Virus record (IMG/VR): IMGVR_UViG_3300005529_000023
Coordinates: 32,001-96,000 of that record
From: a virus
Direction: 5' to 3' (one strand)
DNA: 64,000 bases
Shown here: positions 1-64,000 of the stretch, piece by piece
Position numbering within the stretch: position 1 is the stretch's first letter
Layout: the number at the start of each line of letters is the position of its first letter
The notes under the pieces: generated by a model
Databases searched by the model: none
Seen by the model: only the letters and a program-made list of their open reading frames with translations
Told to the model about the DNA's origin: nothing
Made by a program: the position numbers and the translations under genes

Positions 1-13
1 CGTAGACAGTAGA

Positions 14-664
14 ATGGCAGCCGTTAAGGGTTTTCATCCACTTGCTCAGAAGAGACCAAATTTTTTCATTGAAATGTGTACCGCACTGGGAACAGGGATC
101 ATCTCTGGTGGCCCAACTATCTCGTTCACCACAAATGATAGCGGACAAGAGGGTGCCCCGCTTGTCCCTGGAACTGGTGCGGGAGTTGGCATCGTGACCG
201 ATCCCTCTTTCTTCATTCAAGATGCGTATTCCAGAATTAGAGGGTTTATCCTGGCGGACTTTGGAAAAACAAGTCACCAAGCATACCCGCCAGATCACGA
301 CAACTCTGGAGCTTTCCTTCTTGCCCTGGTCACCGGGATCAACGATGCCTTCTTGGCTTACTACCCAACTGCGTGGACCTTGGTTTCCAATCATCCTCAA
401 ATTTACACGGGAACGGGAATGATCACCGATGGACAGTTCAGCGGACTGTCTTCTTCGGCTATTAAGTCGGCGATCATCTCTGGAGCACCAGATCTAAGAG
501 GTAGATTTTGGCCAAGGCTCGCACAAGGTGTCGCAGAGAGTTATGTTGCTCTCATTCAACAGCATTCTACTGGACAAGTAACTATCACGGGTACTTGCGT
601 TCCAGGCCCTTCGCAGGTTTGCGGTATCGGCGGATCTGGCAACGGCTCTGGAACAGCTACATAG
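14..664 (+). CDS. Putative virion structural protein (Gly/Ser/Thr-rich), unknown function
   Basis: 216-aa ORF co-oriented with the baseplate genes, with similar low-charge composition; no family motif recognised. Confidence 0.45.
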   Translation: MAAVKGFHPLAQKRPNFFIEMCTALGTGIISGGPTISFTTNDSGQEGAPLVPGTGAGVGIVTDPSFFIQDAYSRIRGFILADFGKTSHQAYPPDHDNSGAFLLALVTGINDAFLAYYPTAWTLVSNHPQIYTGTGMITDGQFSGLSSSAIKSAIISGAPDLRGRFWPRLAQGVAESYVALIQQHSTGQVTITGTCVPGPSQVCGIGGSGNGSGTAT

Positions 665-671
665 GAGTTTT

Positions 672-1205
672 ATGTCACTAAAAGAAATGGCACTTGCAAT
701 GTATCCATATTGGTTGCTTGGGATCTTCATGATCTGGGCTACTGCTAAGTCCAAGTACAAAGAGTACATCAGGGTTGACAAAGAAGGTCTCACTCGTTGG
801 GCGCGCTTTCTCTTTATCATCTCTATTTATCGTATGATCCTATTTAAGCTATTTCCAACTGTGTTCTCTGGGGCAGCTCATAACATAGCCCTTATTCCTT
901 GGCCGCTCACCTTGACGGTTTTTTGGGAAGATGCTTGTCACGGCCTTCCTTTGTTATTGCTTAAAAAGGCAATCGGCCTCAAGAAGTGGGCTAAGCCCGT
1001 ACTTCGTATGATCACTCTCATGATGATGGTAGAGTTCGGGATGGGACATGTATATCAGGGTATAATTCCAGCTGTTATGCTTAGCTTCTATGTGCCTTAT
1101 TCAGTTAAACTAGGAGAGAAGTGGGGTTTTGGAACAGTGATGCTAGGTCATATGCTTTTCGATCTCACCACCATTCTTTCGGTGAAATTTCTTCTAGGTG
1201 GATAA
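672..1205 (+). CDS. CPBP (CAAX protease/Abi) family intramembrane glutamic endopeptidase
   Basis: Multi-TM protein with the three CPBP motifs in order: VFWEDACHG (EExxxR-like), FGMGHVYQG (FxxxH), GHMLFD (HxxxN/D). AGGAG RBS upstream. Confidence 0.75.
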   Translation: MSLKEMALAMYPYWLLGIFMIWATAKSKYKEYIRVDKEGLTRWARFLFIISIYRMILFKLFPTVFSGAAHNIALIPWPLTLTVFWEDACHGLPLLLLKKAIGLKKWAKPVLRMITLMMMVEFGMGHVYQGIIPAVMLSFYVPYSVKLGEKWGFGTVMLGHMLFDLTTILSVKFLLGG

Positions 1206-1465
1206 TGTCCAAGAAAAGCCCGTTTGTGGGATACTCTGAAGATGAAGTACTCTCTATCGAGGCCGTGACTTACGTCATAGTGGTTGGTTCAAATTTCTAT
1301 ATCAAGGATGGAAATTTCGTTTTTACCAAAAAGAGCGCTGCTTATCACTACAACAAGATCCTGAGAGAACTTGTGGGGCAGTTAGTTAATGGTGACGACG
1401 ATGAGAAAAAGAACGCGAGAAGAGTCCTAAACAACTTTAGGATCGAGCCTCTTAGGCTTCACTAG
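1205..1465 (+). CDS. Hypothetical protein (86 aa, MSKKSPF...)
   Basis: TAATG overlap with the upstream stop gives the likely start at 1205 inside track ORF 1121..1465. Confidence 0.55.
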   Translation: MSKKSPFVGYSEDEVLSIEAVTYVIVVGSNFYIKDGNFVFTKKSAAYHYNKILRELVGQLVNGDDDEKKNARRVLNNFRIEPLRLH

Positions 1466-1814
1466 GATCTACGACGATCATTTTGGCGTGGGTCATAGCT
1501 AGGTAGTATTGAAGGATATACCTGTTCTTGTCGTGAAGCTGTCCCGTCTCTTTGTATAGACCTAGGATAATTCCTACGGCTTCATGAAGATCTGGAATGA
1601 AACACTGCTCTCTTGGATGCTGTTTATTTTCGCATCGTACCCTACCTTTATTGTGTTCTGAATAGACTACGTCAGCTTCTCTGTGAAGCTGGTCATTGTC
1701 GAGGTATTCAAGATACAGAATGTAATTGTCTAGGGCATCCCAGCCTCTTTCTTCGTTTTTTAGAAGATGGGATCTAACGTATGTAACCAGTTCTTTTTCT
1801 TCGTGATCCATCAT
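1452..1814 (-). CDS. Hypothetical protein (MMDHEEKEL...)
   Basis: ATGA overlap with the stop of the upstream peptidase gene at 1811-1814. Confidence 0.55.
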   Translation of the reverse strand: MMDHEEKELVTYVRSHLLKNEERGWDALDNYILYLEYLDNDQLHREADVVYSEHNKGRVRCENKQHPREQCFIPDLHEAVGIILGLYKETGQLHDKNRYILQYYLAMTHAKMIVVDPSEA

Positions 1815-2263
1815 GGCTTGATTAGTTCCCTGCAGGGTAGTTCGTACACAAAGAAGTTTTTCATCCCATGTGCATAGACTTCCGCTGCCAGTTCGTTCCA
1901 AGTTTGAAGGGTGTTTTCAGGGTTCACAAGTTTGATTCTTCCTTCATGATCTGTAAAAGCCGTGACGACATGCCCAACATTTTGTCCGGTCTGTGTGTAC
2001 AAGAGGATTAGAAACTTTCCCAGCAGGAGCTTTGATTCAATATCCCCAAGACTCCTTGGCTTAACGTGTTTGGCAGGTATTTTCAATTTCTTGAGTAAAA
2101 AGGAAAATTGAAATACGTACAAACCGTGATTCCCGTATCCGCACTCTCGTGCCGCTTTTTCTACTTCTTTATAGGTCTTCTTGAGGTTGCACCAAGAAGC
2201 GGCGTTGTAGGCTGCGACGACTGCACAGTCTGTCTGAGTCTTGTTTTTCTTAAGGATTTTCAC
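1811..2263 (-). CDS. Papain-fold C39-like cysteine peptidase
   Basis: Q-T-D-C(AVVAAYNA) catalytic Cys motif, GHVVTA His and LVNP Asn in C39-like order. GTG at 2263 lies 7 nt from a canonical -10. Confidence 0.6.
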   Translation of the reverse strand: MKILKKNKTQTDCAVVAAYNAASWCNLKKTYKEVEKAARECGYGNHGLYVFQFSFLLKKLKIPAKHVKPRSLGDIESKLLLGKFLILLYTQTGQNVGHVVTAFTDHEGRIKLVNPENTLQTWNELAAEVYAHGMKNFFVYELPCRELIKP

Positions 2264-2269
2264 TATTCT

Positions 2270-2298
2270 AGAATAGCGAAATAAGGAAAATAAGTCAA
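2270..2298 (-). promoter_or_regulatory. Sigma70-type promoter TTGACT-N17-TATTCT, overlapped by the perfect 14-bp palindrome CTATTCTAGAATAG (2263-2276)
   Basis: Read directly from the minus strand; predicted +1 coincides with the GTG start at 2263. Confidence 0.6.
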
Positions 2299-2850
2299 TT
2301 ACCAAGGATCGCAGCGATTGAACATTTCAGAAACGTATTCGCTGTAATGGGTTGCGACACAATCGTCATCGACCAGAACTGGATACATGAGACTCACCGG
2401 ACATCCGTCGTCCCAATATCCCGGCCTTGGACCGCCGTTGAGAGTCCATTGAACGGCCTGCGTGATCCTATCGGCCTCTTTCTCGGGATACATAGCTCCC
2501 TCGCCGTAATCATGGGCGCGCCCGCAATAGCAGTGGGTAAGTTCGTGAAAGACAAGGGTGTATTTGCTTCTCTCGGTGGCGTGACTCCAGAAGTCTTGGT
2601 CTATATCGACTTCTCTGAAGAAACCTCCATTAATACAAAGACCTATAGTGTCACCTTGATCGATTTTCTTGAATCCTAAAGTTACTTTCTTGTCAAAATG
2701 TATGTGATTATAATTACTTAGCCACAGATATTCTTCTACGTACTTAGAGGCGCGAGGATCTACGTCCTTATACTCTGGGTGGAGTCCTGGCTGACCACAA
2801 GATAAGGAAACTAGTAAAATAGCGATAATACCGAGAAAAGACCTTCTCAT
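2299..2850 (-). CDS. Lipoprotein zinc metallopeptidase (metzincin-like)
   Basis: Signal peptide with lipobox (MRRSFLGIIAILLVSLS-C), HELTHCYCGRAH zinc motif (HExxH plus third His) and SLMYP Met-turn. Confidence 0.75.
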   Translation of the reverse strand: MRRSFLGIIAILLVSLSCGQPGLHPEYKDVDPRASKYVEEYLWLSNYNHIHFDKKVTLGFKKIDQGDTIGLCINGGFFREVDIDQDFWSHATERSKYTLVFHELTHCYCGRAHDYGEGAMYPEKEADRITQAVQWTLNGGPRPGYWDDGCPVSLMYPVLVDDDCVATHYSEYVSEMFNRCDPW

Positions 2851-2859
2851 TTTCACTGA

Positions 2860-2872
2860 TATATCATAGCAA
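2860..2872 (-). promoter_or_regulatory. Extended -10-like element (TGcTATGAT / TGATATA motif)
   Basis: TTGCTATGATATA ends 9 nt before the ATG at 2850; no SD. Confidence 0.45.
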
Positions 2873-2880
2873 GTTAACCG

Positions 2881-2888
2881 CAATCTTA
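2881..2888 (+). promoter_or_regulatory. Candidate late promoter motif CAATCTTA
   Basis: Recurrent intergenic motif; ATG at 2894 follows with no SD. Confidence 0.5.
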
Positions 2889-2893
2889 CTAGT

Positions 2894-5512
2894 ATGGGCT
2901 TATTTGACAATCCATCCTCAATCGCTAGCGATGCCGCTAATCAGATCAAGAGCACAACCGATGGTTTGGTTGATAGCGCTCTAGGAGCCATTGGGCTGAA
3001 GCAAAAGAACTCCATCAAGGGTCAAGGCGGTGCTGCCCCTTGGTCGAACCTCAGTAGCCCATTCTTCAAGTACATCACGATTAAGCCTGATAAATGGGAT
3101 CAGCTATTCCCATATCGTTTACTTGTCGTAGATACTATCAAGAACGTGGTTGTGAACGGCACAACTACGACTAGCATCACCGTCACAGGTGGGAGCGACA
3201 ATGCGATCGTGAACTTCGAGCCTCTTGGCAGGCAGTGGATCTTCACTCTTCCCATTAGTCCTCAGCAATTGAGCATCACAGATCAGTATGCAATCAACAC
3301 CACAGCTACCCTTCGTGGCGTGCTGGAAGAGCACGGTGGCGTGAAGTTCAAGATGATTGCTGCAACCGGCACAATGGGTGTCTGGCCCTATCGTACTAGT
3401 GTAACCTCTCCTCCAAAGAGTCCTACGATCCTGCAATCGTTGTTTGGCGGCACTATCGAAGCCTTTGGAAATTTGGTTAACCAGGCACAGAAGGTCATCA
3501 ATACCGCCACTGGAAACCATCCTGCAAATAAACCTATTACAAAGCGTCCAGAGGTCTCCGATGCAGGCGCGAACAGTACTGGTTATTACCATGCCATGGC
3601 TCTACATCAGTTCTTGGAGCAGTACGCTGAGGCAAAGAAAGATCCTGCGAATGCCGGATGGCGCCTAGTCTTCGACATTCCAAAGCAGAACACTTCCTAT
3701 GTGGTCACTCCAGTTCAGTATATCTGGAACCAGAATGCGAATAAGCCAATGGAGATCATGTACTCCTTCCAGCTCAAGGCTTGGAGGCGTATTGATCTTC
3801 AGGAGAAGGTTTCTCCAACCGTTCCTTCTATTCAGCCCATCAGCCCAGGAATCCTACAAAGGATTATGAATACGATCAGTGCGGCTAGACAGACTACCAG
3901 CGCTGCGACTAGTTTGATTGGAGCAGTTCGTTCGGATGTCGAGACTCCTCTTGATGTTTTACGCCAAACTTCGCTTTTAGTGAAGGATTTGGCGGGTGTC
4001 GCTGTTACGGCGGCAGACTTGCCATTCCAGCTGCAGCGTGACTACGCAAGCTCTATCGCTGCTTCCATGGCTATTTTGGCTAGTTCGATTTCTAGCAGCA
4101 ACTCTGATCCTACAGACAGAGCAAATTTGAATGCGATTGTAGCAGCCCAAAATAAAAATGAAGGTCTTTCGCTGAGCAATGTGGCTGGCGGCCAGCTTGG
4201 AGTGTCTGCAGCGCAGGCTCAATCCGTAGATCCATCGAATAACATCTTCTCAAATCCAGCCAATAACTTCACTTTGATGGACTCCGTTCCCGTTACTAGC
4301 TTAACTCTCAATGCTGCCCAGCAAAATGCGGTAGATCAAGCGATTCAGGCCGCACGTTCTCTTACGGTGGACGATCTAAAGCAGTATAGGGCTACGATCC
4401 AAACTCTAGCACTTCAACTTTCCAATAGTTTCGGAACCGGAGCTGCTTTTTACAGCAAGGTTTACAATACACCAGCTCCAACTACCAGAATTCAGCCTAT
4501 CACTCTTGATGAGTACGATATTTTGAAGTCTTTGTATGACGTAATGCAATCCTATGACATTCTAACCGCTACTACTCAGGTCGATGATGCTAATAAGCAG
4601 ACCAATATGGAATATGTAGCTGGTCTAGCGGACGCTTCTGGTATTCAGTTCAGCATTCCAAACAGTAAAGTTCTAGCCCCAGTTCCTTTTGGACTTTCAA
4701 TTGAGGGTATAGCACTTCGCTATTTAGGTGACGCTCAGCGTTGGCTTGAGATTGCCACCTTGAACAACCTCAGAGATCCGTACATTGATGAGGATGGGTT
4801 CCAGCTAACCTTGCTATCCAATGCATCTGGTCGCCAAATTACGATTTCAGACATCACAAATCTGTACATTGGTCAGCGTGTTCTTCTCGAAAGTAGCACT
4901 CAGGTTCCATCTGCTAGAGTAATTCTTGGTATCGACCGTCTTTCGGATACCAGCTTCCTCATTACTTTGGATGGCGCTCCAAATCTAGATAATTTTGTCA
5001 CCGCCGATGGCGCTTATCTTCAGGCTTATCTTCCGGGAACGGTGAACAGCCAACAGAAAATCTTCATTCCAAGTGATCAGGCAGTTCCAAATGATCCGAA
5101 CATTGTAGTTCCTTCTTCAACTTCCAACGATCCTCTTACCGGGCTCAGCAAAGTTGACTGGCTTTTGACCGATTCTGGCGATTTGGCCGTAAATAGCTTC
5201 GGAGACTTCCGTTACTCCAGTGGAATTACCAATATTATTCAAGCTTTAAAGCTAAAAGTAGGTACTCAGAAGGGTACAATACTGACCCACCCTGAATTTG
5301 GTCTCGGAATTCGTTCAGGGATCATGAATTCTGATTTTTCAGTCCAGGATTTGTACAATTCCATCACTAAATTGCTCGAAGAAGATCCAAGATTTCAAGG
5401 ACTTGACACTTTGCAGGTCAGTTTGAATGGTCCTACTTTGAATATCAACATGGGCGTCATTCTTGCGGGCCAACAGGGCGTATTTCCTGTAAATTTCAAT
5501 CTCACGACCTGA
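2894..5512 (+). CDS. Fused baseplate protein: tube-initiator/hub-like N-terminus + LysM/GpX(gp53)-like domain + gp25-like C-terminus
   Basis: N-terminal LPISPQQLSI..TLRGVLEEHGG..TGTMG..YSFQLK pattern; SIEGIALRYLGDAQRWLEIATLNNL (LysM/GpX-like); QALKLKVGTQKGTILTHPEFGLG..EDPR (gp25-like). Directly upstream of baseplate J. Confidence 0.65.
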   Translation: MGLFDNPSSIASDAANQIKSTTDGLVDSALGAIGLKQKNSIKGQGGAAPWSNLSSPFFKYITIKPDKWDQLFPYRLLVVDTIKNVVVNGTTTTSITVTGGSDNAIVNFEPLGRQWIFTLPISPQQLSITDQYAINTTATLRGVLEEHGGVKFKMIAATGTMGVWPYRTSVTSPPKSPTILQSLFGGTIEAFGNLVNQAQKVINTATGNHPANKPITKRPEVSDAGANSTGYYHAMALHQFLEQYAEAKKDPANAGWRLVFDIPKQNTSYVVTPVQYIWNQNANKPMEIMYSFQLKAWRRIDLQEKVSPTVPSIQPISPGILQRIMNTISAARQTTSAATSLIGAVRSDVETPLDVLRQTSLLVKDLAGVAVTAADLPFQLQRDYASSIAASMAILASSISSSNSDPTDRANLNAIVAAQNKNEGLSLSNVAGGQLGVSAAQAQSVDPSNNIFSNPANNFTLMDSVPVTSLTLNAAQQNAVDQAIQAARSLTVDDLKQYRATIQTLALQLSNSFGTGAAFYSKVYNTPAPTTRIQPITLDEYDILKSLYDVMQSYDILTATTQVDDANKQTNMEYVAGLADASGIQFSIPNSKVLAPVPFGLSIEGIALRYLGDAQRWLEIATLNNLRDPYIDEDGFQLTLLSNASGRQITISDITNLYIGQRVLLESSTQVPSARVILGIDRLSDTSFLITLDGAPNLDNFVTADGAYLQAYLPGTVNSQQKIFIPSDQAVPNDPNIVVPSSTSNDPLTGLSKVDWLLTDSGDLAVNSFGDFRYSSGITNIIQALKLKVGTQKGTILTHPEFGLGIRSGIMNSDFSVQDLYNSITKLLEEDPRFQGLDTLQVSLNGPTLNINMGVILAGQQGVFPVNFNLTT

Positions 5513-5530
5513 TATAGCTAGTCAGATGCC

Positions 5531-5546
5531 GAGAACCCAATCTTTA
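5531..5546 (+). promoter_or_regulatory. Candidate late promoter GAGAACCCAATCTTTA
   Basis: 15/16 identical to 17537-17552; intergenic, upstream of the baseplate J gene. Confidence 0.6.
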
Positions 5547-5564
5547 ATGGGTAACGGAGTTTAG

Positions 5565-8500
5565 ATGGCTAACAACAATATCGTCACAAGCGGGCTACCT
5601 ACCCCTGAAAGTTACGAACAGCTTTTGTCGGATATGCTTTCTGCATATGCTGCAAAGCAGGGTATTAACGATTTCAACGTAGGATCTGCAGTTACGAGCT
5701 TCTTTGAAGTCGTAGCGCTAGTTACCGCTCGTACATCTGGAGATTTGTTCCAGATCCTTAGAGATTTTTCTGTCGATCGCGCTACCGGCGATGCTTTGAA
5801 GCGTCTAGCTGCTGAAAACAACGTAACTCCAATCTCCGCTCGCCCAACCACGGGACTTGTAAGCGTAATTGATGACTCTTTTACCAAGATTTTCACCAAG
5901 ATCTATGCTGGAGCCAATCCTCCAAACGTAGGATCTACTCAGATCAAGGTCAGTGATGCCTCGGCGTTTACTCCTACAGGCAACGTCTACCTTGGCCGTG
6001 GCACTCCAAACGTAGAAGGTCCAATTCCTTATACTTCTGTCGCTCAGAGCGGCGCCTTTTGGGTGATCAATCTTTCGAGCCCAACGACAAAGTTTCACAA
6101 TCTCGGTGAAACGGTTATTCTTGCTCAGGGCGGAAACCGTTCAATCGGTACAAACAACATTGTCATCTCTCCCGGTGTAGGTTCCAGCGCTGACATTCAG
6201 TATAGCGTCACTTCTACTGCGGTAATCCTAGACGGTGAAACCGAAGTCGATAACGTAGAAGTTACCGCAGTCCTACCGGGCTCAGCTGGCAACGTTCCAT
6301 CTGGCGCAATCAAGCAGTTCGCCTCTGCTCCATTTTCGGGAGCTACGGTTACCAACCCTCTTCCATTTGATACTGGCGCAGACAGCGAGACTGACGACCA
6401 GCTTCGTGTTCGCATCAAGCGCGCTCTAGCATCTATCGGTCTTGGAACCGCAACTGCCGTCAAAGCCGCACTTATTGGTGCTACGCCTTCGGATGAAAAT
6501 GCTACCATCGTTAGCGATTCTATCGTCCAAAATACTGATGGCTCTGCTACAGTCTACATTGATACCGGCAATGGCTATGAAGCTAAGTCTTCTGGCGTTG
6601 GTCTGGAATCTATCGTAGACAGCGCTCTAGGTGGAGAAGACTTCTTCCAGCTTCAGACAGGCGGACGCCAAGCTCCAGTTGCTAAAGCATTCCTACAGTC
6701 CACATTGGCCGCCCCGTTCGATCTTATCGGTGGAGATACTCTAGCTGTAGTCGTAGGTGGAGTCACTTATCAGCACGTCTTTGCAACCTCGGATTTCCTA
6801 AGTCCAGGCGGAGCAACGGCGTTCGAAGTAACTGCTTCGATCAATGCCGACACTACTCTTGGATTTGAAGCGACAACCGCTGGCGGAGGCATCTACGTTG
6901 TTCTCCGTGCAAAGGCTGAAACCAACGATAATATCCATACAGCTGTTCCAACTACCAATGGTCGAGACGCATCGGTTCAGATGGGCATGCCATCCAACAC
7001 TATCGAAACACTTCGTTTGTACAAAAACGGTGTTCCTCTAAGTAAGGATGGGGCGACAGCTACGATCTTCAGCCAAGAACAATCGTTTTGGTCTTCTACT
7101 ATTGCGAACGGCGACGACATCATCCTATCGGTTGATGGAACAGCGCCAATTACCTATACAATTCTAGACACGGATTTCATTGCCACTGGACTATACACCA
7201 GCGTTGCTCCAACCAACTCTTTGGCTTCGTGGGTACAAGTACTTAATGCCAAACTTACCGGCGTTACGGTATCTATTGTAGGAACACAGCTTGAGATCAC
7301 AAGCAACTTGGGCGCAAGCAATCGCGCCGCTGTAAGTATTGATCCATCGTCTACTTTGGTTAGCAAGGGAATGTTTAGCTCTACCCTTGGTTTATCTTCT
7401 CAGGGTAAAGCTTCCGACTTCACGCTGGATAGAAACACTGCACAGTTCGAACTCGACACTCCTTTGGCGGCAGGCGATAAGCTTCAGGCTGGTAGCTTGA
7501 ATACGCAGGCTACAGTGGAAAGCACTCAGATTTCCGGTGGAAGTATTACTTTCGCTGCAGACGCCCATGTTTGGCTACTGATCGACAATCCAGGAACGGT
7601 TATCGCAACTGGCGTTGCTGGAAATACTACCCTGAGCGTTTCTAAGCCATCCTCAAACGTTATCCGTTATACTTCGAACATTTCGAACGCTTTTGCGAAT
7701 GTTGTTCCAGGTGATTACGTTATCATCTGGTCAGCAGAGCTAGATCCAACGGATCGAATCGAAGGACGTGTCAATGCCGTTGCACCAACTACGCTAGACG
7801 TTCTAGTTACACCAACAGAATGGGCAGCAGCTGCAACGACTATCTCACCAGTTACATTCTTTGATGGTTTCGTAATTCTAAGAAGTAAACTATCTCCACA
7901 AAAATTCAGAGTTCAGGCCGGAACTAAGAGCCTAGATCAAATCGCTCAAGAACTTCAAAATCAAACAGAAAGTTTGGCCTTCACTGTACTCCAGGGACAG
8001 TTCCTCGTCGTAAGTTCCACTACGATGGATTCCTCTGGAAATATATTGGTTGTTACCGCAGATGCTCAAGGAAAGCTGATGGGGTTGCCAATCAATACTT
8101 CGGATGCAAGCAAGGACTCGTTGATTGCATTCTACGATAGCGGGGACTTTGAAGCGGATTTCCCTCTATTCTTCCATTCCCCATTCGCTTCGGGTGTATC
8201 TGCTAACCCAATCGATAGTTTCATCACTTCGGTTCAATCGGCAAACTCATTCTCTAGCGATCCAAATGCTTTGATTTCGATCTTGCATCCTTATGGATCG
8301 GTTGGAGATGCACAGCCATACGGCGAAGATACGCAGATGACTTCTCTTTCTGGAACCACAATGGGTATTGTGGCCCAACCAGATATTCGTCGCTTGCGCT
8401 CTGTTGACCGTTTCTATTTAGCTAATCCTCTAGACTTCGGCCATCAGGATACAGCTGTCGTAGTTTTGGATGGTGATTCAAGCGGTAAGAGTTTTGAAAT

Positions 8501-11500
8501 TCCCTTCTATCGTAGAGGTATTGCAAACACTTCTTTTGCTTCGAACCCATACAATTTCAACGCTTATGACGTTGACTCTGGCGCTACTGCAAATTTCGTA
8601 TCTGCATTTGGTGCCGGTTTTAACTTCGCAAACTACAAAGTTTTGATGCAAGCCAAGAAGGTATTGAAGCCAACTCCTGCCCAGACAGCAATTCTCTATA
8701 GAGCTACAATGTGGGGCAGAAGCGGCGAAAAGATCAACGTCGGTTACGTGTATCCTTCCGTGCCAAACGCGCCTATCGGAAGCACTGTAGTTGTGGGATC
8801 TTCTGTTCCAATCAGAATCAACTTGCAGTCTGGTGCTCTAGCATCGACTTCTATCGATGCTTCTACGCAATGGAACGTGACTATTACAGCAAACACTCCT
8901 CTAGCTGGTATCGATCAAGTCACTTATACTTGGACTGGAACTGGGACTAACCCAGCGTTGAGCCTATCTGGTGGCGAGTACGTCAACATTTTACCTTCTT
9001 CTGGATTTAGCCTAGCAAACACGGGCATCTTTAGAGTTTCTACGCAGGGTGGCTTTACCCCAACCGCTACTTCGTTCAGCGTCCAGAGAAAGACTGGTTT
9101 TGCAGTTGCTGAATCCAACAAACTAACTGGCGTAAATAACGCCATTACCTTCTATCAGCCTTTGGCGACAACGGCTGCCGCAGTCGCCGCTTATGTTGCT
9201 GCAAACCTTACTCAGTATGTTTCTGCGACCCTTGTAAACGATAGTGGCAGTTCCGGCAGTGGCGTTATCGGCTTGAGCACTTTCGAAGATAGTGGCTTCA
9301 CTTTCGATAGCGTTCAACTTCTGGACGGCATCAATTGGATCGCTTCGAGCAATCTCAGTGGCTCACCTCAGTTCGTATTCAAGTCTCCCCTATCGCTCCC
9401 AACGGATGTAGGGTATGCTTTCAATAACGGCGAAGAAGTACGCTTGATCCCAACCACGATGGAACAGGTTCAAGCACTAATCTCTGTTTTAGCAGTAAGT
9501 GGATTCACTACGGTTGGCAATGCCTTCGTGGTTGATCGTGCTAAGAGGCTCGAACTGGCCACCAGTGTTCTAGGTTCCAGCGGCGCAATTCAGATCATTG
9601 GTGGTCTCGCCAACGAATATCAAGTTCCTATCCTCGACTCTGCATCCCGTTTCGATAACACCTATATGTCGGTGTCAGTTGATTCCGTGTCGTCTCAGGG
9701 CGTACACAGCGATCAGTGGTTCCGTCTACAGGCTACACAGATCCAGAACAAAATTGCAGGCTTGTCTTCGAATTCCAGCGTAACCGCCGTTGGTAGTTCG
9801 CCAATCGGCGGAGAGTCTACTATTACTCTTCTCGGACGCACCTTGACTCAGCGCTACTTCGGTAAGCCAAGGCACAGTGTGAGAGTTCGTGGCGACACCT
9901 TCCGTGTTGAAAAGCAAGGAAGTTTAGTTTGCATTAGCTGGAATGGACAAGGTACCAACCCTACCTTCGTAAAGAATCCATTGAATTTCAACGACGGCGG
10001 CGGAGGCACGCTCAACGTTGCCTTGGTTCCTAGTACGAGCGAAGCCCAATATGTTATCTTGACTGGGAACACTAACTTCACCGAACTTTCCATCGGTGAC
10101 TTAGTAACGGTAGCTGGCTTACCTGTCTCTGGCAATAATGGTACCTTCCTAGTTACTGGTGTATCGGATGATGGTAAAACCATTCAGGTTCTAAATCCAA
10201 ATGCTCAGAATGAATTCTCAAGCGGTACTTATACTCTTGTCACAAACTCTTCACCAGGCGATACCTTCACTGTCGGAGGTCATGCTTTGGTTGCGGGTAC
10301 AGATTTCACTATCGGTGGATCTGCAAACATTACAGCTTCCAACTTAGCAGCTACTATTGCAACGATCTCGCAGGTTGCTGCATCGGCAAACAACAATGTT
10401 GTTACGGTCAAGGGTACTTTCGTAGGACAGTCCCTTTCTCTCGCCTATAGCGGTACTGGAACGGTCACTTTAAGCGGTTCTTCGATCGTAGGAGATTCCT
10501 TTGTGGCCGGCAACTTCTCGGCTTCTAGCGGTGTTTCTGAAGGCGATACGGTCATAATGACTGCTCCTTTCTCTATCTTGAATCAAGGACGTTTCAGGGT
10601 CATTCGTCAGAATAGTAACAGTATTTGGATCGAGAATCCAAACGCTGTCGAAGAAGAAGTGGCCCTAGTTTCTAACTTGATTAGCCTAGGCTTTGATTCA
10701 ACGACTTCTTTCCAGGTCAACGCTACAAACCATAGCTTCTATCTAAGATGGACAGGCGTTGGAACAGAGCCCCACCTTGAAAACGCCAACATGGGCGATG
10801 TGCTTCGTGTAGGCACTGATTTCAATGCTTCCAACCGTGGCGACTTCATGGTTCTACGTTCTGGCGTAAAGTTACAGCAGATTTCGCAACTCACAGTTCC
10901 AACGGGCGCACAGTTCGTTCTAAGCGGAGCTGGTAAGTACTTTACCGTCTATAACGCTGGTAATATCAACGGTTACTATGTTTGGTACAACGTAAACGGA
11001 TCGAACTCGGACCCTGCTCCTGGCGGTGGATTGACTGGCGTACAAGTCGCAATCCTAAGCGGTGATAGCGCAGTAAGCGTTGCAGCTAAGACGGCCACAG
11101 CCATCACTGGCGGGACAGTCGGATTGACGGCTTCGGCAGCTAACGGCATTGTTACAGTTACGACTACCGGCTTTGTTGAAACAAACGATCCAGCCAATGT
11201 CAACGTTCCTGCTCCATTTGCAGTTCTGGTAACTCAAGAAGGTCGTCGTACATTCCTAGAATGTATCAGCCCAAGTGCAGTGAACGAATCGTCTGTTTTG
11301 GTTACTGGCGGTGTCCTAGAGTGTAATCGTCCTCAAATGCTCTTCTCTGAATATGAAGCAGCTGTTCCAGGCGATCTATTCTTGGTCGCAGGATCTGTCC
11401 TTGGCCCAACAAACGCCGGATCTTATGCAATCAAGCAGGTTCTAAGTCGCGACAGCGCTATTGTTACTGGAACTCTATCCAGCATAACAAATGTCAGTTT

Positions 11501-12140
11501 GAACGGTAATGAGACAGCAGTCCTAATTCAGGAAGGCGTCGCCTACTCTGGTTACAAGCAGGTTTGGTTGTCCTCGGCAGAGCCAGGGGCAGCTTCTCGC
11601 AATACACTATTGTTCAATACCAATGCGCAGTATCAAAAGGTAGATGAGTCTGCTGGAGTACAGATGGTATCTGTTGGAAAACTCAACTTCAATACTACGG
11701 TAAGAAGTGGTCTCGACAGTTACAGGTTCAACACGGGTGCTATCGCTGAAGCAAATCGTATCATCTATGGCGACCCAAGAGACGCAACTACCTATCCAGG
11801 CGTTGGGGCAGCAGGAGCCGACATCTTTGTTCGCGAGCCTTTAACTCGTCGTATTCAGCTTTCGCTCGACATTCGTCTGTTGACGGGTGCTCCATTCAAC
11901 ACTGTTTCTCAGCAAGTTCGCAGTAGCGTTGCATCTCTGATCAATTCTAATCCTGTTGGTCAGTCTATCGACATCAGCTCGATCCTGAGCGCTGTGAGAT
12001 CAATCCCAGGTGTTCAATCTGTGGCAATTGATAGTCCAGCCTTTAGTGCAACTAGCGACTTGATCCAAATTGCTCCAAGTGAAAAGGCAAGAATTCTAGA
12101 TCCAACCCTAGACATTTCGGTCAACCAGATTGGTAGTTAA
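5565..12140 (+). CDS. Giant baseplate J/gp47-like wedge protein (2191 aa) with a large beta-rich insertion
   Basis: Baseplate-J-like N-terminus (DFNVGSAVTSFFE..ATGDALKRLA, V.A..PGSAGNV, GADSETDDQLRVR) and C-terminus (PVGQSIDISSILSAVRSIPGVQSV). Confidence 0.75.
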   Translation: MANNNIVTSGLPTPESYEQLLSDMLSAYAAKQGINDFNVGSAVTSFFEVVALVTARTSGDLFQILRDFSVDRATGDALKRLAAENNVTPISARPTTGLVSVIDDSFTKIFTKIYAGANPPNVGSTQIKVSDASAFTPTGNVYLGRGTPNVEGPIPYTSVAQSGAFWVINLSSPTTKFHNLGETVILAQGGNRSIGTNNIVISPGVGSSADIQYSVTSTAVILDGETEVDNVEVTAVLPGSAGNVPSGAIKQFASAPFSGATVTNPLPFDTGADSETDDQLRVRIKRALASIGLGTATAVKAALIGATPSDENATIVSDSIVQNTDGSATVYIDTGNGYEAKSSGVGLESIVDSALGGEDFFQLQTGGRQAPVAKAFLQSTLAAPFDLIGGDTLAVVVGGVTYQHVFATSDFLSPGGATAFEVTASINADTTLGFEATTAGGGIYVVLRAKAETNDNIHTAVPTTNGRDASVQMGMPSNTIETLRLYKNGVPLSKDGATATIFSQEQSFWSSTIANGDDIILSVDGTAPITYTILDTDFIATGLYTSVAPTNSLASWVQVLNAKLTGVTVSIVGTQLEITSNLGASNRAAVSIDPSSTLVSKGMFSSTLGLSSQGKASDFTLDRNTAQFELDTPLAAGDKLQAGSLNTQATVESTQISGGSITFAADAHVWLLIDNPGTVIATGVAGNTTLSVSKPSSNVIRYTSNISNAFANVVPGDYVIIWSAELDPTDRIEGRVNAVAPTTLDVLVTPTEWAAAATTISPVTFFDGFVILRSKLSPQKFRVQAGTKSLDQIAQELQNQTESLAFTVLQGQFLVVSSTTMDSSGNILVVTADAQGKLMGLPINTSDASKDSLIAFYDSGDFEADFPLFFHSPFASGVSANPIDSFITSVQSANSFSSDPNALISILHPYGSVGDAQPYGEDTQMTSLSGTTMGIVAQPDIRRLRSVDRFYLANPLDFGHQDTAVVVLDGDSSGKSFEIPFYRRGIANTSFASNPYNFNAYDVDSGATANFVSAFGAGFNFANYKVLMQAKKVLKPTPAQTAILYRATMWGRSGEKINVGYVYPSVPNAPIGSTVVVGSSVPIRINLQSGALASTSIDASTQWNVTITANTPLAGIDQVTYTWTGTGTNPALSLSGGEYVNILPSSGFSLANTGIFRVSTQGGFTPTATSFSVQRKTGFAVAESNKLTGVNNAITFYQPLATTAAAVAAYVAANLTQYVSATLVNDSGSSGSGVIGLSTFEDSGFTFDSVQLLDGINWIASSNLSGSPQFVFKSPLSLPTDVGYAFNNGEEVRLIPTTMEQVQALISVLAVSGFTTVGNAFVVDRAKRLELATSVLGSSGAIQIIGGLANEYQVPILDSASRFDNTYMSVSVDSVSSQGVHSDQWFRLQATQIQNKIAGLSSNSSVTAVGSSPIGGESTITLLGRTLTQRYFGKPRHSVRVRGDTFRVEKQGSLVCISWNGQGTNPTFVKNPLNFNDGGGGTLNVALVPSTSEAQYVILTGNTNFTELSIGDLVTVAGLPVSGNNGTFLVTGVSDDGKTIQVLNPNAQNEFSSGTYTLVTNSSPGDTFTVGGHALVAGTDFTIGGSANITASNLAATIATISQVAASANNNVVTVKGTFVGQSLSLAYSGTGTVTLSGSSIVGDSFVAGNFSASSGVSEGDTVIMTAPFSILNQGRFRVIRQNSNSIWIENPNAVEEEVALVSNLISLGFDSTTSFQVNATNHSFYLRWTGVGTEPHLENANMGDVLRVGTDFNASNRGDFMVLRSGVKLQQISQLTVPTGAQFVLSGAGKYFTVYNAGNINGYYVWYNVNGSNSDPAPGGGLTGVQVAILSGDSAVSVAAKTATAITGGTVGLTASAANGIVTVTTTGFVETNDPANVNVPAPFAVLVTQEGRRTFLECISPSAVNESSVLVTGGVLECNRPQMLFSEYEAAVPGDLFLVAGSVLGPTNAGSYAIKQVLSRDSAIVTGTLSSITNVSLNGNETAVLIQEGVAYSGYKQVWLSSAEPGAASRNTLLFNTNAQYQKVDESAGVQMVSVGKLNFNTTVRSGLDSYRFNTGAIAEANRIIYGDPRDATTYPGVGAAGADIFVREPLTRRIQLSLDIRLLTGAPFNTVSQQVRSSVASLINSNPVGQSIDISSILSAVRSIPGVQSVAIDSPAFSATSDLIQIAPSEKARILDPTLDISVNQIGS

Positions 12141-12142
12141 AC

Positions 12143-14032
12143 ATGGCCATTACGACCGCTGACGAACAATACAAGAGACTGCGATCCTATCTGAACTCTT
12201 ACATCAAAGGTAAGAATACAGATGCGGTGCTCACTGCTTTGGCCACGGGAAATGCGGCATACCTGATCAACAACGTTGCTGCAGTCAATGACCAACTTTA
12301 CATTACAACGGCCTCGGGCGAATACCTAGATCAACGTCTAGCTGATTTCGGTATCGTAAGGCCACCTTCAGTGGGTCTATCGGACGATGTTTTCCGTCAG
12401 ATCGGCATTGAAGTCAAAAACAGAAAACAGGTCAGAGACCTGATAAATAACCTGCTCGACGCTATTTTTGGCGATGCATTCGTGCGTGCTAACAATCCAG
12501 CTAGAGCTATTGAACCATACAACCTAGCAGATGGCGATACGCTCATCATTAACTTTGATGCGAACAATACCGTGACTCTTAGTTTCAAGGCAGCAGACTT
12601 TCAAAGCATTTCTGCAGCTAAGGCGCAAGAAGTAGCGGACGCTATCACAAAAACCTTAAGAAATTTGGGCTTCAACGGTACTGCGATTTCCCAGAATGAT
12701 GGGAACGGCAATTACGTGAATATTCTTTCCGATACCATTGGCCCCGCTTCCTCAGTCACAGTACTTGGAGGGAGCGCACAAAATCAATTGAGGTTTGATG
12801 CTCCGGTAGCAGCTGGCGGGAATATCTCTACGCAGTGGACTTTGTCCCTACAGCCAGGTGGAGTTATCAGGTTTACTTGGACAGGCGGAGCTAATCCACA
12901 AATTGGCAAAGTAGAAGCGGGTAACTACGTCAACATTTTCGGGGGCGGTTTTGCTTCTTCTACCAATGAGGGAAGTTATACTATCACCAGATCCGTAGGT
13001 GGACTAGTTGGTTCTTCTTTCTTTGAAGTCGTCAATCCCCTTGGTTCGCCAGGTATCGTGACTCAGGGCTCTGCAAATGCAGTTCTATTCTACAACCCTG
13101 TCAGAAAGACTCTTTCAAGTAATCTATCGTTCGCTGCAGCTTACCAAACGCAGGGTAGGGTGCTCCAAATCTTCTTGCCTGCTGCGACTAAGGTTATTCG
13201 CCGTAGTAGAGAGGGATCTGCGCACTTACATGACCCTCCTAATGTACAGTTCACTTTTAATGCAAACCCACATAGCGGCGATCAGTTCTCCTTTACTACG
13301 GGAACTACTTTAACTGCCGGACCAGACTTCGCCATTGGCGGAAACGTGCAGGCTACCATCTTGAATATGGTAACGGCACTTAGTTCTGTTCCTGGGCTCG
13401 ATTCTTTTGCTGGCACCAATACTTTGACGGTGTACCAGGATAGTCTTTCTTTGACTTTGACCGGAACTTACACAGGGGCGCAGGCAATCACAGCAAGTGG
13501 CCCACAGGGAGATCCTACTTCTCTAGAGCCCAACCAACAGGGTCCGTATATGTATGATACTAGCCAGCCTTTCACGGTTAGCAACATCGGAACTGTTTTG
13601 ACCCAGAACCTCGATGGAACAATGGCTAGGGTCTTCTCTGTTAAGGATTCTAGCGAGTTTCCAGATACCCAAGGCTATTTGATTTTTGGTTATGGAAGCC
13701 AGGAACAAGAGGGGCCAGTTCCATACATCTCTCGTCCTTCGAACAACACGCTTTTGATCAGCCCTTCCTACACGGTCAAAACTCCTCATCCATCAGGGAC
13801 CGACGTTGCTCTTGTGGCTCAGAAAGCTCCTGTAACGGTATCCAGGGATGGTTTGAACTTTCCTTTTTATGTTACCGACGTTGTCTCTGGTCGCGTGTAC
13901 GCGCAGGATTTGATCAACAGTATTGCCGCTACCGGAATCAGTATCGTTTTCACGATCCTGTACCCAAGCGATATCGGACTGGGTAAGTGGGGGACTTCTT
14001 TCACTGAAAACCCAACGGTTTGGGGTGAATAA
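12143..14032 (+). CDS. Baseplate wedge subunit (P2 GpI/Mu gp48-like N-terminus) with beta-rich extension
   Basis: TASGEYLDQRLADFGIVRP..LSDDVFR motif typical of the wedge partner of J; adjacent to J. Confidence 0.6.
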   Translation: MAITTADEQYKRLRSYLNSYIKGKNTDAVLTALATGNAAYLINNVAAVNDQLYITTASGEYLDQRLADFGIVRPPSVGLSDDVFRQIGIEVKNRKQVRDLINNLLDAIFGDAFVRANNPARAIEPYNLADGDTLIINFDANNTVTLSFKAADFQSISAAKAQEVADAITKTLRNLGFNGTAISQNDGNGNYVNILSDTIGPASSVTVLGGSAQNQLRFDAPVAAGGNISTQWTLSLQPGGVIRFTWTGGANPQIGKVEAGNYVNIFGGGFASSTNEGSYTITRSVGGLVGSSFFEVVNPLGSPGIVTQGSANAVLFYNPVRKTLSSNLSFAAAYQTQGRVLQIFLPAATKVIRRSREGSAHLHDPPNVQFTFNANPHSGDQFSFTTGTTLTAGPDFAIGGNVQATILNMVTALSSVPGLDSFAGTNTLTVYQDSLSLTLTGTYTGAQAITASGPQGDPTSLEPNQQGPYMYDTSQPFTVSNIGTVLTQNLDGTMARVFSVKDSSEFPDTQGYLIFGYGSQEQEGPVPYISRPSNNTLLISPSYTVKTPHPSGTDVALVAQKAPVTVSRDGLNFPFYVTDVVSGRVYAQDLINSIAATGISIVFTILYPSDIGLGKWGTSFTENPTVWGE

Positions 14033-14457
14033 TGGGTCAGTCACTAATTCTTTCGGGCGCAAATATCAAGCTCTACATCAACAACAAGGTCTACAAGGAA
14101 GTGCAATCTATTGCACTAGACGTGGACTATGGTGAAACAGAGATCTATGGGATCGATGCTGGTTATGCTCAGGAGATCGCTTCTACTCGTGTAACTGTAC
14201 GTGGAAGCGTGCGTGGGTTGCGCGTGAAGTATAGCGGCGGCCTACAGGCTTCAAACCTACGTCCACTCTTTTTGGATCTCGCGGCTGCCCCATACGTTTC
14301 GATTCGTATTCAGGATCGCGCCACAAGCGAAGACATCATCTTCATCCAGAATGCTAAGGTCACGAGAGAGAATCACGCCATTTCTGCAAAGGCTACTTAC
14401 AAGCTCAACTTTGACTTTGTAGGTCAAATTCCTTTGTGGGCTTTGGATCGCGCCTAA
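14032..14457 (+). CDS. Tail-tube-like protein (probable tube initiator/paralogue)
   Basis: 141 aa with the pattern SGANIKLYIN..VQSI..DYGETEIYGI..QEI..G.V.GLR seen in myovirus tube proteins. Confidence 0.6.
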   Translation: MGQSLILSGANIKLYINNKVYKEVQSIALDVDYGETEIYGIDAGYAQEIASTRVTVRGSVRGLRVKYSGGLQASNLRPLFLDLAAAPYVSIRIQDRATSEDIIFIQNAKVTRENHAISAKATYKLNFDFVGQIPLWALDRA

Positions 14458-14603
14458 TCGGCGGATTGCATCTGCATTTGATAAAGAAGATCGTCGCACC
14501 ACTGCCTATTGGCAGAGCATGCTTCATTGAATTTAACCATCAAGAAGAACATGGCAGCAATTCCGAGACCGACAACAAATCCTTTTAGGGCATGCTCCAT
14601 CAT
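14454..14603 (-). CDS. Small membrane protein (49 aa, MMEHALKGFVVGLGIAAMFFLMV...)
   Basis: Hand-translated, below the track cutoff; ATGA overlap with its neighbour; one hydrophobic segment. Confidence 0.5.
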   Translation of the reverse strand: MMEHALKGFVVGLGIAAMFFLMVKFNEACSANRQWCDDLLYQMQMQSAD

Positions 14604-14698
14604 TTGATGAGCCCTACTTTTTTCCAGAACCATCTAGAAAACTTCTCCACCCAAGGAGTGAAGACGAACACAAACATGTAAAACCAAAAGAGACTCAT
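14600..14698 (-). CDS. Tiny aromatic membrane peptide (32 aa, MSLFWFYMFVFVFTPWVEKFSRWFWKKVGLIK)
   Basis: Hand-translated; ATGA overlaps at both ends. Confidence 0.5.
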   Translation of the reverse strand: MSLFWFYMFVFVFTPWVEKFSRWFWKKVGLIK

Positions 14699-14922
14699 CG
14701 ATTCTGTTTCTCTTTCTGGCGTAGTTTGCGTCCTTCTTTTCCGCGAGGATGATGTTCTCGTGTATCTAAGATGGCTTTGATATTGTCCATTTCTATCTTC
14801 AGTTCTGGATAGTTGCCATCATGGTCAAGGTTGTACATTTTCCTGACCTTTTTGAAACGTTCTAGCAAACGATGAGTAGCGAGCTTTTTAAGAGTTTCTA
14901 CTTTCAGAATAGGACCGTACAT
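14695..14922 (-). CDS. Hypothetical basic protein (75 aa)
   Basis: Tightly packed ORF in the minus-strand island. Confidence 0.55.
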   Translation of the reverse strand: MYGPILKVETLKKLATHRLLERFKKVRKMYNLDHDGNYPELKIEMDNIKAILDTREHHPRGKEGRKLRQKEKQNR

Positions 14923-14924
14923 AT

Positions 14925-15473
14925 CTACTCCCTGAACTTCTTCAGCATGGCACAGTACATCCTGAAGGTATTGATGGCGTCATCCTGTGCATTGTGCTTT
15001 TGGCCTTGGAATGTAAGGCTAAGCTTGATCATGCTCCGGGCGAGTCCACCTTGGATTGGTTGTTTTCGGGCAAGTCTCCAACAGACGAAGAGGGTCTTCA
15101 CATCGATCCATCTCCTGCCAAAACACCAACCTTGAAAGCTAGAATTTTCTTTCTGGAGCTGTTCCAGAAGTTCTTGTGAGTCTCCGCCGCCCCAGGTGAT
15201 TGGGTTGACGAAGGCTTTATAGTACTCGTGCATGCTTTGGAGTTGCCTATAGGCTGTCTCAAGAGATACGCCGTTGTCTACGTCTTCTTGTGTAATCTTT
15301 GTTAGATCCGTAATCGCAGGATTCAGTTGTTCATAGGGATTGACAAAAACAGACAGCTTTTCTAGAACTTGACCTGTGGAAATGTTTCCAATACAAGCTC
15401 CGATCTGAATGATCTTTCTCGAAGGCTGATTCATTTCCAGATCTACAGATGTGAAAACGTCAATTGTGCTCAT
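14925..15473 (-). CDS. DEDDh 3'-5' exonuclease (DnaQ/KapD-like)
   Basis: SVDLEMNQ (ExoI), WGGGD (ExoII), HNAQDDA (ExoIII). Confidence 0.8.
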   Translation of the reverse strand: MSTIDVFTSVDLEMNQPSRKIIQIGACIGNISTGQVLEKLSVFVNPYEQLNPAITDLTKITQEDVDNGVSLETAYRQLQSMHEYYKAFVNPITWGGGDSQELLEQLQKENSSFQGWCFGRRWIDVKTLFVCWRLARKQPIQGGLARSMIKLSLTFQGQKHNAQDDAINTFRMYCAMLKKFRE

Positions 15474-15615
15474 CTATACCTGTACCTAAGAAGAAATACA
15501 TGATGGCTATCGAAAGATAGATCACGCCAATACTGGCTTCGCCCGCATAGAACTCAAGCGTAGCGCTGAATACCCATATACCTGAGGCTATGTTCCAAAG
15601 CGTTCTTTGCTTCAT
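15460..15615 (-). CDS. Small two-TM membrane protein (51 aa, MKQRTLWNIASGIW...)
   Basis: Hand-translated; ATGA overlap with the SLT stop; two hydrophobic stretches. Confidence 0.5.
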   Translation of the reverse strand: MKQRTLWNIASGIWVFSATLEFYAGEASIGVIYLSIAIMYFFLGTGIDEHN

Positions 15616-16052
15616 TTTTCAGCCAATTCATTTCTACAAGATAGTTTGTCCTGTAAGTTCTCTGCTAGATACTTCTGTACTCTTCGAACGTATTTGAGGT
15701 TGCGTGGATAGCCTGGGAATCTCTTGCTCTCGTTGAAAGAGCCGGCATTGTACGCAGCGGTCAACTTGCACCAGTCTTCTTCGCCATATCTCGATACTTG
15801 ATATGCGAGATATCTTGCGGCCCATTTAGCATTCGTGACTGGATTCATCAGTTCCAGGGTCTTGCCCTTGAATCCTAACATCCTGGCTGTGCCCTCTTTG
15901 ACATGGCAAATTCCATAGCTTGGGGAGCCGCCGTCCACTTTATTGATCTGGACAGTAAAACCATTACTTTCGTAGGAACAAATTGCAAAAAGTAGCGTAC
16001 CAGACACCTTCGCGATTTTGGCAGCTTTCATAATGACGGAAAGATAATACAT
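15612..16052 (-). CDS. Soluble lytic transglycosylase (SLT domain)
   Basis: LLFAICSYES (catalytic Glu), SYGICHV, NPVTNAKWAARYL, AAYNAG. GGAGG RBS. Confidence 0.85.
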   Translation of the reverse strand: MYYLSVIMKAAKIAKVSGTLLFAICSYESNGFTVQINKVDGGSPSYGICHVKEGTARMLGFKGKTLELMNPVTNAKWAARYLAYQVSRYGEEDWCKLTAAYNAGSFNESKRFPGYPRNLKYVRRVQKYLAENLQDKLSCRNELAEK

Positions 16053-16074
16053 CCGTACCTCCGATACTCTTTCC

Positions 16075-16102
16075 AGTATATCGCTATTTTCTTATTTTGC
16101 AA
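16075..16102 (-). promoter_or_regulatory. Sigma70-type promoter TTGCAA-N16-TATACT
   Basis: Read on the minus strand upstream of the SLT gene. Confidence 0.6.
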
Positions 16103-16119
16103 ATTGTTTTAAATTGTCG

Positions 16120-16126
16120 TAATCTA
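16120..16126 (+). promoter_or_regulatory. Variant late motif TAATCTA
   Basis: Same 13-nt offset to the ATG (16133) as CAATCTT to the ATG at 2881/2894; no SD. Confidence 0.4.
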
Positions 16127-16132
16127 TAGGGT

Positions 16133-16873
16133 ATGTCATTGAGAGACGAAATTACTCCTTATATAGACGGAAATGGCCTTGTAGCTCCAGGACTTGTAGC
16201 GGTAGGTGCCAAACAGGGATCGGACAACGGTCCAATGTATACTTCAGAACTCTATGTAATGTATGAGAAACTTGGGATGCTCACCGCCCAAGATAAACTG
16301 GATTACGCACAAAAGATCGGGCAATGCATCAATTCAGAGGGTATGCTTTGCCGAGTTCCGATCGGCCAAGATGATGGACAGGAGCAGGTGGACGACTATT
16401 ACGGTGTCTTGAATGGTTGCTACACGCTTGGCAACACGGACATTCCTCGAAAGTTTCTGAAGTCAGTCATTAAGAACTGGGGTTTCATGGACAACGAGAA
16501 TCCTGGGAGTCATTCGAACTGGTCTAGTTTCATGCCTCGCCAACTCCAGCTGATGGCTTCTTTAGTATCTGCATCTTTCCCGGGCTGGAACCCAATCAAC
16601 ATTCTGATCAGAAAGGGCTACGGTATCCTTTACTGGTACGCTGCAATCGTGATCTTCATCAGCTGCATCGGCGCTCCATCAAGCGACACTGACTCGCGCA
16701 GGCTGGCCTGGCACTTGATACAGAGCGTAGAAAACCACTCTCTATTATGCAAATTTGCTGCTACGGTCTGGTATCACAGACTTTACGCTACTTACGGTAG
16801 CGGAATGAAAGGCGTGGCGAAGCTTTACTATCAAGCCGGCCATCCCTTTGCAAAGTACTGGGTTACCGAGTAG
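16133..16873 (+). CDS. Hypothetical protein (246 aa)
   Basis: Long ORF with its own upstream motif; no family recognised. Confidence 0.6.
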   Translation: MSLRDEITPYIDGNGLVAPGLVAVGAKQGSDNGPMYTSELYVMYEKLGMLTAQDKLDYAQKIGQCINSEGMLCRVPIGQDDGQEQVDDYYGVLNGCYTLGNTDIPRKFLKSVIKNWGFMDNENPGSHSNWSSFMPRQLQLMASLVSASFPGWNPINILIRKGYGILYWYAAIVIFISCIGAPSSDTDSRRLAWHLIQSVENHSLLCKFAATVWYHRLYATYGSGMKGVAKLYYQAGHPFAKYWVTE

Positions 16874-17063
16874 CGAATCTGTCCGTTTCAAGAGGGCAAA
16901 GATCGAGTTCTTCTCGGCTAGTGGGCCTGTGCATCTGGCTTTCGAATCCGTACCACAGATTTCCATTGGCTAACAAAACTATATATTGCTTGTATAAGCC
17001 GATGACGGTTCCGGCCTGTCCGGTGCCGACGATTACTACTTCGCCTTCTTCGTATTTGATCAT
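16863..17063 (-). CDS. Hypothetical protein (66 aa, small beta-barrel-like)
   Basis: ATGA overlap with the upstream gene. Confidence 0.55.
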   Translation of the reverse strand: MIKYEEGEVVIVGTGQAGTVIGLYKQYIVLLANGNLWYGFESQMHRPTSREELDLCPLETDRFATR

Positions 17064-17434
17064 TTTCTTAGGATGCCCTTAACACTGCCAGGATCGTATT
17101 TCTGAGCTTTCGTTCTGTGAGGACAAGCATTGCACTTCCTCAGATACCAGGGTTCGCCCATCTTTGAGAAAACCATGATTTCCAGATATCCGTTGCACCC
17201 GGATTCTCTACAAGCCCATGTCTTCTTTAGATTATCCAAGATTTCTTGGCCTTCTTTTGCCTTATCATCTTGGTAGGTTTCTTGGATCATTTCTTTGATA
17301 TTTTCGTAGCGATCCAGGTCCAATCTGGCGAGTTCTTTTCTTAACTGTGCTAACTCTCTTTTCAACCTCTTGTTTTCATTGACTAACTTCTGCTCTCTCG
17401 TAAATTCTTTGTTTCCACGTCGAGTCTTGCCCAC
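17060..17434 (-). CDS. Coiled-coil protein with C-terminal zinc ribbon
   Basis: CRESGC...CNAC Cys pairs; GTG start with GAGG RBS. Confidence 0.6.
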   Translation of the reverse strand: MGKTRRGNKEFTREQKLVNENKRLKRELAQLRKELARLDLDRYENIKEMIQETYQDDKAKEGQEILDNLKKTWACRESGCNGYLEIMVFSKMGEPWYLRKCNACPHRTKAQKYDPGSVKGILRK

Positions 17435-17489
17435 AGCTGTTCCTCTTTGAAGGGTTATATCTCAAAGATTGGCCTATCTGCCTTATTTC

Positions 17490-17518
17490 ACTATATATGA
17501 TAAATACAGGGAAAGCAA
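17490..17518 (-). promoter_or_regulatory. Sigma70-type promoter TTGCTT-N17-TATAGT
   Basis: Divergent intergenic region 17435-17586. Confidence 0.6.
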
Positions 17519-17536
17519 CGAGATTAGGAGATAAGC

Positions 17537-17552
17537 GAGAACGCAATCTTTA
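17537..17552 (+). promoter_or_regulatory. Candidate late promoter GAGAACGCAATCTTTA
   Basis: 15/16 identical to 5531-5546; upstream of the fibre operon. Confidence 0.6.
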
Positions 17553-17586
17553 GAAGGTATACACCTAATCGATCGAAGGTACTTAA

Positions 17587-20274
17587 ATGGCAGTTCAAAG
17601 ACGAGTAAACTGGATCAGTCAGCAGCGCGTAGACGTACCCGACATGAGGTCGCTAGAGTCCGCTGCGTCGAATGACTTTGATCAATTATTTCAAGGATTC
17701 GTTACTGGTACAAGTCAGGGTTACGTAGTCCGTGGCTTCAATATCCTCATGGCCGGCGCAATCGGTGGCGCAGCTTCCGGCCTGCAGATGAACGTCGATC
17801 CCGGCGCTCTCATTCATATTACGTCTTCACAGTCCGGCACTATTCTCATGGTGCCTCCTGGAACTCCTCCTCAACAGTTGAACAGCGCTACAAATACCAT
17901 CGTCGATGGCGCCTTCGCCCCAAATGCGATCAACTATGTCAGCATCGAGTATGAACGTTTCATTGATAGTACGACTTCAGCTCAGATTTACATTTGGAAC
18001 CCAACTACCAATAATGAAACGACTAAGAATGCTCCTCGCGCTCAAATCCTTCGCTATCGAATCAAGATCGGAACCGCAACTCCTCTAACTAACTACCTGC
18101 CAATCGCAGTAGTCATCACAGATTCCGGTAACAACGTTGTTTCGATCACTGACGCGCGCTGGATGCTCGGTCGTCTTGGTCAAGGTGGAATCACTCCAAA
18201 CCCATTTTTCACCTATCCTTGGTCGCAAGGACGTGTAGAGAATCCGCCTACCTCTACTTCCAACACTGTAGATCCATTCTCTGGCGGTGACAAAGCGATT
18301 AGTAGTCTAAAGGACTGGATGAACGCTGTAATGTCGTCCATTCAGGAAATCAAAGGAACGACCTATTGGTACTCTGCGTCGTCTTCTGGTTCCATTGAAA
18401 CACTCCGAGAAGACCTTGGGAATACCGTCATCACTGGTAAGGGTTCGATCGCTCACGGTGTGCTGCCCTCTGATAAGGTAACTCCAACGGCCGCAGGCCA
18501 GATCAATTGGGACCAAGATATCAACATCCGTGTCGTTGGGTCCGCACTTACCTACGCGCTTACTGCTAATCCTACTTCTACAGACATTACACTCGCTGAC
18601 GATCGCGTTGCTTACGTCACTTTGGTGCGCGGAATCGTTGTAAGCCCAAACCTCATTTTCACCAACGGTCTACGGCAGGTCACCTCAGTCGGAGCAATCT
18701 CTTGGACTGGTCCACTTCAGGCTGGCGACTATCTCAAGCTCGGTTCTGATACCGATGCCGGATACTACGAGATCTTCTCAGTCGATTCGCTTACACAGGT
18801 CACATTGGTCAATGCCTTCGCAGGAACCAGCACTGGTCCTGCTGGTGCAAAGGGTAAGTATGCCTTCGGAACTTATCAGGCATCGGCTTCTCCAAGTACA
18901 TCACGCGACATTTTTATTGCTACTCGCGAAAATGTTCCAGCAGGCCCAGATGTTTTCTGGTTGTTCATGCGTACGGACAATGGCGGAGCACAGCCACGCG
19001 TTTACATTCGATTCCTTGGTAGCGAGCTTGATGAAGGTGAAGACAGAGATATCTCTGATACAACTTCTGCCGAACTTCTAAAGTACATTGGTTCAGCTAG
19101 CGAGGCTACTTACAGACCACTATTCGTATCTGCCCTCAACCCCGGAAGTATCGCACAGATCACGCAGATCACCTGCGGTGACGCATCTACGATGGCTTCG
19201 AACCAGTATTTCTACCTTTACTCTCCTGGGAACTACCGCGTCTATGCAGTTTGGGTGAACAAAGATGGCACTGGTACTCAGCCATTCGTTCCATTTGCGA
19301 ACAACTATATTGAATGGGATGTCACCACAGGGTTCACGTCTACCCAGACCGCTTCTGCTCTTGCTACCGCCCTAAATGGGACTCTGGCAGGAGACTTTCA
19401 CGCTGTACCAGCACTAGCAGTAGTCACGGTAACGAGCACATCAGCTGGTTCATCGAATAGCGCTACAAACTTTAACGTAGGCGCTCCATTCGCAATTTTG
19501 GTTACCCAGAGCGGAACTGGAACTGGTAACTTCACTGTTCATGATGGTGACAATCTCACCTTAGCAATCAAAGAACTGGACCTTGCAGTTGCAGAGCTTG
19601 CTGAAGTTGAACCTAGCTATGACGAGACTGTCGATATCGTTGCTTCAGGCGCTACACCTCCAACTTCTCTCAATGGACCAGTGATTGCTGGAACAAACAT
19701 TACACTGCCTTTGAACAGTCGCATGGGCAGTATCCAGCAGAGATACGTCGTTGGAAATGGCTCACTAGAAGTGTTCCTGAACGGCCAATACTTAGTTTTG
19801 GGTATTGATTGGCTTGAAGTAGGCGCCTCAGGCGTAGCAAGCGATCAAATTACCATCGAGCAGGATCTCGATGTTGGCGACGTTCTAGAGTTTAGAGTTG
19901 ATTCGAGCGGTGGCGGAGCAGGCGGCGGAGATATCGGCCCAGCCGGTCCTCCAGGCCCAGCCGGTCCTCCAGGCGCTAACGCCGTTGGCGGTCCAGTTTC
20001 TATCTCGACCAAGAGTTTGAGTTACACCGTTCTTTTGACAGATAACGTCCTGCTTGCCAATGCCCTTGGAGGCGCAATTACCTTCACGCTCCCAAGCGCT
20101 GCCTCGGCGACTGGACGCGTATTCTGGTTCAAGAAAGTTGATAGTAGCGCAAACGCCATGACTATTTTGGCTGCTGGTGTAGATCTTATTGACGGTGCAA
20201 GTAGTCAGACTACAACGGTACAATACGAATCCTTTACCATCATTTCCGATGGAGCAACTTGGTGGATCATCTAA
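17587..20274 (+). CDS. Baseplate-proximal tail fibre / fibre-attachment protein (895 aa) with a short collagen segment
   Basis: Beta-rich Thr/Gly/Ser protein, Ig-like VFLNGQ..DW module, GPAGPPGPAGPPG, and a C-terminal DN..L.NA.GGAITFTLP..A..GR..WFKK fibre motif. Confidence 0.65.
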   Translation: MAVQRRVNWISQQRVDVPDMRSLESAASNDFDQLFQGFVTGTSQGYVVRGFNILMAGAIGGAASGLQMNVDPGALIHITSSQSGTILMVPPGTPPQQLNSATNTIVDGAFAPNAINYVSIEYERFIDSTTSAQIYIWNPTTNNETTKNAPRAQILRYRIKIGTATPLTNYLPIAVVITDSGNNVVSITDARWMLGRLGQGGITPNPFFTYPWSQGRVENPPTSTSNTVDPFSGGDKAISSLKDWMNAVMSSIQEIKGTTYWYSASSSGSIETLREDLGNTVITGKGSIAHGVLPSDKVTPTAAGQINWDQDINIRVVGSALTYALTANPTSTDITLADDRVAYVTLVRGIVVSPNLIFTNGLRQVTSVGAISWTGPLQAGDYLKLGSDTDAGYYEIFSVDSLTQVTLVNAFAGTSTGPAGAKGKYAFGTYQASASPSTSRDIFIATRENVPAGPDVFWLFMRTDNGGAQPRVYIRFLGSELDEGEDRDISDTTSAELLKYIGSASEATYRPLFVSALNPGSIAQITQITCGDASTMASNQYFYLYSPGNYRVYAVWVNKDGTGTQPFVPFANNYIEWDVTTGFTSTQTASALATALNGTLAGDFHAVPALAVVTVTSTSAGSSNSATNFNVGAPFAILVTQSGTGTGNFTVHDGDNLTLAIKELDLAVAELAEVEPSYDETVDIVASGATPPTSLNGPVIAGTNITLPLNSRMGSIQQRYVVGNGSLEVFLNGQYLVLGIDWLEVGASGVASDQITIEQDLDVGDVLEFRVDSSGGGAGGGDIGPAGPPGPAGPPGANAVGGPVSISTKSLSYTVLLTDNVLLANALGGAITFTLPSAASATGRVFWFKKVDSSANAMTILAAGVDLIDGASSQTTTVQYESFTIISDGATWWII
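19936..19971 (+). repeat. Perfect 18-bp tandem repeat (ggcccagccggtcctcca x2) encoding collagen-like GPAGPP
   Basis: Read directly from the sequence. Confidence 0.9.
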
Positions 20275-20288
20275 GGGAGGGTTGATAT

Positions 20289-20735
20289 ATGACATATAGC
20301 CCAAACTTTAGAGGTGCATCGGCCAAAGCTTCTAGTAGACAGACTCAAACTGGATACCAGAATGGAACCGTATCTACTCTGACTAAGGGAACTCCTGTTA
20401 CGATCAATGGTAGCAGCCAGATGATCCTAGTGGATGTTACCAGTGAGTCTTCTGTTGATGCTATCGTAGGTCTAACCAGTGTAGATACTCCGAGTGCTGC
20501 AAATGGTACTGTCGTTGATTGTGGTCGTTTAGAAAACATTACAACGTCTTTCAATGTTCGAGATATTCTATATATCGACAAAAGCGGTGCCTTGACTAAT
20601 ATCCAGCCAACGGTTGGAGTGAACAGTTTTGTTCACGGGGATTACGTAGTCCTAGTTGGTGTAGTGGTTGAAAATGAATTCGACAATACCAAGAAAGACA
20701 TCAAGCTCATGCTATCTGTGGTTGGTCAGCTATAA
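20289..20735 (+). CDS. Virion structural protein, cement/DUF2190-like beta fold
   Basis: AIVGLT...ANGTVV..G....F..RDILYID..GALT pattern. Confidence 0.45.
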   Translation: MTYSPNFRGASAKASSRQTQTGYQNGTVSTLTKGTPVTINGSSQMILVDVTSESSVDAIVGLTSVDTPSAANGTVVDCGRLENITTSFNVRDILYIDKSGALTNIQPTVGVNSFVHGDYVVLVGVVVENEFDNTKKDIKLMLSVVGQL

Positions 20736-23692
20736 TGTCAGACATTTTTCTATTAGCACAGATTGAAGATGCAAAAGCTCGAAACGTAGATCTTACGTCG
20801 AGTACTCCAGTACTATTGTCTGTAAAGGTCGGCGGCGGAGTCAACACAGAACTCACGAAGGCTATTTTGGATAGGTTGGTCCCTCTCCAGAATGGTACGG
20901 ATGTAGACGCTACATACCATACTCACAATACGCTTTATTACCTAAAGACTCAGCTAAGCAACACAGGCGTTGGAACAGCTGGCTCTACTTTAATTGGTGA
21001 CAATAACAGCTATTCTAATTTCACTCCTACCGCTGCAACTCTCAAGGGCGCCCTAGCCGGCCTAGACGTTGCTTTGGCAGGTACGACAGCCTCATCTGCG
21101 ATCGATACGGTTTTTAGAATCAAGAACAATTCCGATAACACAAAGCAGATTGCATTCAATGCCTCTTCGATCAGCCCCTCGTCTATTCGCACAATTTCAA
21201 TGCCAGATTCAGATATCAATCTGATTCAGGTACTAACTTCTGTTCAGACCGATGGTAGCCGCGCTTATACTGCGAACCAGCCAATGAATAGCTTCAAACT
21301 TACTGGTTTGGGCGCAGGAACTACCGCAGGTGACTCAGTTAGATATGAACAGGCTATTCTAGTTAATGGAGCCAATCCGTTCACTGCTAATCAGCCAATG
21401 GGCAGCAACAAATTAACCGGCTTGACTCCTGGTTCTGCGACGGGCGACTCTGTTAGCTACGAACAAGCCGCTTTAGTGAATGGTGCAAATCCATTTACCG
21501 CTAATCAGTCGATGGGTGGCAACAAGATTACCAATCTTGCCAATGGCAGTGCTTCTGGCGATGCCGTCAATTATGGTCAGTTAACTAGCCTATCTACAGG
21601 TCTTATTTGGCAGAATCCTATCAACGATCCAGATCTCGTTAATGATAGTTTGAGTGCTCCTCCAGGTTCTCCTGTCTATAGCTTGCTTTACATCATCGCC
21701 GGAAGTCCTACAGGTGCTTGGGCCGGTCTCGCTGGTCATGCCGTGTGGTGGGATGGAGTTGAGTGGGTCGATCTTTCTACTGGTAACACGGCTGCATCTG
21801 GACAAGGTACACCTGTTCAGGTTGGCGATAGATTCTTAGTTGCATCTGATACGCCGCAGCTTTATACCTTCACTGTAACTGCTGCCAACGCTACTAAGGG
21901 CGCAGTATACCAGACTAATGGTTACAACTTCATTGTAGCTGCAACAATCACTGGCGCAACAACGCTTACTGCTACTAGCGCTGGCATCCCAGCTGCCACA
22001 AGCGGAACACTGACAAAGATTTCTGGAACTGGAGATGCGACTATCGCATTCTCCAATTACACAAGTCAACTCGGTGGCGGCTTAGCTGGACAGCACAACA
22101 ATCTAGCTGTGGTTACTGGAAATACTCCAGGATCGTTTACTTATTCCTTTACTGCTCCATCGAATAACTGGGCTCTTACGGACCTTGCCGCTGGATCTCA
22201 GCATTATAATGACTCCTTCACGTACAGTTCTACGCTTGTGTCGTGGGTCAACTTCTCTGGTCCAAGCAAGAATGCTGCTGGAACCGCTTTAGCCTTTACA
22301 GGCAATACATTGAATGTTCAGGTCGATAATTCTACGATCGACACCAATGGTTCAAATCAGCTAGAAGTCAAAAATAGCGGTATCACGAATGCTAAGTTGG
22401 CTAATATGGCGGCAAATACTGTTAAGGCCAACATCACAGTTGGATCTGCTGCTCCGACAGATGTTGCATTCGTATCTACGAGTACACCTAGCTCTGGTGT
22501 TTTCAGAGATGCTTCCAGTAACTTCTCTGCAAATTTAGTTACTGTGTCCGCTCTTCTTTCTGCATCTTCAAATCCAGCCTCTACTGGTGCCGTACGTTTG
22601 GCTAATGCTGATGCTATAAATTGGAGAAATAATGCCAATTCAGGGGATATTGGATTTTTCCCGGCATTTCTTGGTGGCTTAGACTTTATTGTCACTGGTG
22701 TTACACTAGGTTCTTCTGCGGGAATGGCTGTATCTAATGCTAACATTCCAAACAACTTTGGGCACATTGAAGTAGCAAGAAATGGTCAATCGTCAATCGC
22801 CGCTACGACATATAGCAGTAGCAATGCAGGTACTTCTGGTAAAGTCTTTTTCCAGAGAGCGCGTAGTACATTTGCTTCGCCTACCATCGTAAATAACGGT
22901 GATACTATCGGAGCCTTAGTTTTCTCCGGTTATGATGGAGCAAGCTGGAATTCTACGTCTGCTTTAATCAAAGCTGAAGTAGATGGAACACCAGGAGTCA
23001 ATACTGTTCCTGGAAGAATTGTATTCGCGACAGCTGCAACTGGAAACCTAGCTACTACCGAAGCTCTACGCCTTAGCCAAGATCAGTCTGCACTATTCGC
23101 AGGCAATGTAAAGGCGCCAAACGTAGTTCCTAAATTGGCAAGTACTGCTACGGCAGGTGGAACTACTACGCTAACCGTGAACAGTCTGGGTGTACAGCAA
23201 TTTACAGGAAGCGCTAATCAAATTGTTGTTCTACCGGACGCCACGACTCTCATTGTTGGCTGGCCATTTGTCATTTTGAATAGGTCTACCGGAACTATCA
23301 CTGTCAATCAAAATGGCGGAACTAACTTAGCTACCATTACTGCCGGAAATTGGGGCGTCTTCAGGGTTACCGATATCAGCACCTCGGCGGGAGTGTGGGA
23401 TAACGGTAATAACCTACAATATTCGTCGGTTTATGACCAACGCGTTACAGTTGTGGCGTCCGGTGCTACCGGGAATCAGATCAATGGGCCAGTTACCCCA
23501 GGAACTAACGTCACGCTTCCAAGTTCTCAGACGTATAACTCTTCGGAATTACAGATTTATTTGAATGGACAGCGTCTCGAAGTAACAAGCGACTGGAGCA
23601 CTGTGGGATCGGTCCCAAGAACCCAAGTTACCTTTGTGGATACTCTGCAGGTCGGCGATACCATTGACTTTGTGATCCAGAGGAACTTCTAA
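20735..23692 (+). CDS. Tail fibre protein (985 aa) with YadA-like neck repeats
   Basis: MGGNKITNLANGSASGDAVNYGQL trimeric-adhesin-like motif x3; C-terminal IYLNGQ..DW Ig-like module. Confidence 0.7.
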   Translation: MSDIFLLAQIEDAKARNVDLTSSTPVLLSVKVGGGVNTELTKAILDRLVPLQNGTDVDATYHTHNTLYYLKTQLSNTGVGTAGSTLIGDNNSYSNFTPTAATLKGALAGLDVALAGTTASSAIDTVFRIKNNSDNTKQIAFNASSISPSSIRTISMPDSDINLIQVLTSVQTDGSRAYTANQPMNSFKLTGLGAGTTAGDSVRYEQAILVNGANPFTANQPMGSNKLTGLTPGSATGDSVSYEQAALVNGANPFTANQSMGGNKITNLANGSASGDAVNYGQLTSLSTGLIWQNPINDPDLVNDSLSAPPGSPVYSLLYIIAGSPTGAWAGLAGHAVWWDGVEWVDLSTGNTAASGQGTPVQVGDRFLVASDTPQLYTFTVTAANATKGAVYQTNGYNFIVAATITGATTLTATSAGIPAATSGTLTKISGTGDATIAFSNYTSQLGGGLAGQHNNLAVVTGNTPGSFTYSFTAPSNNWALTDLAAGSQHYNDSFTYSSTLVSWVNFSGPSKNAAGTALAFTGNTLNVQVDNSTIDTNGSNQLEVKNSGITNAKLANMAANTVKANITVGSAAPTDVAFVSTSTPSSGVFRDASSNFSANLVTVSALLSASSNPASTGAVRLANADAINWRNNANSGDIGFFPAFLGGLDFIVTGVTLGSSAGMAVSNANIPNNFGHIEVARNGQSSIAATTYSSSNAGTSGKVFFQRARSTFASPTIVNNGDTIGALVFSGYDGASWNSTSALIKAEVDGTPGVNTVPGRIVFATAATGNLATTEALRLSQDQSALFAGNVKAPNVVPKLASTATAGGTTTLTVNSLGVQQFTGSANQIVVLPDATTLIVGWPFVILNRSTGTITVNQNGGTNLATITAGNWGVFRVTDISTSAGVWDNGNNLQYSSVYDQRVTVVASGATGNQINGPVTPGTNVTLPSSQTYNSSELQIYLNGQRLEVTSDWSTVGSVPRTQVTFVDTLQVGDTIDFVIQRNF
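21269..21582 (+). repeat. Three imperfect 114-bp (38-aa) tandem repeats
   Basis: TANQPM/TANQSM units start at 21269, 21383 and 21497. Confidence 0.85.
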
Positions 23693-23701
23693 GTAAGATC
23701 A

Positions 23702-23710
23702 CAATCTTTA
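23702..23710 (+). promoter_or_regulatory. Candidate late promoter CAATCTTTA
   Basis: In the only intergenic gap of the fibre operon; AGGA RBS follows. Confidence 0.55.
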
Positions 23711-23727
23711 CGATATAGGAATGTAGA

Positions 23728-26391
23728 ATGTCTAAAACGCTATTTGATATCAGACAATCACAGACAAGGGTACTCCAGGATCAGCTGAATGCATCTGCAA
23801 CAGTTGGCATGGATTCAACTCTTGCGTCAATCAACAATGAGTTGACATCTCCTGGACGCCTTATTGCGGCTGCAACACCAAGTCTCGTCGTGACAGTTGG
23901 CTCGGGCACGGTTGTCAACCCAAACACGTCTAAGAACAGAGTTCTACCTTTCATCAGCAATGCTCCAGTTTCATTTACTGGCGGAACAATTACCTTCCCA
24001 GGCGGTTCTGGCGGTGGAACAATCACTGTTAGCCCAGGCACAAATGCAACCATTACAATCGGAGCAAGCCAATTCGTAGCCGTCCTAGTTCAGCTCAATG
24101 CTTCTGGACAGCTTAGCCTCGTTGTCGGCTCTGCCGCTGGAAGCCTTGGTGCCGTTACGATTCCAAGTGGATCTACCAGCCTTCTATCTCTTGGTTACAT
24201 CATCGTTCAATCGAACGTGTCGAGCGTTATCCAGAATATTACGAATTCGATGCTCTATCAGTTCGTTGGAGGTGGTGGATCGGGCGGAAGTGGCAGCGGA
24301 ACTGGTGATGACTTGGATGCTCTCCAGTACAACGCAAGCTTTACCGAACCTCTAACTTCGCTACCTGGATCTACAACTTCTTCGATCGATACTACGAATA
24401 CGAAGGGTACGTACTCGGCGGCCAATAACACCTACACGCTATCTTACGATGCAAGCAAGACGGTAACAGCTAACACTGGAACTACAATGCATCTAAGCGC
24501 TACGCCTGCTTACACGGTCGCTGTCGGCGATATGCTTGTTGTAGGTACACAGGCTCGCAAAATCACTGTTCTTGGCTCGATCAACTCTGACGGCGGCAGT
24601 GGCACTCCATTCACTATCGAAGCTGCATTTACTACAAACCCATCAGCTTCTGCGGCCACAGTTTCTCAAGCTGTCTATTCGCAGGACATCAATAACTTTG
24701 CCGGCGATGGTGTTTCGATCGCAAGCATCTACACCGACAGCATCTTCGATGCACTGGTTACGTATAATGATACGAACTCCGGCATACTTTACAATAGCAC
24801 TGATCCAGCAGTCGTAGCGTATACGGTTTCTGCCGATGGAACAAACTATTCTTCCGTCGCTACTCGCGAAGCAAACCTAAGTGTGCAGACGAGCTACACT
24901 AGCACACCAACTTCGGGAACAAACCTATATCTACGTTTCTTTGCCAATAAGACTTCTGGATCTGGAACTGTCAACTTGGTCGGTGGCTACAAAGCATTCT
25001 TCCATAGAACTTCTCAGACTGAAAGTGGCGGTATCCTCAATCAGGCATATTGCTTCACGAACAGCGTGGGTACTCCAGTCAACTGCTCTAATCCAACGGT
25101 GGTTGGTGGTAAGACTCAGATCGTCCTAAATTTCTCTTATCCAGTCGGAGTCAATTCTGGAACGGCAAATGGTGGAATTCTTGTTTACCTAAATGGTCAA
25201 AAGATTCCGCGTTTCGTCAACTCTACTCTAACTCCAGATGCAAGTTACACCGAAACATCGGCTAACACTATTACATTGGATGTAGACTACAGTTCTTTGA
25301 ACTACGCAGTTGAAGTGTATCAGAACGTTGCAGTTGTTGATTCCAACACTCAGAACACAACAAACATCACTGCTATTCAGACATCTCAGTTACGCAATAG
25401 CTTGATCAATGGAAACTTCGACTTTTGGCAGCGTGGTACATCGGTGACTGTGGCCAATGGAGTTAGCACGTACCAAGCAGACCGCTGGTATGTCAAAAAC
25501 TCTCTTGGAACAAACGGAGTCATTACGTACTCCCAGAATGCTCCTGGTCTAACCAATTCCAAGTTTGGCGCTAAAGTTCAAATTACTACTGCTCCAACTG
25601 CCGCTCAAGCAAACGGATGCGAGCTATATCAAACTCTGGAGAACGAAGACAGCCTAATCTATCTCAACAGCACAGCTTCATTCTCAATCAACATCAAAGC
25701 TCTAGGCAACGTCACTTCTGTTGGCCTTCAGTTCTTCTATGCTACATCTGAAACCAAAGTTACTACGGCTCTTGGTTCTGAAAAGTCGGTTACTGTCAAT
25801 ACAACCTCGTTCGCCCTAGGACAATTGGTTGCTCAGAGCATTAGCACATTACCAACTACCTCTGGCGTTCTAGGTGTTCGTGTTCGTATTTTAGGTGTTT
25901 CGTCTGGCAACACATACGACCTGAACAATGGATTCATCGTAGAACAAGCTATGATGAATCTTGGGCCAACATGTTTACCATACTTTCAGAGAGCTGCTAC
26001 GACTATAGCTGGAGAGCTTATGCTTTGTCAGCGCTACTACGAGAAGAGCTACGCCACTACCACTAACCCCGGAACAGCCGGCGACACCAATTCCCCGCTA
26101 CAGTTACTTGTAGGCATCAACGGCTCCGCCTCCAACTCTCAGATTGCCGGAACTCAGTACTTCAAGGTCCAAAAGAGGGTAGCGCCTACGATGACTGCTT
26201 ATGAGACGATCAGTGGCACGATCAACCTAGCCAACCCACTTGTGAACAGCGGGTCCAGATCGGGAACTACGACCTTTACGGCAGCCAATAACAATCTATT
26301 CTCGACGACGTCGAACTTCGCATACCAGTTCAACAATGGCACAAGCTTCGCAGGTATCTTTTTCGGCTGGACGGCGGAAGCGGAGATTTAA
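23728..26391 (+). CDS. Tail fibre/receptor-binding protein A (887 aa)
   Basis: C-terminal NG.FDFWQRG..ADRW..CQRYYEK domain typical of phage fibre carbohydrate-binding-like modules. Confidence 0.7.
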   Translation: MSKTLFDIRQSQTRVLQDQLNASATVGMDSTLASINNELTSPGRLIAAATPSLVVTVGSGTVVNPNTSKNRVLPFISNAPVSFTGGTITFPGGSGGGTITVSPGTNATITIGASQFVAVLVQLNASGQLSLVVGSAAGSLGAVTIPSGSTSLLSLGYIIVQSNVSSVIQNITNSMLYQFVGGGGSGGSGSGTGDDLDALQYNASFTEPLTSLPGSTTSSIDTTNTKGTYSAANNTYTLSYDASKTVTANTGTTMHLSATPAYTVAVGDMLVVGTQARKITVLGSINSDGGSGTPFTIEAAFTTNPSASAATVSQAVYSQDINNFAGDGVSIASIYTDSIFDALVTYNDTNSGILYNSTDPAVVAYTVSADGTNYSSVATREANLSVQTSYTSTPTSGTNLYLRFFANKTSGSGTVNLVGGYKAFFHRTSQTESGGILNQAYCFTNSVGTPVNCSNPTVVGGKTQIVLNFSYPVGVNSGTANGGILVYLNGQKIPRFVNSTLTPDASYTETSANTITLDVDYSSLNYAVEVYQNVAVVDSNTQNTTNITAIQTSQLRNSLINGNFDFWQRGTSVTVANGVSTYQADRWYVKNSLGTNGVITYSQNAPGLTNSKFGAKVQITTAPTAAQANGCELYQTLENEDSLIYLNSTASFSINIKALGNVTSVGLQFFYATSETKVTTALGSEKSVTVNTTSFALGQLVAQSISTLPTTSGVLGVRVRILGVSSGNTYDLNNGFIVEQAMMNLGPTCLPYFQRAATTIAGELMLCQRYYEKSYATTTNPGTAGDTNSPLQLLVGINGSASNSQIAGTQYFKVQKRVAPTMTAYETISGTINLANPLVNSGSRSGTTTFTAANNNLFSTTSNFAYQFNNGTSFAGIFFGWTAEAEI
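26371..26391 (+). repeat. 21-nt dispersed repeat ACGGCGGA[A/C]GCGGAGATTTAA, second copy at 28851-28871
   Basis: 20/21 identical; forms the last 7 codons of fibre genes A and C. Confidence 0.85.
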
Positions 26392-26393
26392 TC

Positions 26394-27494
26394 ATGGCTA
26401 AAATTTTTGGCGTACACGTACCATCAGAATTAAATAACTTAGCCATCAATGGTGGCTTTGACTTCTGGCAAGAAAAGGCTGGAACGACAACTACAATCAA
26501 TACGGCTACAAGTAGCTTCACTTATGCCGCTGACATGTGGGCTGTTTCATCTTCTGGAGCCACGGTCAAGAACTATAACTATCTAAGATCATCTTCTACT
26601 GTTCCTACACTAGCTCAGTCTGGCTTCAATAGCCGTTACAGTATGCAGTTTCAAGTCCTAACTGCAATTGGTTCATTGGCAGCTAGCGATGAGATCCTTC
26701 CTTATAACTATTTTATGGAAGGTCAGGACTACGCAAGAATTCACAGCAAAAAAGTTACTTTCGGTTTCTGGTTCAACGCATCTGTCGCAGGCACTTACAG
26801 TTTCGCAATGCAGAACAACGCGGGTAACAGAAGCTATGTTACTACCTTCACACAGAACTCAGGCGGTGTTTGGGAGTACAAGACCATTACAGTAACCCTG
26901 GACAATACAGGCACATGGCTTTTCGATACAAACTTCGGATTGGCCGTTTACATTGCTGCAGTATCTGGTTCGACGGGATCTACGTCTACGCTTGGTTCCT
27001 GGCAGAACGGAGCTTTTGTGGCAGCTACGGGTGCTACAAACTATTTTGCTACTATTAACGCCACACTGAATCTTGCTCAATTCAGTATTGTTGAAGGACC
27101 AATTGGTCTTGGGCCAACGGGTTTCGTTAGATCTGGAAAAACCATTGAAGCTGAGTTCGCTTCTTGCCAGCGCTACTATGAGAAGACTTATCAGTTAGAT
27201 GATATTCCAGGTACAGTAACAGCCAACGGACAGGCCCAAACTGGTCAGCCAAACAACGCTAACTGGCAGTGGACACATTATTTTAACACGACCAAACGTA
27301 CTCGTGGATACACCACACTAATTTATGATCCAGTTGCAGGAACTAGCAGCCACGTTCACAACACTACCGCAGGTAGTTTGACTGCTGCATCTAACGGTGG
27401 TGAAACTAACCTAGCAACCTTTACATGTAGCCAGGCTCCTGGGGCTTCAAATACGCTTATCCAGTATCACGCTACTTTTGATGATAGGTTCTAA
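26394..27494 (+). CDS. Tail fibre/receptor-binding protein B (366 aa), paralogue of the A/C distal domain
   Basis: INGGFDFWQ..AADMW..CQRYYEKTY. Confidence 0.7.
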   Translation: MAKIFGVHVPSELNNLAINGGFDFWQEKAGTTTTINTATSSFTYAADMWAVSSSGATVKNYNYLRSSSTVPTLAQSGFNSRYSMQFQVLTAIGSLAASDEILPYNYFMEGQDYARIHSKKVTFGFWFNASVAGTYSFAMQNNAGNRSYVTTFTQNSGGVWEYKTITVTLDNTGTWLFDTNFGLAVYIAAVSGSTGSTSTLGSWQNGAFVAATGATNYFATINATLNLAQFSIVEGPIGLGPTGFVRSGKTIEAEFASCQRYYEKTYQLDDIPGTVTANGQAQTGQPNNANWQWTHYFNTTKRTRGYTTLIYDPVAGTSSHVHNTTAGSLTAASNGGETNLATFTCSQAPGASNTLIQYHATFDDRF

Positions 27495-27500
27495 TAGATT

Positions 27501-28871
27501 ATGCCAATTACAAAACAAATCAGCTCTAGAGCAAATTTAAAGCAGTCTACGACTGGTGATTTTCCGCTAATCCCAGCGCAGGTTGTTTCTAATATGTATG
27601 GCCCCGTTACATCGACGGCAGGTCAGACTATCATCAATTTGACCTTCGCTGTCTCTCAGACTAATACGGCAAACTTTATCCTCGCAATAGACGGTAAGAT
27701 CCTTAGTCTCGGCGCTTCTAACGATTATCAATTTACCAATGTTCAATCTAATGGAACTTCTTCCCAAATCACATTGAATGCATCGATCGTTGCTGGATTG
27801 AACATTCAGGCTTGGTACATAGGCGTTGCTCAGCCTCCAGTTTCTGCTACTTCGCTATCTACCTTGCAGGCACAGGCAAACCTTAGCACGGCTAGCATTC
27901 CAAAGAACTATCTTTTAAATGGAGCCTTTGATTTCTGGCAGCGTGGTACGTCAGTCACGATTGCTAACGGCGTCTCTACCTATCAGGCAGATCGTTGGTA
28001 CGTGAAGAACTCTCTGGGAACAAACGGTGTAATCACATTCTCCCAAGTCGCTGGATCACTCAATGGATCTAAGTTTGGAGCACAAGTTCAAATTACAACC
28101 GCTCCTACCGCTGCTCAAACTAACGGAACAGAACTCTATCAGACACTTGAGAACTTAAGCTTCCTTGAGCTTTACAGCCAAAATGCATGTTTCTCTGCAA
28201 ACATCAAGGCCCTTGGAAACGTAAATCAAGTTGGTCTGCAGTTCATGTCTAACACTTCAGAAGCTAAAGTCACTACGACTATCGGATCTGAAGTTACAGT
28301 TGCAGTAAACACTTCCGGGTTTACCCTTGGTCAGATTGTAAATCAGGCCCTCGGAAGTGCGATGACTACTTCTGGAGTTGTTGGAGTTCGCATTCGTATC
28401 ACTGGCGTCTCCTCTGGAAACTTATACGACCTGAATAATGGATTCATTGTAGAACAGGCGATGTTAAATCTAGGTTCTACTGCCGCAAATTTCTCTAGGG
28501 CTGGAAGACATCCAAGCTCTGAACTTGCTATGTGCCAGCGTTATTATACTAAGACATATGATTTGACAGTTGCACCCGCATCTATCACTGCCGTAGGGGC
28601 ATTAAATTCCAGTATTTCTCCAGCTTCAGGAGCCAACCAATGTGTAGCGCAGTGGTCTTTTTCTTCAAGAATGAGAGTTTCTCCTACAACAGTTACATTT
28701 TATCATCCTACAACAGGTGCCACTGGCTCTTGGGGTGATAATGTAAATAATCCTATTAACGTTGCTGTACAAACACAGGGTCAATCGAATTTGACAGTAA
28801 TCAATAGCGGTAGCGTCTCGGCTAGCGGAAAATTTGTCTATGGACATGTTACGGCGGACGCGGAGATTTAA
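27501..28871 (+). CDS. Tail fibre/receptor-binding protein C (456 aa)
   Basis: Distal domain close to A (42 of the first 48 aligned residues identical); N-terminal Ig-like module. Confidence 0.7.
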   Translation: MPITKQISSRANLKQSTTGDFPLIPAQVVSNMYGPVTSTAGQTIINLTFAVSQTNTANFILAIDGKILSLGASNDYQFTNVQSNGTSSQITLNASIVAGLNIQAWYIGVAQPPVSATSLSTLQAQANLSTASIPKNYLLNGAFDFWQRGTSVTIANGVSTYQADRWYVKNSLGTNGVITFSQVAGSLNGSKFGAQVQITTAPTAAQTNGTELYQTLENLSFLELYSQNACFSANIKALGNVNQVGLQFMSNTSEAKVTTTIGSEVTVAVNTSGFTLGQIVNQALGSAMTTSGVVGVRIRITGVSSGNLYDLNNGFIVEQAMLNLGSTAANFSRAGRHPSSELAMCQRYYTKTYDLTVAPASITAVGALNSSISPASGANQCVAQWSFSSRMRVSPTTVTFYHPTTGATGSWGDNVNNPINVAVQTQGQSNLTVINSGSVSASGKFVYGHVTADAEI

Positions 28872-28874
28872 ATT

Positions 28875-29507
28875 ATGCCATTAAGTAGCGTACTAAAAAA
28901 TCCTACAGTTCAAACTTTCACTTCTGGATCTGGAACGTACACCACTCCTTCTGGAGTAAAGTACATTACTGTATTGATGGTGGGTGGAGGAGGAGGCGGC
29001 GCTGGTGAAGCAGCCGGTGCGGGACCTGGCGGTAATGGTGGAGACACTTTATTTGGATCTCTTCTAACCGCAAAAGGTGGATCAGGTGGTAATAACAATT
29101 CGATTGGTGGAATTGGTGGTGTAGCTGGGACTGTAAATGCACCAGCGGTTCAAGTTTTAAACATGCCTGGTGGGGACGGTGCATCTGCCGGAGCTAATGT
29201 CAGTGGTGGCTCAGGTGGCATGGGCGGTGCCTCGTTTCTTGGTGGAGCAGGCCAGGGAGCCCTTGGTGCAGGGACTGGCACCGCACAGCCTGGTCATACA
29301 AATACTGGTGGTGGAGGCGGTGGTGCTACTTTAAATGGTGGTTCAGGTGGTGGAGGTGGTGGAGGCGGCGGTGTAGTTATTGCGAATATCCCTTCACCTA
29401 GTGCTTCATATTCTTATACAGTTGGTGCAGCGGGTAGTGCTGGCGCTGGGGCAAATCCTGGTGCTGCTGGTGGATCTGGCTACATTGTAGTAACTGAATA
29501 CTATTAA
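28875..29507 (+). CDS. Glycine-rich virion/fibre-associated protein
   Basis: TFTSGSGTYTTPSGVKYITVLMVGGGGGG..GGSGYIVVTEY, the common phage Gly-rich domain. Confidence 0.7.
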   Translation: MPLSSVLKNPTVQTFTSGSGTYTTPSGVKYITVLMVGGGGGGAGEAAGAGPGGNGGDTLFGSLLTAKGGSGGNNNSIGGIGGVAGTVNAPAVQVLNMPGGDGASAGANVSGGSGGMGGASFLGGAGQGALGAGTGTAQPGHTNTGGGGGGATLNGGSGGGGGGGGGVVIANIPSPSASYSYTVGAAGSAGAGANPGAAGGSGYIVVTEYY

Positions 29508-29557
29508 AATAGCGATCCCAATTTCCATAATTCGATACGGATGTTTGGATTTAATTT

Positions 29558-30550
29558 TTAACGGCGATCGTTCTTCAAAATTTCCTTAACAGCTTCTTTG
29601 ACTAGTTTGCGATCCTGTCCAAGATTGAATCTTCCATGAGAATCACTGGCCCAAAGCTTTGATCCCGGTGTCCAAGTGATGCCGGATTTAGTGAGTAGTC
29701 TATGGCAGGCACCATCCACAGGGGCGTAGTAGAACATCCCATCCTGGCATATTGGTTGGTTTCCGAAAAACTTTTCTAGTTTGCTCCATTCCCCTCTATT
29801 ATCATTCAGGGCATTCTTGGCCCTGTATTCAAAGTTCTCCCAAAAGGTCTTGCTTCTATAGTCCTTCAAAACTTGTAACAGGATCACGTTACTGGCACTG
29901 CTCAACCCGCAGTACTCCGCTTCTACAAGCGCCGCCAATCGTAGGGCTAAGGCATCGTCATTGGTGGCTATCCAGCCAGTACGGAGCCCGTTTAGGCCCA
30001 AAAGTTTTGAGTAAGATCCGACTATGAGATCATGAGTAGGCGGATGGTAAAATCCAGAGATGTATACCTTGCTGTAATACACAGCATCCCAAATTACTGG
30101 CGTTGGAGTCCAAATGTTTTCGTTGATCGCCCCGGTAGGGTTTGCGGGAGAATCGAGTAGGGTCACTGGATTCTGTTGACTGAGCACCTTTTGAGTAGTT
30201 GGCATGTCATAGAAGTGTTGCATGCCAGCGGCCTGAATCATGGCCGGATAGACGGGGAAGAAAGGAGGTTTGCGCGTGTAAACTGTTTTGTGCCCTTTTT
30301 GCTCATATGCGCGCAGCGCAATGGTAACTCCGCCCGTTGCTCCATTGGTTAGAAAGATGTGCTTATAAGTCCGTCCTATTTGTCTTTCGAGTACTTTGCG
30401 CGTGATCTCGATGAGGGTTGGATCTCCATTGTGGGGTGTATAGCGTAGGTTCTCATCGCTCATCTTGAAGAAGATGGTCTTAGGAATTCCTTCTAAAAAG
30501 GCATGACGAATGGCTACAGCATTTCCCCAAGCTAGATCGAACTGTTTCAT
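29558..30550 (-). CDS. PLP-dependent aminotransferase class I/II (HisC/CobD-like fold)
   Basis: TNGATGG, P.FPVY, DSPANPTG, WDAVY, SYSKLLGLNGLRTGW (PLP lysine). Confidence 0.85.
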   Translation of the reverse strand: MKQFDLAWGNAVAIRHAFLEGIPKTIFFKMSDENLRYTPHNGDPTLIEITRKVLERQIGRTYKHIFLTNGATGGVTIALRAYEQKGHKTVYTRKPPFFPVYPAMIQAAGMQHFYDMPTTQKVLSQQNPVTLLDSPANPTGAINENIWTPTPVIWDAVYYSKVYISGFYHPPTHDLIVGSYSKLLGLNGLRTGWIATNDDALALRLAALVEAEYCGLSSASNVILLQVLKDYRSKTFWENFEYRAKNALNDNRGEWSKLEKFFGNQPICQDGMFYYAPVDGACHRLLTKSGITWTPGSKLWASDSHGRFNLGQDRKLVKEAVKEILKNDRR

Positions 30551-30882
30551 TTTTTCCTATTTACACCTACGCCAGCTGCCGCAATGACGTTTAATGGCAT
30601 ATCCTCATGTCTACTGATAAGAGCTAGCATGATCGTTTTGTGAGGCTCTGGAAGGGTCTCGGCGAAGTTGTAGAAGTCCTTGAGCACATGGGTGTACGTA
30701 TTACAGAGCATGTCTCCAACTGGGGTAAGCGAGCCGCCCGAACCCCTAGCTAAATTCTTTACCCTAGCATTGATTTCGTAGATACCATGCTTCTCAGGGG
30801 GCTTCTCTTTCGGAACTTCTTGACCAAAGTGTTCGGCTAGTTCGGATGCACTCATTGGCGTTCCTTCGCTTTCGTTACTCAT
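30547..30882 (-). CDS. Hypothetical protein (111 aa)
   Basis: ATGA overlaps in a packed operon. Confidence 0.6.
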   Translation of the reverse strand: MSNESEGTPMSASELAEHFGQEVPKEKPPEKHGIYEINARVKNLARGSGGSLTPVGDMLCNTYTHVLKDFYNFAETLPEPHKTIMLALISRHEDMPLNVIAAAGVGVNRKK

Positions 30883-31073
30883 TCTTCCTCATCTCTGTAA
30901 GGATTACCTGCATCAGAGTACAAGGTCTCAGCTTCCTGCAGAGTATCGCAATCGTGATCCTCGAATAGGCCCATGAGTTCCAGGGCTACTTTCTTACGTT
31001 TCTTCTTTGGAACGAAATCCTTGAAGAGATCCCAAACATTTCCTGCTAATTCGCTACCGCTAGCCCAGCCCAT
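30879..31073 (-). CDS. Hypothetical phage protein (MGWASGSEL...)
   Basis: GGAG RBS; operon packing. Confidence 0.6.
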   Translation of the reverse strand: MGWASGSELAGNVWDLFKDFVPKKKRKKVALELMGLFEDHDCDTLQEAETLYSDAGNPYRDEEE

Positions 31074-31081
31074 GTTGACTC

Positions 31082-31525
31082 CTATGCTGCGTGACAGGGG
31101 CAGGCATCGTGATGAGCCTTCCTGTAGTCTTCATCCATACAAGCGCGAAGGATTTCTCTTCCGAGGTCTTCTGCGCCATTGTCACCGTAGGTGCAAACAC
31201 CGCTCACCTTTGGAATGTCCGTTTTCAAGACTTGCGAACAAACCTGCTGAACAGACTCTTGAAAAGACTTACCAAGAAAGGTCTCAACACCGGCTGGTGT
31301 CCGAAAGTGGGCGACGAACATTCTCGTCACATCCTCCCTATCAATACCAAAGGAGTAGTCGGGATTGTCGCAGAGATGGCTATGAGCCTCAACCATGGTC
31401 TCGATAGTTGCCTTTCTTTCCTCATCCGACATCTTGTTTAGTTCCTCGGGAAGAACGTCGCACCAAGCGTAACAAGTTCCATTGCAGGGTTCGTACTTGA
31501 ATCTAAAGAGCTTCCTCATTTTCAT
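31082..31525 (-). CDS. Hypothetical protein with Cys/His clusters
   Basis: Likely start at MKMRKL (31525 or 31519). Confidence 0.55.
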   Translation of the reverse strand: MKMRKLFRFKYEPCNGTCYAWCDVLPEELNKMSDEERKATIETMVEAHSHLCDNPDYSFGIDREDVTRMFVAHFRTPAGVETFLGKSFQESVQQVCSQVLKTDIPKVSGVCTYGDNGAEDLGREILRACMDEDYRKAHHDACPCHAA

Positions 31526-31871
31526 TCCTTTCGTGTATGTGGACATAAACAGGTTTATTCAATGATTTCATTTGGTTAATCATATGTCTAGTACCAGGAC
31601 TTTTCCCATCCCAAACAGCAACTAGAGCATCGGCGTACTTTGCCATCTCGGTATTTCTATAGGGACCAGCAGCTCGGCCGAATTTCTTCCAATCGGCAGG
31701 AAAGACTTTGACCGGCATATGATGGAGTCTCGCCAGTGCTTCCCCGACGTGATCTACGCCTCTAGCACCGCCAGACACAACTTCCGTGAACTCGAAGCCA
31801 GACTTCCTGATGGCATCAGCTACTACTGCCCAATCTTCAATATCACGGCTGCCAGCGATGATGACTTTCAT
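31503..31871 (-). CDS. SLOG-superfamily protein (DUF2493/YspA-like)
   Basis: KVIIAGSR, VSGGARGVD, FPADW..FGRAAGPYRN.EMA, WDGKSPGT. Confidence 0.85.
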   Translation of the reverse strand: MKVIIAGSRDIEDWAVVADAIRKSGFEFTEVVSGGARGVDHVGEALARLHHMPVKVFPADWKKFGRAAGPYRNTEMAKYADALVAVWDGKSPGTRHMINQMKSLNKPVYVHIHERNENEEAL

Positions 31872-32062
31872 GTTTTGTTTCCCTTAGCTTTTTTATTAGC
31901 CGAGTTAAGGGGATTACAATCGTTGCAAATATGGCCCTTCGAGTAAACCTTGTTATCGAATAGTTCTAGCCAATCATCCGGTGTAAGCCAATGTTCTCCA
32001 TTGTATTTTAACGGAGCACGTTTTTTACATTTGTCGCATTCAACCTCATGAATGTACGTCAT
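31868..32062 (-). CDS. Small zinc-finger protein
   Basis: CDKC...CNDC. Confidence 0.55.
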   Translation of the reverse strand: MTYIHEVECDKCKKRAPLKYNGEHWLTPDDWLELFDNKVYSKGHICNDCNPLNSANKKAKGNKT

Positions 32063-32634
32063 TTGTCTTTCCTATACATCTCAAACAAAGAAAGCTTCTT
32101 TCTCTTCTGAGCGGTAATTCCTAGAGATGCCAGGTTCTTTTCATACTTCTGGATGATGTCCATCCCCTGTTCGGGAGAGATATCTTGGTCTTCGTTGACT
32201 TCGATCTCTAGGAAGTTGGCATGCTTGCCATTTTGGTCTCTGACTGTGTAGTAGACCAAAATGGCATCTTCGTAGTGGTAGATATCGCACATCTTGTAGA
32301 TGCGAAAGTTCTCTGAGAAGCCGATGGAGTTGCAGAAGCTCTCGACTCGGCTAGGATCATTGCCGTCCACTCGTAGATTTGGCTCAGTTCTTACGATGTT
32401 GTTTTTTTCAACATGCTTGATCTTTGGGGTCAGTTCTGCGCGAGGGTCTTTCATGTTTACGACCGGCATTCTATATCTGAGGAAGAGGCCATCTTTGTTG
32501 ATGTAGTAGACATCGTCCGACTCTACGTAGATGAAGGACTTTGGAGAGAGATCTTCGGCGATCTTCTTGAATGCCATTCTGTCAATTTCACTAGCGTCGT
32601 ATTTTGTTTCAATCTCTAGATACTTTTTTGTCAT
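32059..32634 (-). CDS. CYTH/triphosphate-tunnel metalloenzyme
   Basis: EIETK (ExExK), FLRYR, ELTPK, FLEIEV. Confidence 0.8.
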   Translation of the reverse strand: MTKKYLEIETKYDASEIDRMAFKKIAEDLSPKSFIYVESDDVYYINKDGLFLRYRMPVVNMKDPRAELTPKIKHVEKNNIVRTEPNLRVDGNDPSRVESFCNSIGFSENFRIYKMCDIYHYEDAILVYYTVRDQNGKHANFLEIEVNEDQDISPEQGMDIIQKYEKNLASLGITAQKRKKLSLFEMYRKDK

Positions 32635-33134
32635 GCGTTTACCTTCATCAATTCCTTACTGATTTCCTCAGACTTTGAAGCCTTATACATCGCACACCTC
32701 TGATTGAAGGTCTGACCTGCTGCATGAATGGTGACGATTTTCTCGTAGTTTAGACCGTTTTGAAGCTCCGTTTCAAGGAGTTTCCTTACATCTGCTTCTT
32801 CTTTGTCGATAAATTCCTTATCGAGCCTTGCCTCTATTGCCCTAATTTTGTTATCTTCTTCGATCTGATCGAGCGTGTCTGGAGGAAGCATTTGGTCGGA
32901 GCCAGAGACAAAGCCGCAGAGCCTGCAGACTTTGATGGTGATATTTCCCTTGTCCGAGATAGCCGGCATATCGATCCAGGTGTGGGGAGCCTTGCACATC
33001 TTATTTTGGTCAACTTTGCTAGGTGCGAACTTCGACATCTTCCTTTTTTCCAGGAAGTATAGGAAGGCACTTTTCCAGATGGGAAACTGGTAGCCAACAT
33101 AGAGGGAAATCAACGCAACAAGCAATGTGATCAT
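32631..33134 (-). CDS. Membrane-anchored hypothetical protein with Cys/His motif
   Basis: N-terminal hydrophobic helix; C..PH.W...CRLC. Confidence 0.55.
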   Translation of the reverse strand: MITLLVALISLYVGYQFPIWKSAFLYFLEKRKMSKFAPSKVDQNKMCKAPHTWIDMPAISDKGNITIKVCRLCGFVSGSDQMLPPDTLDQIEEDNKIRAIEARLDKEFIDKEEADVRKLLETELQNGLNYEKIVTIHAAGQTFNQRCAMYKASKSEEISKELMKVNA

Positions 33135-33733
33135 TCGTTTTCTCCTAGCACTTTGTCCGCTAGTCCAAGGGCTACAGATTCTCGTGCAGTCAAGAACGTA
33201 TCATGGTCAAGTAATTTTTGCAATCGCCCTAATTTGTAGAGTGGGTGTTTCTCTACAATTTTTTCCAGGTACATCTTCTCCATCCACTTGTCGATTCTCT
33301 TGAACTCATCGACGATCTTATAGGCAGTCTTGGCATGTTTGTCTACGCCGAGACTTCCATAATGAATCATCTGACTCGCATTGGGCGCCATGATTCTTTC
33401 TTTCGCGGCCTGGAGGATGATTGAGCCCATCGACATAGCGTGCCCAAATACAACGATTTTTACGTGGCTCTGGCAGGATTTGATAGCGTCGTAGATCGCA
33501 AGTCCATGGTTTACGTCTCCACCAATGTTGTTCATCTGAATCGTGATTGGTTCCTGATTCAGGTTTTCTAGGATGTGGAGGTTCTTGATCGTTCGCTCAG
33601 CCATCGCGGCGTCGCAGCCGCTTTCACTGTCGATCTCGATATTCTCGGAGCCCATGAAAATAGTGCGCGTAGGAAGATAGAGCTTATAGTCGTGGAAACG
33701 ATCGATGTCGTCTCTGTTATGCCTCTTGCTCAT
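33131..33733 (-). CDS. clpP: ClpP-like serine protease (S14)
   Basis: NNIGGDV..GLAIYD, AMSMG (Ser), MIHYG (His), DHDTFLTARESVALGLAD. ATGA overlap sets the start at 33733. Confidence 0.8.
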   Translation of the reverse strand: MSKRHNRDDIDRFHDYKLYLPTRTIFMGSENIEIDSESGCDAAMAERTIKNLHILENLNQEPITIQMNNIGGDVNHGLAIYDAIKSCQSHVKIVVFGHAMSMGSIILQAAKERIMAPNASQMIHYGSLGVDKHAKTAYKIVDEFKRIDKWMEKMYLEKIVEKHPLYKLGRLQKLLDHDTFLTARESVALGLADKVLGENE

Positions 33734-34635
33734 TTGTCTGTTTTCCCATCGTAAGCATATTTGAATCCGCTTCGTATAGTGATCAGCCACTCCTTCTCGC
33801 GAAAGTCTCTGTCTTCCTGGAAGTAGTATCCTAACTTGTCAATAGTATCATCTTCAGAGTAGCCTGCCAAGGCGAACTCGATTGCTATTGCGAACCATTG
33901 CTTGTTTCTGCCCTTCGTGGGGTCAAAACCATTCTCCAGACGATCCCAAACCCAGTCCTTTACGCGATCAAAGCTGTTCTTGTCATTGTCGGATACCTTA
34001 CGCTTTTCCCGTTCCTTGGGTTTGGCATCGGGATACCTGTTTAGCCATGCAACAAAGTCGGTTATTTTAGTTGGACCCTTATATTCGACTAGGATCTGCT
34101 TCTTGCCGGGCTCTCTATAAGCACCGGGAATACGAATTGATCGCGAAGGGTTGATCGTGTTTTGGTCGGCGGCAGTGTAGATTGCCCTGATCCACTCACT
34201 GAAAAGCCTGTATACCTTTTCGCTGGGTAGATCGGTATCCAGGGAAACCAAGAAGTGGAGGCTTTTATTGCCAGAAAAGACGCAGGCGCTATAAGGGAGG
34301 CCCAGTTTATCGATATAAGCCTTTTGCTCTTTAAGTGGTCCATAGTCTACCTCGATGAGGAAGTTGCGGAAAGCGGTACAGTGTTGATCGAGACGGTACC
34401 CTTTGATAGGGTTCAATGCCACCAGGGTAAGGATATCGCTGCTCACGCGCTCAATCCCTTGCTCAAAGGTGATTTTTCTCTTAGCAACGCTGTCTTCGGT
34501 AGGAACAAGAACTACCGGCCCCTCTAAGGCCATTTGCAAGGGAACACTGTGGTAGCCATACTTGTTATAGCTAACACATACAGTTTCCCCCGGCCTGAAC
34601 ATCAGGTTGAGGAGTTTCTTTCCTGTTTCATCCAT
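33730..34635 (-). CDS. Archaeo-eukaryotic-type (AEP/RepB-like) primase with C-terminal PriCT-like domain
   Basis: FLIEVD, FSGNKSLH, DQNTINPSRSIRIPG, GRNKQWF; near the helicase. Confidence 0.7.
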   Translation of the reverse strand: MDETGKKLLNLMFRPGETVCVSYNKYGYHSVPLQMALEGPVVLVPTEDSVAKRKITFEQGIERVSSDILTLVALNPIKGYRLDQHCTAFRNFLIEVDYGPLKEQKAYIDKLGLPYSACVFSGNKSLHFLVSLDTDLPSEKVYRLFSEWIRAIYTAADQNTINPSRSIRIPGAYREPGKKQILVEYKGPTKITDFVAWLNRYPDAKPKEREKRKVSDNDKNSFDRVKDWVWDRLENGFDPTKGRNKQWFAIAIEFALAGYSEDDTIDKLGYYFQEDRDFREKEWLITIRSGFKYAYDGKTDK

Positions 34636-35028
34636 TTAGACCTTTGCAGAGCCAGCAAGTTCCTCGTGAAGTAACTGTTTTTGTTTCTCGTGCTCTTGCT
34701 TAGCTCTTTGTTCTTCTTGATGTTGCTTGATTCTTGCTTTGATCTCGTCGAGTTGTTTCTTTCTCTCAAGCATGTACTCGCGAACGGACTCCACGGTATA
34801 ACGTTTGATCGTCGAGCGATATGTACCCCTCGGAGTCTTCACTGGAACGTTCACTTTCCTTTCAGAGCCCGGATCATCGTCCGTTGGGCCTGGAACGAAC
34901 TCTGTCACTTCTTCAGTAATGAGTTCAGGGTGCCCGTTGCTGATCAGCTTCTGCCAACGGCTGGTAGAACCGAAGACTTCCTTAGAAAGGGCGTTCAATT
35001 CTTCTTTGACTTCACGGGCTACTTGCAT
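34636..35028 (-). CDS. Hypothetical protein (130 aa)
   Basis: Operon packing; coiled-coil C-terminus. Confidence 0.55.
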   Translation of the reverse strand: MQVAREVKEELNALSKEVFGSTSRWQKLISNGHPELITEEVTEFVPGPTDDDPGSERKVNVPVKTPRGTYRSTIKRYTVESVREYMLERKKQLDEIKARIKQHQEEQRAKQEHEKQKQLLHEELAGSAKV

Positions 35029-35363
35029 CAGCCTTCCTCTTTCGTTACGCTAATACCATCTACCGTCTGAGATAGGTTACGACTTGAATTTTCATTTTCG
35101 GCCTGTTCAATGAGGGCATGGATCTCGTCTGGAGTCTCCAAAACATGAGTTTCTTCGCCGTTTGCGAGAACAACAGTGCTTCCTAGATGTTCTTCGAGAA
35201 CAATACGGGTGTCATTTATGACTTTCCCGGTCCAGAAAGTCTGGTAGCTGTATTCTTCCTCAAGCTCTATATCATCGACGTAGGGTTCTACGCGAACTAC
35301 ATCGCGTAGAGCGACAAGCTCAGTTCCATTTCCGAAAAAATCGGTCAACTTAAGAAACGTCAT
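35028..35363 (-). CDS. Hypothetical acidic protein (MTFLKL...)
   Basis: AGGAG RBS before the ATG at 35363. Confidence 0.55.
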   Translation of the reverse strand: MTFLKLTDFFGNGTELVALRDVVRVEPYVDDIELEEEYSYQTFWTGKVINDTRIVLEEHLGSTVVLANGEETHVLETPDEIHALIEQAENENSSRNLSQTVDGISVTKEEG

Positions 35364-35736
35364 CGGAGTCTCCTTTTGGACAATCACATGCTTCGCATGG
35401 ACCATCGTGTGTTGGTGTTTCTGCCTGCTCTTTTTTACCACAGGTACAATCGCTACAATATCCCTTATTTTCTTGTTTTACAACCGTGAATCTAACTTCA
35501 TCGTTGGTTCCAACGCCAAGTACGATGACATTATTGTTTGGAAAAAGATCCTTAAGTTGCCGTTGTAAGTAGCCTAAAGAAGCATGGCTCACATCGTCAT
35601 TTTTGATGACAACGGAGAGTACATCTCCTGGTCCTAAGCTGATTTTAGTGACTTCCGCCACATCAAAACCGAAGTAACCTTGGCTAGGGCTGCTGGCCTG
35701 GTTGTCCGGTGGACTGTTGTTCTGGTCCTGTTCCAT
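35350..35736 (-). CDS. Hypothetical protein with Cys-rich C-terminus
   Basis: Likely start MEQDQ at 35736; CSDCTC..CEACDC. Confidence 0.5.
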   Translation of the reverse strand: MEQDQNNSPPDNQASSPSQGYFGFDVAEVTKISLGPGDVLSVVIKNDDVSHASLGYLQRQLKDLFPNNNVIVLGVGTNDEVRFTVVKQENKGYCSDCTCGKKEQAETPTHDGPCEACDCPKGDSDDVS

Positions 35737-36868
35737 CTTTTTTCTCCTCGATGATCGGAACATGTCCGATGCTTTTGTTGAACTTCTCGTTTTCTCTTTG
35801 CGCTCTCAGCTGATTGACCTTGGTGATGAACTCGTCAGTATACTGTACGAATCTGCCCTTGTCGTAGCCAGTGTTGAGGCTTTCTCCAAGCATCTCTCCG
35901 AAACGACTCTTATGGACTACCCATTCAGTTCTAAGTTCTGAGTTATGCCTAACGATCTCTAGAGCACAGGTGGCAACGTTTAGAATGACCTTGCGACCTT
36001 CGATCCTTTCCTTGAAAGGAGTGTTGTTTTCTGTAGGCGGTTTTACCTGACCAAGAACTACGATTGGGGCTGGATAGATATTCTTGTATTGGTCCAAAGC
36101 AGCGGCTACTTCTGCCTGCACCTGCCACTCATTCATATAAGGGTTTTCCAGGCTTTCCTTGAAGTTCTGATAGTAGTCAATCAAGATGACATCGTAGAAC
36201 TGCCCATCTGCGATGAGCCTATCGAAGATACGGCGCAGACCTTCAATGGTTGTAGTATTGCCGCGAGTTCCACCGTCATTGTCGTCGATAACTCTGATCA
36301 AGTTTCTTTCGGTGTAGAACTGTGTGTACTTATCGAATGCTTCTAATTGTTCATCAGTAAATTTATCATGATTGACGTAATGCCAGCCCTTAGCCTGGCA
36401 GGTAACCCTGTTGAATACATCTTCTCTTTTCTCTTCGTTCGTAATAACCAGAACTGAACTGGCTTTACCAGTTTCCTTGTTGATGTTTGCAATCGTTGTA
36501 CGAATGAGGTTGGCTACAATAGTACTCTTACCTTCACCTGTCTTACCGCCAATGAAGATCAGGTTCTTGCGAAAGAATGGAACTGCCTTACTCAGGTCTT
36601 CAGTAAGAAAGGGCATCTTCTTTCTGGCAGCTAATAGGTAATCCCTATTTTCCTGACGTAATGCGGCAATTTCTGCATCAGTCAAACGGCCGTAAGAGTT
36701 CTGCTTAGCCTTTTCGTTTTCTTCATCGAGCTTATCTAGGCGATCTAGCTCATTGTCTAGACGACGTTCTTTTACTTTTAGTTCCTTGCCAAGAACCTCT
36801 CTTTTCTTGGCTTCTAGCTCACCTCTTTCAGCGGCTTTCTGCAAAAACTCGTCCTTGTTTTCACTCAT
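35684..36868 (-). CDS. dnaB: SF4 DnaB-like replicative helicase
   Basis: Walker A GGKTGEGKST, Walker B ILIDYYQ, IVVLGQ, HKSRFG; close to the primase. Confidence 0.75.
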   Translation of the reverse strand: MSENKDEFLQKAAERGELEAKKREVLGKELKVKERRLDNELDRLDKLDEENEKAKQNSYGRLTDAEIAALRQENRDYLLAARKKMPFLTEDLSKAVPFFRKNLIFIGGKTGEGKSTIVANLIRTTIANINKETGKASSVLVITNEEKREDVFNRVTCQAKGWHYVNHDKFTDEQLEAFDKYTQFYTERNLIRVIDDNDGGTRGNTTTIEGLRRIFDRLIADGQFYDVILIDYYQNFKESLENPYMNEWQVQAEVAAALDQYKNIYPAPIVVLGQVKPPTENNTPFKERIEGRKVILNVATCALEIVRHNSELRTEWVVHKSRFGEMLGESLNTGYDKGRFVQYTDEFITKVNQLRAQRENEKFNKSIGHVPIIEEKKDGTGPEQQSTGQPGQQP

Positions 36869-37373
36869 CTGTTAGCCCCATCATTTTGGCTATCTCTGGA
36901 TCGATGTTCTCTTCAACCCTTGGTTGGGCATCAAGGAATGTTCGAACTCTTGCTCTACGAGCCGCTTCTTCTGCGGGATCTTTTGGCGCAGGCTTTGGAG
37001 GTTCAACGATCTTGATGTCTGGTACAGTGGCGGCTGTATTGTAGATGTCCTGCACGAATACAGTGATCGTGTTGACAAAGGCGGCGATACCTCTAGCTCT
37101 AGATTCCTTCTTTTCTTTTCTCGTACATTCTTCTGGTGCCCAAACAGAGTTGGCCAAAGTTTCTTTTGTCGTTCTGTTGCTAAAGTACTCTTTGGGTACG
37201 CCCAAGTCTCTAGCCATTGTTATTGCAGCCCTGAAGACTAGAGGAATACTATCGTCATCGAGCTTGTAGTGGAAAGAACTAGAGTAACGACCCTGCTTGA
37301 TTTCGCCATACTTGGCGATACAAGCGTCGATAATCTCTTTGAATTCTTCTCTAGTAAGACTTCTTTCTTCCAT
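36861..37373 (-). CDS. Hypothetical protein (170 aa)
   Basis: Operon packing. Confidence 0.6.
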   Translation of the reverse strand: MEERSLTREEFKEIIDACIAKYGEIKQGRYSSSFHYKLDDDSIPLVFRAAITMARDLGVPKEYFSNRTTKETLANSVWAPEECTRKEKKESRARGIAAFVNTITVFVQDIYNTAATVPDIKIVEPPKPAPKDPAEEAARRARVRTFLDAQPRVEENIDPEIAKMMGLTDE

Positions 37374-38281
37374 TACACACCGAGTTGTTTCAACAGCTTT
37401 TTGGCCGTCTTCACTTCCTCTTCATATTCAGGCTTATTCTTGTTATTTTTGATGAATTTCTTGAGAACGTGCGCCTTACGCGTAGGAGTTTTGTTGTGAA
37501 ACTCTTCCTGACGTTTTTCCCAAATGTCAGCGGTTTCCACATCGAACAGAATCTCCTCTGGAGTCATATTGTGAAGACTATCATATGGATCGATTCCGGC
37601 ACCAGTAAAATCACTTAAACTAAGGCTCTTCTGCTCAACTGGAACTGAAACGTAGTACTTACCATCGAACCTGAACACGGGTCCATCGGGTCTTACTTTC
37701 TTGCGAATCGACTTGAAGACTGCCGTATCTAGTTTCTTATATCCTAGCTTCTCATGCTTCTCGATCAGATCGCGAAGGATTGCTGGCGGCTTCTTGGTGC
37801 CAACGTAAAAGAAGAACTCTTCAGTGGGCAGACCCTTGATGTTTCGCGCCTTCTGCCTACATACTCTGACCACATCTTCCATTCTCTGCTTGAGGAATAG
37901 TGTGCAGTTCGCCCTGTTCTTATCCAGGAGTTCGCCTTCGTCTGGAGATTCGCCAAACAGTCTGTTGAACAGCTGGATGAAGTCCTGATACTTCTGCGGC
38001 ATCTTCTCTAAAGAGAATAAGCCCAAGAAGCTGACCAAATGGATATTGGCGATGTTAGTGAGATCCTCGCGCTCGAATCCGATCATGTGGAACAGATTCT
38101 TGTAGGTGAAGAAGGTGTTCTTTGCCAGGTTTGCAGCTATGTTGAGGTAGGGCTGCATCTCTTCAGAGGTAGGGTTGTAGTCTACCTTCCTGAAGTACTG
38201 ATGTCTCAAATAGCAAAGTTCGAATTCGTTTCTTGAATGGATCTTTTTCTTTTCTGCCTTGGGTCTGAAAGTCTGACTCAT
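37373..38281 (-). CDS. Divergent sigma-factor-like protein (region 2/3-like, no region 4)
   Basis: IAANLAK..MIGFEREDLTNIANIHL resembles region 2.1-2.2; FLKQRMEDVVRVCR resembles 2.4; SLSLSD..TPEEIL resembles 3.2. Confidence 0.45.
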   Translation of the reverse strand: MSQTFRPKAEKKKIHSRNEFELCYLRHQYFRKVDYNPTSEEMQPYLNIAANLAKNTFFTYKNLFHMIGFEREDLTNIANIHLVSFLGLFSLEKMPQKYQDFIQLFNRLFGESPDEGELLDKNRANCTLFLKQRMEDVVRVCRQKARNIKGLPTEEFFFYVGTKKPPAILRDLIEKHEKLGYKKLDTAVFKSIRKKVRPDGPVFRFDGKYYVSVPVEQKSLSLSDFTGAGIDPYDSLHNMTPEEILFDVETADIWEKRQEEFHNKTPTRKAHVLKKFIKNNKNKPEYEEEVKTAKKLLKQLGV

Positions 38282-38297
38282 GCACGTCCTTGAAAAT

Positions 38298-38506
38298 CTG
38301 GCAGTGGGCTACTGATTTACTAGCTTCCGCCCTTGGTCCCATATAATTCCCTGGTTAACCAAAAGCCTTCTCAGTCCTTGTCCGATACTACTGCTCGGTC
38401 GCCTGGCGATCAACCCAGGACGCCTCGGATTGTTTAGCACTGTTTTATTATGCCCTTCCCAACGGTACACTCGAAGGATTTTAGCCCTATCGAATGTTCC
38501 TGCCTG
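38298..38506 (-). ncRNA. Candidate structured non-coding RNA (~209 nt), class unknown
   Basis: Largest non-coding gap in the window, with nested complementary stems (GGCAG/CTGCC, GGGCTA/TAGCCC, CCTTC/GAAGG, TCCGA/TCGGA, CCTGG/CCAGG, TGGTTAACCA). Confidence 0.45.
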
Positions 38507-38509
38507 AAG

Positions 38510-39433
38510 TTACCAAAATTTGTACCAGGGCTTCTTCTTCGGAGCGGGTTCTGGTGCAGCTTCCTGTTGAGGAGCTTGCGGTTGTTCGCTGACCCTGTCT
38601 TCTTGCGCCATGAGTTCTCTGAAATTCGCAGGCTTGGTGTTGGCGAGTCTTTCGGCTCTGTCCTTCACTTCCTGTTTGATCTTTTCAATGTACTCAGGAG
38701 TAATTTCCTCTACTCTTCCGAAGTTGTAGTCTTCATCTTTGGATTTGAGTTCTTCCACGAACTTACTCAGTGTAAGGTCGCAGTACTCATCGATCCAATC
38801 GGTGATGAAGTAGTACTTCTCGTTATCGTAGGAGAATTTTCCGAAGAGGATTGGGTCTTTTTCCCTGATCTTCTCTTTGTTAGTTTTAATCTTTTCACCA
38901 GAATAGTCAAGGTACAAAATCCAAAGTTCGTCAAAAATCCCTTTTTCCTTTACCGACTTAATCACCTTTTGTACCTTAGCTGGGATTGCGCGGGGGAATT
39001 CTTCGAGCTTCTTGAAGAAGACTGGGTTGTCATAGGACTTGTCGTTTTCCGAAACATGGCCCTGGAACTTCGTAATGTCCTTGTGCATGACATACACATC
39101 ATATCCACATGCAACGGCCTCAGACTCGCGAATGGTAGCCATGAGCATACGAGAGAACTCCTCGTACAATGCCTTTTGGCCCATTTCCTCGGCGTCCTTG
39201 ACCAGCGCCTGAAGCTTCGAGAGCCTGGCTTTCAACTTCTTGACTTGGCTCTTGTTGAGCTTAGACTTCACGTAACTGAAGTATAGCCTTGGGCCAATTC
39301 TCTTCCTGCGAGGACTTCCAGCCTGCTCCTTTTGAGCATCGTACCAACCCATAGTAACTCCGGTCCCAGTAGAAGTAGGGACCGACAAGGTAATGGTCTG
39401 ATTCATGTTTCCTTGGTAGATCTGATAGCTCAT
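38510..39433 (-). CDS. Conserved-looking phage hypothetical protein (coiled coil + KDPILFG..YFITDWIDEYCDLT)
   Basis: Strong coding signal; function unknown. Confidence 0.6.
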   Translation of the reverse strand: MSYQIYQGNMNQTITLSVPTSTGTGVTMGWYDAQKEQAGSPRRKRIGPRLYFSYVKSKLNKSQVKKLKARLSKLQALVKDAEEMGQKALYEEFSRMLMATIRESEAVACGYDVYVMHKDITKFQGHVSENDKSYDNPVFFKKLEEFPRAIPAKVQKVIKSVKEKGIFDELWILYLDYSGEKIKTNKEKIREKDPILFGKFSYDNEKYYFITDWIDEYCDLTLSKFVEELKSKDEDYNFGRVEEITPEYIEKIKQEVKDRAERLANTKPANFRELMAQEDRVSEQPQAPQQEAAPEPAPKKKPWYKFW

Positions 39434-40500
39434 TGTTCCTTCTTTCTGATCTCTTCCAGAATGGCCTGATAGAGCTTGTCATCGTCGCGAATAGCGAGAG
39501 CGCACTCCTTCTTGCCCCTGAATGAGAGATCACCGAAACTGTAGGTCTGACCCTTAAGGTTGATCACTCCGGTATTCTTTGCCAGCCAGAAGAGTTCTTC
39601 GTGCTGATTGATGATACCCTTCTTATAGTCCATATAGAACACGCCAGAGCGTCCTGCTTGACCGATTGAAGAGGCTTCCATCCTGACGAAGATCTTGTGA
39701 CCCGTGCGAAGGTTTTCACCGCGAGCATCTTGAGGATCATCGTCAAAGGTCTTATCAACGATCTCCATGTTCTTTTCATCCGTATTGCTAGCCTTAGCTA
39801 GAGATACGAAGTACTCGAACCCATGCTGGGCAGCCCAGCTTTCAGCCATCTTTTCCTTTGGCGCATACTTGTTGGCGGCATCGACGTTACCTCTCATTTG
39901 GGAGGTAGCGTCTAGCTGAATCTTATTCCTCTTACAGAAAGGAACAAGCTTCATTAGGCCGATCGAGACCGTGAGGGCATGGTCGCCTACAAGGTGATCT
40001 GCCACTGAATCAGCATCGCCGCGTTTGACTCCCATGACGTTAGTCAGAGAGTCAATTCCAAGATAGGCCAAAGGCATTCCATCCTGAACCATTGGCTTAA
40101 TGTCTTTTTCAACACGATCGAAGATCTCAACTGGATCATTGGTGTCGTAAATAGTGAGATAGTCGAGGTCGATCTCTGGAAAGACTCCATGTTGGAGCTG
40201 TCCGCGAATCTCGGTATTGAAGATAATCGCATGCCTACGATCGTCAGGTTTGAGACCTGCAGCCTTATCACGCCTCTGCATGTCTAGGACTTTGGCGTAA
40301 AGCGATAGAGATTTACCAGCTTTAGGCTTCGAGTACCAAAGAACTGAAGAGTTCTTCGGAATACCCATAGACTTGTTGGCGAAGATCCAGTTGAAGTACG
40401 GGCTGGGGGTATACAAACAGTTCTCAGGGGCAAACGAATCATACTCGTAGTCTACCGAGTCTTCATATTGCCTGAGCTGTTTCATCCACTTATTTCCCAT
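39430..40500 (-). CDS. recA: RecA/UvsX-like recombinase
   Basis: Walker A variant SKPKAGKS, Walker B LGIDSL, SQMR, IINQHEE; next to UvsY-like and SSB genes. Confidence 0.75.
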   Translation of the reverse strand: MGNKWMKQLRQYEDSVDYEYDSFAPENCLYTPSPYFNWIFANKSMGIPKNSSVLWYSKPKAGKSLSLYAKVLDMQRRDKAAGLKPDDRRHAIIFNTEIRGQLQHGVFPEIDLDYLTIYDTNDPVEIFDRVEKDIKPMVQDGMPLAYLGIDSLTNVMGVKRGDADSVADHLVGDHALTVSIGLMKLVPFCKRNKIQLDATSQMRGNVDAANKYAPKEKMAESWAAQHGFEYFVSLAKASNTDEKNMEIVDKTFDDDPQDARGENLRTGHKIFVRMEASSIGQAGRSGVFYMDYKKGIINQHEELFWLAKNTGVINLKGQTYSFGDLSFRGKKECALAIRDDDKLYQAILEEIRKKEQ

Positions 40501-41017
40501 TTGTTCTCCCTTGAGTGATGTACAAGTTGGAGTTCACTCCACTCCTAATGATGAGATCCATTTGTTTTCTCATGTATCTGCAAATATTTTCGAAAGAGCG
40601 AATGTCCCCATCAATCATCGTCAAAAAGGACTTGAGCTGATTGATGCGATCCAAAGCGGCAACATAGTCGGGCTGACGCATAAGATAGGCGTTGCGTAGG
40701 TCCGAACTATCCATGTACTTGGGCTTGCCCTTCATAACTTCTGGATAGTACGTATCGATCAGGTAATCTGCTTTGACCCTCTGAAGAGCCTTGTCAGCCT
40801 CACCCAACTGAAAATTTAGCGCAGCACTGTTTCTTACCAGTTCCCTGTACGCTTCATTGAAGCAATGCTCAAGGTCCGTATAAGTAAGAGGATTGACCAT
40901 CTTAGCTTCTACAGCCCTGATCTTTGCTTCATTGGTTTTGGATCTGTCGAGCCTAAGCTCTGGTGATTTCCCAAAAGCGGGAACCACCAGAGCATGGGCA
41001 ATTGGACTGTCCGACAT
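40490..41017 (-). CDS. UvsY-like recombination mediator (putative)
   Basis: All-helical; RNAYLMRQPDYVAALDRINQLK pattern; located between SSB and recombinase. Confidence 0.45.
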   Translation of the reverse strand: MSDSPIAHALVVPAFGKSPELRLDRSKTNEAKIRAVEAKMVNPLTYTDLEHCFNEAYRELVRNSAALNFQLGEADKALQRVKADYLIDTYYPEVMKGKPKYMDSSDLRNAYLMRQPDYVAALDRINQLKSFLTMIDGDIRSFENICRYMRKQMDLIIRSGVNSNLYITQGRTNGK

Positions 41018-42186
41018 TAGAGAAGACCCATCGACTTCAGGAACTCTTCATCTGACTGTTGAGCAATCGACTGGGCCGATGTCTTTGTGTCAGATAGAGT
41101 AGTTACCTTTGGAGCTTGTGGTGCCGCCATTGTTTGGGCGACCTGAGATGTAGCAGCTTGAGCCGCTGGAGGAGTAGCCGCTGCCGGAGCTGGAGCAGCT
41201 GTCGCCTGAGTAGCAGGAGTTGTTGGCGCCGATGCAGGTGCGCTCGCCTGAGTTTGAGCCGCAGGAGTTCCTGTGGTCCCATATTCATCTTCAATATCAG
41301 CATCTGGCTCCTGATAGGTTTGGCCAGTAGCCTGGGCAGCAGCCGTAGCCTCATTCTTTTTGTCAAGAATTTCATCTACTGCCTTCTCCCCTTCCTTCAC
41401 AATCCTTGCCACTTCTTCAGCCGTAGGCTTCTTGAAGAGAGAATCGAGACGTGCGGCTTCCTTATACAGAAAGCTTCCATCCTTATTACGAGTGAGGCAG
41501 CGAGCAGCGATGTCGTCAGTAATCGAATGAACGATGTCCTGTTCGACGGTTCCGAGACCTTCGACATGAAGCTGCTTCTTCTTTACTTCGACCTGATAGA
41601 CGGTCTCAAGAGCGTTTCCAGATCTTCTGAAGGTGAAGAAACGGCCATTCTCAGGCGAAAGAGGTTCAATTTGCTTATCGCGAAGGCCCTTGATTGTCGC
41701 CTGGAGAGCAAGCATTGCACGATGGCGAATCTTAAGAATGCCGATATTGCCCTGCTCATCAATGACGTTGAGATAGTGGTTGCTATCCAAGTTGAAACGA
41801 GATTTCGAACCGCCAACAAGCTTAAGTAGCTTATCCGCCAATTCCTTATTGCCTTCAGCCTTAGCCTTTTCTAGTTCGGCCTTGAGCTGATTGATGCGAT
41901 CAAGGGCGGGATCTGGAACCTCGATCATCTTTGTCTTGCGATTCTTGACCAAGGGACTCTGGAAGGTTCTCATCTCGCCCTTAGAATTCTTGTATCCGTA
42001 ATGGATATTGTAGAAGACGCTCCAGCGGCCTTCCGCAGCTAGGTCTCCCATTGGAGGAAGAATTCGAAAGGTAGATTCGCCGTCTTTCAGCTTGAACCAC
42101 TTCCTCTTGACGAACTCTCCGCCGAACTTTGCGGCGCCGAACAGATTTGTATTACTTGGATTTGTATTACCCGATTGATTGCTCAT
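41017..42186 (-). CDS. T4 gp32-like single-stranded DNA-binding protein
   Basis: FKLKDGESTFRILPP..FYNIHY, Ala/Pro/Gln-rich linker, acidic-hydrophobic tail SDEEFLKSMGLL. Confidence 0.75.
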   Translation of the reverse strand: MSNQSGNTNPSNTNLFGAAKFGGEFVKRKWFKLKDGESTFRILPPMGDLAAEGRWSVFYNIHYGYKNSKGEMRTFQSPLVKNRKTKMIEVPDPALDRINQLKAELEKAKAEGNKELADKLLKLVGGSKSRFNLDSNHYLNVIDEQGNIGILKIRHRAMLALQATIKGLRDKQIEPLSPENGRFFTFRRSGNALETVYQVEVKKKQLHVEGLGTVEQDIVHSITDDIAARCLTRNKDGSFLYKEAARLDSLFKKPTAEEVARIVKEGEKAVDEILDKKNEATAAAQATGQTYQEPDADIEDEYGTTGTPAAQTQASAPASAPTTPATQATAAPAPAAATPPAAQAATSQVAQTMAAPQAPKVTTLSDTKTSAQSIAQQSDEEFLKSMGLL

Positions 42187-42197
42187 ATTTATTCTCC

Positions 42198-42494
42198 TTA
42201 GTTAAAAACTTTGATTTCTGTGTTGTTATCAACATCGAGAAGCGCTTTTGCTTCTGCCGAATCTCTGGCTAGTCCCTTGTAGTTACCAACGTCGGCGGTC
42301 TCATCGTACATGGCTAGATCACCATCATACGTGATTGGCTCTAATACGAGGCCGTATTCGTACTTCACGACTGCGAAATAAGGAACCTTCACCATCAAAA
42401 TGATGTTCTCCCCGCTAGGTGAGTTTCTGCAATCATAGACTGCGAAAACAGTTTCCGATGCAGAGATAATGTTGATTGTTTCTCTATTGCTCAT
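42198..42494 (-). CDS. Hypothetical protein (98 aa)
   Basis: AAGGA RBS. Confidence 0.55.
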   Translation of the reverse strand: MSNRETINIISASETVFAVYDCRNSPSGENIILMVKVPYFAVVKYEYGLVLEPITYDGDLAMYDETADVGNYKGLARDSAEAKALLDVDNNTEIKVFN

Positions 42495-42513
42495 ATTATT
42501 CCTTTGACTCGAT

Positions 42514-43290
42514 CTACTTTTTTAGCGAGTCGCTGATTTGTTTTAGTGCTTGTTCAACAGATTCATTTGTTGGGTCTTTGACATAGGCAGATGGTCCGGC
42601 AGCCTTGATAGCTTTGGAAATCTTGCCTGCGCCTACCAAAAAGACTCTAGAAGATACCTTCGCAAGGCCGTTGATTACTTCTAGGGCAAAAGCGTCGTCG
42701 CCCGTGGGCAACAGAATTGGGGTTGTAGAACCTTTGTGGCCAGCGCTGATCGCCTTATTCGTAAGATTCTGAACTGCGTTGATAGCTACGATCTCTGGAC
42801 CAACGCGATCGTTAATGACCGTTCTAATAAAGGTCAGGAAATCTTCGTCTTTAGTGATCGTACGACGATACTTCTCATTGAAAAGGAGCTGATTGTACTC
42901 GGTGACATCGAGTTCGCCCATCTTCTCTTCGAGATGACGGCCAAGGATATCGTGAAGGGCTGTGTTGCTCTCGCGTTTGACATCTGAAACTTTTGTAATC
43001 CTATTGGCGAGATCCTTATAGAAACTCTCTGGATCATCAGAGAAACAACCGAAACTCTCTGTTGCCGTGGAAACGAATTCATTCCTCTTGTCACCGACGA
43101 CGAGGATGTAAGCAGCGGTCGTGCGAAGCTTGTTACGATAGTCTCTCTTGAGCCTCTTGAGGCTTTCGATTGCCTGCGCCTTGCGGCCACGACGAGCATT
43201 CAAAGTTTCGATGAACTTCGTTTCGTCGATGGTCTCTTCTGCGAGTGGCTGTACTTTCTTGATTTCTTCTAGGGTCGTGTTTAATGACAT
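42514..43290 (-). CDS. Hypothetical protein (258 aa)
   Basis: AAGGAG RBS; no family recognised. Confidence 0.6.
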   Translation of the reverse strand: MSLNTTLEEIKKVQPLAEETIDETKFIETLNARRGRKAQAIESLKRLKRDYRNKLRTTAAYILVVGDKRNEFVSTATESFGCFSDDPESFYKDLANRITKVSDVKRESNTALHDILGRHLEEKMGELDVTEYNQLLFNEKYRRTITKDEDFLTFIRTVINDRVGPEIVAINAVQNLTNKAISAGHKGSTTPILLPTGDDAFALEVINGLAKVSSRVFLVGAGKISKAIKAAGPSAYVKDPTNESVEQALKQISDSLKK

Positions 43291-43301
43291 GAGTTCTCTC
43301 C

Positions 43302-43454
43302 TTAAGTGCGGTCTTGTAAATGCTCACCTTGTAGAATGTGAGCCTTTTGTTCGTGGATTTCGTTCGCCACGTAGTTTTCAGCTTCTTCCAGGGAATCAAA
43401 TTCATCCCAGTACAGGTCAGCGCTCTCTGTCATGTAGACAACGATGAATTTCAT
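43302..43454 (-). CDS. Small acidic protein (50 aa, MKFIVVYMTESADLYWDEFDSLEEAENY...)
   Basis: Hand-translated; ATGA overlap with the upstream stop. Confidence 0.55.
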   Translation of the reverse strand: MKFIVVYMTESADLYWDEFDSLEEAENYVANEIHEQKAHILQGEHLQDRT

Positions 43455-43690
43455 TTTTCATACCCCAAGTATTTCCTCAAATCCCTGATCGTCTTAAAAC
43501 GCTTCTGGAATTCGGCAGCTTCTTTGTTGCCTTCGTAGGTATCTTGAAAACTTTTTTGTACGACCAGTTTACCATCTTCGGAGGAGAACTCAACGAAAAT
43601 TCGACCGGACATTTCGTTTTGCAGCACTTTGAGAGTTAGTTCTTTATCTAGCTTCTTTTTCTTGATTACTCTATTTTCAAAGTTCGCCAT
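43451..43690 (-). CDS. Hypothetical protein (79 aa)
   Basis: Preceded by the TGATATA motif. Confidence 0.6.
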   Translation of the reverse strand: MANFENRVIKKKKLDKELTLKVLQNEMSGRIFVEFSSEDGKLVVQKSFQDTYEGNKEAAEFQKRFKTIRDLRKYLGYEK

Positions 43691-43698
43691 TGTAGACC

Positions 43699-43705
43699 TA
43701 TATCA
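43699..43705 (-). promoter_or_regulatory. TGATATA motif
   Basis: Intergenic, 8 nt before an SD-less ATG at 43690. Confidence 0.45.
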
Positions 43706-43707
43706 CA

Positions 43708-44490
43708 TTACTTCGATTCAGAGACTATTTTTCCAGTCGCAATTGCAGTTGCCTGACTGGTGCCTGTCATCGTAATTCCATAAGCAGTAACATCCTCTCC
43801 AACTTCCCATCGAGTTACCCCGATACCATAGTTAGAAGTGGCCGAGCGGCACTGATCATTGGTTAGTTTGCACTTTGCTTTCTTTCGATTCCCGACCACA
43901 ACAATCCGTGGATCGTATACAGCTGGGTAGTAGTGGTTTTTAACAAGATCACTATGCTCATTTCCTGCAGCGGCAATAAACTTCCCGCCTTGATTCAGAA
44001 ATTTTTCAATAGCATTGTACTCTTCGAGATCAAAGTTGGGACCGCCACCAGAGTAGTTGATGAATTTAGCTTTGATGTTGGTCGCATACTTGACTGCACG
44101 AGTAAACGAATTCAAATTCTGCTGTCCGGTGTGTTTCTCAGAAAAGTACTTCAAAACGACAATGCAATAGTTCTTCTTCGGGCCGGCGTATTGGTCGATA
44201 ACTCCAACGATGTTGGTTCCATGGGAATTGAGATCCACTGGAATTGGATCTGCAGTACCGTAGTCTTTGGAAAATTTCTTATCAGCGCTAAAATCCTTAT
44301 GTCCGTATTTGCACAAATTTGCTTGGTGCCCTAAGTTCTGGAAGCCAAAGCCGGTATCGATAACTGCAACTGTTATTGGTCCTTCGCAATATGCGCTTGT
44401 GCCAAATAATCCCGTGAGGGATGTAAATAGGACTATTAGGGAAAATAGCTTCATTAAGGAAATAGTATCTACTCGCATAGACTGTGTCAA
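43708..44490 (-). CDS. Secreted subtilisin-like serine peptidase (S8)
   Basis: VAVIDTG (Asp), HGTNIVG (His), AAAGNE (oxyanion Asn), GTSQAT (Ser); signal peptide from the Met at 44454. Confidence 0.85.
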   Translation of the reverse strand: MTQSMRVDTISLMKLFSLIVLFTSLTGLFGTSAYCEGPITVAVIDTGFGFQNLGHQANLCKYGHKDFSADKKFSKDYGTADPIPVDLNSHGTNIVGVIDQYAGPKKNYCIVVLKYFSEKHTGQQNLNSFTRAVKYATNIKAKFINYSGGGPNFDLEEYNAIEKFLNQGGKFIAAAGNEHSDLVKNHYYPAVYDPRIVVVGNRKKAKCKLTNDQCRSATSNYGIGVTRWEVGEDVTAYGITMTGTSQATAIATGKIVSESK

Positions 44491-47400
44491 GTCTCAACCA
44501 CCACGCCCTGAATGGACATGTCTTTTCTTCCGACTTTCTTTCTGAAGAAAACGGTGGCTATGCACCCTTTTTTAAACTCTTTCGGATAGACCAGTTGACC
44601 TGACTCGTACTCTGGCCACAAGACCTTTTCTGAGACATATCCATCGGCATCCAAAATGATCTTAAGTGCTCTTTTGGTTGGGTTCTTCTTGGGATATGAG
44701 AACTCTTCCGCTTTAACCACGAAACAAGTCGCGGCTACGTAGAAGTCCTTGGGAACGCTTTCTCCTGGGATCTCATCGATCCTCTTGAGTCTTTCGCCGT
44801 CCACCAGGCGAGTCTCATAACCGTTCAAACTAGTAACCGAGGGGATGATAGGGTTGCCAGTTTTCACTTTGGAGAACTTAAGTCCCAAAGCGTGCATGTC
44901 GATTGGTAGACTAGGAAGCACGGACTTTCTCATCGCAGCATCCTTGATCGGATGGAGATTCACATACTCCTCGGGGATGATTCCTTCCTTAGGAGAAGTG
45001 GATCTAACTTTCTTTCCTTCCTTAGCGGCCTTTTCGAGTTTGTCAGAGAACTTCTTCTTCTCAGCCGCATCCTCAAACATCTTCAGCTTCTCAAGCAGGT
45101 TCGTATTTGGAGGGAACAAACTGTCTAGGACACCAACATGAATTAACTTATGCGATAGAGCTGGACCAGCCACGTCTTTGTTGACGAAGTCCTGGATATC
45201 CTTGTAGGGCCTATTTTCTACGATCGGAGCAATGGTGTTCTCGCCGATACCGCGAATCACCCCTAGCTTTGAACGAATCTTGCTATGGGCATAGTCCACC
45301 GCCATGATGTCACTCGACAGATTGATGTCTGGAGGAAACACCTTGTCCTTAACGAAGGGCCAAAAGGTTCCCGTGATCTCTTGCTCTTCTGCGTTCGTGA
45401 GTACTGCAGCCCACCATTCTAGTGGATAGAAATGCTTCAGGAACATGCAGGCAAAGGTAATGTGCGCGTACTCGACGGCATGAATGATGGAGAAGCCGTA
45501 TCGACCGAAGGTCACCATTCGATCCCAAATGGCCTCTGCCGCTTCTACTCCGATCCTTTGCTTGGCACCTTCCATGAACTCTGGCTTCATATCCATGAGT
45601 TCTTTCATCTTCTTTTTGGCCATGTTCTTACGAAGTACTTCGGCTTTGGGACCAGGGAAGCCGGCTAGGTCACGCGCGATCTTGTTCAGCTGCTCTTGGA
45701 ACGTAATAATGCCGTAAGTCTCTGGTAGGAGTTCTGCAAGCTCTTTAATGTCCTGCTTGCCAGCGCCCTTACGACGTTCAATGTACTCGTCCACCATGTT
45801 ACGGCCAGTTTCTTCATCAACGAAATCCATAGGACCAGGACGAACAAGAGCCAAGATAGTTGCAAGGTCCATAATGCTAGTCGGGCAAATTTGCATAACA
45901 TAGGGAATCATCGATTTAGTGTTGATTTGGAAAATCGTCTCAGTCGATCCGCCCCACGTACTTTTGAACACTTCTGGAAGTTCTGGGAGATCCCAAATAT
46001 AGGTTGGAGTACCGTTGTGGGTGAAATACCCTACGGATTGCTTTTCTTTATGCTTCTTGTTGATCAGATCTAGGCACAAACGAATATCACGAAGCTGATG
46101 GATCACGAGGAAGTCGTACTTGATCAGGCCAGCAGCCTCACATTCTTTGGCCTCGTACTGGGTGACGTTGCCGTCTTTGACTGGAACGATGTCCTTAATC
46201 GGAACGTCCGAAAGAACGAATGCTGAAGCATGCTTCGAGAAGGCACGGGTGAGACCCATCGCCTTACTGACAATAGCCCACTCTTCTGGTCGGGCTTCCG
46301 CATATTTCTTCAGGTCATCGGAAGTCTCAAATAGGCCAGAAATGTGCTCACCGTCGCTGTCTTCATATCCAAAGACGAACTGGTGATCGTTAACGCCCTG
46401 TGGAGGCGCTGGCAGCCCTTTAGAGAAGACTTGGATGTCGTCCTCTACCTTGCCCTTGAAGTAACGATTCGTGTCAAGGATGGCACTCTTGAGGCGTATA
46501 GTGGTGCGTGTAGAGATCTGTGCGGCCCTGTCGCCGTACTTCCCATACAAGTAGCCCGAATGAGTATCCTCGCCGACAAGGAGAGTTCTCTCTTCCAAGT
46601 CCACGTCGATGTCGGGAAGCTCATTCCCCATAATACGATCTAAAGAGAAGAATCTCTGGAAGGGCAGATCGTACTTAAAGGGATCAATTTGAGTAATTCC
46701 AAGTAGATAGCAGAATAGTGAGCCTCCTGCAGAACCTCGGCCAGGGCCAACGAGAAGCCCATTTTCGGTGTAGTGATTCAAAACGCTGCGAATGGGAAGG
46801 AAGTATGGAGTCAGATCCTTCTTTGGGTTTTTCGCAATGACTTCGAGTTCTTCTCTGAGACGTGCGACATATTTTGGATCGTCCCACTTCATGCGACCAT
46901 TCTGGCGAATGATCTCCATAGCCTGCTTAAGAGGATCGGCACCAGAATCAGCGAGACGCCATTCGTACTTGAGAACCAAACCATCAAAGCGAGCGGCCCA
47001 AGCTTCGTTGTTTTTGTAGAAATCCCACTCTTCTGTCGTCGAGACGCCAAGAGTATGGATTAGATACTGGCTGATCTCCTCGGCGTCTTTCATGTGGAGG
47101 TTCGGCTGGAGTTTGTTGGTTCCTTCCAAGCGCATAGTCTGAACTATCTTATCGTCTTTATTGGCATAATAAGCGTAGTCGCTTACGAGGCTCATCAGAC
47201 CATGCTTTTTGGACAATGCCTTCAAAAATTTATTGATCTTGAGAGTAACGTCGCCACCAGGAAGAGGGAGAAAGCCTTTATGGAGCTTCACTTCCTTGAT
47301 TTCTTTGTTCACGTCTTTGTAGGTGTTGTTTGCATTCAAGGACTTCACTAGTAGGTGACCGGACTTCTCATATAAGTCGAGCGCCTTGATTCTACGAGCC

Positions 47401-48035
47401 CGATTGGTCGTAACAAAGTCATTCGAGAGACAAACATCCTTGGAGCCATCCAAGTAAATGATCTCAATGAGGCTGTTGTACTTCTTCGTCCAAGGTTCAC
47501 AGATTATCGATGTATAGAGGCGATCCTTGAAGAAGTGATGAAGCTGATTCAGAACTCTCTCTGCGAGGTCTGGAGCACCAGCAAGCATGACTTTTCCAAC
47601 CATGCAATGTACACCTCCCAAAACGAGATTGGTCTTGAACTTGGCCATATGCTCAAGCTCTTTCCAAGTCCATAGCTGCTGCTTTTCTTCGTAGATATCA
47701 ATCGTAGCCATGTCAGTGCGGCTGACAAGACGGCAGAGTTCCTTGTAAGCTTCGGCATCTTCGCAATACAAAGTCGCAGTGAAGTACTTACAGCGATTGG
47801 CCGAGGTATTTCCGATGATTGGGCAAGAAGAATCCTTAAAGTAGAACTCAATACCTGGAATGAACTTGAGTCCAGCCTTCTTCACCTTGGTATAAGTCTT
47901 AAGGCATGAAGACAAGTGCCCATGGTCGGTATACGCAAAGTGCGTGCGACCTAATTCCTTAGCTCTCTTGATTAAATTATCAATCGTGCTGCCGGTAAGC
48001 GGACTTTCGCAGTGAGTATGTGGACTAACTTTCAT
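44487..48035 (-). CDS. dnaE: DNA polymerase III alpha subunit (family C)
   Basis: PHP motifs HTH, TDHG, GIE; GPGRGSAGGSL.CYLLGITQIDP; PDIDVD catalytic motif; C-terminal OB region. Confidence 0.95.
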   Translation of the reverse strand: MKVSPHTHCESPLTGSTIDNLIKRAKELGRTHFAYTDHGHLSSCLKTYTKVKKAGLKFIPGIEFYFKDSSCPIIGNTSANRCKYFTATLYCEDAEAYKELCRLVSRTDMATIDIYEEKQQLWTWKELEHMAKFKTNLVLGGVHCMVGKVMLAGAPDLAERVLNQLHHFFKDRLYTSIICEPWTKKYNSLIEIIYLDGSKDVCLSNDFVTTNRARRIKALDLYEKSGHLLVKSLNANNTYKDVNKEIKEVKLHKGFLPLPGGDVTLKINKFLKALSKKHGLMSLVSDYAYYANKDDKIVQTMRLEGTNKLQPNLHMKDAEEISQYLIHTLGVSTTEEWDFYKNNEAWAARFDGLVLKYEWRLADSGADPLKQAMEIIRQNGRMKWDDPKYVARLREELEVIAKNPKKDLTPYFLPIRSVLNHYTENGLLVGPGRGSAGGSLFCYLLGITQIDPFKYDLPFQRFFSLDRIMGNELPDIDVDLEERTLLVGEDTHSGYLYGKYGDRAAQISTRTTIRLKSAILDTNRYFKGKVEDDIQVFSKGLPAPPQGVNDHQFVFGYEDSDGEHISGLFETSDDLKKYAEARPEEWAIVSKAMGLTRAFSKHASAFVLSDVPIKDIVPVKDGNVTQYEAKECEAAGLIKYDFLVIHQLRDIRLCLDLINKKHKEKQSVGYFTHNGTPTYIWDLPELPEVFKSTWGGSTETIFQINTKSMIPYVMQICPTSIMDLATILALVRPGPMDFVDEETGRNMVDEYIERRKGAGKQDIKELAELLPETYGIITFQEQLNKIARDLAGFPGPKAEVLRKNMAKKKMKELMDMKPEFMEGAKQRIGVEAAEAIWDRMVTFGRYGFSIIHAVEYAHITFACMFLKHFYPLEWWAAVLTNAEEQEITGTFWPFVKDKVFPPDINLSSDIMAVDYAHSKIRSKLGVIRGIGENTIAPIVENRPYKDIQDFVNKDVAGPALSHKLIHVGVLDSLFPPNTNLLEKLKMFEDAAEKKKFSDKLEKAAKEGKKVRSTSPKEGIIPEEYVNLHPIKDAAMRKSVLPSLPIDMHALGLKFSKVKTGNPIIPSVTSLNGYETRLVDGERLKRIDEIPGESVPKDFYVAATCFVVKAEEFSYPKKNPTKRALKIILDADGYVSEKVLWPEYESGQLVYPKEFKKGCIATVFFRKKVGRKDMSIQGVVVET

Positions 48036-48424
48036 GGAATTCCTTGCATAATGGGCTGGGGCCTGGCGTTACACTTCTTACAGTACGTAAACGTATCGAT
48101 GAGACCAACATATTGATCCCATTCATGTACACAGTTTTGTGGGGTTAGAAGTGCATTTCCAAAATCAATTTTTTGACATTCTTCTTTGCCATCGCTGCGT
48201 TTCACAAACCAAGGCGTAATATCTGGCGGTAAACCACCATCGGGGATATCCCTGAATGCGTCAGAACTTACAAACATGTACTGAAGCAAGGAGGAAGGAT
48301 CTTGGGTAAATCCCAAAATTTTAGTGTCAGGAGGCATTTTCTTCATCATATCGCAAAACAAACTGGCTTTCATGCCATTGCTTTGTAAGAAAGCCACACT
48401 GAAGCCTAATCGAGCGTATTTCAC
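48032..48424 (-). CDS. Hypothetical protein with C-terminal C-x-H...CxxC motif
   Basis: Overlaps both neighbours by 4 nt. Confidence 0.55.
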   Translation of the reverse strand: MKYARLGFSVAFLQSNGMKASLFCDMMKKMPPDTKILGFTQDPSSLLQYMFVSSDAFRDIPDGGLPPDITPWFVKRSDGKEECQKIDFGNALLTPQNCVHEWDQYVGLIDTFTYCKKCNARPQPIMQGIP

Positions 48425-49056
48425 TCGGCCTCCAAAAGAGAAATCAAGTCTTGAGACTGACCGCCATCCTTCTTAGATTTCATGATCTCCAGATACTTTT
48501 TGTACACATCAACAGTCATAAGCGTATCTTCTTTGGCGTTGTGTGCCGCTCTCTTTGGAAGCTGCAGGTATTCAACGATAGAACCAAGAGTTCCGAGTTC
48601 CTTGGGAAACCATCCAGCGTCCTTGAAGAAGTCGCAGATTGTCTTGGTATCGATCTTTCCATAGTGAATCATGCTATCCCACTGATCACGAGGAATAAGG
48701 TGTTGATGAGTCCAGTCGATATCGAACTGCACGTTTTGGCCAAGGGGACGAATGTTGCTGTAGCGCCCATTCTTCTTCAGATAGCGCCTTACCATTCCGA
48801 TGATCTTCTCTCGTCCAGCGGAGTAGGGAATGGTCTCGGGATCTGCTAGGTGTGCAGCGATATTGATACCGTTCACTCTCAATGCACCGGCTTCAGCAAT
48901 AGGCATTCTGTCGCCATCTGGCTTCAACTTTAGATAAAGTTCTTCAATGAGCTTGAATTCTTCGTCGAGAATAGCTCCATACCAAGTAAGGAGATCGGCA
49001 GTTGCTGGATTGAGTCCACCAGTTTCAGAGTCAAAAGCGAGATAAAATTGAGCCAT
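48421..49056 (-). CDS. DEDDh exonuclease, DnaQ/epsilon-like
   Basis: AFDSETGG, GQNVQFD, HNAKEDT; two genes from dnaE. Confidence 0.85.
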   Translation of the reverse strand: MAQFYLAFDSETGGLNPATADLLTWYGAILDEEFKLIEELYLKLKPDGDRMPIAEAGALRVNGINIAAHLADPETIPYSAGREKIIGMVRRYLKKNGRYSNIRPLGQNVQFDIDWTHQHLIPRDQWDSMIHYGKIDTKTICDFFKDAGWFPKELGTLGSIVEYLQLPKRAAHNAKEDTLMTVDVYKKYLEIMKSKKDGGQSQDLISLLEAE

Positions 49057-49340
49057 TATGGTGCGTTCCTTAAATCGTAAAAGGGTTTTGCGCGTTCCTC
49101 TACCAGAATTTCAGTACAAATATCACCGCATTCATCGCAGATAGATACGCAAGGTCCAACAATGAGTTGCCGTACCTCTTTATTGTTCTTGCCGCAAAAA
49201 GAGCAAATGAACATAAAAGTAGGTTGATGTATTTTCCCGATTTCTTCGTTGAGAAGTTTTTCAAACTCTTCTTTTGGTAACTTTTTAAGTTCTTCGAGAA
49301 CTTCTAGGGCGGCTTTTTGTACAGCGGGCGAATTGCTCAT
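49056..49340 (-). CDS. Stand-alone ClpX C4-type zinc-binding domain protein
   Basis: CSFCGK....[22 protein letters not shown] matches the ClpX N-domain; no AAA+ module. Confidence 0.85.
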
Positions 49341-49981
49341 CGAGACTTTTCCTCTCGGACTTCAAGAGCGCTGCCCCGAGATCCGTGAATTCCTCTATCG
49401 TAGTTTTCTACAATATTAGTCTCAAGATCGACAATTTTCAAGCAATTTTTGTACCAAACGCAAATAACGCCTGATTTCTTAGCTCCGATAAGAGTCTTGC
49501 CTTCTAAAATCGCTTCTGCTTTATCTCTCTTACTGCTCGCGCCAGTCCTGGCCTCATTGGCTAGTTTGTCGCAGCGTTCATTGTGCTCATCGCCTGTGTG
49601 ACCGCGAACATGTCTGAACTTCACACCTAGACGAGCTACCAGGAACTTGAGCTGATGATACTTTTCGATCTTATCTTGTTGCTTAAACCTGTAGCGACCA
49701 GATGCCCAACCAAGGACAAGTTCGCTATCGGAAACAAGAAAGGTTTCTGCCTTAGCTACTTGTTCAAGAGTACAGACTCGCGGAGCAGTTTCTCCAAGCC
49801 ACTTGAGGACAGAGGCAAGTCCTTGGATAGCAGCTTCCATCTCGGCGTCATTATTGGAGGCACCTTCCATGTGACCACAACACTCAGCTATCTTGATGTT
49901 GTCTACTACCATGACATATGCCCAACCGCCTGGCTTGTCCGCAGTTGTAGCGCTACCGTCTGTGTAGACTTCAATCTTCAC
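49337..49981 (-). CDS. rnhA: Ribonuclease HI
   Basis: [33 protein letters not shown]. Confidence 0.9.
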
Positions 49982-50289
49982 AAGGAACCCTTTCTAATGA
50001 TCTCTTTGTAATGCCTAAGATTCGCAAGATATAGGCTGTTATCGCCATATTCTTCGGCGTCCCTTTCAAGAGCCATAATGAGAAGGTCTGTGTTCCCCTG
50101 ACATTTGAGAGCATAAAAAGCGAGTCTCACAGCGGGATTCTGCCAATCACCGATGAATTTGGTAGTGTAATTGTCTTTTTGATTACCCACCATGCAAAGA
50201 AAGGGCATATCCCTTTCGTTACACTTCTTAGCTAGATCCGCGAGTACAGGAGCAACATGCTCGTCATAGAATTGCTCATTCGGGTTCAT
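49978..50289 (-). CDS. Hypothetical protein (103 aa)
   Basis: Operon packing. Confidence 0.55.
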   Translation of the reverse strand: MNPNEQFYDEHVAPVLADLAKKCNERDMPFLCMVGNQKDNYTTKFIGDWQNPAVRLAFYALKCQGNTDLLIMALERDAEEYGDNSLYLANLRHYKEIIRKGSL

Positions 50290-50497
50290 GAAGACGAACT
50301 TTCTCTTTAGGTTGTAAAATTGATTTTCTTCCTAGGACAAGTTCTAGTCCTCCAATGAGGTAAGAAACTTCTTCATTTGTGAGATATAAAACATCCCAAT
50401 CGTGCTCATATTCAATGAGAAAATCGACACCGCTTCCATCTTCCCTTTTGGTAAGAGTGATAGCTTTGCCATCGCAGTGGATAGTGATTTTATTCAT
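50276..50497 (-). CDS. Hypothetical protein (73 aa)
   Basis: Operon packing. Confidence 0.55.
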   Translation of the reverse strand: MNKITIHCDGKAITLTKREDGSGVDFLIEYEHDWDVLYLTNEEVSYLIGGLELVLGRKSILQPKEKVRLHEPE

Positions 50498-50711
50498 TTT
50501 CTATCATGTCCTTTCTAAGCAACTTGATAGCGTCTTCGTAAATGGCATGAACCTCTTCTTCAGGGATCATCAGCAATCGCGCTATCACGCTATCTTCTAC
50601 GCCTTCAGGATTTTTTGCAACAAATTTCGATAAGGAATTAGAACATTTTGGACAACGGATGTAGTCCTCTTCCTCACGAACTCGCTTTTGCAGTTCGTCT
50701 TTGTCAGTCAT
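50490..50711 (-). CDS. Stand-alone sigma70 region-4.2-like HTH protein with a CxxC
   Basis: GVEDSVIARLLMIPEEEVHAIYEDAIKLLRK fits the region-4.2 pattern; GGAGG RBS before the ATG at 50711. Confidence 0.6.
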   Translation of the reverse strand: MTDKDELQKRVREEEDYIRCPKCSNSLSKFVAKNPEGVEDSVIARLLMIPEEEVHAIYEDAIKLLRKDMIENE

Positions 50712-51084
50712 CTTTCCTCCCGAAATTCGCATGAAGCACATTGTCGTCTCCCTTTTTGAGCTTCTCGATCTCTTCCTTGATCTTAGCTACAGATGCCTCT
50801 ACTTCAGCCTTCGCTTTATGATAGTGCGCTCTATCGTTCTGTAGAGCGGTCGCCCTTAGTCTGGTTTTCTTCAGATCTTCTTTGGCCTTCTTGTACTCCG
50901 AAGCAATGGGAATAGTGCTGCTATTTTTCAAGCACTTTAGATTTTCTTCTAGAGTGTCTTCTAAGTTGGAAAGAGTATCTAACTCTTTATCCAGGCCAAC
51001 AATAGATGAATGGACCGTATGTAGCCTGATCTCCGCGTCCTTGACGGCACGGTCCAACTTCGCCAGATCTTCTAGCCTTCCCAC
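50704..51084 (-). CDS. Coiled-coil hypothetical protein
   Basis: Heptad-rich sequence. Confidence 0.6.
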   Translation of the reverse strand: MGRLEDLAKLDRAVKDAEIRLHTVHSSIVGLDKELDTLSNLEDTLEENLKCLKNSSTIPIASEYKKAKEDLKKTRLRATALQNDRAHYHKAKAEVEASVAKIKEEIEKLKKGDDNVLHANFGRKDD

Positions 51085-51096
51085 TGATGCTCCAAG

Positions 51097-52728
51097 TTAT
51101 TTTAAACGCCATTTGCCATTGAAGGAGTTGATCATTTGTCTACATCCATTAGGGTAAGTAAGAATTGAACTATGCACCCAATCAGATGGACCTTCGTTGT
51201 AACTCAGTTTCAGGTAGCTAGACGTGCCTGCCTGCCATGCACCACGAAGGATTTCTGGAGAATGAGCATGTCCTGTATTTGACTTTCTATAGGACTTTTC
51301 CATTCCCCTAATGTTCCCACGACTACCCTTTGGCCCCTTATGGCCGTGCGCCCCATGCTGGATACCAGCGATGAAGTAGTCCTCGTCCATGGAAAGCCAA
51401 CGAATCTTGCTCTTGTTCTTCAGGCCGTACATTGTTTCCGCAGCAAACTGAAGTGGGTTGTGCCCATCTTTCATCGCCTTGGCTAAGTCTACGCCGATGG
51501 AGTAGTTGTTAGCGTCCTTAGTCCACCTACCGTGATCTAGCCAACGATCAAGAAAGAGATCGTGATTAGACTTCACAACATCGACTTCTTCCACGTTAGG
51601 GAAGTTGGAAAGCATGTCTAAGTCTTTAGTGAACTGTTTGAGTTCACTTTCCAGATTAAGCAAACCCTTCTGAGCAAGAATAGCTCTACGAATCTGTCTA
51701 TCTTCCTCGTGATGGTTGATGCTCAGGCCATTGAAACCATCGTGAATGAAGAGTCTTTTCGGTTTGACAAGATTACAGACTTCCTTCCATGCCTTTACGG
51801 CCGTAGGATCAGTCTCACCTGAGTGCCAGTCGCCCATTGTGAGGCTTTCAGCGTACATCTTCGTTACGGTATCGCCGAGATAGTAGTCGCCAAGGTCAAC
51901 GAATCCACCTTTGTCATCGGCTTGGATCTGCCTGAAGTGGTAGATATCATCATTTTCGATCTCTACAATGATAGCGCCGACAACATGGTCAAAGTTTGCT
52001 ATGTAAGCAGTTCTCTTACACATATAAGGACTGCAAATTACGTCATCATTGATGTCAAAGTACCTAGGAATAGTAGCTGCACCAGTAGTCATTTCTGCGT
52101 GAGGATTTTTGACGTTACTGACGGGCATGAACTTCAATCTTTGCTTCGGAGAAGCGTAGATGAAAGACCCATTTCCCTGACCAATACGATCCAGGCCGGT
52201 AGTGGGGTCAATTTGTTTGGCACTTAGCTCGATTGAGCACAAAAACAGATTTGAATTCAAGGCGACATCGGCAAAAACAATGGAATCAACCCCAAACTTA
52301 GGGTCCAGGTTCCAACTTCCAGCTGAGGCAGGATCTGCGCAAGGTAGAACTAGTAACTTGGCCTTCTTTTTCTCGCAGAAAGTTTGAATACTATCCAAAA
52401 ACATAGGGTGCGCGGGGCATCCAACTACGCCGGAAGTAATGACAAATCTTTTATGTTTCTTGATGCTCTGTTTGAGAGCTTCGAGGTTTTTCTCAGTGAA
52501 AATGTTGGAGTCGATGACATGGCTGAAAGCCTCGGGGTCATTGTCCGCTGCCCACTCCCGGGCCTTTTCTCTGAGTATGGTTAGATTCGAGAAATAGTGA
52601 CGAAGCTGGTCTCGACTCCAGCCTTTTCTAGATAAATCGGCTCTTCCAGGATACATGCCCGTCACTTTGACGAAGGCGATGTAGTCCTGGATAAGCTTAA
52701 TATGGTTTTCTGTTAGTTCCATAATCAT
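51097..52728 (-). CDS. Calcineurin-like metallophosphoesterase with N-terminal extensions
   Basis: GDWH, HDG, SNHD, HGH, GHAH motifs. Confidence 0.75.
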   Translation of the reverse strand: MIMELTENHIKLIQDYIAFVKVTGMYPGRADLSRKGWSRDQLRHYFSNLTILREKAREWAADNDPEAFSHVIDSNIFTEKNLEALKQSIKKHKRFVITSGVVGCPAHPMFLDSIQTFCEKKKAKLLVLPCADPASAGSWNLDPKFGVDSIVFADVALNSNLFLCSIELSAKQIDPTTGLDRIGQGNGSFIYASPKQRLKFMPVSNVKNPHAEMTTGAATIPRYFDINDDVICSPYMCKRTAYIANFDHVVGAIIVEIENDDIYHFRQIQADDKGGFVDLGDYYLGDTVTKMYAESLTMGDWHSGETDPTAVKAWKEVCNLVKPKRLFIHDGFNGLSINHHEEDRQIRRAILAQKGLLNLESELKQFTKDLDMLSNFPNVEEVDVVKSNHDLFLDRWLDHGRWTKDANNYSIGVDLAKAMKDGHNPLQFAAETMYGLKNKSKIRWLSMDEDYFIAGIQHGAHGHKGPKGSRGNIRGMEKSYRKSNTGHAHSPEILRGAWQAGTSSYLKLSYNEGPSDWVHSSILTYPNGCRQMINSFNGKWRLK

Positions 52729-52746
52729 CCTTTGGTTATTGGATGA

Positions 52747-53346
52747 TTACTGCTGTGCAGCTGGTTGATCCGCCTGTGGAGCCTCTTGCGCGGGAGCCGG
52801 TGCGGCCTCAGCTGGGGCAGCTTCTGCGGCTGGCTGAGGAGTTTCTGCCTTCGTGATGTCGTACACTTCGGCAACCTGTAGACGATACTGCCCTTCCTGA
52901 ACTTGCGTCGTCTCGCCAACCTTGAGTCCGAGGATCTTCTCGCAAACCAAAGGATTGGTTGCCTTGAGCTGAGAGTACACGAACTGATAGCGAGGGTTGA
53001 CGATTGTTCCGTCGTCAGCGATCTCGCGAAGAACTACGAAGGAGTTGTCCGTGATCTGTTCAGCAGCGGACATGAAACCTTGGGCTACCCAATTCTTTAC
53101 CCTGTTCGACATCTCTTCGACGTTATTTTCAATCATGATCTTGCGAATCACATCGTCGTTGATTGGCTGTTCAGAGGAAGCAGCTTTTACGATCGAATTG
53201 ACCTTATTGTCGAGAACCTTCAGGATATCCTTGATGGTCATGACATCGCGAACTAGGTTATCCATCGTTTGAAACAGCGAGATAACTCCCTGTTCTAGAT
53301 CCCTGATCTTTTCAGACGCGCTACGATTATCGGTTTTATTTGACAT
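52747..53346 (-). CDS. Hypothetical protein: coiled coil + GreA/FKBP-like C-terminal segment
   Basis: NPLVCEKILGLKVGETTQV resembles the GreA C-domain motif SP....LLG..VGD. Confidence 0.4.
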   Translation of the reverse strand: MSNKTDNRSASEKIRDLEQGVISLFQTMDNLVRDVMTIKDILKVLDNKVNSIVKAASSEQPINDDVIRKIMIENNVEEMSNRVKNWVAQGFMSAAEQITDNSFVVLREIADDGTIVNPRYQFVYSQLKATNPLVCEKILGLKVGETTQVQEGQYRLQVAEVYDITKAETPQPAAEAAPAEAAPAPAQEAPQADQPAAQQ

Positions 53347-53360
53347 GCAATTCTCCTTGA

Positions 53361-53678
53361 TTAGTTTTCGACTTCTTCGCTACCGCGAAGGGCCTGAATT
53401 AGAGTTCTTGTTCTACCGATAGCCGCAGCTACGGAGGTACAACTTCTGTTTAGTGAGGAATCTAGTCCGCTCTTTGGTTCCAGCTTTTCGTTGGAATCCT
53501 GGTGACCATAGCCAAGAATGATGGAATCGAGCGTGTCAAGTTCATTATGTAGATCACTTAGAAAATCTTCGATTTCCTCGGCAGTTTTCATAATCGGCCT
53601 AGCCTTTGGAATTGCCGTTAAATTTTCACAGCTATTGGACTTCGGACTTACCTTATCTCTCATTTTGTTTTCCTTCAT
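53361..53678 (-). CDS. Hypothetical protein (start may be 53663)
   Basis: AAGGA RBS precedes the second ATG. Confidence 0.5.
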   Translation of the reverse strand: MKENKMRDKVSPKSNSCENLTAIPKARPIMKTAEEIEDFLSDLHNELDTLDSIILGYGHQDSNEKLEPKSGLDSSLNRSCTSVAAAIGRTRTLIQALRGSEEVEN

Positions 53679-53682
53679 ACCT

Positions 53683-53689
53683 TATATCA
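53683..53689 (-). promoter_or_regulatory. TGATATA motif
   Basis: Its TGA is also the upstream stop codon, so this copy is weaker evidence. Confidence 0.3.
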
Positions 53690-54718
53690 TCCTGGGTTTT
53701 TTGCTGGCATTGTGCTTACCTTCGCGAGAAGCGCTGCCATGCCTGGCGCCCCCTGAATCTGCGTAGCTCTCTGAATCGCCAATGCCGCTTCCTGTTCTGG
53801 CGTTGCAGGAGGAAGTGCGCTGGTCGAAGTTACTCTCTTGGTAGTGGAGCGAATTCTTTCTTGTGTTTCCTTGAGTCTCTTAGCTTGTTCTTCAGCGGAA
53901 AGCGCGTTGATTGGCTTTTCCAGAGGGACGTAACCGAGTTCTTTTTTCAGCTCATCAACTGAGACTCCCTCTTCTGCGGCAACTTGTTCGATGGTGAGAT
54001 CAAGCTGAGTTCTCTTCATGGGAGTAGCGGCCTTAGTTGGAAGCTTAGCAGCAGATGTCTTGGAGTGAAGCTGAGGCTTAGAAGCTGACTTGGGCGCCGT
54101 AGTTCCGCCAATAGGGTTGAGGGTCGTTCTCTTTGGAGCCCTAAGCACGCTAGCTACTTGATTTGCTTCGGCAGTTTCAGTCGCTCCATTAGTAGCCTTG
54201 GAGGCTAGTTTCTTTAAAATATCGACTTCTAGGTCGTTGAATGGACTGGCTACAACGGCGTGCTTTGGAGCTTCTTGTCTCATTCCGAGCATGACTTCCA
54301 TTCTCTCGCGAGCAAAACGCTTGATCTCACGCTCCACATTTTTGATGGCCCGTGCATCAGCTTCCATTCCTTCAAAGAGGCTATGGTTCATGATCATCTT
54401 GTAAAGGTTACCTTGCTCCAGACGAAGACTGGCGTCATTCAGCACCGCAGAAAAATCTTCTTCCTCATCATCGCCATCTGGGAAAAGATCTAGTTCTGGA
54501 TCACCTTCAAAAACAGCAACTTCTGGCTCAGCTGGAGCCGTAAGAGGAGTGAATCCTCGCGACTTTGGCTCTGGCCTATTAGCCGCAGGAAGTGGTGCAG
54601 TGGCCAAGGGCGGAATCAACTGCTGGGCTAGTTCCTGAACGGACTTGCTTTGCTGGACCGAAATAGCGTCTTCTGGCTTGTCCTGAAATTCTTCTTCATT
54701 GTCCCATAGATTGCTCAT
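53687..54718 (-). CDS. Hypothetical protein (343 aa, partly low complexity)
   Basis: AAGGA RBS; strong coding pattern. Confidence 0.6.
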   Translation of the reverse strand: MSNLWDNEEEFQDKPEDAISVQQSKSVQELAQQLIPPLATAPLPAANRPEPKSRGFTPLTAPAEPEVAVFEGDPELDLFPDGDDEEEDFSAVLNDASLRLEQGNLYKMIMNHSLFEGMEADARAIKNVEREIKRFARERMEVMLGMRQEAPKHAVVASPFNDLEVDILKKLASKATNGATETAEANQVASVLRAPKRTTLNPIGGTTAPKSASKPQLHSKTSAAKLPTKAATPMKRTQLDLTIEQVAAEEGVSVDELKKELGYVPLEKPINALSAEEQAKRLKETQERIRSTTKRVTSTSALPPATPEQEAALAIQRATQIQGAPGMAALLAKVSTMPAKNPG

Positions 54719-55328
54719 TTTTTATCCTTCGAAGATGATAGCAGTATCCAAGCATGAGGGAATCTGCGGTATCTTCATCTTTCTTTCTCAGAGGCACGCT
54801 CAGAAACTGTCCAAACACTTCGTTTGCCCTTCGAATGTTGACGTGTTTTCTGCCGATGCGCCCGATGCGCTTGCCTTCCTCGTTATAAGCCACTTTTCCG
54901 CCGTTCTTTTCCTTATATTTCTTAACGACCTTATTATGCTTACTTTCTTCTTTGGTCATTTTGCATCCGGTCTCACGACGCCATTGTTCGGTCATGAGGT
55001 ACACGGTCTTAATACGAGTCTCTTTCACATATTGTGCCACAAGAAAGTGGATGAATTCAAGGATTTTCTGCGTATGAATCGCTTTACTTCCCGCAGAAGT
55101 CTCTTCAATCACCAAAGTATCTGGAGCATAGTGGTCAATTAATTTCACTATTTCCCTATAGCAGCTATGTGCCCAATCTACGAAATTGATGGGGTAAATA
55201 CCATCTGGCTGGTGGATCTGCGGAATCTGCCCATACATCTCCAGGTCGATACCATCCTTAGTACTGACCATTGAGGCCCAGCCGGTCTTGGTGGAGATAT
55301 CGAGTGCGAGAATGCGTTCATCGATCAT
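54696..55328 (-). CDS. RuvC-like Holliday junction resolvase
   Basis: ILALDIST.TGW, LVIEE, DTADS acidic catalytic motifs. Confidence 0.7.
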   Translation of the reverse strand: MIDERILALDISTKTGWASMVSTKDGIDLEMYGQIPQIHQPDGIYPINFVDWAHSCYREIVKLIDHYAPDTLVIEETSAGSKAIHTQKILEFIHFLVAQYVKETRIKTVYLMTEQWRRETGCKMTKEESKHNKVVKKYKEKNGGKVAYNEEGKRIGRIGRKHVNIRRANEVFGQFLSVPLRKKDEDTADSLMLGYCYHLRRIKNEQSMGQ

Positions 55329-55576
55329 AGGATCTGCTTCGATAGCCCCTCTATTTCCTTTTGGAGTTTGCCGATTTCTTTCTCTATGAACTCCATTTTC
55401 ATGCGAACCCTAGCGTTGTGGTGCTGCTTTTTGCGTTCGTTCCTGCGCCTTTTGAGTTCTTCAGCAATTTCTGCCGAAGTGTAGTCTTTCAGCTTTTTTA
55501 CTGGCGTACATGCGTAACAAGCCAAGTAAGCAGTGTCGGGACTTCCGCAGTTATCGCAGCGACCTACGTGTCTCAT
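55325..55576 (-). CDS. Zinc-finger/coiled-coil small protein
   Basis: CDNC...CYAC. Confidence 0.55.
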   Translation of the reverse strand: MRHVGRCDNCGSPDTAYLACYACTPVKKLKDYTSAEIAEELKRRRNERKKQHHNARVRMKMEFIEKEIGKLQKEIEGLSKQIL

Positions 55577-55797
55577 TTGTCAACATCCCACTCTTCACAG
55601 AAGTAGTGATTTAGCCCATAGGCCATCTCATTCTTCAGAAAACAGTAGGTGTTGGTAATCCTACTATTGTCCTTATAGTCGTGCTTGAACATTTGCATGC
55701 CCTGTTCCATCACGATCACATCGTAATAGTATTTTCTAGGCTGACTAGCACAGGAAAACAGTCCAAACATTAGAAATGGGATAAGGTACTTGATCAC
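55573..55797 (-). CDS. Small lipoprotein
   Basis: MIKYLIPFLMFGLFS-C lipobox. Confidence 0.6.
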   Translation of the reverse strand: MIKYLIPFLMFGLFSCASQPRKYYYDVIVMEQGMQMFKHDYKDNSRITNTYCFLKNEMAYGLNHYFCEEWDVDK

Positions 55798-56084
55798 GCT
55801 CCACCTTTTTCTTTAATTAAAGAAACAAGGTACTTGATTCTTTTCTTGTTCTCTTTGCGAGGTTCGGTATAGACCGAGGCCAGTTCCTTCACCTCAGCCT
55901 TGGCAGCCGAAAGCTGTTCATCATTCTTTTGGTTTTCATCGTGTTCAGACTGAGCCTTTGCGATGTCACCAAGACGGCCACGAAGTTGATCGACAGAAAG
56001 TCCGACTACCTCGCCAACGAAAGCCGAATCTTCCTTTTCCATCTTCTCTTCAAACGTAAGTTTCTTTTTAGGTGCTTTAGCCAT
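55794..56084 (-). CDS. Hypothetical helical protein (96 aa)
   Basis: GGGAG RBS. Confidence 0.6.
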   Translation of the reverse strand: MAKAPKKKLTFEEKMEKEDSAFVGEVVGLSVDQLRGRLGDIAKAQSEHDENQKNDEQLSAAKAEVKELASVYTEPRKENKKRIKYLVSLIKEKGGA

Positions 56085-56087
56085 GAT

Positions 56088-56423
56088 TTACTCCCTGTAG
56101 TCTATTTTCACTTGTCTTTTGAGCAAGTGCATTTTGTTCAAGTACGAAATAACAGCTTCTATCATAGCTACATGAGGCGTTTCGCTGGAATCGAGCGGTC
56201 TCTTTGAGACCTTCATCGGAAGCTTTGCCTTACTGTAGTTACTCTTGGCTGTACTCATGATATCGAACAAATCTTGTGAGTTAACGACGTGCTCTAGGCT
56301 GCTGATCTCAAAGTGCTTGTGGAAGATCATCTTTAGCCAGACAAGTCTTTCGTCCCGGCGCAGGTTAGCTTCTTTTTCCAGGTATTCCCTAAGCTCGCTA
56401 TCTAGCCTTTGCGGGTCACTCAT
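56088..56423 (-). CDS. Hypothetical protein (111 aa)
   Basis: AGGAG RBS. Confidence 0.6.
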   Translation of the reverse strand: MSDPQRLDSELREYLEKEANLRRDERLVWLKMIFHKHFEISSLEHVVNSQDLFDIMSTAKSNYSKAKLPMKVSKRPLDSSETPHVAMIEAVISYLNKMHLLKRQVKIDYRE

Positions 56424-56431
56424 GCACGCTC

Positions 56432-58492
56432 CTATGCTGCCTGTACAATTCTACTTGTGGCGCCTTCTCTCACAACCACGAGTCTACTTCCGACCATCTG
56501 CTTTACCTCTGGATTGTGGTCTACAATGATCAGCTTTTTGCTGACATTGGAGTTCTTAAGAACTTCGAGTGCCATTTCAATACACACAGTATCCAGCCCA
56601 GTGAAGGGTTCGTCAAGAATAAAAATGCCTATTCCCTTATTTGACTTATTTTCGATAAGGTCGATGACAGCTAGATCCACGGCTAAATCAGTCGCAGAAC
56701 GTTCGCCGCCACACAAACTCTTGATAGGGATGTTCTCGTCTCCATCCAAGTGAATTACGGCATTGACCTCTTCCTTGACTTTGCCTTCTTTGGTCTCCTT
56801 CAATCCTTCAAGCTGGATTGTCGCATTCGCCATGTTGGGAACTTTCCGAATCATGGTCGTTGCACTGTTGCCAATGTCTTCCAGAGCCTCATCAAAAGAA
56901 CGGGACAGGTGACTCTTTAGGGCCTTCTTTAGCTCTTCTGCCTTCTCCAATTCCTTGACTATTGTAGTCAGGACATCGGAAAATCCATCGACCTTGGCAG
57001 CGTGTCCTATTTCCTGCTCTTGGAGGCGTTTTAACATCGACTCATAGTTCTTGAGAGCGGTATCGTAGGCTTTTAGCTTTGATACGGCAGCATCCAAGGC
57101 CCTGCGATCCACTTCTGCCTGTCCGCGAGCTTGATCGGACAGAGAAGCGTGCTTATCCCTCAAAGCTTTCTGTCGAAATGCAAAGTCATCCTGCCAGGTC
57201 TTGTTCAGATGGTGGATGGCATTGGCTTTGTCGGTCTCATTCTGCTTTTCCTGGGCGATCTTCCTGATGAGTTCAACCTCATACTTCTGCATGTGATCAT
57301 ATCCTACGGGAACAAATGGCTTAGCTTGCACTGTAAGTAAGCCCAGTTCGCTAGTCTCGCTTGCAAGCTGTGCAGCCGCTTCATCTCCTGCCTGAATGAT
57401 CTCTTTGAATTTGGCAATTTTCTCAAGAAGGACAGTTTCTTCTGCCTTGGCCCCTTCAGTTGCCCAACTCTGAAGGCAGGTATGGCAAATGTTCTCTCTG
57501 AGTTTCTTGATTTTTAGCGCCGAAGCAGCCGCCTCAGGCTTGACATAGTCACGTTGCCTGACTTTTTCAGCCAAGGAGGACATTTTGAGCTTGAGGGCGG
57601 TGATTTGAGCGTTGATCTTAGACTGCCTATCCTTCTCTTCGAGCATGAGTTGACCCATTTGCGCTCGTAATTGGGTCAGATTCTGCTCCAATTGTGCTCT
57701 AGTTGAGGTATCCACCACAGTTGATTGTGGCTGAGGACGTTGAAGATCGAAAGCTTCTGCTTCAATTCTTTGTTGAGCCAAAATCATCGTGAGGGCGGCA
57801 CTAGAGGTGTCAGCTTTATTCTTGAGTTGGAGTACTACTTCTTGGTGCATATCTCTGACGGGAGCCAATCCCAACCCTAGAATGGCGTCCTGGGTCGTTT
57901 TTACAGCAACACGAGCGCTGTTCAATGAAGTAGTAGCCAGTTCTTTCTTTTCCGTTAGCTCTTTGATCTTGGCATCTAGCACTTCTAGGTCTTTTTTGTG
58001 CTTCGACAGGCCAAGACAATCTGTTAGGAAGTCATTCATTTCCTTTGGTGTGAGAGAAAGAAAGAAACCGCCTTCTTTTTGTCTTTTGTGAAGGATTTTT
58101 CTGAAAAGATCGCGTGGCATTGCTAAAATCTCATCTAGTTTCTCTTCCGAGATCTTACTACTTCCCCTGGTCTCTACACCGTCGAGTTCGATGGCGAGTT
58201 TTCCCTTGTTGCGCGAGATTTTAAGAGCCTTGCCATTGTAATCGAATAGGCCAGAGACAGAAATGGGGTCTTTTGAGACGCGAGACTGTAAAACTGTATT
58301 GGGGATGTCGTTCAGGCCAAGAAGATAGTCTAGGGCATGAAAAACAGTACTTTTACCGGCGCCACTTGAGCCACCAGTGTTCCTGTTCTCCCCGTCTACC
58401 TGAACTAGGTCGCCAAGACTCTCAAAATTGATCACCTGTTCATCAACAAAGCGACCAATTCCAGAGAAACGCAACTCTTTCGGATCAATCAT
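56432..58492 (-). CDS. sbcC: SbcC/Rad50/gp46-like SMC ATPase
   Basis: GSSGAGKST, coiled coil with CHTC zinc hook, LCGGE signature, ILDEPFTGLD. Confidence 0.85.
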   Translation of the reverse strand: MIDPKELRFSGIGRFVDEQVINFESLGDLVQVDGENRNTGGSSGAGKSTVFHALDYLLGLNDIPNTVLQSRVSKDPISVSGLFDYNGKALKISRNKGKLAIELDGVETRGSSKISEEKLDEILAMPRDLFRKILHKRQKEGGFFLSLTPKEMNDFLTDCLGLSKHKKDLEVLDAKIKELTEKKELATTSLNSARVAVKTTQDAILGLGLAPVRDMHQEVVLQLKNKADTSSAALTMILAQQRIEAEAFDLQRPQPQSTVVDTSTRAQLEQNLTQLRAQMGQLMLEEKDRQSKINAQITALKLKMSSLAEKVRQRDYVKPEAAASALKIKKLRENICHTCLQSWATEGAKAEETVLLEKIAKFKEIIQAGDEAAAQLASETSELGLLTVQAKPFVPVGYDHMQKYEVELIRKIAQEKQNETDKANAIHHLNKTWQDDFAFRQKALRDKHASLSDQARGQAEVDRRALDAAVSKLKAYDTALKNYESMLKRLQEQEIGHAAKVDGFSDVLTTIVKELEKAEELKKALKSHLSRSFDEALEDIGNSATTMIRKVPNMANATIQLEGLKETKEGKVKEEVNAVIHLDGDENIPIKSLCGGERSATDLAVDLAVIDLIENKSNKGIGIFILDEPFTGLDTVCIEMALEVLKNSNVSKKLIIVDHNPEVKQMVGSRLVVVREGATSRIVQAA

Positions 58493-58830
58493 TTCCCAGG
58501 CTCCAGATTCTTCTCATGCCAGCCGCCCTTACCGTCAGATTCTTCGTACTTGACGTTGCCACGAATGATCTCTTTCTGCAGAGCCATCCAAGATTGAAAC
58601 TCTTTCGTCTCAGTCATTCTTTTGAACGCCTTCTTTTTGTTAGCGAGCTGATCGCGTTCTTCCCTCGACTCACCTACGGCACCGCTAGCTTCGTGGACGA
58701 TGCGAACTCCAGAGTTCACCTTGTTCTGATTCTGACCACCTTTGCCACCCGAGCGGAAGGTGTCTATTCTGAGGTCTTTAGCTGTGATGCTAAAGACAAG
58801 TTTACGTTTCTTCACTTGTTGCCGTCCCAA
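58489..58830 (-). CDS. Class-I release-factor-domain peptidyl-tRNA hydrolase (ArfB/PrfH-like)
   Basis: FRSGGKGGQNQNKVNSGVRIVH..ERDQLANK..A. Confidence 0.85.
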   Translation of the reverse strand: MGRQQVKKRKLVFSITAKDLRIDTFRSGGKGGQNQNKVNSGVRIVHEASGAVGESREERDQLANKKKAFKRMTETKEFQSWMALQKEIIRGNVKYEESDGKGGWHEKNLEPGK

Positions 58831-59129
58831 ATGATGCCAGCATAGAAGCTGCCACGTTTCAGATACTTTTCTTCTCTGAGTCTTTCGAGTTCGTGGTCTT
58901 TGATGTTGAAGTTCATCTTGAGCGCTCGAATGACTTCTAGGACATCAGCCAACTCTTCGTATAGCTCAAGTGTGTTCCTTGCATTCTTGGCTTCTGTAGC
59001 CTCTTCAACAAGCTTATCGAGCATGAATCTAAGGAGTTCGTTACCCTTGGCGATCCTATATTTCATAGGCGTCCTAAGAGGATCTTCGGCGCAAATCTTG
59101 GGCATATGGTCTCTGACCAATTTTTCCAT
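58812..59129 (-). CDS. MazG/HisE-superfamily NTP pyrophosphohydrolase
   Basis: KLVRD, KLVEE..E, EELADVLEV, K...RGSF. Confidence 0.8.
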   Translation of the reverse strand: MEKLVRDHMPKICAEDPLRTPMKYRIAKGNELLRFMLDKLVEEATEAKNARNTLELYEELADVLEVIRALKMNFNIKDHELERLREEKYLKRGSFYAGIIWDGNK

Positions 59130-59377
59130 TAGCTATCCTTAAAATCTTTTGTGGATCTATTTTTGATATCTTCGATAACGTCCAAGTTCACTTCTACCGC
59201 TCGTGCCTGTACTCCGTTATCGACCTTAATTATAGACTGAGACGAAGGAGCCTTCAACATTCTTTTCGCGTTTTTTCCGCATTTTTCGCATGAAAAAAAG
59301 GCAGGCGCTTGCGACGCCTGCCTGAAAAACTTACTCACCGAATTCTTGCATTCGCAAAGGTAATAGATGAGTGGCAC
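59129..59377 (-). CDS. FmdB-like zinc-ribbon protein
   Basis: MP...Y.CEC...CEKCG..A.R...AP. Confidence 0.65.
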   Translation of the reverse strand: MPLIYYLCECKNSVSKFFRQASQAPAFFSCEKCGKNAKRMLKAPSSQSIIKVDNGVQARAVEVNLDVIEDIKNRSTKDFKDS

Positions 59378-59383
59378 AGTAAA

Positions 59384-60262
59384 TTACCAGTACATAGGAA
59401 CAACTTGCTTCTGCTTGTTGTCGAACTGTTCCTTGAACTTTTTGATCATATCTACTTTTTGTTCGCTGGTGTAAATTACCTTACCCTCTGGAGCAACAAT
59501 TTTGATGTTCATTGGACTCGTATTAAGAGGGCAATTGTCGAGATCGTAATGAATCTCAACTCCAAAGAAATCGATTGAATGGGTCGTAGCGCCAGCAAGC
59601 GTTTCATCGCACTTCACAAGAACTACGCGATCAGCATAGCCTTCAGTGACAGCCTGGGTGCCAGTAAGCCACATCTCATCTGCGTACTCTTTCTGATAAC
59701 TCTGTAGTGTTTGCTTACCCTTAGTTCTCTTAACCGTCTGCTGATCAAGTTCGGTGAGACGAGACATCCAAAGCTTGTATCTGCTCTCGATCTGACTTGG
59801 CGATGGTCCACCGAATGCACCAACAAACTCACCAGCCGCTCTATGGCTCATCAAGACACCGTTCTTAAGAACGAGACGATCGCCAAGGTTCTGCGCAATT
59901 TGGAATCCCATGCTTGCAGCAAATAGAGTAACAGTGTGAATAGAACGACCAAGGCCGTTAAGGGCTTCAATCATCTCAAGGCCAGACTGAATGCTTCCGC
60001 CTGGCGTGTTAAGGAAAAGATAAAGAGGCTTCTTCTCGCCCTTGATCTTGGACTTCAGGGTATTGAGTCCCCTATCCAGTTCCTTGGCGTTGGCAATGAT
60101 CTTACCAACACTTGCGCCGTCAACTTCTTCATTCAGAACTAAGGTGTTATCCTTAGAAAGTACAACGGTTTCAGTCTTCTCTTCGCTGTCGGTCGATTTA
60201 GATGGCGTCGCCGCAGCGATCAAAAACGCCAATAGTACTACTAGTACCCTATTTAGTTTCAT
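59384..60262 (-). CDS. Signal-peptide-bearing ClpP/S14-like protease
   Basis: NTPGGS..SG, AASMG, MSH, MWLTG..A...GYAD; hydrophobic N-terminus MKLNRVLVVLLAFLIAAA. Confidence 0.75.
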   Translation of the reverse strand: MKLNRVLVVLLAFLIAAATPSKSTDSEEKTETVVLSKDNTLVLNEEVDGASVGKIIANAKELDRGLNTLKSKIKGEKKPLYLFLNTPGGSIQSGLEMIEALNGLGRSIHTVTLFAASMGFQIAQNLGDRLVLKNGVLMSHRAAGEFVGAFGGPSPSQIESRYKLWMSRLTELDQQTVKRTKGKQTLQSYQKEYADEMWLTGTQAVTEGYADRVVLVKCDETLAGATTHSIDFFGVEIHYDLDNCPLNTSPMNIKIVAPEGKVIYTSEQKVDMIKKFKEQFDNKQKQVVPMYW

Positions 60263-60947
60263 TGTTAGAATCTCCTTCGTCTTGGTCTATATCACTACTC
60301 TTCTTCGCTTTTGCCTGGCTCTCCGCTTCGCGCCTCATATCGGCAAACTGTTTCAACTTTGAATTGATAGCGGAATCTTTTGGGGTAATAGTGAGTTTGT
60401 TTTCCCCAGTCTTTTCAATGGTTACGCCGTCGCCTACATTGAGGCCGACAGCAGGAGACTTAGAAGATTTGCCGGGATCTTTGCCAAGATCATTGACGTG
60501 TTCAATCGCCTTTATGATCTGAGCAAGTTCCTTCATATCCAGGTCCATGTGTTCTTCATCACCCGTAGCTAGATATTGAGTCAGCTTATTGCCAACCTTT
60601 TTCTGACTTGCCTGAAGCAACAACAGCATGAAGTTTTGATTCATTACCTTGGCTTCAGCGATTCTGCTTTTGATTGTATGCTGGAGTTCGGTCAAGTACT
60701 CTTTCTTAGTCAAGAACCAATCGAACTTATGTGCCAGATACAGGACCAAATTCTTCTTAATACGCAAAGCATTTGAGATCTGCGAGTAGGTGCTACCAGA
60801 AAGGTACATGTCCATCATTCTGTACAATGACTTGTCGTCTACGGACTCAAGGCCCGGCATCCCTTCAGTAACGTATTCTTGTACGCGCTCTAACTCTAGA
60901 GCCGTCATATCTGTTGGTTTTTCTGGAACTGGTAGATTATCTGACAT
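60249..60947 (-). CDS. HTH DNA-binding protein, possibly terminase small subunit-like
   Basis: MYLSGSTYSQISNALRI..NLV...A.K.DW HTH followed by helices. Confidence 0.4.
   Translation of the reverse strand: MSDNLPVPEKPTDMTALELERVQEYVTEGMPGLESVDDKSLYRMMDMYLSGSTYSQISNALRIKKNLVLYLAHKFDWFLTKKEYLTELQHTIKSRIAEAKVMNQNFMLLLLQASQKKVGNKLTQYLATGDEEHMDLDMKELAQIIKAIEHVNDLGKDPGKSSKSPAVGLNVGDGVTIEKTGENKLTITPKDSAINSKLKQFADMRREAESQAKAKKSSDIDQDEGDSNNETK
60288..60294 (-). promoter_or_regulatory. TGATATA motif
   Basis: 25 nt upstream of the ATG at 60262, with an AAGGAG RBS between; inside the 3' end of the upstream CDS. Confidence 0.35.
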
Positions 60948-61287
60948 CTTTGCTCTCGTATTTTTTTTCGTCGTTAATGTAGACTTCTACTTTTACATCT
61001 CGCCAAAAAAGATTTCTAACCGCCGCTTCTAGAGCCTGAAATCTCTTCTCCATGTTTTCTCCTTCAACAGGGCCTGTGAAGCGATAGCAAACACGCGAAC
61101 CGTGTTGAACTTCTTTCTTAGCTTCATTAACGGCATGACCAAAATCGTAATCGATGGAAGCGCTCTTGATGTTGTCAAAGAACACAAAAGGAAACTTTCT
61201 AAGATTTTCTGCGTGAAAATCGCTGATCCTATTTGCCAAGACTGCCAGCTGCGCTCTTTCTTTTAGTTTCTGTTTTAGATCAGACAA
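60937..61287 (-). CDS. Hypothetical protein (116 aa)
   Basis: GGAG RBS. Confidence 0.55.
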   Translation of the reverse strand: MSDLKQKLKERAQLAVLANRISDFHAENLRKFPFVFFDNIKSASIDYDFGHAVNEAKKEVQHGSRVCYRFTGPVEGENMEKRFQALEAAVRNLFWRDVKVEVYINDEKKYESKDVR

Positions 61288-62263
61288 TTCCCAACTCCTT
61301 TGCGTATCGAACCAACTCGTCCTTGTCCATTTTGGTCACGTACAAGTTGCGCAGAAAATCCTCAAACCCCTTAGCGGCCTGCCTCTTCTCTGTTTTCTTG
61401 GTGTCGGTGATCTTGGTCTTGATTGCACACTTTCCCTTCAGAGCTAACTTCTGCTTAGATACCCAATCCGAAGATCCAACGAGTTCTATGGCTACCCTTG
61501 CCCCCTCAGGGAAATTTGGAATTTCTTCTCCTTCTCCAACGCTAAATTGGAGAATAGGACTACAGACCCCTTCGGTGGAGATGTACTCCTCAGAAATGAT
61601 TTCCCCTGTGGAGTCGCTATGAACGTAAATTGTAAGGCCCTTAGGTTGATTAGCATCGGCTGTGGTATCCCAACGGGGAGTACCTGGATATTTGACTCGT
61701 CCGAACTCCTGCCTGGAATGGATGTGACCGGAAATGACGTGGATAAATTGCGGGGATAAAAGAGAGACATCAATTCCATCGGGGGTGTACATTCCGCTTT
61801 CATACTTACTTCCTTTGAAAGTTTGATGACAGACAAGAACCTTGGCCAATCCAGATAATGAATTGACAACATCTACAAATCTCGCTGAATCATGGATGTA
61901 TGGTACATAGAGAAATTGGCCATTAATAGTGGGTATATTCACAATCTTCAAGTTTTTCTTGCTATCCTCAATCCATTGGAAGACATCGAGAGCAGAGGCA
62001 GAGGAGCTATAATCGCCCGTTTGATCATGGTTTCCCACGAGAACTACTACCTCACAGACATTTGCTAGCTCAATCAGCGCTTCTTCCCAAAACCTAAGAA
62101 CTTCTAGCCTAATGATCGAATGGGTATGAAACAAGTCCCCTAGAATCTCGATCCTATCCACTTTGTGCTCAACAGCAAGCCAAACGATGAACTTCAGCAG
62201 TTTCTCGCTTTCCTTGATGTTGTTCACTTTGACGTGAGGATCGCCGACGCGTAGGATTTTCAT
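61280..62263 (-). CDS. sbcD: SbcD/Mre11/gp47-like nuclease
   Basis: GDPH, GDLFH, GNHD, CHQ, SGHIH; partner SbcC is 3 kb downstream. Confidence 0.8.
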   Translation of the reverse strand: MKILRVGDPHVKVNNIKESEKLLKFIVWLAVEHKVDRIEILGDLFHTHSIIRLEVLRFWEEALIELANVCEVVVLVGNHDQTGDYSSSASALDVFQWIEDSKKNLKIVNIPTINGQFLYVPYIHDSARFVDVVNSLSGLAKVLVCHQTFKGSKYESGMYTPDGIDVSLLSPQFIHVISGHIHSRQEFGRVKYPGTPRWDTTADANQPKGLTIYVHSDSTGEIISEEYISTEGVCSPILQFSVGEGEEIPNFPEGARVAIELVGSSDWVSKQKLALKGKCAIKTKITDTKKTEKRQAAKGFEDFLRNLYVTKMDKDELVRYAKELGIV

Positions 62264-62265
62264 CT

Positions 62266-62403
62266 TTATCCTAGTTCATGGTCCAGCGTAAGTAGCGCAA
62301 TGTACATGAAGAAACCAGCTAGAACGCTATGCTGCCAAAATCCAAAGAGAGTCGCTCCGGTTGCAATTCTGATCCATACTGCTAATGCTTTAGTGAGATC
62401 CAT
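62266..62403 (-). CDS. Small membrane protein (45 aa, MDLTKALAVWIRIATG...)
   Basis: Hand-translated; hydrophobic; fills the operon gap. Confidence 0.5.
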   Translation of the reverse strand: MDLTKALAVWIRIATGATLFGFWQHSVLAGFFMYIALLTLDHELG

Positions 62404-62404
62404 C

Positions 62405-62563
62405 TTATTTTTCCTTTTTGAGAGTTCCACAGAATGCACAATTGTCGTGCGGTTTTCCGTGAAGCAAAGTTACAAACCAACGATTGTACTTTGGCATGAT
62501 CCACTTGGTGAATTCCCAAATCGCGATGCTGCCAACAAACTGAACTATACCTGTGTCAGTCAT
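62405..62563 (-). CDS. Small membrane-associated protein with H..C..C (52 aa, MTDTGIVQFVGSIAIW...)
   Basis: Hand-translated; ATGA overlap with the upstream stop. Confidence 0.5.
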   Translation of the reverse strand: MTDTGIVQFVGSIAIWEFTKWIMPKYNRWFVTLLHGKPHDNCAFCGTLKKEK

Positions 62564-62898
62564 GCGGCCTCATCTGGCGGCGGAGAAAGGAACTCTACGA
62601 ATTGCATATCTACGATCAAGAAAGGACAAGGAAGAGTCTCACACTCAAGAGCTTTTTGTGCCCATGCTTGTGTATGAAGGCTTTCTTCTCTGATGTACGC
62701 AGTAGAACCCTTGCGTACGTAGAGTCCGAATCTAGTTCCGTCGTCTAGTCTAGTATCGACTAGAACCTTAAGTCCCTTAAGAGCTAGCTTTTGAGAAACG
62801 AATGCAAAGCCATTCTTCTCGGTAGCACGAAGCCCCTCTTTTTTGTACGCCTCAACGATAAGACGATTGTTCATCGAAAGTGGAAAGTCTAAAGTCAT
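62560..62898 (-). CDS. GroES/T4 gp31-like co-chaperonin (putative)
   Basis: MNNRLIVE....EKNG mobile-loop pattern, VRKGSTAYI, FLIVD..V. Confidence 0.5.
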   Translation of the reverse strand: MTLDFPLSMNNRLIVEAYKKEGLRATEKNGFAFVSQKLALKGLKVLVDTRLDDGTRFGLYVRKGSTAYIREESLHTQAWAQKALECETLPCPFLIVDMQFVEFLSPPPDEAA

Positions 62899-63926
62899 AA
62901 TTTGATTCCTTTCAATTGTAGCACTTTTTTATGAAGTATTGGAAGCCTCTTTGCGAGAGAAAGCATTTGCTCTGTAGCTTCTTTCTCCATGTATGCTTCT
63001 TCTATATCTTGGGTAGTGTCAGGAGTGAAATGGTAAACACCATAACCCTCGTCGTTCACAGTAGCATCGGCAGATACCGTACTAGACGCATTCATTAATG
63101 CACTAAGTTGGCTAACAGTGACCTTCTCTTTTGGTATGCTTTTGCCTTCTTCTGCGTCCTTTTTGAAACTTTCGTTGATCGCCTTAGTCAGTTCCTTGAT
63201 GTCCTCAATTCCTTGGCGCGCACGAATCGTATGAGCCTTATAGAGAATTCTCTTATCAGAAGGATAGAAGTGCAACATCGTCTCACTGTAGCTGTCGATC
63301 ATATTGCCGACCATTCGACCGATGCAAACCGATCGGAAAACCGGAGAATATTCACCAGACCACTTATCTACGCCAGCCGCTAAGCCAAGACCGCAGATAC
63401 CGATAAAATCCATCAAGGTCAGATGACTCTTTGGAGTTTTGCGATAGAACAGTTTGGCCCGGTTGATAGCTAGGGGCATGTTGTTCTCGATCAGGATAGT
63501 GCGTGCTTTGTGGACTCGCTGAAATAGTTGTTCGGCGCGCTTTGGGAATGGGCCTAACCACGCATCGCGGATGAATTTGATGAACTGATAGTTGATATCG
63601 AAACGTTTCAGAGTTTCTACGTCGCGCACTTTGATTGCAGGTGTAATATGCTTACTGAAGGAAGTAGCGATCTCTCTGAAATAAGGACGCGCGCTCAAAA
63701 TGTTTTTGTTTTGAATACAAACCTTCTGGAGGAATTTTTTGTAGATCTCAGTCGATTGACGATACTTCAAAATAGTTTCTTTGAATTTACGTTCCGCATC
63801 CAAAAGTTCTTCGACCTGTTCCTTCTGAAGGGAACCGTCCCTGTTCTTTTCTAGAGCCTTGGTAACTTCACCAGCTAATCTGTAAAACGAGTCGTCAAAC
63901 GCTTCCTGGCGTTTTGTTTTTTGCAT
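62895..63926 (-). CDS. Sigma70-family RNA polymerase sigma factor truncated after region 4.1
   Basis: ARTILIENNMPLAINRAK..DFIGICGLGL..GVDKW..FRSVC..RM (region 2); VSADATV (3.2); ends LPILHKKVLQLKGIKL* with no 4.2 HTH. Confidence 0.8.
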   Translation of the reverse strand: MQKTKRQEAFDDSFYRLAGEVTKALEKNRDGSLQKEQVEELLDAERKFKETILKYRQSTEIYKKFLQKVCIQNKNILSARPYFREIATSFSKHITPAIKVRDVETLKRFDINYQFIKFIRDAWLGPFPKRAEQLFQRVHKARTILIENNMPLAINRAKLFYRKTPKSHLTLMDFIGICGLGLAAGVDKWSGEYSPVFRSVCIGRMVGNMIDSYSETMLHFYPSDKRILYKAHTIRARQGIEDIKELTKAINESFKKDAEEGKSIPKEKVTVSQLSALMNASSTVSADATVNDEGYGVYHFTPDTTQDIEEAYMEKEATEQMLSLAKRLPILHKKVLQLKGIKL

Positions 63927-63934
63927 AACCCTTA

Positions 63935-63941
63935 TATATCA
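63935..63941 (-). promoter_or_regulatory. TGATATA motif (within TATGATATATAAG)
   Basis: 8 nt before the SD-less ATG of the sigma gene. Confidence 0.45.
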
Positions 63942-64000
63942 TAGGGCTATATTCTAGGTATTCTTATGTACTTGATTTCGGAACCAGAGTCGCTATAATA

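Follow-up and report, generated by a model that had tools for sequence, protein, structure and literature searches.

A sigma70-family protein that ends at region 4.1 and a separate region 4-like protein in phages related to Myxococcus phage Mx1

The sigma gene and its surroundings

The stretch of DNA analysed here, hereafter the window, comprises 64,000 nucleotides (positions 32,001 to 96,000 of the IMG/VR record IMGVR_UViG_3300005529_000023) and comes from a large phage of environmental origin, a relative of Myxococcus phage Mx1. Close to its end, on the minus strand, lies a gene for a 343-aa protein of the sigma70 family, which is overlapped at its stop codon by a second gene and preceded by a promoter-like box. 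The features of this locus are the following:

62895..63926, minus strand: gene of the 343-aa sigma70-family protein (open reading frame list, profile against PDB, AF2, Foldseek, VIA)
63282..63539, minus strand: region 2 of the sigma protein, approximately aa 130–215 (HMM alignment to RpoD/SigA; TIGR02997)
62898..63005, minus strand: C-terminal two-helix hairpin, aa 308–343, corresponding to sigma70 region 4.1 (alignment and AF2)
62560..62898, minus strand: gene of a 112-aa protein, in ATGA overlap with the sigma stop (open reading frame list, sequence)
63935..63941, minus strand: TGATATA box, 15 nt upstream of the sigma ATG, of a non-conserved class (motif search)

Judged by profile alignment and a predicted model, the 343-aa protein is a member of the sigma70 family with regions 1.2, 2, 3 and 4.1, and without region 1.1 and the helix-turn-helix (HTH) of region 4.2. 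A profile of its family matched RpoD in PDB at E 3e-9, aligned to residues 370–566 of E. coli sigma70, and homology in regions 2.1/2.2 was evident from matches to region 2 of RpoD and SigA at E 3e-9 to 1e-7. Foldseek assigned the AF2 model (pLDDT 87.5) to Thermus SigA with a probability of 1.0, and VIA laid model residues 11–343 on sigma70 95–566 with a Z of about 12, 195 chains reaching a Z of at least 8; on this predicted model, both programs recovered the ordered sigma2–sigma3–linker–sigma4 architecture. With the single sequence, Pfam returned no match, Sigma70_r2 included, PHROGs assigned no family, and phmmer found no match in PDB, while NCBIfam matches were weak, TIGR02997 aligning to aa 130–190 at E 2.6e-5, under its cut-off. 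Since the homology is significant at the level of profiles and folds only, the initial annotation was correct in describing a clear sigma70-family protein with regions 2 and 3 that ends after region 4.1, yet this is not obvious with single-sequence tools. In the HMM alignment, regions 2.1/2.2 are conserved and region 2.3 has diverged: it reads FRSVCIGRM, the columns of W433 and W434 hold V and C/A, and the FSTY segment is absent, so that the melting aromatics of sigma70 (Y430, W433, W434) were not found. We infer that the protein is a working phage sigma, predicted to be core-binding and promoter-specific. In some relatives, the sigma gene carries inserted inteins.

A counterpart of the 112-aa gene, coupled in the same way, stands 3' of the sigma gene in Mx1 and in some 60 related loci. 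It had been described as an overlapping GroES-like gene; the ATGA overlap is real, but the GroES identity could not be upheld, as Pfam gave no Cpn10/GroES match and a 30-sequence profile searched against PDB gave insignificant matches only.

The end point of the sigma protein and a separate region 4-like protein

The C-terminus of the 343-aa protein reads ...LPILHKKVLQLKGIKL* in the open reading frame translation, and the last stretch of its alignment sits on 'REAKVLRMRFGID' of sigma70. Protein and alignment both stop at the equivalent of sigma70 residue 566, where the HTH of region 4.2 would start, and this −35-reading HTH was not found in the 343 residues. The terminal hairpin consists of helices 308–326 and 330–338 (pLDDT 88–92 in AF2), in which L328, K334 and G340 are invariant or nearly so. 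Throughout the family, the C-terminus bears the motif K.L.LKG followed by 3 aa: the end lies at most 21 aa from the motif in 251 of 270 relatives, and exactly 3 aa past it in 185 of them. Full-length sigmas among relatives, which the initial annotation had named as an argument against its own reading, were looked for in the same set, and an HTH added after the motif was present in 0 of 270, no member having more than 21 residues beyond the motif. The family comprises 401 clusters at 50% identity and reaches down to about 30% identity, Mx1 included; among the matches listed, nearly all are 335–365 aa long and aligned to query residue 340–343, and the K.L.LKG end point is shared. At the locus, the codons after the stop TGA are CTT and TAG, so that readthrough meets a second stop two codons on, as had been noted, and no HTH was encoded in the sequence read past the stop. 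The truncation is genuine, as first supposed, its end point being common to the whole of this family, and the loss of region 4.2 is best explained, on comparison of sequences, as a fixed and ancient trait of the Mx1-like phage clade.

At a distance of 12 kb from the sigma gene, the window holds a small gene of another kind:

50490..50711, minus strand: 73-aa stand-alone sigma region 4-like protein, candidate trans partner (homologues, AF2, Atlas)

More than 100 homologues of this protein, 67–93 aa long, were found, and its gene is single-copy in 24 of 24 related phage records, in which the identity of the sigma falls to about 33%; in Mx1, the homologue is an unannotated open reading frame of 80 aa at the syntenic site, near 157455–157697 on the complementary strand of OR576727. 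In Atlas, the fold neighbour of the AF2 model (pLDDT 88.9) is a cluster of viral 76-aa proteins, 94% of which carry PF04545; the two superpose over 58 aa with an rmsd of 1.7 (TM 0.67). The nearest Atlas fold clusters carry PF04545 in 94–95% of members (TM 0.61–0.67), and Atlas features likewise point to stand-alone viral Sigma70_r4 proteins. For residues 31–73, sigma4 or LuxR HTH was the commonest VIA match (about 20 of the best 50 rows; rmsd 1.4–2.3, Z at most 3.4), and the best match in BFVD was 'RNA polymerase sigma-70 region 4' at E 0.036. Other searches remained below threshold or returned nothing: PF04545 scored 11.2 bits (E 0.056) on the protein of this genome against a cut-off of 24.1, and was weakly positive in 5 of 33 family members (best E 0.0035); the family profile reached a sub-threshold E of 0.066 for sigma4 in PDB; Foldseek of the model against PDB gave nothing at E ≤0.001; and hhalign showed no relation between the 73-aa family and the 343-aa sigma family. 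A whole-genome scan also yielded weak Sigma70_r4/Sigma70_r4_2 matches crossing the stop at the end of a phosphoribosyltransferase-like gene and in a coiled-coil 83-aa protein (55325–55576), both judged to be due to chance.

The initial annotation had spoken of a separate gene for a 4.2-like HTH. The existence and conservation of such a gene are borne out, but it does not encode region 4.2 alone, for the protein matches the whole Pfam r4 unit, including a 4.1-like helix of its own, and simple complementation of the piece missing from the sigma therefore fits poorly. The protein is also acidic (pI 4.8), and is thus unlikely to read DNA; its recognition helix is acidic across the family. The proposal that it supplies −35 reading is contradicted by this acidity and by the single phage box without a −35 partner, described below. 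Co-occurrence with the sigma in 24 of 24 records is weak evidence, because every gene tested is core to this clade, and no fusion of the sigma with the 73-aa protein was seen among the matches listed.

Promoter-like boxes and the 302-aa core protein

Two motif classes, AATCTT[AT]A and TG(T)GATATA, were found enriched before genes, in agreement with the initial annotation. Examples of the first class, together with a core gene earlier associated with transcription, are listed here:

5539..5546, plus strand: AATCTTTA box, 26 nt before the start of a 2191-aa structural gene (motif search)
17545..17552, plus strand: AATCTTTA box, 42 nt before the start of an 895-aa gene (motif search)
23703..23710, plus strand: AATCTTTA box, 25 nt before the start of an 887-aa gene (motif search)
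37373..38281, minus strand: 302-aa core protein, earlier read as a second sigma (no sigma match)

AATCTT[AT]A occurs in 20 copies in the genome, of which 18 are on the plus strand and 15 precede a start on their own strand by no more than 100 nt, and is a single box without a −35-like partner. The AATCTT core belongs to the words most strongly enriched before genes in relatives with sigma identities of 48% (GC 36%) and 33% (GC 48.5%), and in Mx1 (34% sigma identity, GC 55%) 7 of 17 plus-strand AATCTT copies lie 12–35 nt before annotated starts, the portal gene being among the genes with a box before them. The TG(T)GATATA class is absent upstream of genes in relatives G015 and G020; as it is not conserved although the phage factors are, it fits host-sigma promoters better, and is probably read by the host. 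Canonical −35/−10 promoters, which had been attributed to accessory genes, show only a mild excess (34 sites versus 24.7 ± 4.3 in shuffles), and the strict pattern TTGACA-N15-19-TANNNT has 9 matches, just 1 of which is upstream of a start.

The 302-aa protein had been taken for a second region-4-less sigma, a reading to which no sequence test lends support. Pfam, NCBIfam and PHROGs contain no sigma signal for it, two alignments of different depth searched against PDB and Pfam gave no sigma match, and hhalign of its family against the sigma family gave an E of 0.17. Language-model features in Atlas, taken as a lead only, place it near clusters of 185-aa (gp55-sized) viral 'sigma factor' proteins with PF04542 in 21% of members. 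Its gene is core in 16 of 16 near-complete relatives.

A candidate two-piece sigma, its alternatives and its known counterparts

For sigma residues 298–343 together with the 73-aa protein, complex prediction gave ipSAE values of 0.58, 0.57 and 0.58, the best of 3 controls reaching 0.01; the runs share at least 96% of contacts, and the pLDDT of the partner is at least 75. The mark applied, which 58 of 80 solved complexes and 2 of 110 mismatched pairs attain, grades this result as 'weak support'. Scores of 0.60 or below came from only 7 of the 80 solved complexes and from both mismatches, and 0.58 is in a range that is more often wrong than right unless the pairing is likely beforehand; the score may also stem in part from intact sigma4 domains already familiar to the predictor. 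The earlier idea of a region 4 supplied in trans has thus met a mixed fate: region 4.2 is absent from the sigma and a separate sigma4-like core gene exists, the joint fold passes its controls weakly (0.58 versus 0.01), and an exchangeable 4.2 subunit is not supported.

We tentatively favour, with a confidence a little short of even, a mechanism in which the truncated sigma acts on the AATCTT(W)A box with the 73-aa protein as a second, non-DNA-reading subunit. The sigma would be made from a host-type promoter (the TGATATA box 15 nt before its ATG), would bind host core RNA polymerase via region 2 and the 4.1 hairpin, and would start transcription, with no need of a −35 element, at the single AATCTT(W)A box, 12–58 nt before structural genes. 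The 73-aa protein would most likely dock on the 4.1 hairpin and/or the beta-flap and, once docked, would complete a region 4-like module that holds the sigma in place and keeps out region 4 of the host sigma while reading no DNA. The outcome would be a two-polypeptide sigma, the small subunit of which would act like T4 gp33 and not as a −35 reader. In this scheme, core binding, the reader of the box and the contact between sigma and 73-aa protein are what we infer, and a two-piece sigma is plausible. Against the mechanism stand the equal universality of the 302-aa core protein in the clade, owing to which co-occurrence does not discriminate, the fact that no observation ties the AATCTT box to the 343-aa sigma rather than to the 302-aa protein, the lack of melting aromatics of the W433/W434 type in the sigma, the sub-threshold sequence evidence for sigma4 in the 73-aa protein, and the 12 kb between two genes for which no fused form was seen among the matches listed. 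A broader claim appears doubtful, namely that of a natural split sigma, in which flap anchoring and promoter recognition are divided between a sigma1.2–4.1 polypeptide and a free sigma4 protein encoded 12 kb off, in a global clade of ~165-kb phages, stand-alone viral Sigma70_r4 proteins being similar trans-acting sigma modules.

The truncated sigma might instead act alone, independently of a −35 element and with its 4.1 hairpin holding the tip of the beta-flap, in which case the 73-aa protein would be an unrelated regulator, perhaps one that blocks region 4 of host sigma70 or the beta-flap in the manner of AsiA or gp33 (shut-off of host and early transcription), perhaps an ordinary HTH factor. 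This we consider possible, albeit rather unlikely. It is in keeping with the conserved truncation and the lack of fused forms among the matches listed, with the conserved promoter-like element being a single box, and with co-occurrence that amounts to no more than the core-gene behaviour of the clade. The 73-aa protein, moreover, is a complete r4-like unit with a 4.1-like helix and is acidic, as expected of a protein-binding decoy, and stand-alone viral Sigma70_r4 proteins of 76–130 aa have large clusters of their own. However, the predicted complex cleared all 3 controls by 0.57, and the 4.1 hairpin has a conserved hydrophobic face that implies a packing partner, though the beta-flap alone could serve.

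It is quite improbable that the 343-aa protein is sigma-derived but non-initiating, for example a decoy sequestering host core RNA polymerase or an anti-sigma-like modulator, as could be supposed from a region 2.3 without conserved melting aromatics, the failure of Pfam sigma models to detect it and the missing region 4.2. Regions 1.2 to 4.1 are all kept in order in a confident fold, T4 gp55 and SPO1 gp34 work as sigmas without region 4 (PMC7892883, PMC13401047), and a conserved phage-specific promoter-like box needs a reader. The initial annotation had envisaged a three-tier cascade, from host sigma to phage sigma A to phage sigma B, both phage factors lacking region 4 and sharing the 73-aa protein as an exchangeable 4.2 subunit for −35 and flap contacts. 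No test result speaks for it, and it must be rated very improbable: although two upstream motif classes exist, Atlas features place the 302-aa protein near viral 'sigma factor' clusters, and the complex is weakly supported for the first sigma, neither Pfam, NCBIfam and PHROGs nor two PDB profile searches and hhalign reveal a sigma in the 302-aa family, the 73-aa family has an acidic recognition helix throughout, relatives have kept the phage factors but not the TGATATA class, and the AATCTT box has no −35-like partner. An assembly error, recent nonsense mutation or frameshift in a full-length sigma is refuted for practical purposes by the family-wide conservation of the end point, seen in hundreds of independent contigs, the ATGA coupling of the next gene in the related loci and Mx1, and the nearby TAG with no HTH downstream.

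Region 4 links bacterial sigma factors to the −35 box and the beta-flap, and phages either remove it (T4 gp55, SPO1 gp34) or remodel it (AsiA). The sigma described here is a further variant among region-4-less phage sigmas: a primary-sigma-like protein has retained all that precedes the DNA reader, including the helix next to it, and a region-4-shaped protein, likely non-DNA-binding, is encoded by a core gene of its own. Should the two assemble, they would be a natural case of sigma modularity, which to our knowledge has so far been used mainly in engineering, and a large class of orphan viral Sigma70_r4 proteins would gain a function. Phages of this clade are abundant in metagenomes, and one of them, Mx1 of Myxococcus xanthus, has been cultured; since Mx1 also has the AATCTT box, the question is open to direct testing.

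In the late system of T4, gp55 is the sigma, gp33 the co-activator and gp45 the clamp (PMC7892883, PMC2988020). That system likewise has a phage sigma without a −35 reader and a single −10-like box before late genes, but gp55 is 185 aa long and essentially region 2 only, whereas the 343-aa sigma retains regions 1.2, 3 and 4.1; the 73-aa protein is acidic (pI 4.8), as expected of a co-activator of the gp33 type, which binds the tip helix of the beta-flap, and differs from gp33 in its predicted sigma4-like HTH fold. Neither gp55 nor gp33 was among the sequence or fold matches listed: for the 343-aa and 302-aa proteins, gp55 was found neither by PHROGs or sequence nor in PDB profile searches of both families, and gp33 was absent among the fold matches listed for the 73-aa protein. 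Pfam found no gp45-type or beta clamp (PF00712, PF09116) in the 176.9-kb genome, a divergent or host clamp being possible. In SPO1, the late sigma gp34 is devoid of the entire host sigma-A domain that is bound by the small RNA polymerase-binding protein gp33, which inhibits the host sigma-A holoenzyme by inserting between beta and sigma-A region 4 (PMC13401047). The likeness, drawn from description, lies in a phage sigma devoid of such a domain; SPO1 gp33 does not have a sigma4-like fold.

A cellular parallel is SigO–RsoA of Bacillus subtilis, in which, according to the part of PMC10141391 that cites Davis et al. 2016, functions are split over polypeptides of ~22 kDa and ~9 kDa, with domains sigma2 and sigma3, and sigma4. 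Here too, a sigma is divided between a larger and a small polypeptide, a likeness drawn from description; unlike the present case, the system is cellular and not viral, and the two may differ in where the sigma is divided and in whether the small subunit reads DNA. The genes of SigO and RsoA are adjacent. Among viral proteins, those closest to the 73-aa protein in fold and in features are stand-alone Sigma70_r4 (PF04545) proteins of metagenomic phages, 76–130 aa long (Atlas, BFVD); their clusters pass the Pfam model, whereas the 73-aa family is sub-threshold and acidic. Literature searches for a published split or 4.2-less phage sigma gave nothing relevant, and a search for related loci in IMG/VR with two divergent single queries gave no loci. 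The closest counterpart is in Mx1, where WNM70309.1, a 'putative RNA polymerase sigma factor' (OR576727; PMC10720576), is the orthologue, with 335 aa and 34% identity over 90% of the query; the genome announcement (PMC10720576) does not discuss the sigma. Mx1 shares the gene order helicase–sigma–coupled gene–phosphoesterase, its structural genes are likewise preceded by AATCTT boxes, and it encodes a homologue of the 73-aa protein.

Sigma factor architecture and its common end point

The window covers bases 32001-96000 of an IMG/VR virus record of 176,870 bp, which is complete by CheckV rating.

62895-63926 (-): sigma gene, an ORF of 343 aa with the C-terminus ...LPILHKKVLQLKGIKL

Its product is barely visible as a sigma factor to single-sequence tools, since the 343-aa sequence gave no match in Pfam, in PHROGs or, by phmmer, in the PDB, and only sub-threshold matches to sigma70 models in NCBIfam (best TIGR02997, aa 130-190, E 2.6e-5). 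A profile of the family alignment A1 (45 sequences, identity down to 30%) matched RpoD and SigA chains in the PDB (E 3e-9 to 1e-7), with an alignment unbroken from sigma70 residue ~370 to 566 and a last match on REAKVLRMRFGID. The AlphaFold model built from A1 is confident (pLDDT 87.5); its sole disordered stretch, 285-304, occupies the place expected of the region 3.2 linker, and its C-terminus consists of two helices, 308-326 and 330-338. Foldseek placed Thermus, E. coli and mycobacterial primary sigma factors on top with probability 1.0, and VIA-align matched model residues 11-343 to sigma70 95-566 (Z ~12). Thus, by profile, model and both structural comparisons, the protein belongs to the sigma70 family; it has regions 1.2, 2, 3 and 4.1 but neither region 1.1 nor the 4.2 helix-turn-helix (HTH), in agreement with the initial annotation, which had described regions 2 and 3 and an end after 4.1. 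Region 2.3 is diverged, with V and C/A at the sigma70 W433/W434 columns of the profile alignment (FRSVCIGRM).

The gene end had also been read exactly: the stop codon TGA is directly followed by CTT and then TAG, and the ATG of the next gene shares bases with the stop as an ATGA overlap. A word-indexed search returned >999 relatives, of which the 120 best all fall between 341 and 364 aa, many on 160-177 kb contigs. HMMER run exhaustively over 50%-identity representatives gave 401 clusters, nearly all of 335-365 aa, with matches extending to query residue 340-343 in nearly all. Among 270 retrieved proteins, a terminal K.L.LKG motif lies <=21 residues from the C-terminus in 251 and exactly 3 residues before it in 185, and an added HTH was found in none. 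Myxococcus phage Mx1 (GenBank OR576727), the sole cultured relative, encodes a 335-aa orthologue (34% identity), annotated as 'putative RNA polymerase sigma factor', and has in common with the window the gene order helicase, sigma, overlapping small gene, phosphoesterase. This end point, common to the family including Mx1, excludes an assembly error or a recent nonsense mutation of a full-length sigma factor, and the truncation is real, as had been proposed. Some 12 long forms (589-824 aa; P0175, P0198, P0218 and ~9 others) carry an intein-like insert near residue 215, in region 2.3/2.4, with Pfam Intein_splicing and Hint matches below the gathering cut-off; the inserts are probably inteins within a phage sigma gene, and these forms have no C-terminal extension.

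62560-62898 (-): sigma-coupled gene, conserved, in ATGA overlap with the sigma stop

The coupling recurs in ~60 related loci (among L007-L084) and in Mx1, and the coupled protein, 95-160 aa long, is beta-rich by sequence pattern. It had been called GroES-like, a label that finds no Cpn10 match by Pfam or PDB profile. Because of the tight ATGA coupling, it is another candidate sigma partner. The window also encodes SbcC-like and SbcD-like nuclease subunits (phrog_77, phrog_100) at 56432-58492 (-) and 61280-62263 (-), as well as a DNA polymerase of Pol III alpha type (44487-48035) and a helicase resembling DnaB (35684-36868).

Promoter-like motifs

Upstream words were counted on a crude whole-genome gene call, over the 80 nt preceding each gene that comes after a gap. 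The most enriched fall into two classes, namely ATCTTAA, AATCTTA and ATCTTTA (15-22 fold), and TGTGATA, GTGATAT and TGATATA (11-14 fold).

5539, 17545, 23703: AATCTT[AT]A boxes, all three copies in the window by motif search
63935-63941 (-): TGATATA box, 15 nt before the sigma gene

AATCTT[AT]A has 20 copies in the genome, 18 of them on the + strand; 15 copies lie 12-58 nt upstream of a same-strand start, and the motif precedes the structural genes for 2191-, 895-, 887-, 798- and 1492-aa products. The AATCTT core likewise ranks with the most enriched words upstream of genes in a relative whose sigma is 48% identical (GC 36%) and in another at 33% (GC 48.5%), and in the first 50 kb of Mx1 (GC 55%) 7 of 17 + strand copies are placed 12-35 nt before annotated starts, e.g., that of the portal gene, against ~0.5 expected by chance according to our own arithmetic. 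In both relatives compared, the TGATATA class gives way to CATGTTATAT or CTTGACA, as host-sigma promoters would behave in different hosts. Of the two -10-only classes claimed earlier, both are enriched upstream, but only the AATCTT class is kept in relatives. One conserved box, specific to the phage and placed ahead of late genes, fits a -35-independent phage sigma, and the box alone does not tell whether its reader is the 343-aa sigma or another core protein. The canonical -35/-10 promoters also reported were not confirmed, sites in 44001-64000 being just mildly commoner than in shuffles (34 vs 24.7 +/- 4.3).

Many TG(T)GATATA boxes, including those at 43699-43705, 53683-53689 and 63935-63941 (all -), stand 11-16 nt before a start codon and, if they are -10 elements, would yield mRNAs with almost no leader. 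At 59299-59323 (-) lies a strong hairpin that resembles an intrinsic terminator (10 pairs, 7 GC, T-run), and directly after it, at 59229-59257 (-), comes TTGAAG-17-TATAAT, the top sigma70-like promoter match of that part of the window.

Two further candidate components

50490-50711 (-): small putative HTH protein, an ORF of 73 aa

This family has >100 members of 67-93 aa with the strongly conserved pattern DYIRCPK..NSL..F..KN.EG...IARLL...EE.V..IY..A...LR, and exactly one copy occurs in each of the 24 related sigma-carrying IMG/VR records searched (sigma identity 78% down to ~33%). Mx1 has an 80-aa homologue, unannotated in GenBank (OR576727 ~157455-157697, complement; L006:5983-6225), in the syntenic position, flanked by a metallophosphatase/coiled-coil pair and the gene for Pol III alpha. 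The same pair is found in the window as a 543-aa protein with a metallophosphatase core (51097-52728, -), which matches PHROG phrog_1745, 'DNA transfer protein', at E 5e-95, and after it a coiled-coil protein of 126 aa (50704-51084, -). A zinc ribbon was rejected, since the cysteines vary among divergent members.

At the sequence level, the signs of a region-4 domain stay below threshold but agree with one another: PF04545 falls on the recognition-helix half (E 0.056), 5 of 33 members match it weakly, and a diverse family profile is led in the PDB by a sigma factor C-terminal HTH (E 0.066), FliA and NarL. The fold speaks more clearly. The nearest neighbours of the AF2 model (pLDDT 88.9) are, in the ESM Atlas, clusters of free-standing viral 'Sigma-70 region 4' proteins (76 aa; 94% of members with PF04545), superposed over 58 residues at rmsd 1.7 Å and TM 0.67, and, in BFVD, a 115-aa phage protein, 'RNA polymerase sigma-70 region 4' (E 0.036); in a wide PDB scan, sigma4 or LuxR HTHs fill ~20 of the top 50 rows, on residues 31-73 (rmsd 1.4-2.3 Å, all Z <=3.4), and language-model features agree. 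The match spans the whole region 4 unit, including the equivalent of the second 4.1 helix. The gene annotated as 4.2-like exists and is conserved, and its product, as modeled, is probably a small region-4 domain, more than the missing 4.2 alone. The protein is acidic (pI 4.8), as is its 'recognition' helix across the family (PEEEVHAIYED in the window copy), so that canonical -35 reading is unlikely and the proposal that it supplies a -35-reading region 4.2 is unsupported.

37373-38281 (-): gene of the 302-aa protein, formerly proposed as a second sigma

One stretch of the protein resembles region 2.1/2.2 by eye, but no sequence test supported a sigma: no sigma match was found in Pfam, NCBIfam or PHROGs, by Pfam on 21 family members, or when two alignments of rising diversity were searched as profiles against the PDB, and the hhalign comparison with the sigma family reached E 0.17. 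By Atlas features its neighbours are viral 'sigma factor' clusters of 185 aa, in which 21% of members have PF04542 (122 features in common); this is a lead only. In two divergent relatives, the conserved N-terminal part of this family lies inside much longer frames of 552 and 568 aa (G020:C1:112861-113121, G009:C1:82356-83048), possibly fusions or different start sites.

Proposed mechanism and alternatives

In the reading we tentatively prefer, at somewhat less than an even chance as a whole, the 4.2-less sigma would be functional: it would be expressed from a host-type promoter, bind host core RNAP and start transcription, independently of a -35 element, at the AATCTT(W)A boxes ahead of late genes. 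The acidic small protein would be its partner on the flap side, docking on the sigma 4.1 hairpin and/or the beta-flap tip without reading DNA. Structure prediction of a complex between the small protein and sigma residues 298-343, each as an alignment, lends this contact weak support: three runs gave ipSAE 0.58, 0.57 and 0.58 (best of three controls 0.01), with >=96% of contacts in common and partner pLDDT >=75. Of 80 solved complexes, 58 attain the score mark, as do 2 mismatched pairs out of 110, but values <=0.60 include only 7 of the solved complexes and both of these mismatched pairs. An intact sigma4 domain being a well-known structure, the pass may reflect likeness to it. Co-occurrence of sigma and small protein says little, since every near-complete record of the clade (16 of 16) has the 302-aa protein too.

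The main rival, rather unlikely in our estimate, would have the sigma act alone, with the small protein as an independent regulator or decoy directed against the flap or region 4 of the host sigma. That the 343-aa protein is a non-initiating sigma-derived decoy is very improbable; a conserved phage-specific box would call for a reader. The proposed three-tier cascade with an exchangeable subunit is likewise very improbable, its second sigma and its -35-reading subunit having both found no support. An artefact is practically negligible.

The sigma-factor label itself was already known, from JGI and the Mx1 record; the Mx1 genome announcement does not discuss the sigma, and no description of a sigma keeping 4.1 without 4.2, or of a stand-alone region-4 partner, was found in the open literature. 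With Mx1 in culture, the arrangement is open to direct testing. It is kin to the region-4-less phage sigmas with a small co-factor: the proposed pair would be functionally similar to T4 gp55 and gp33 (PMC7892883), and formally similar to the two-subunit sigma SigO-RsoA (PMC10141391).
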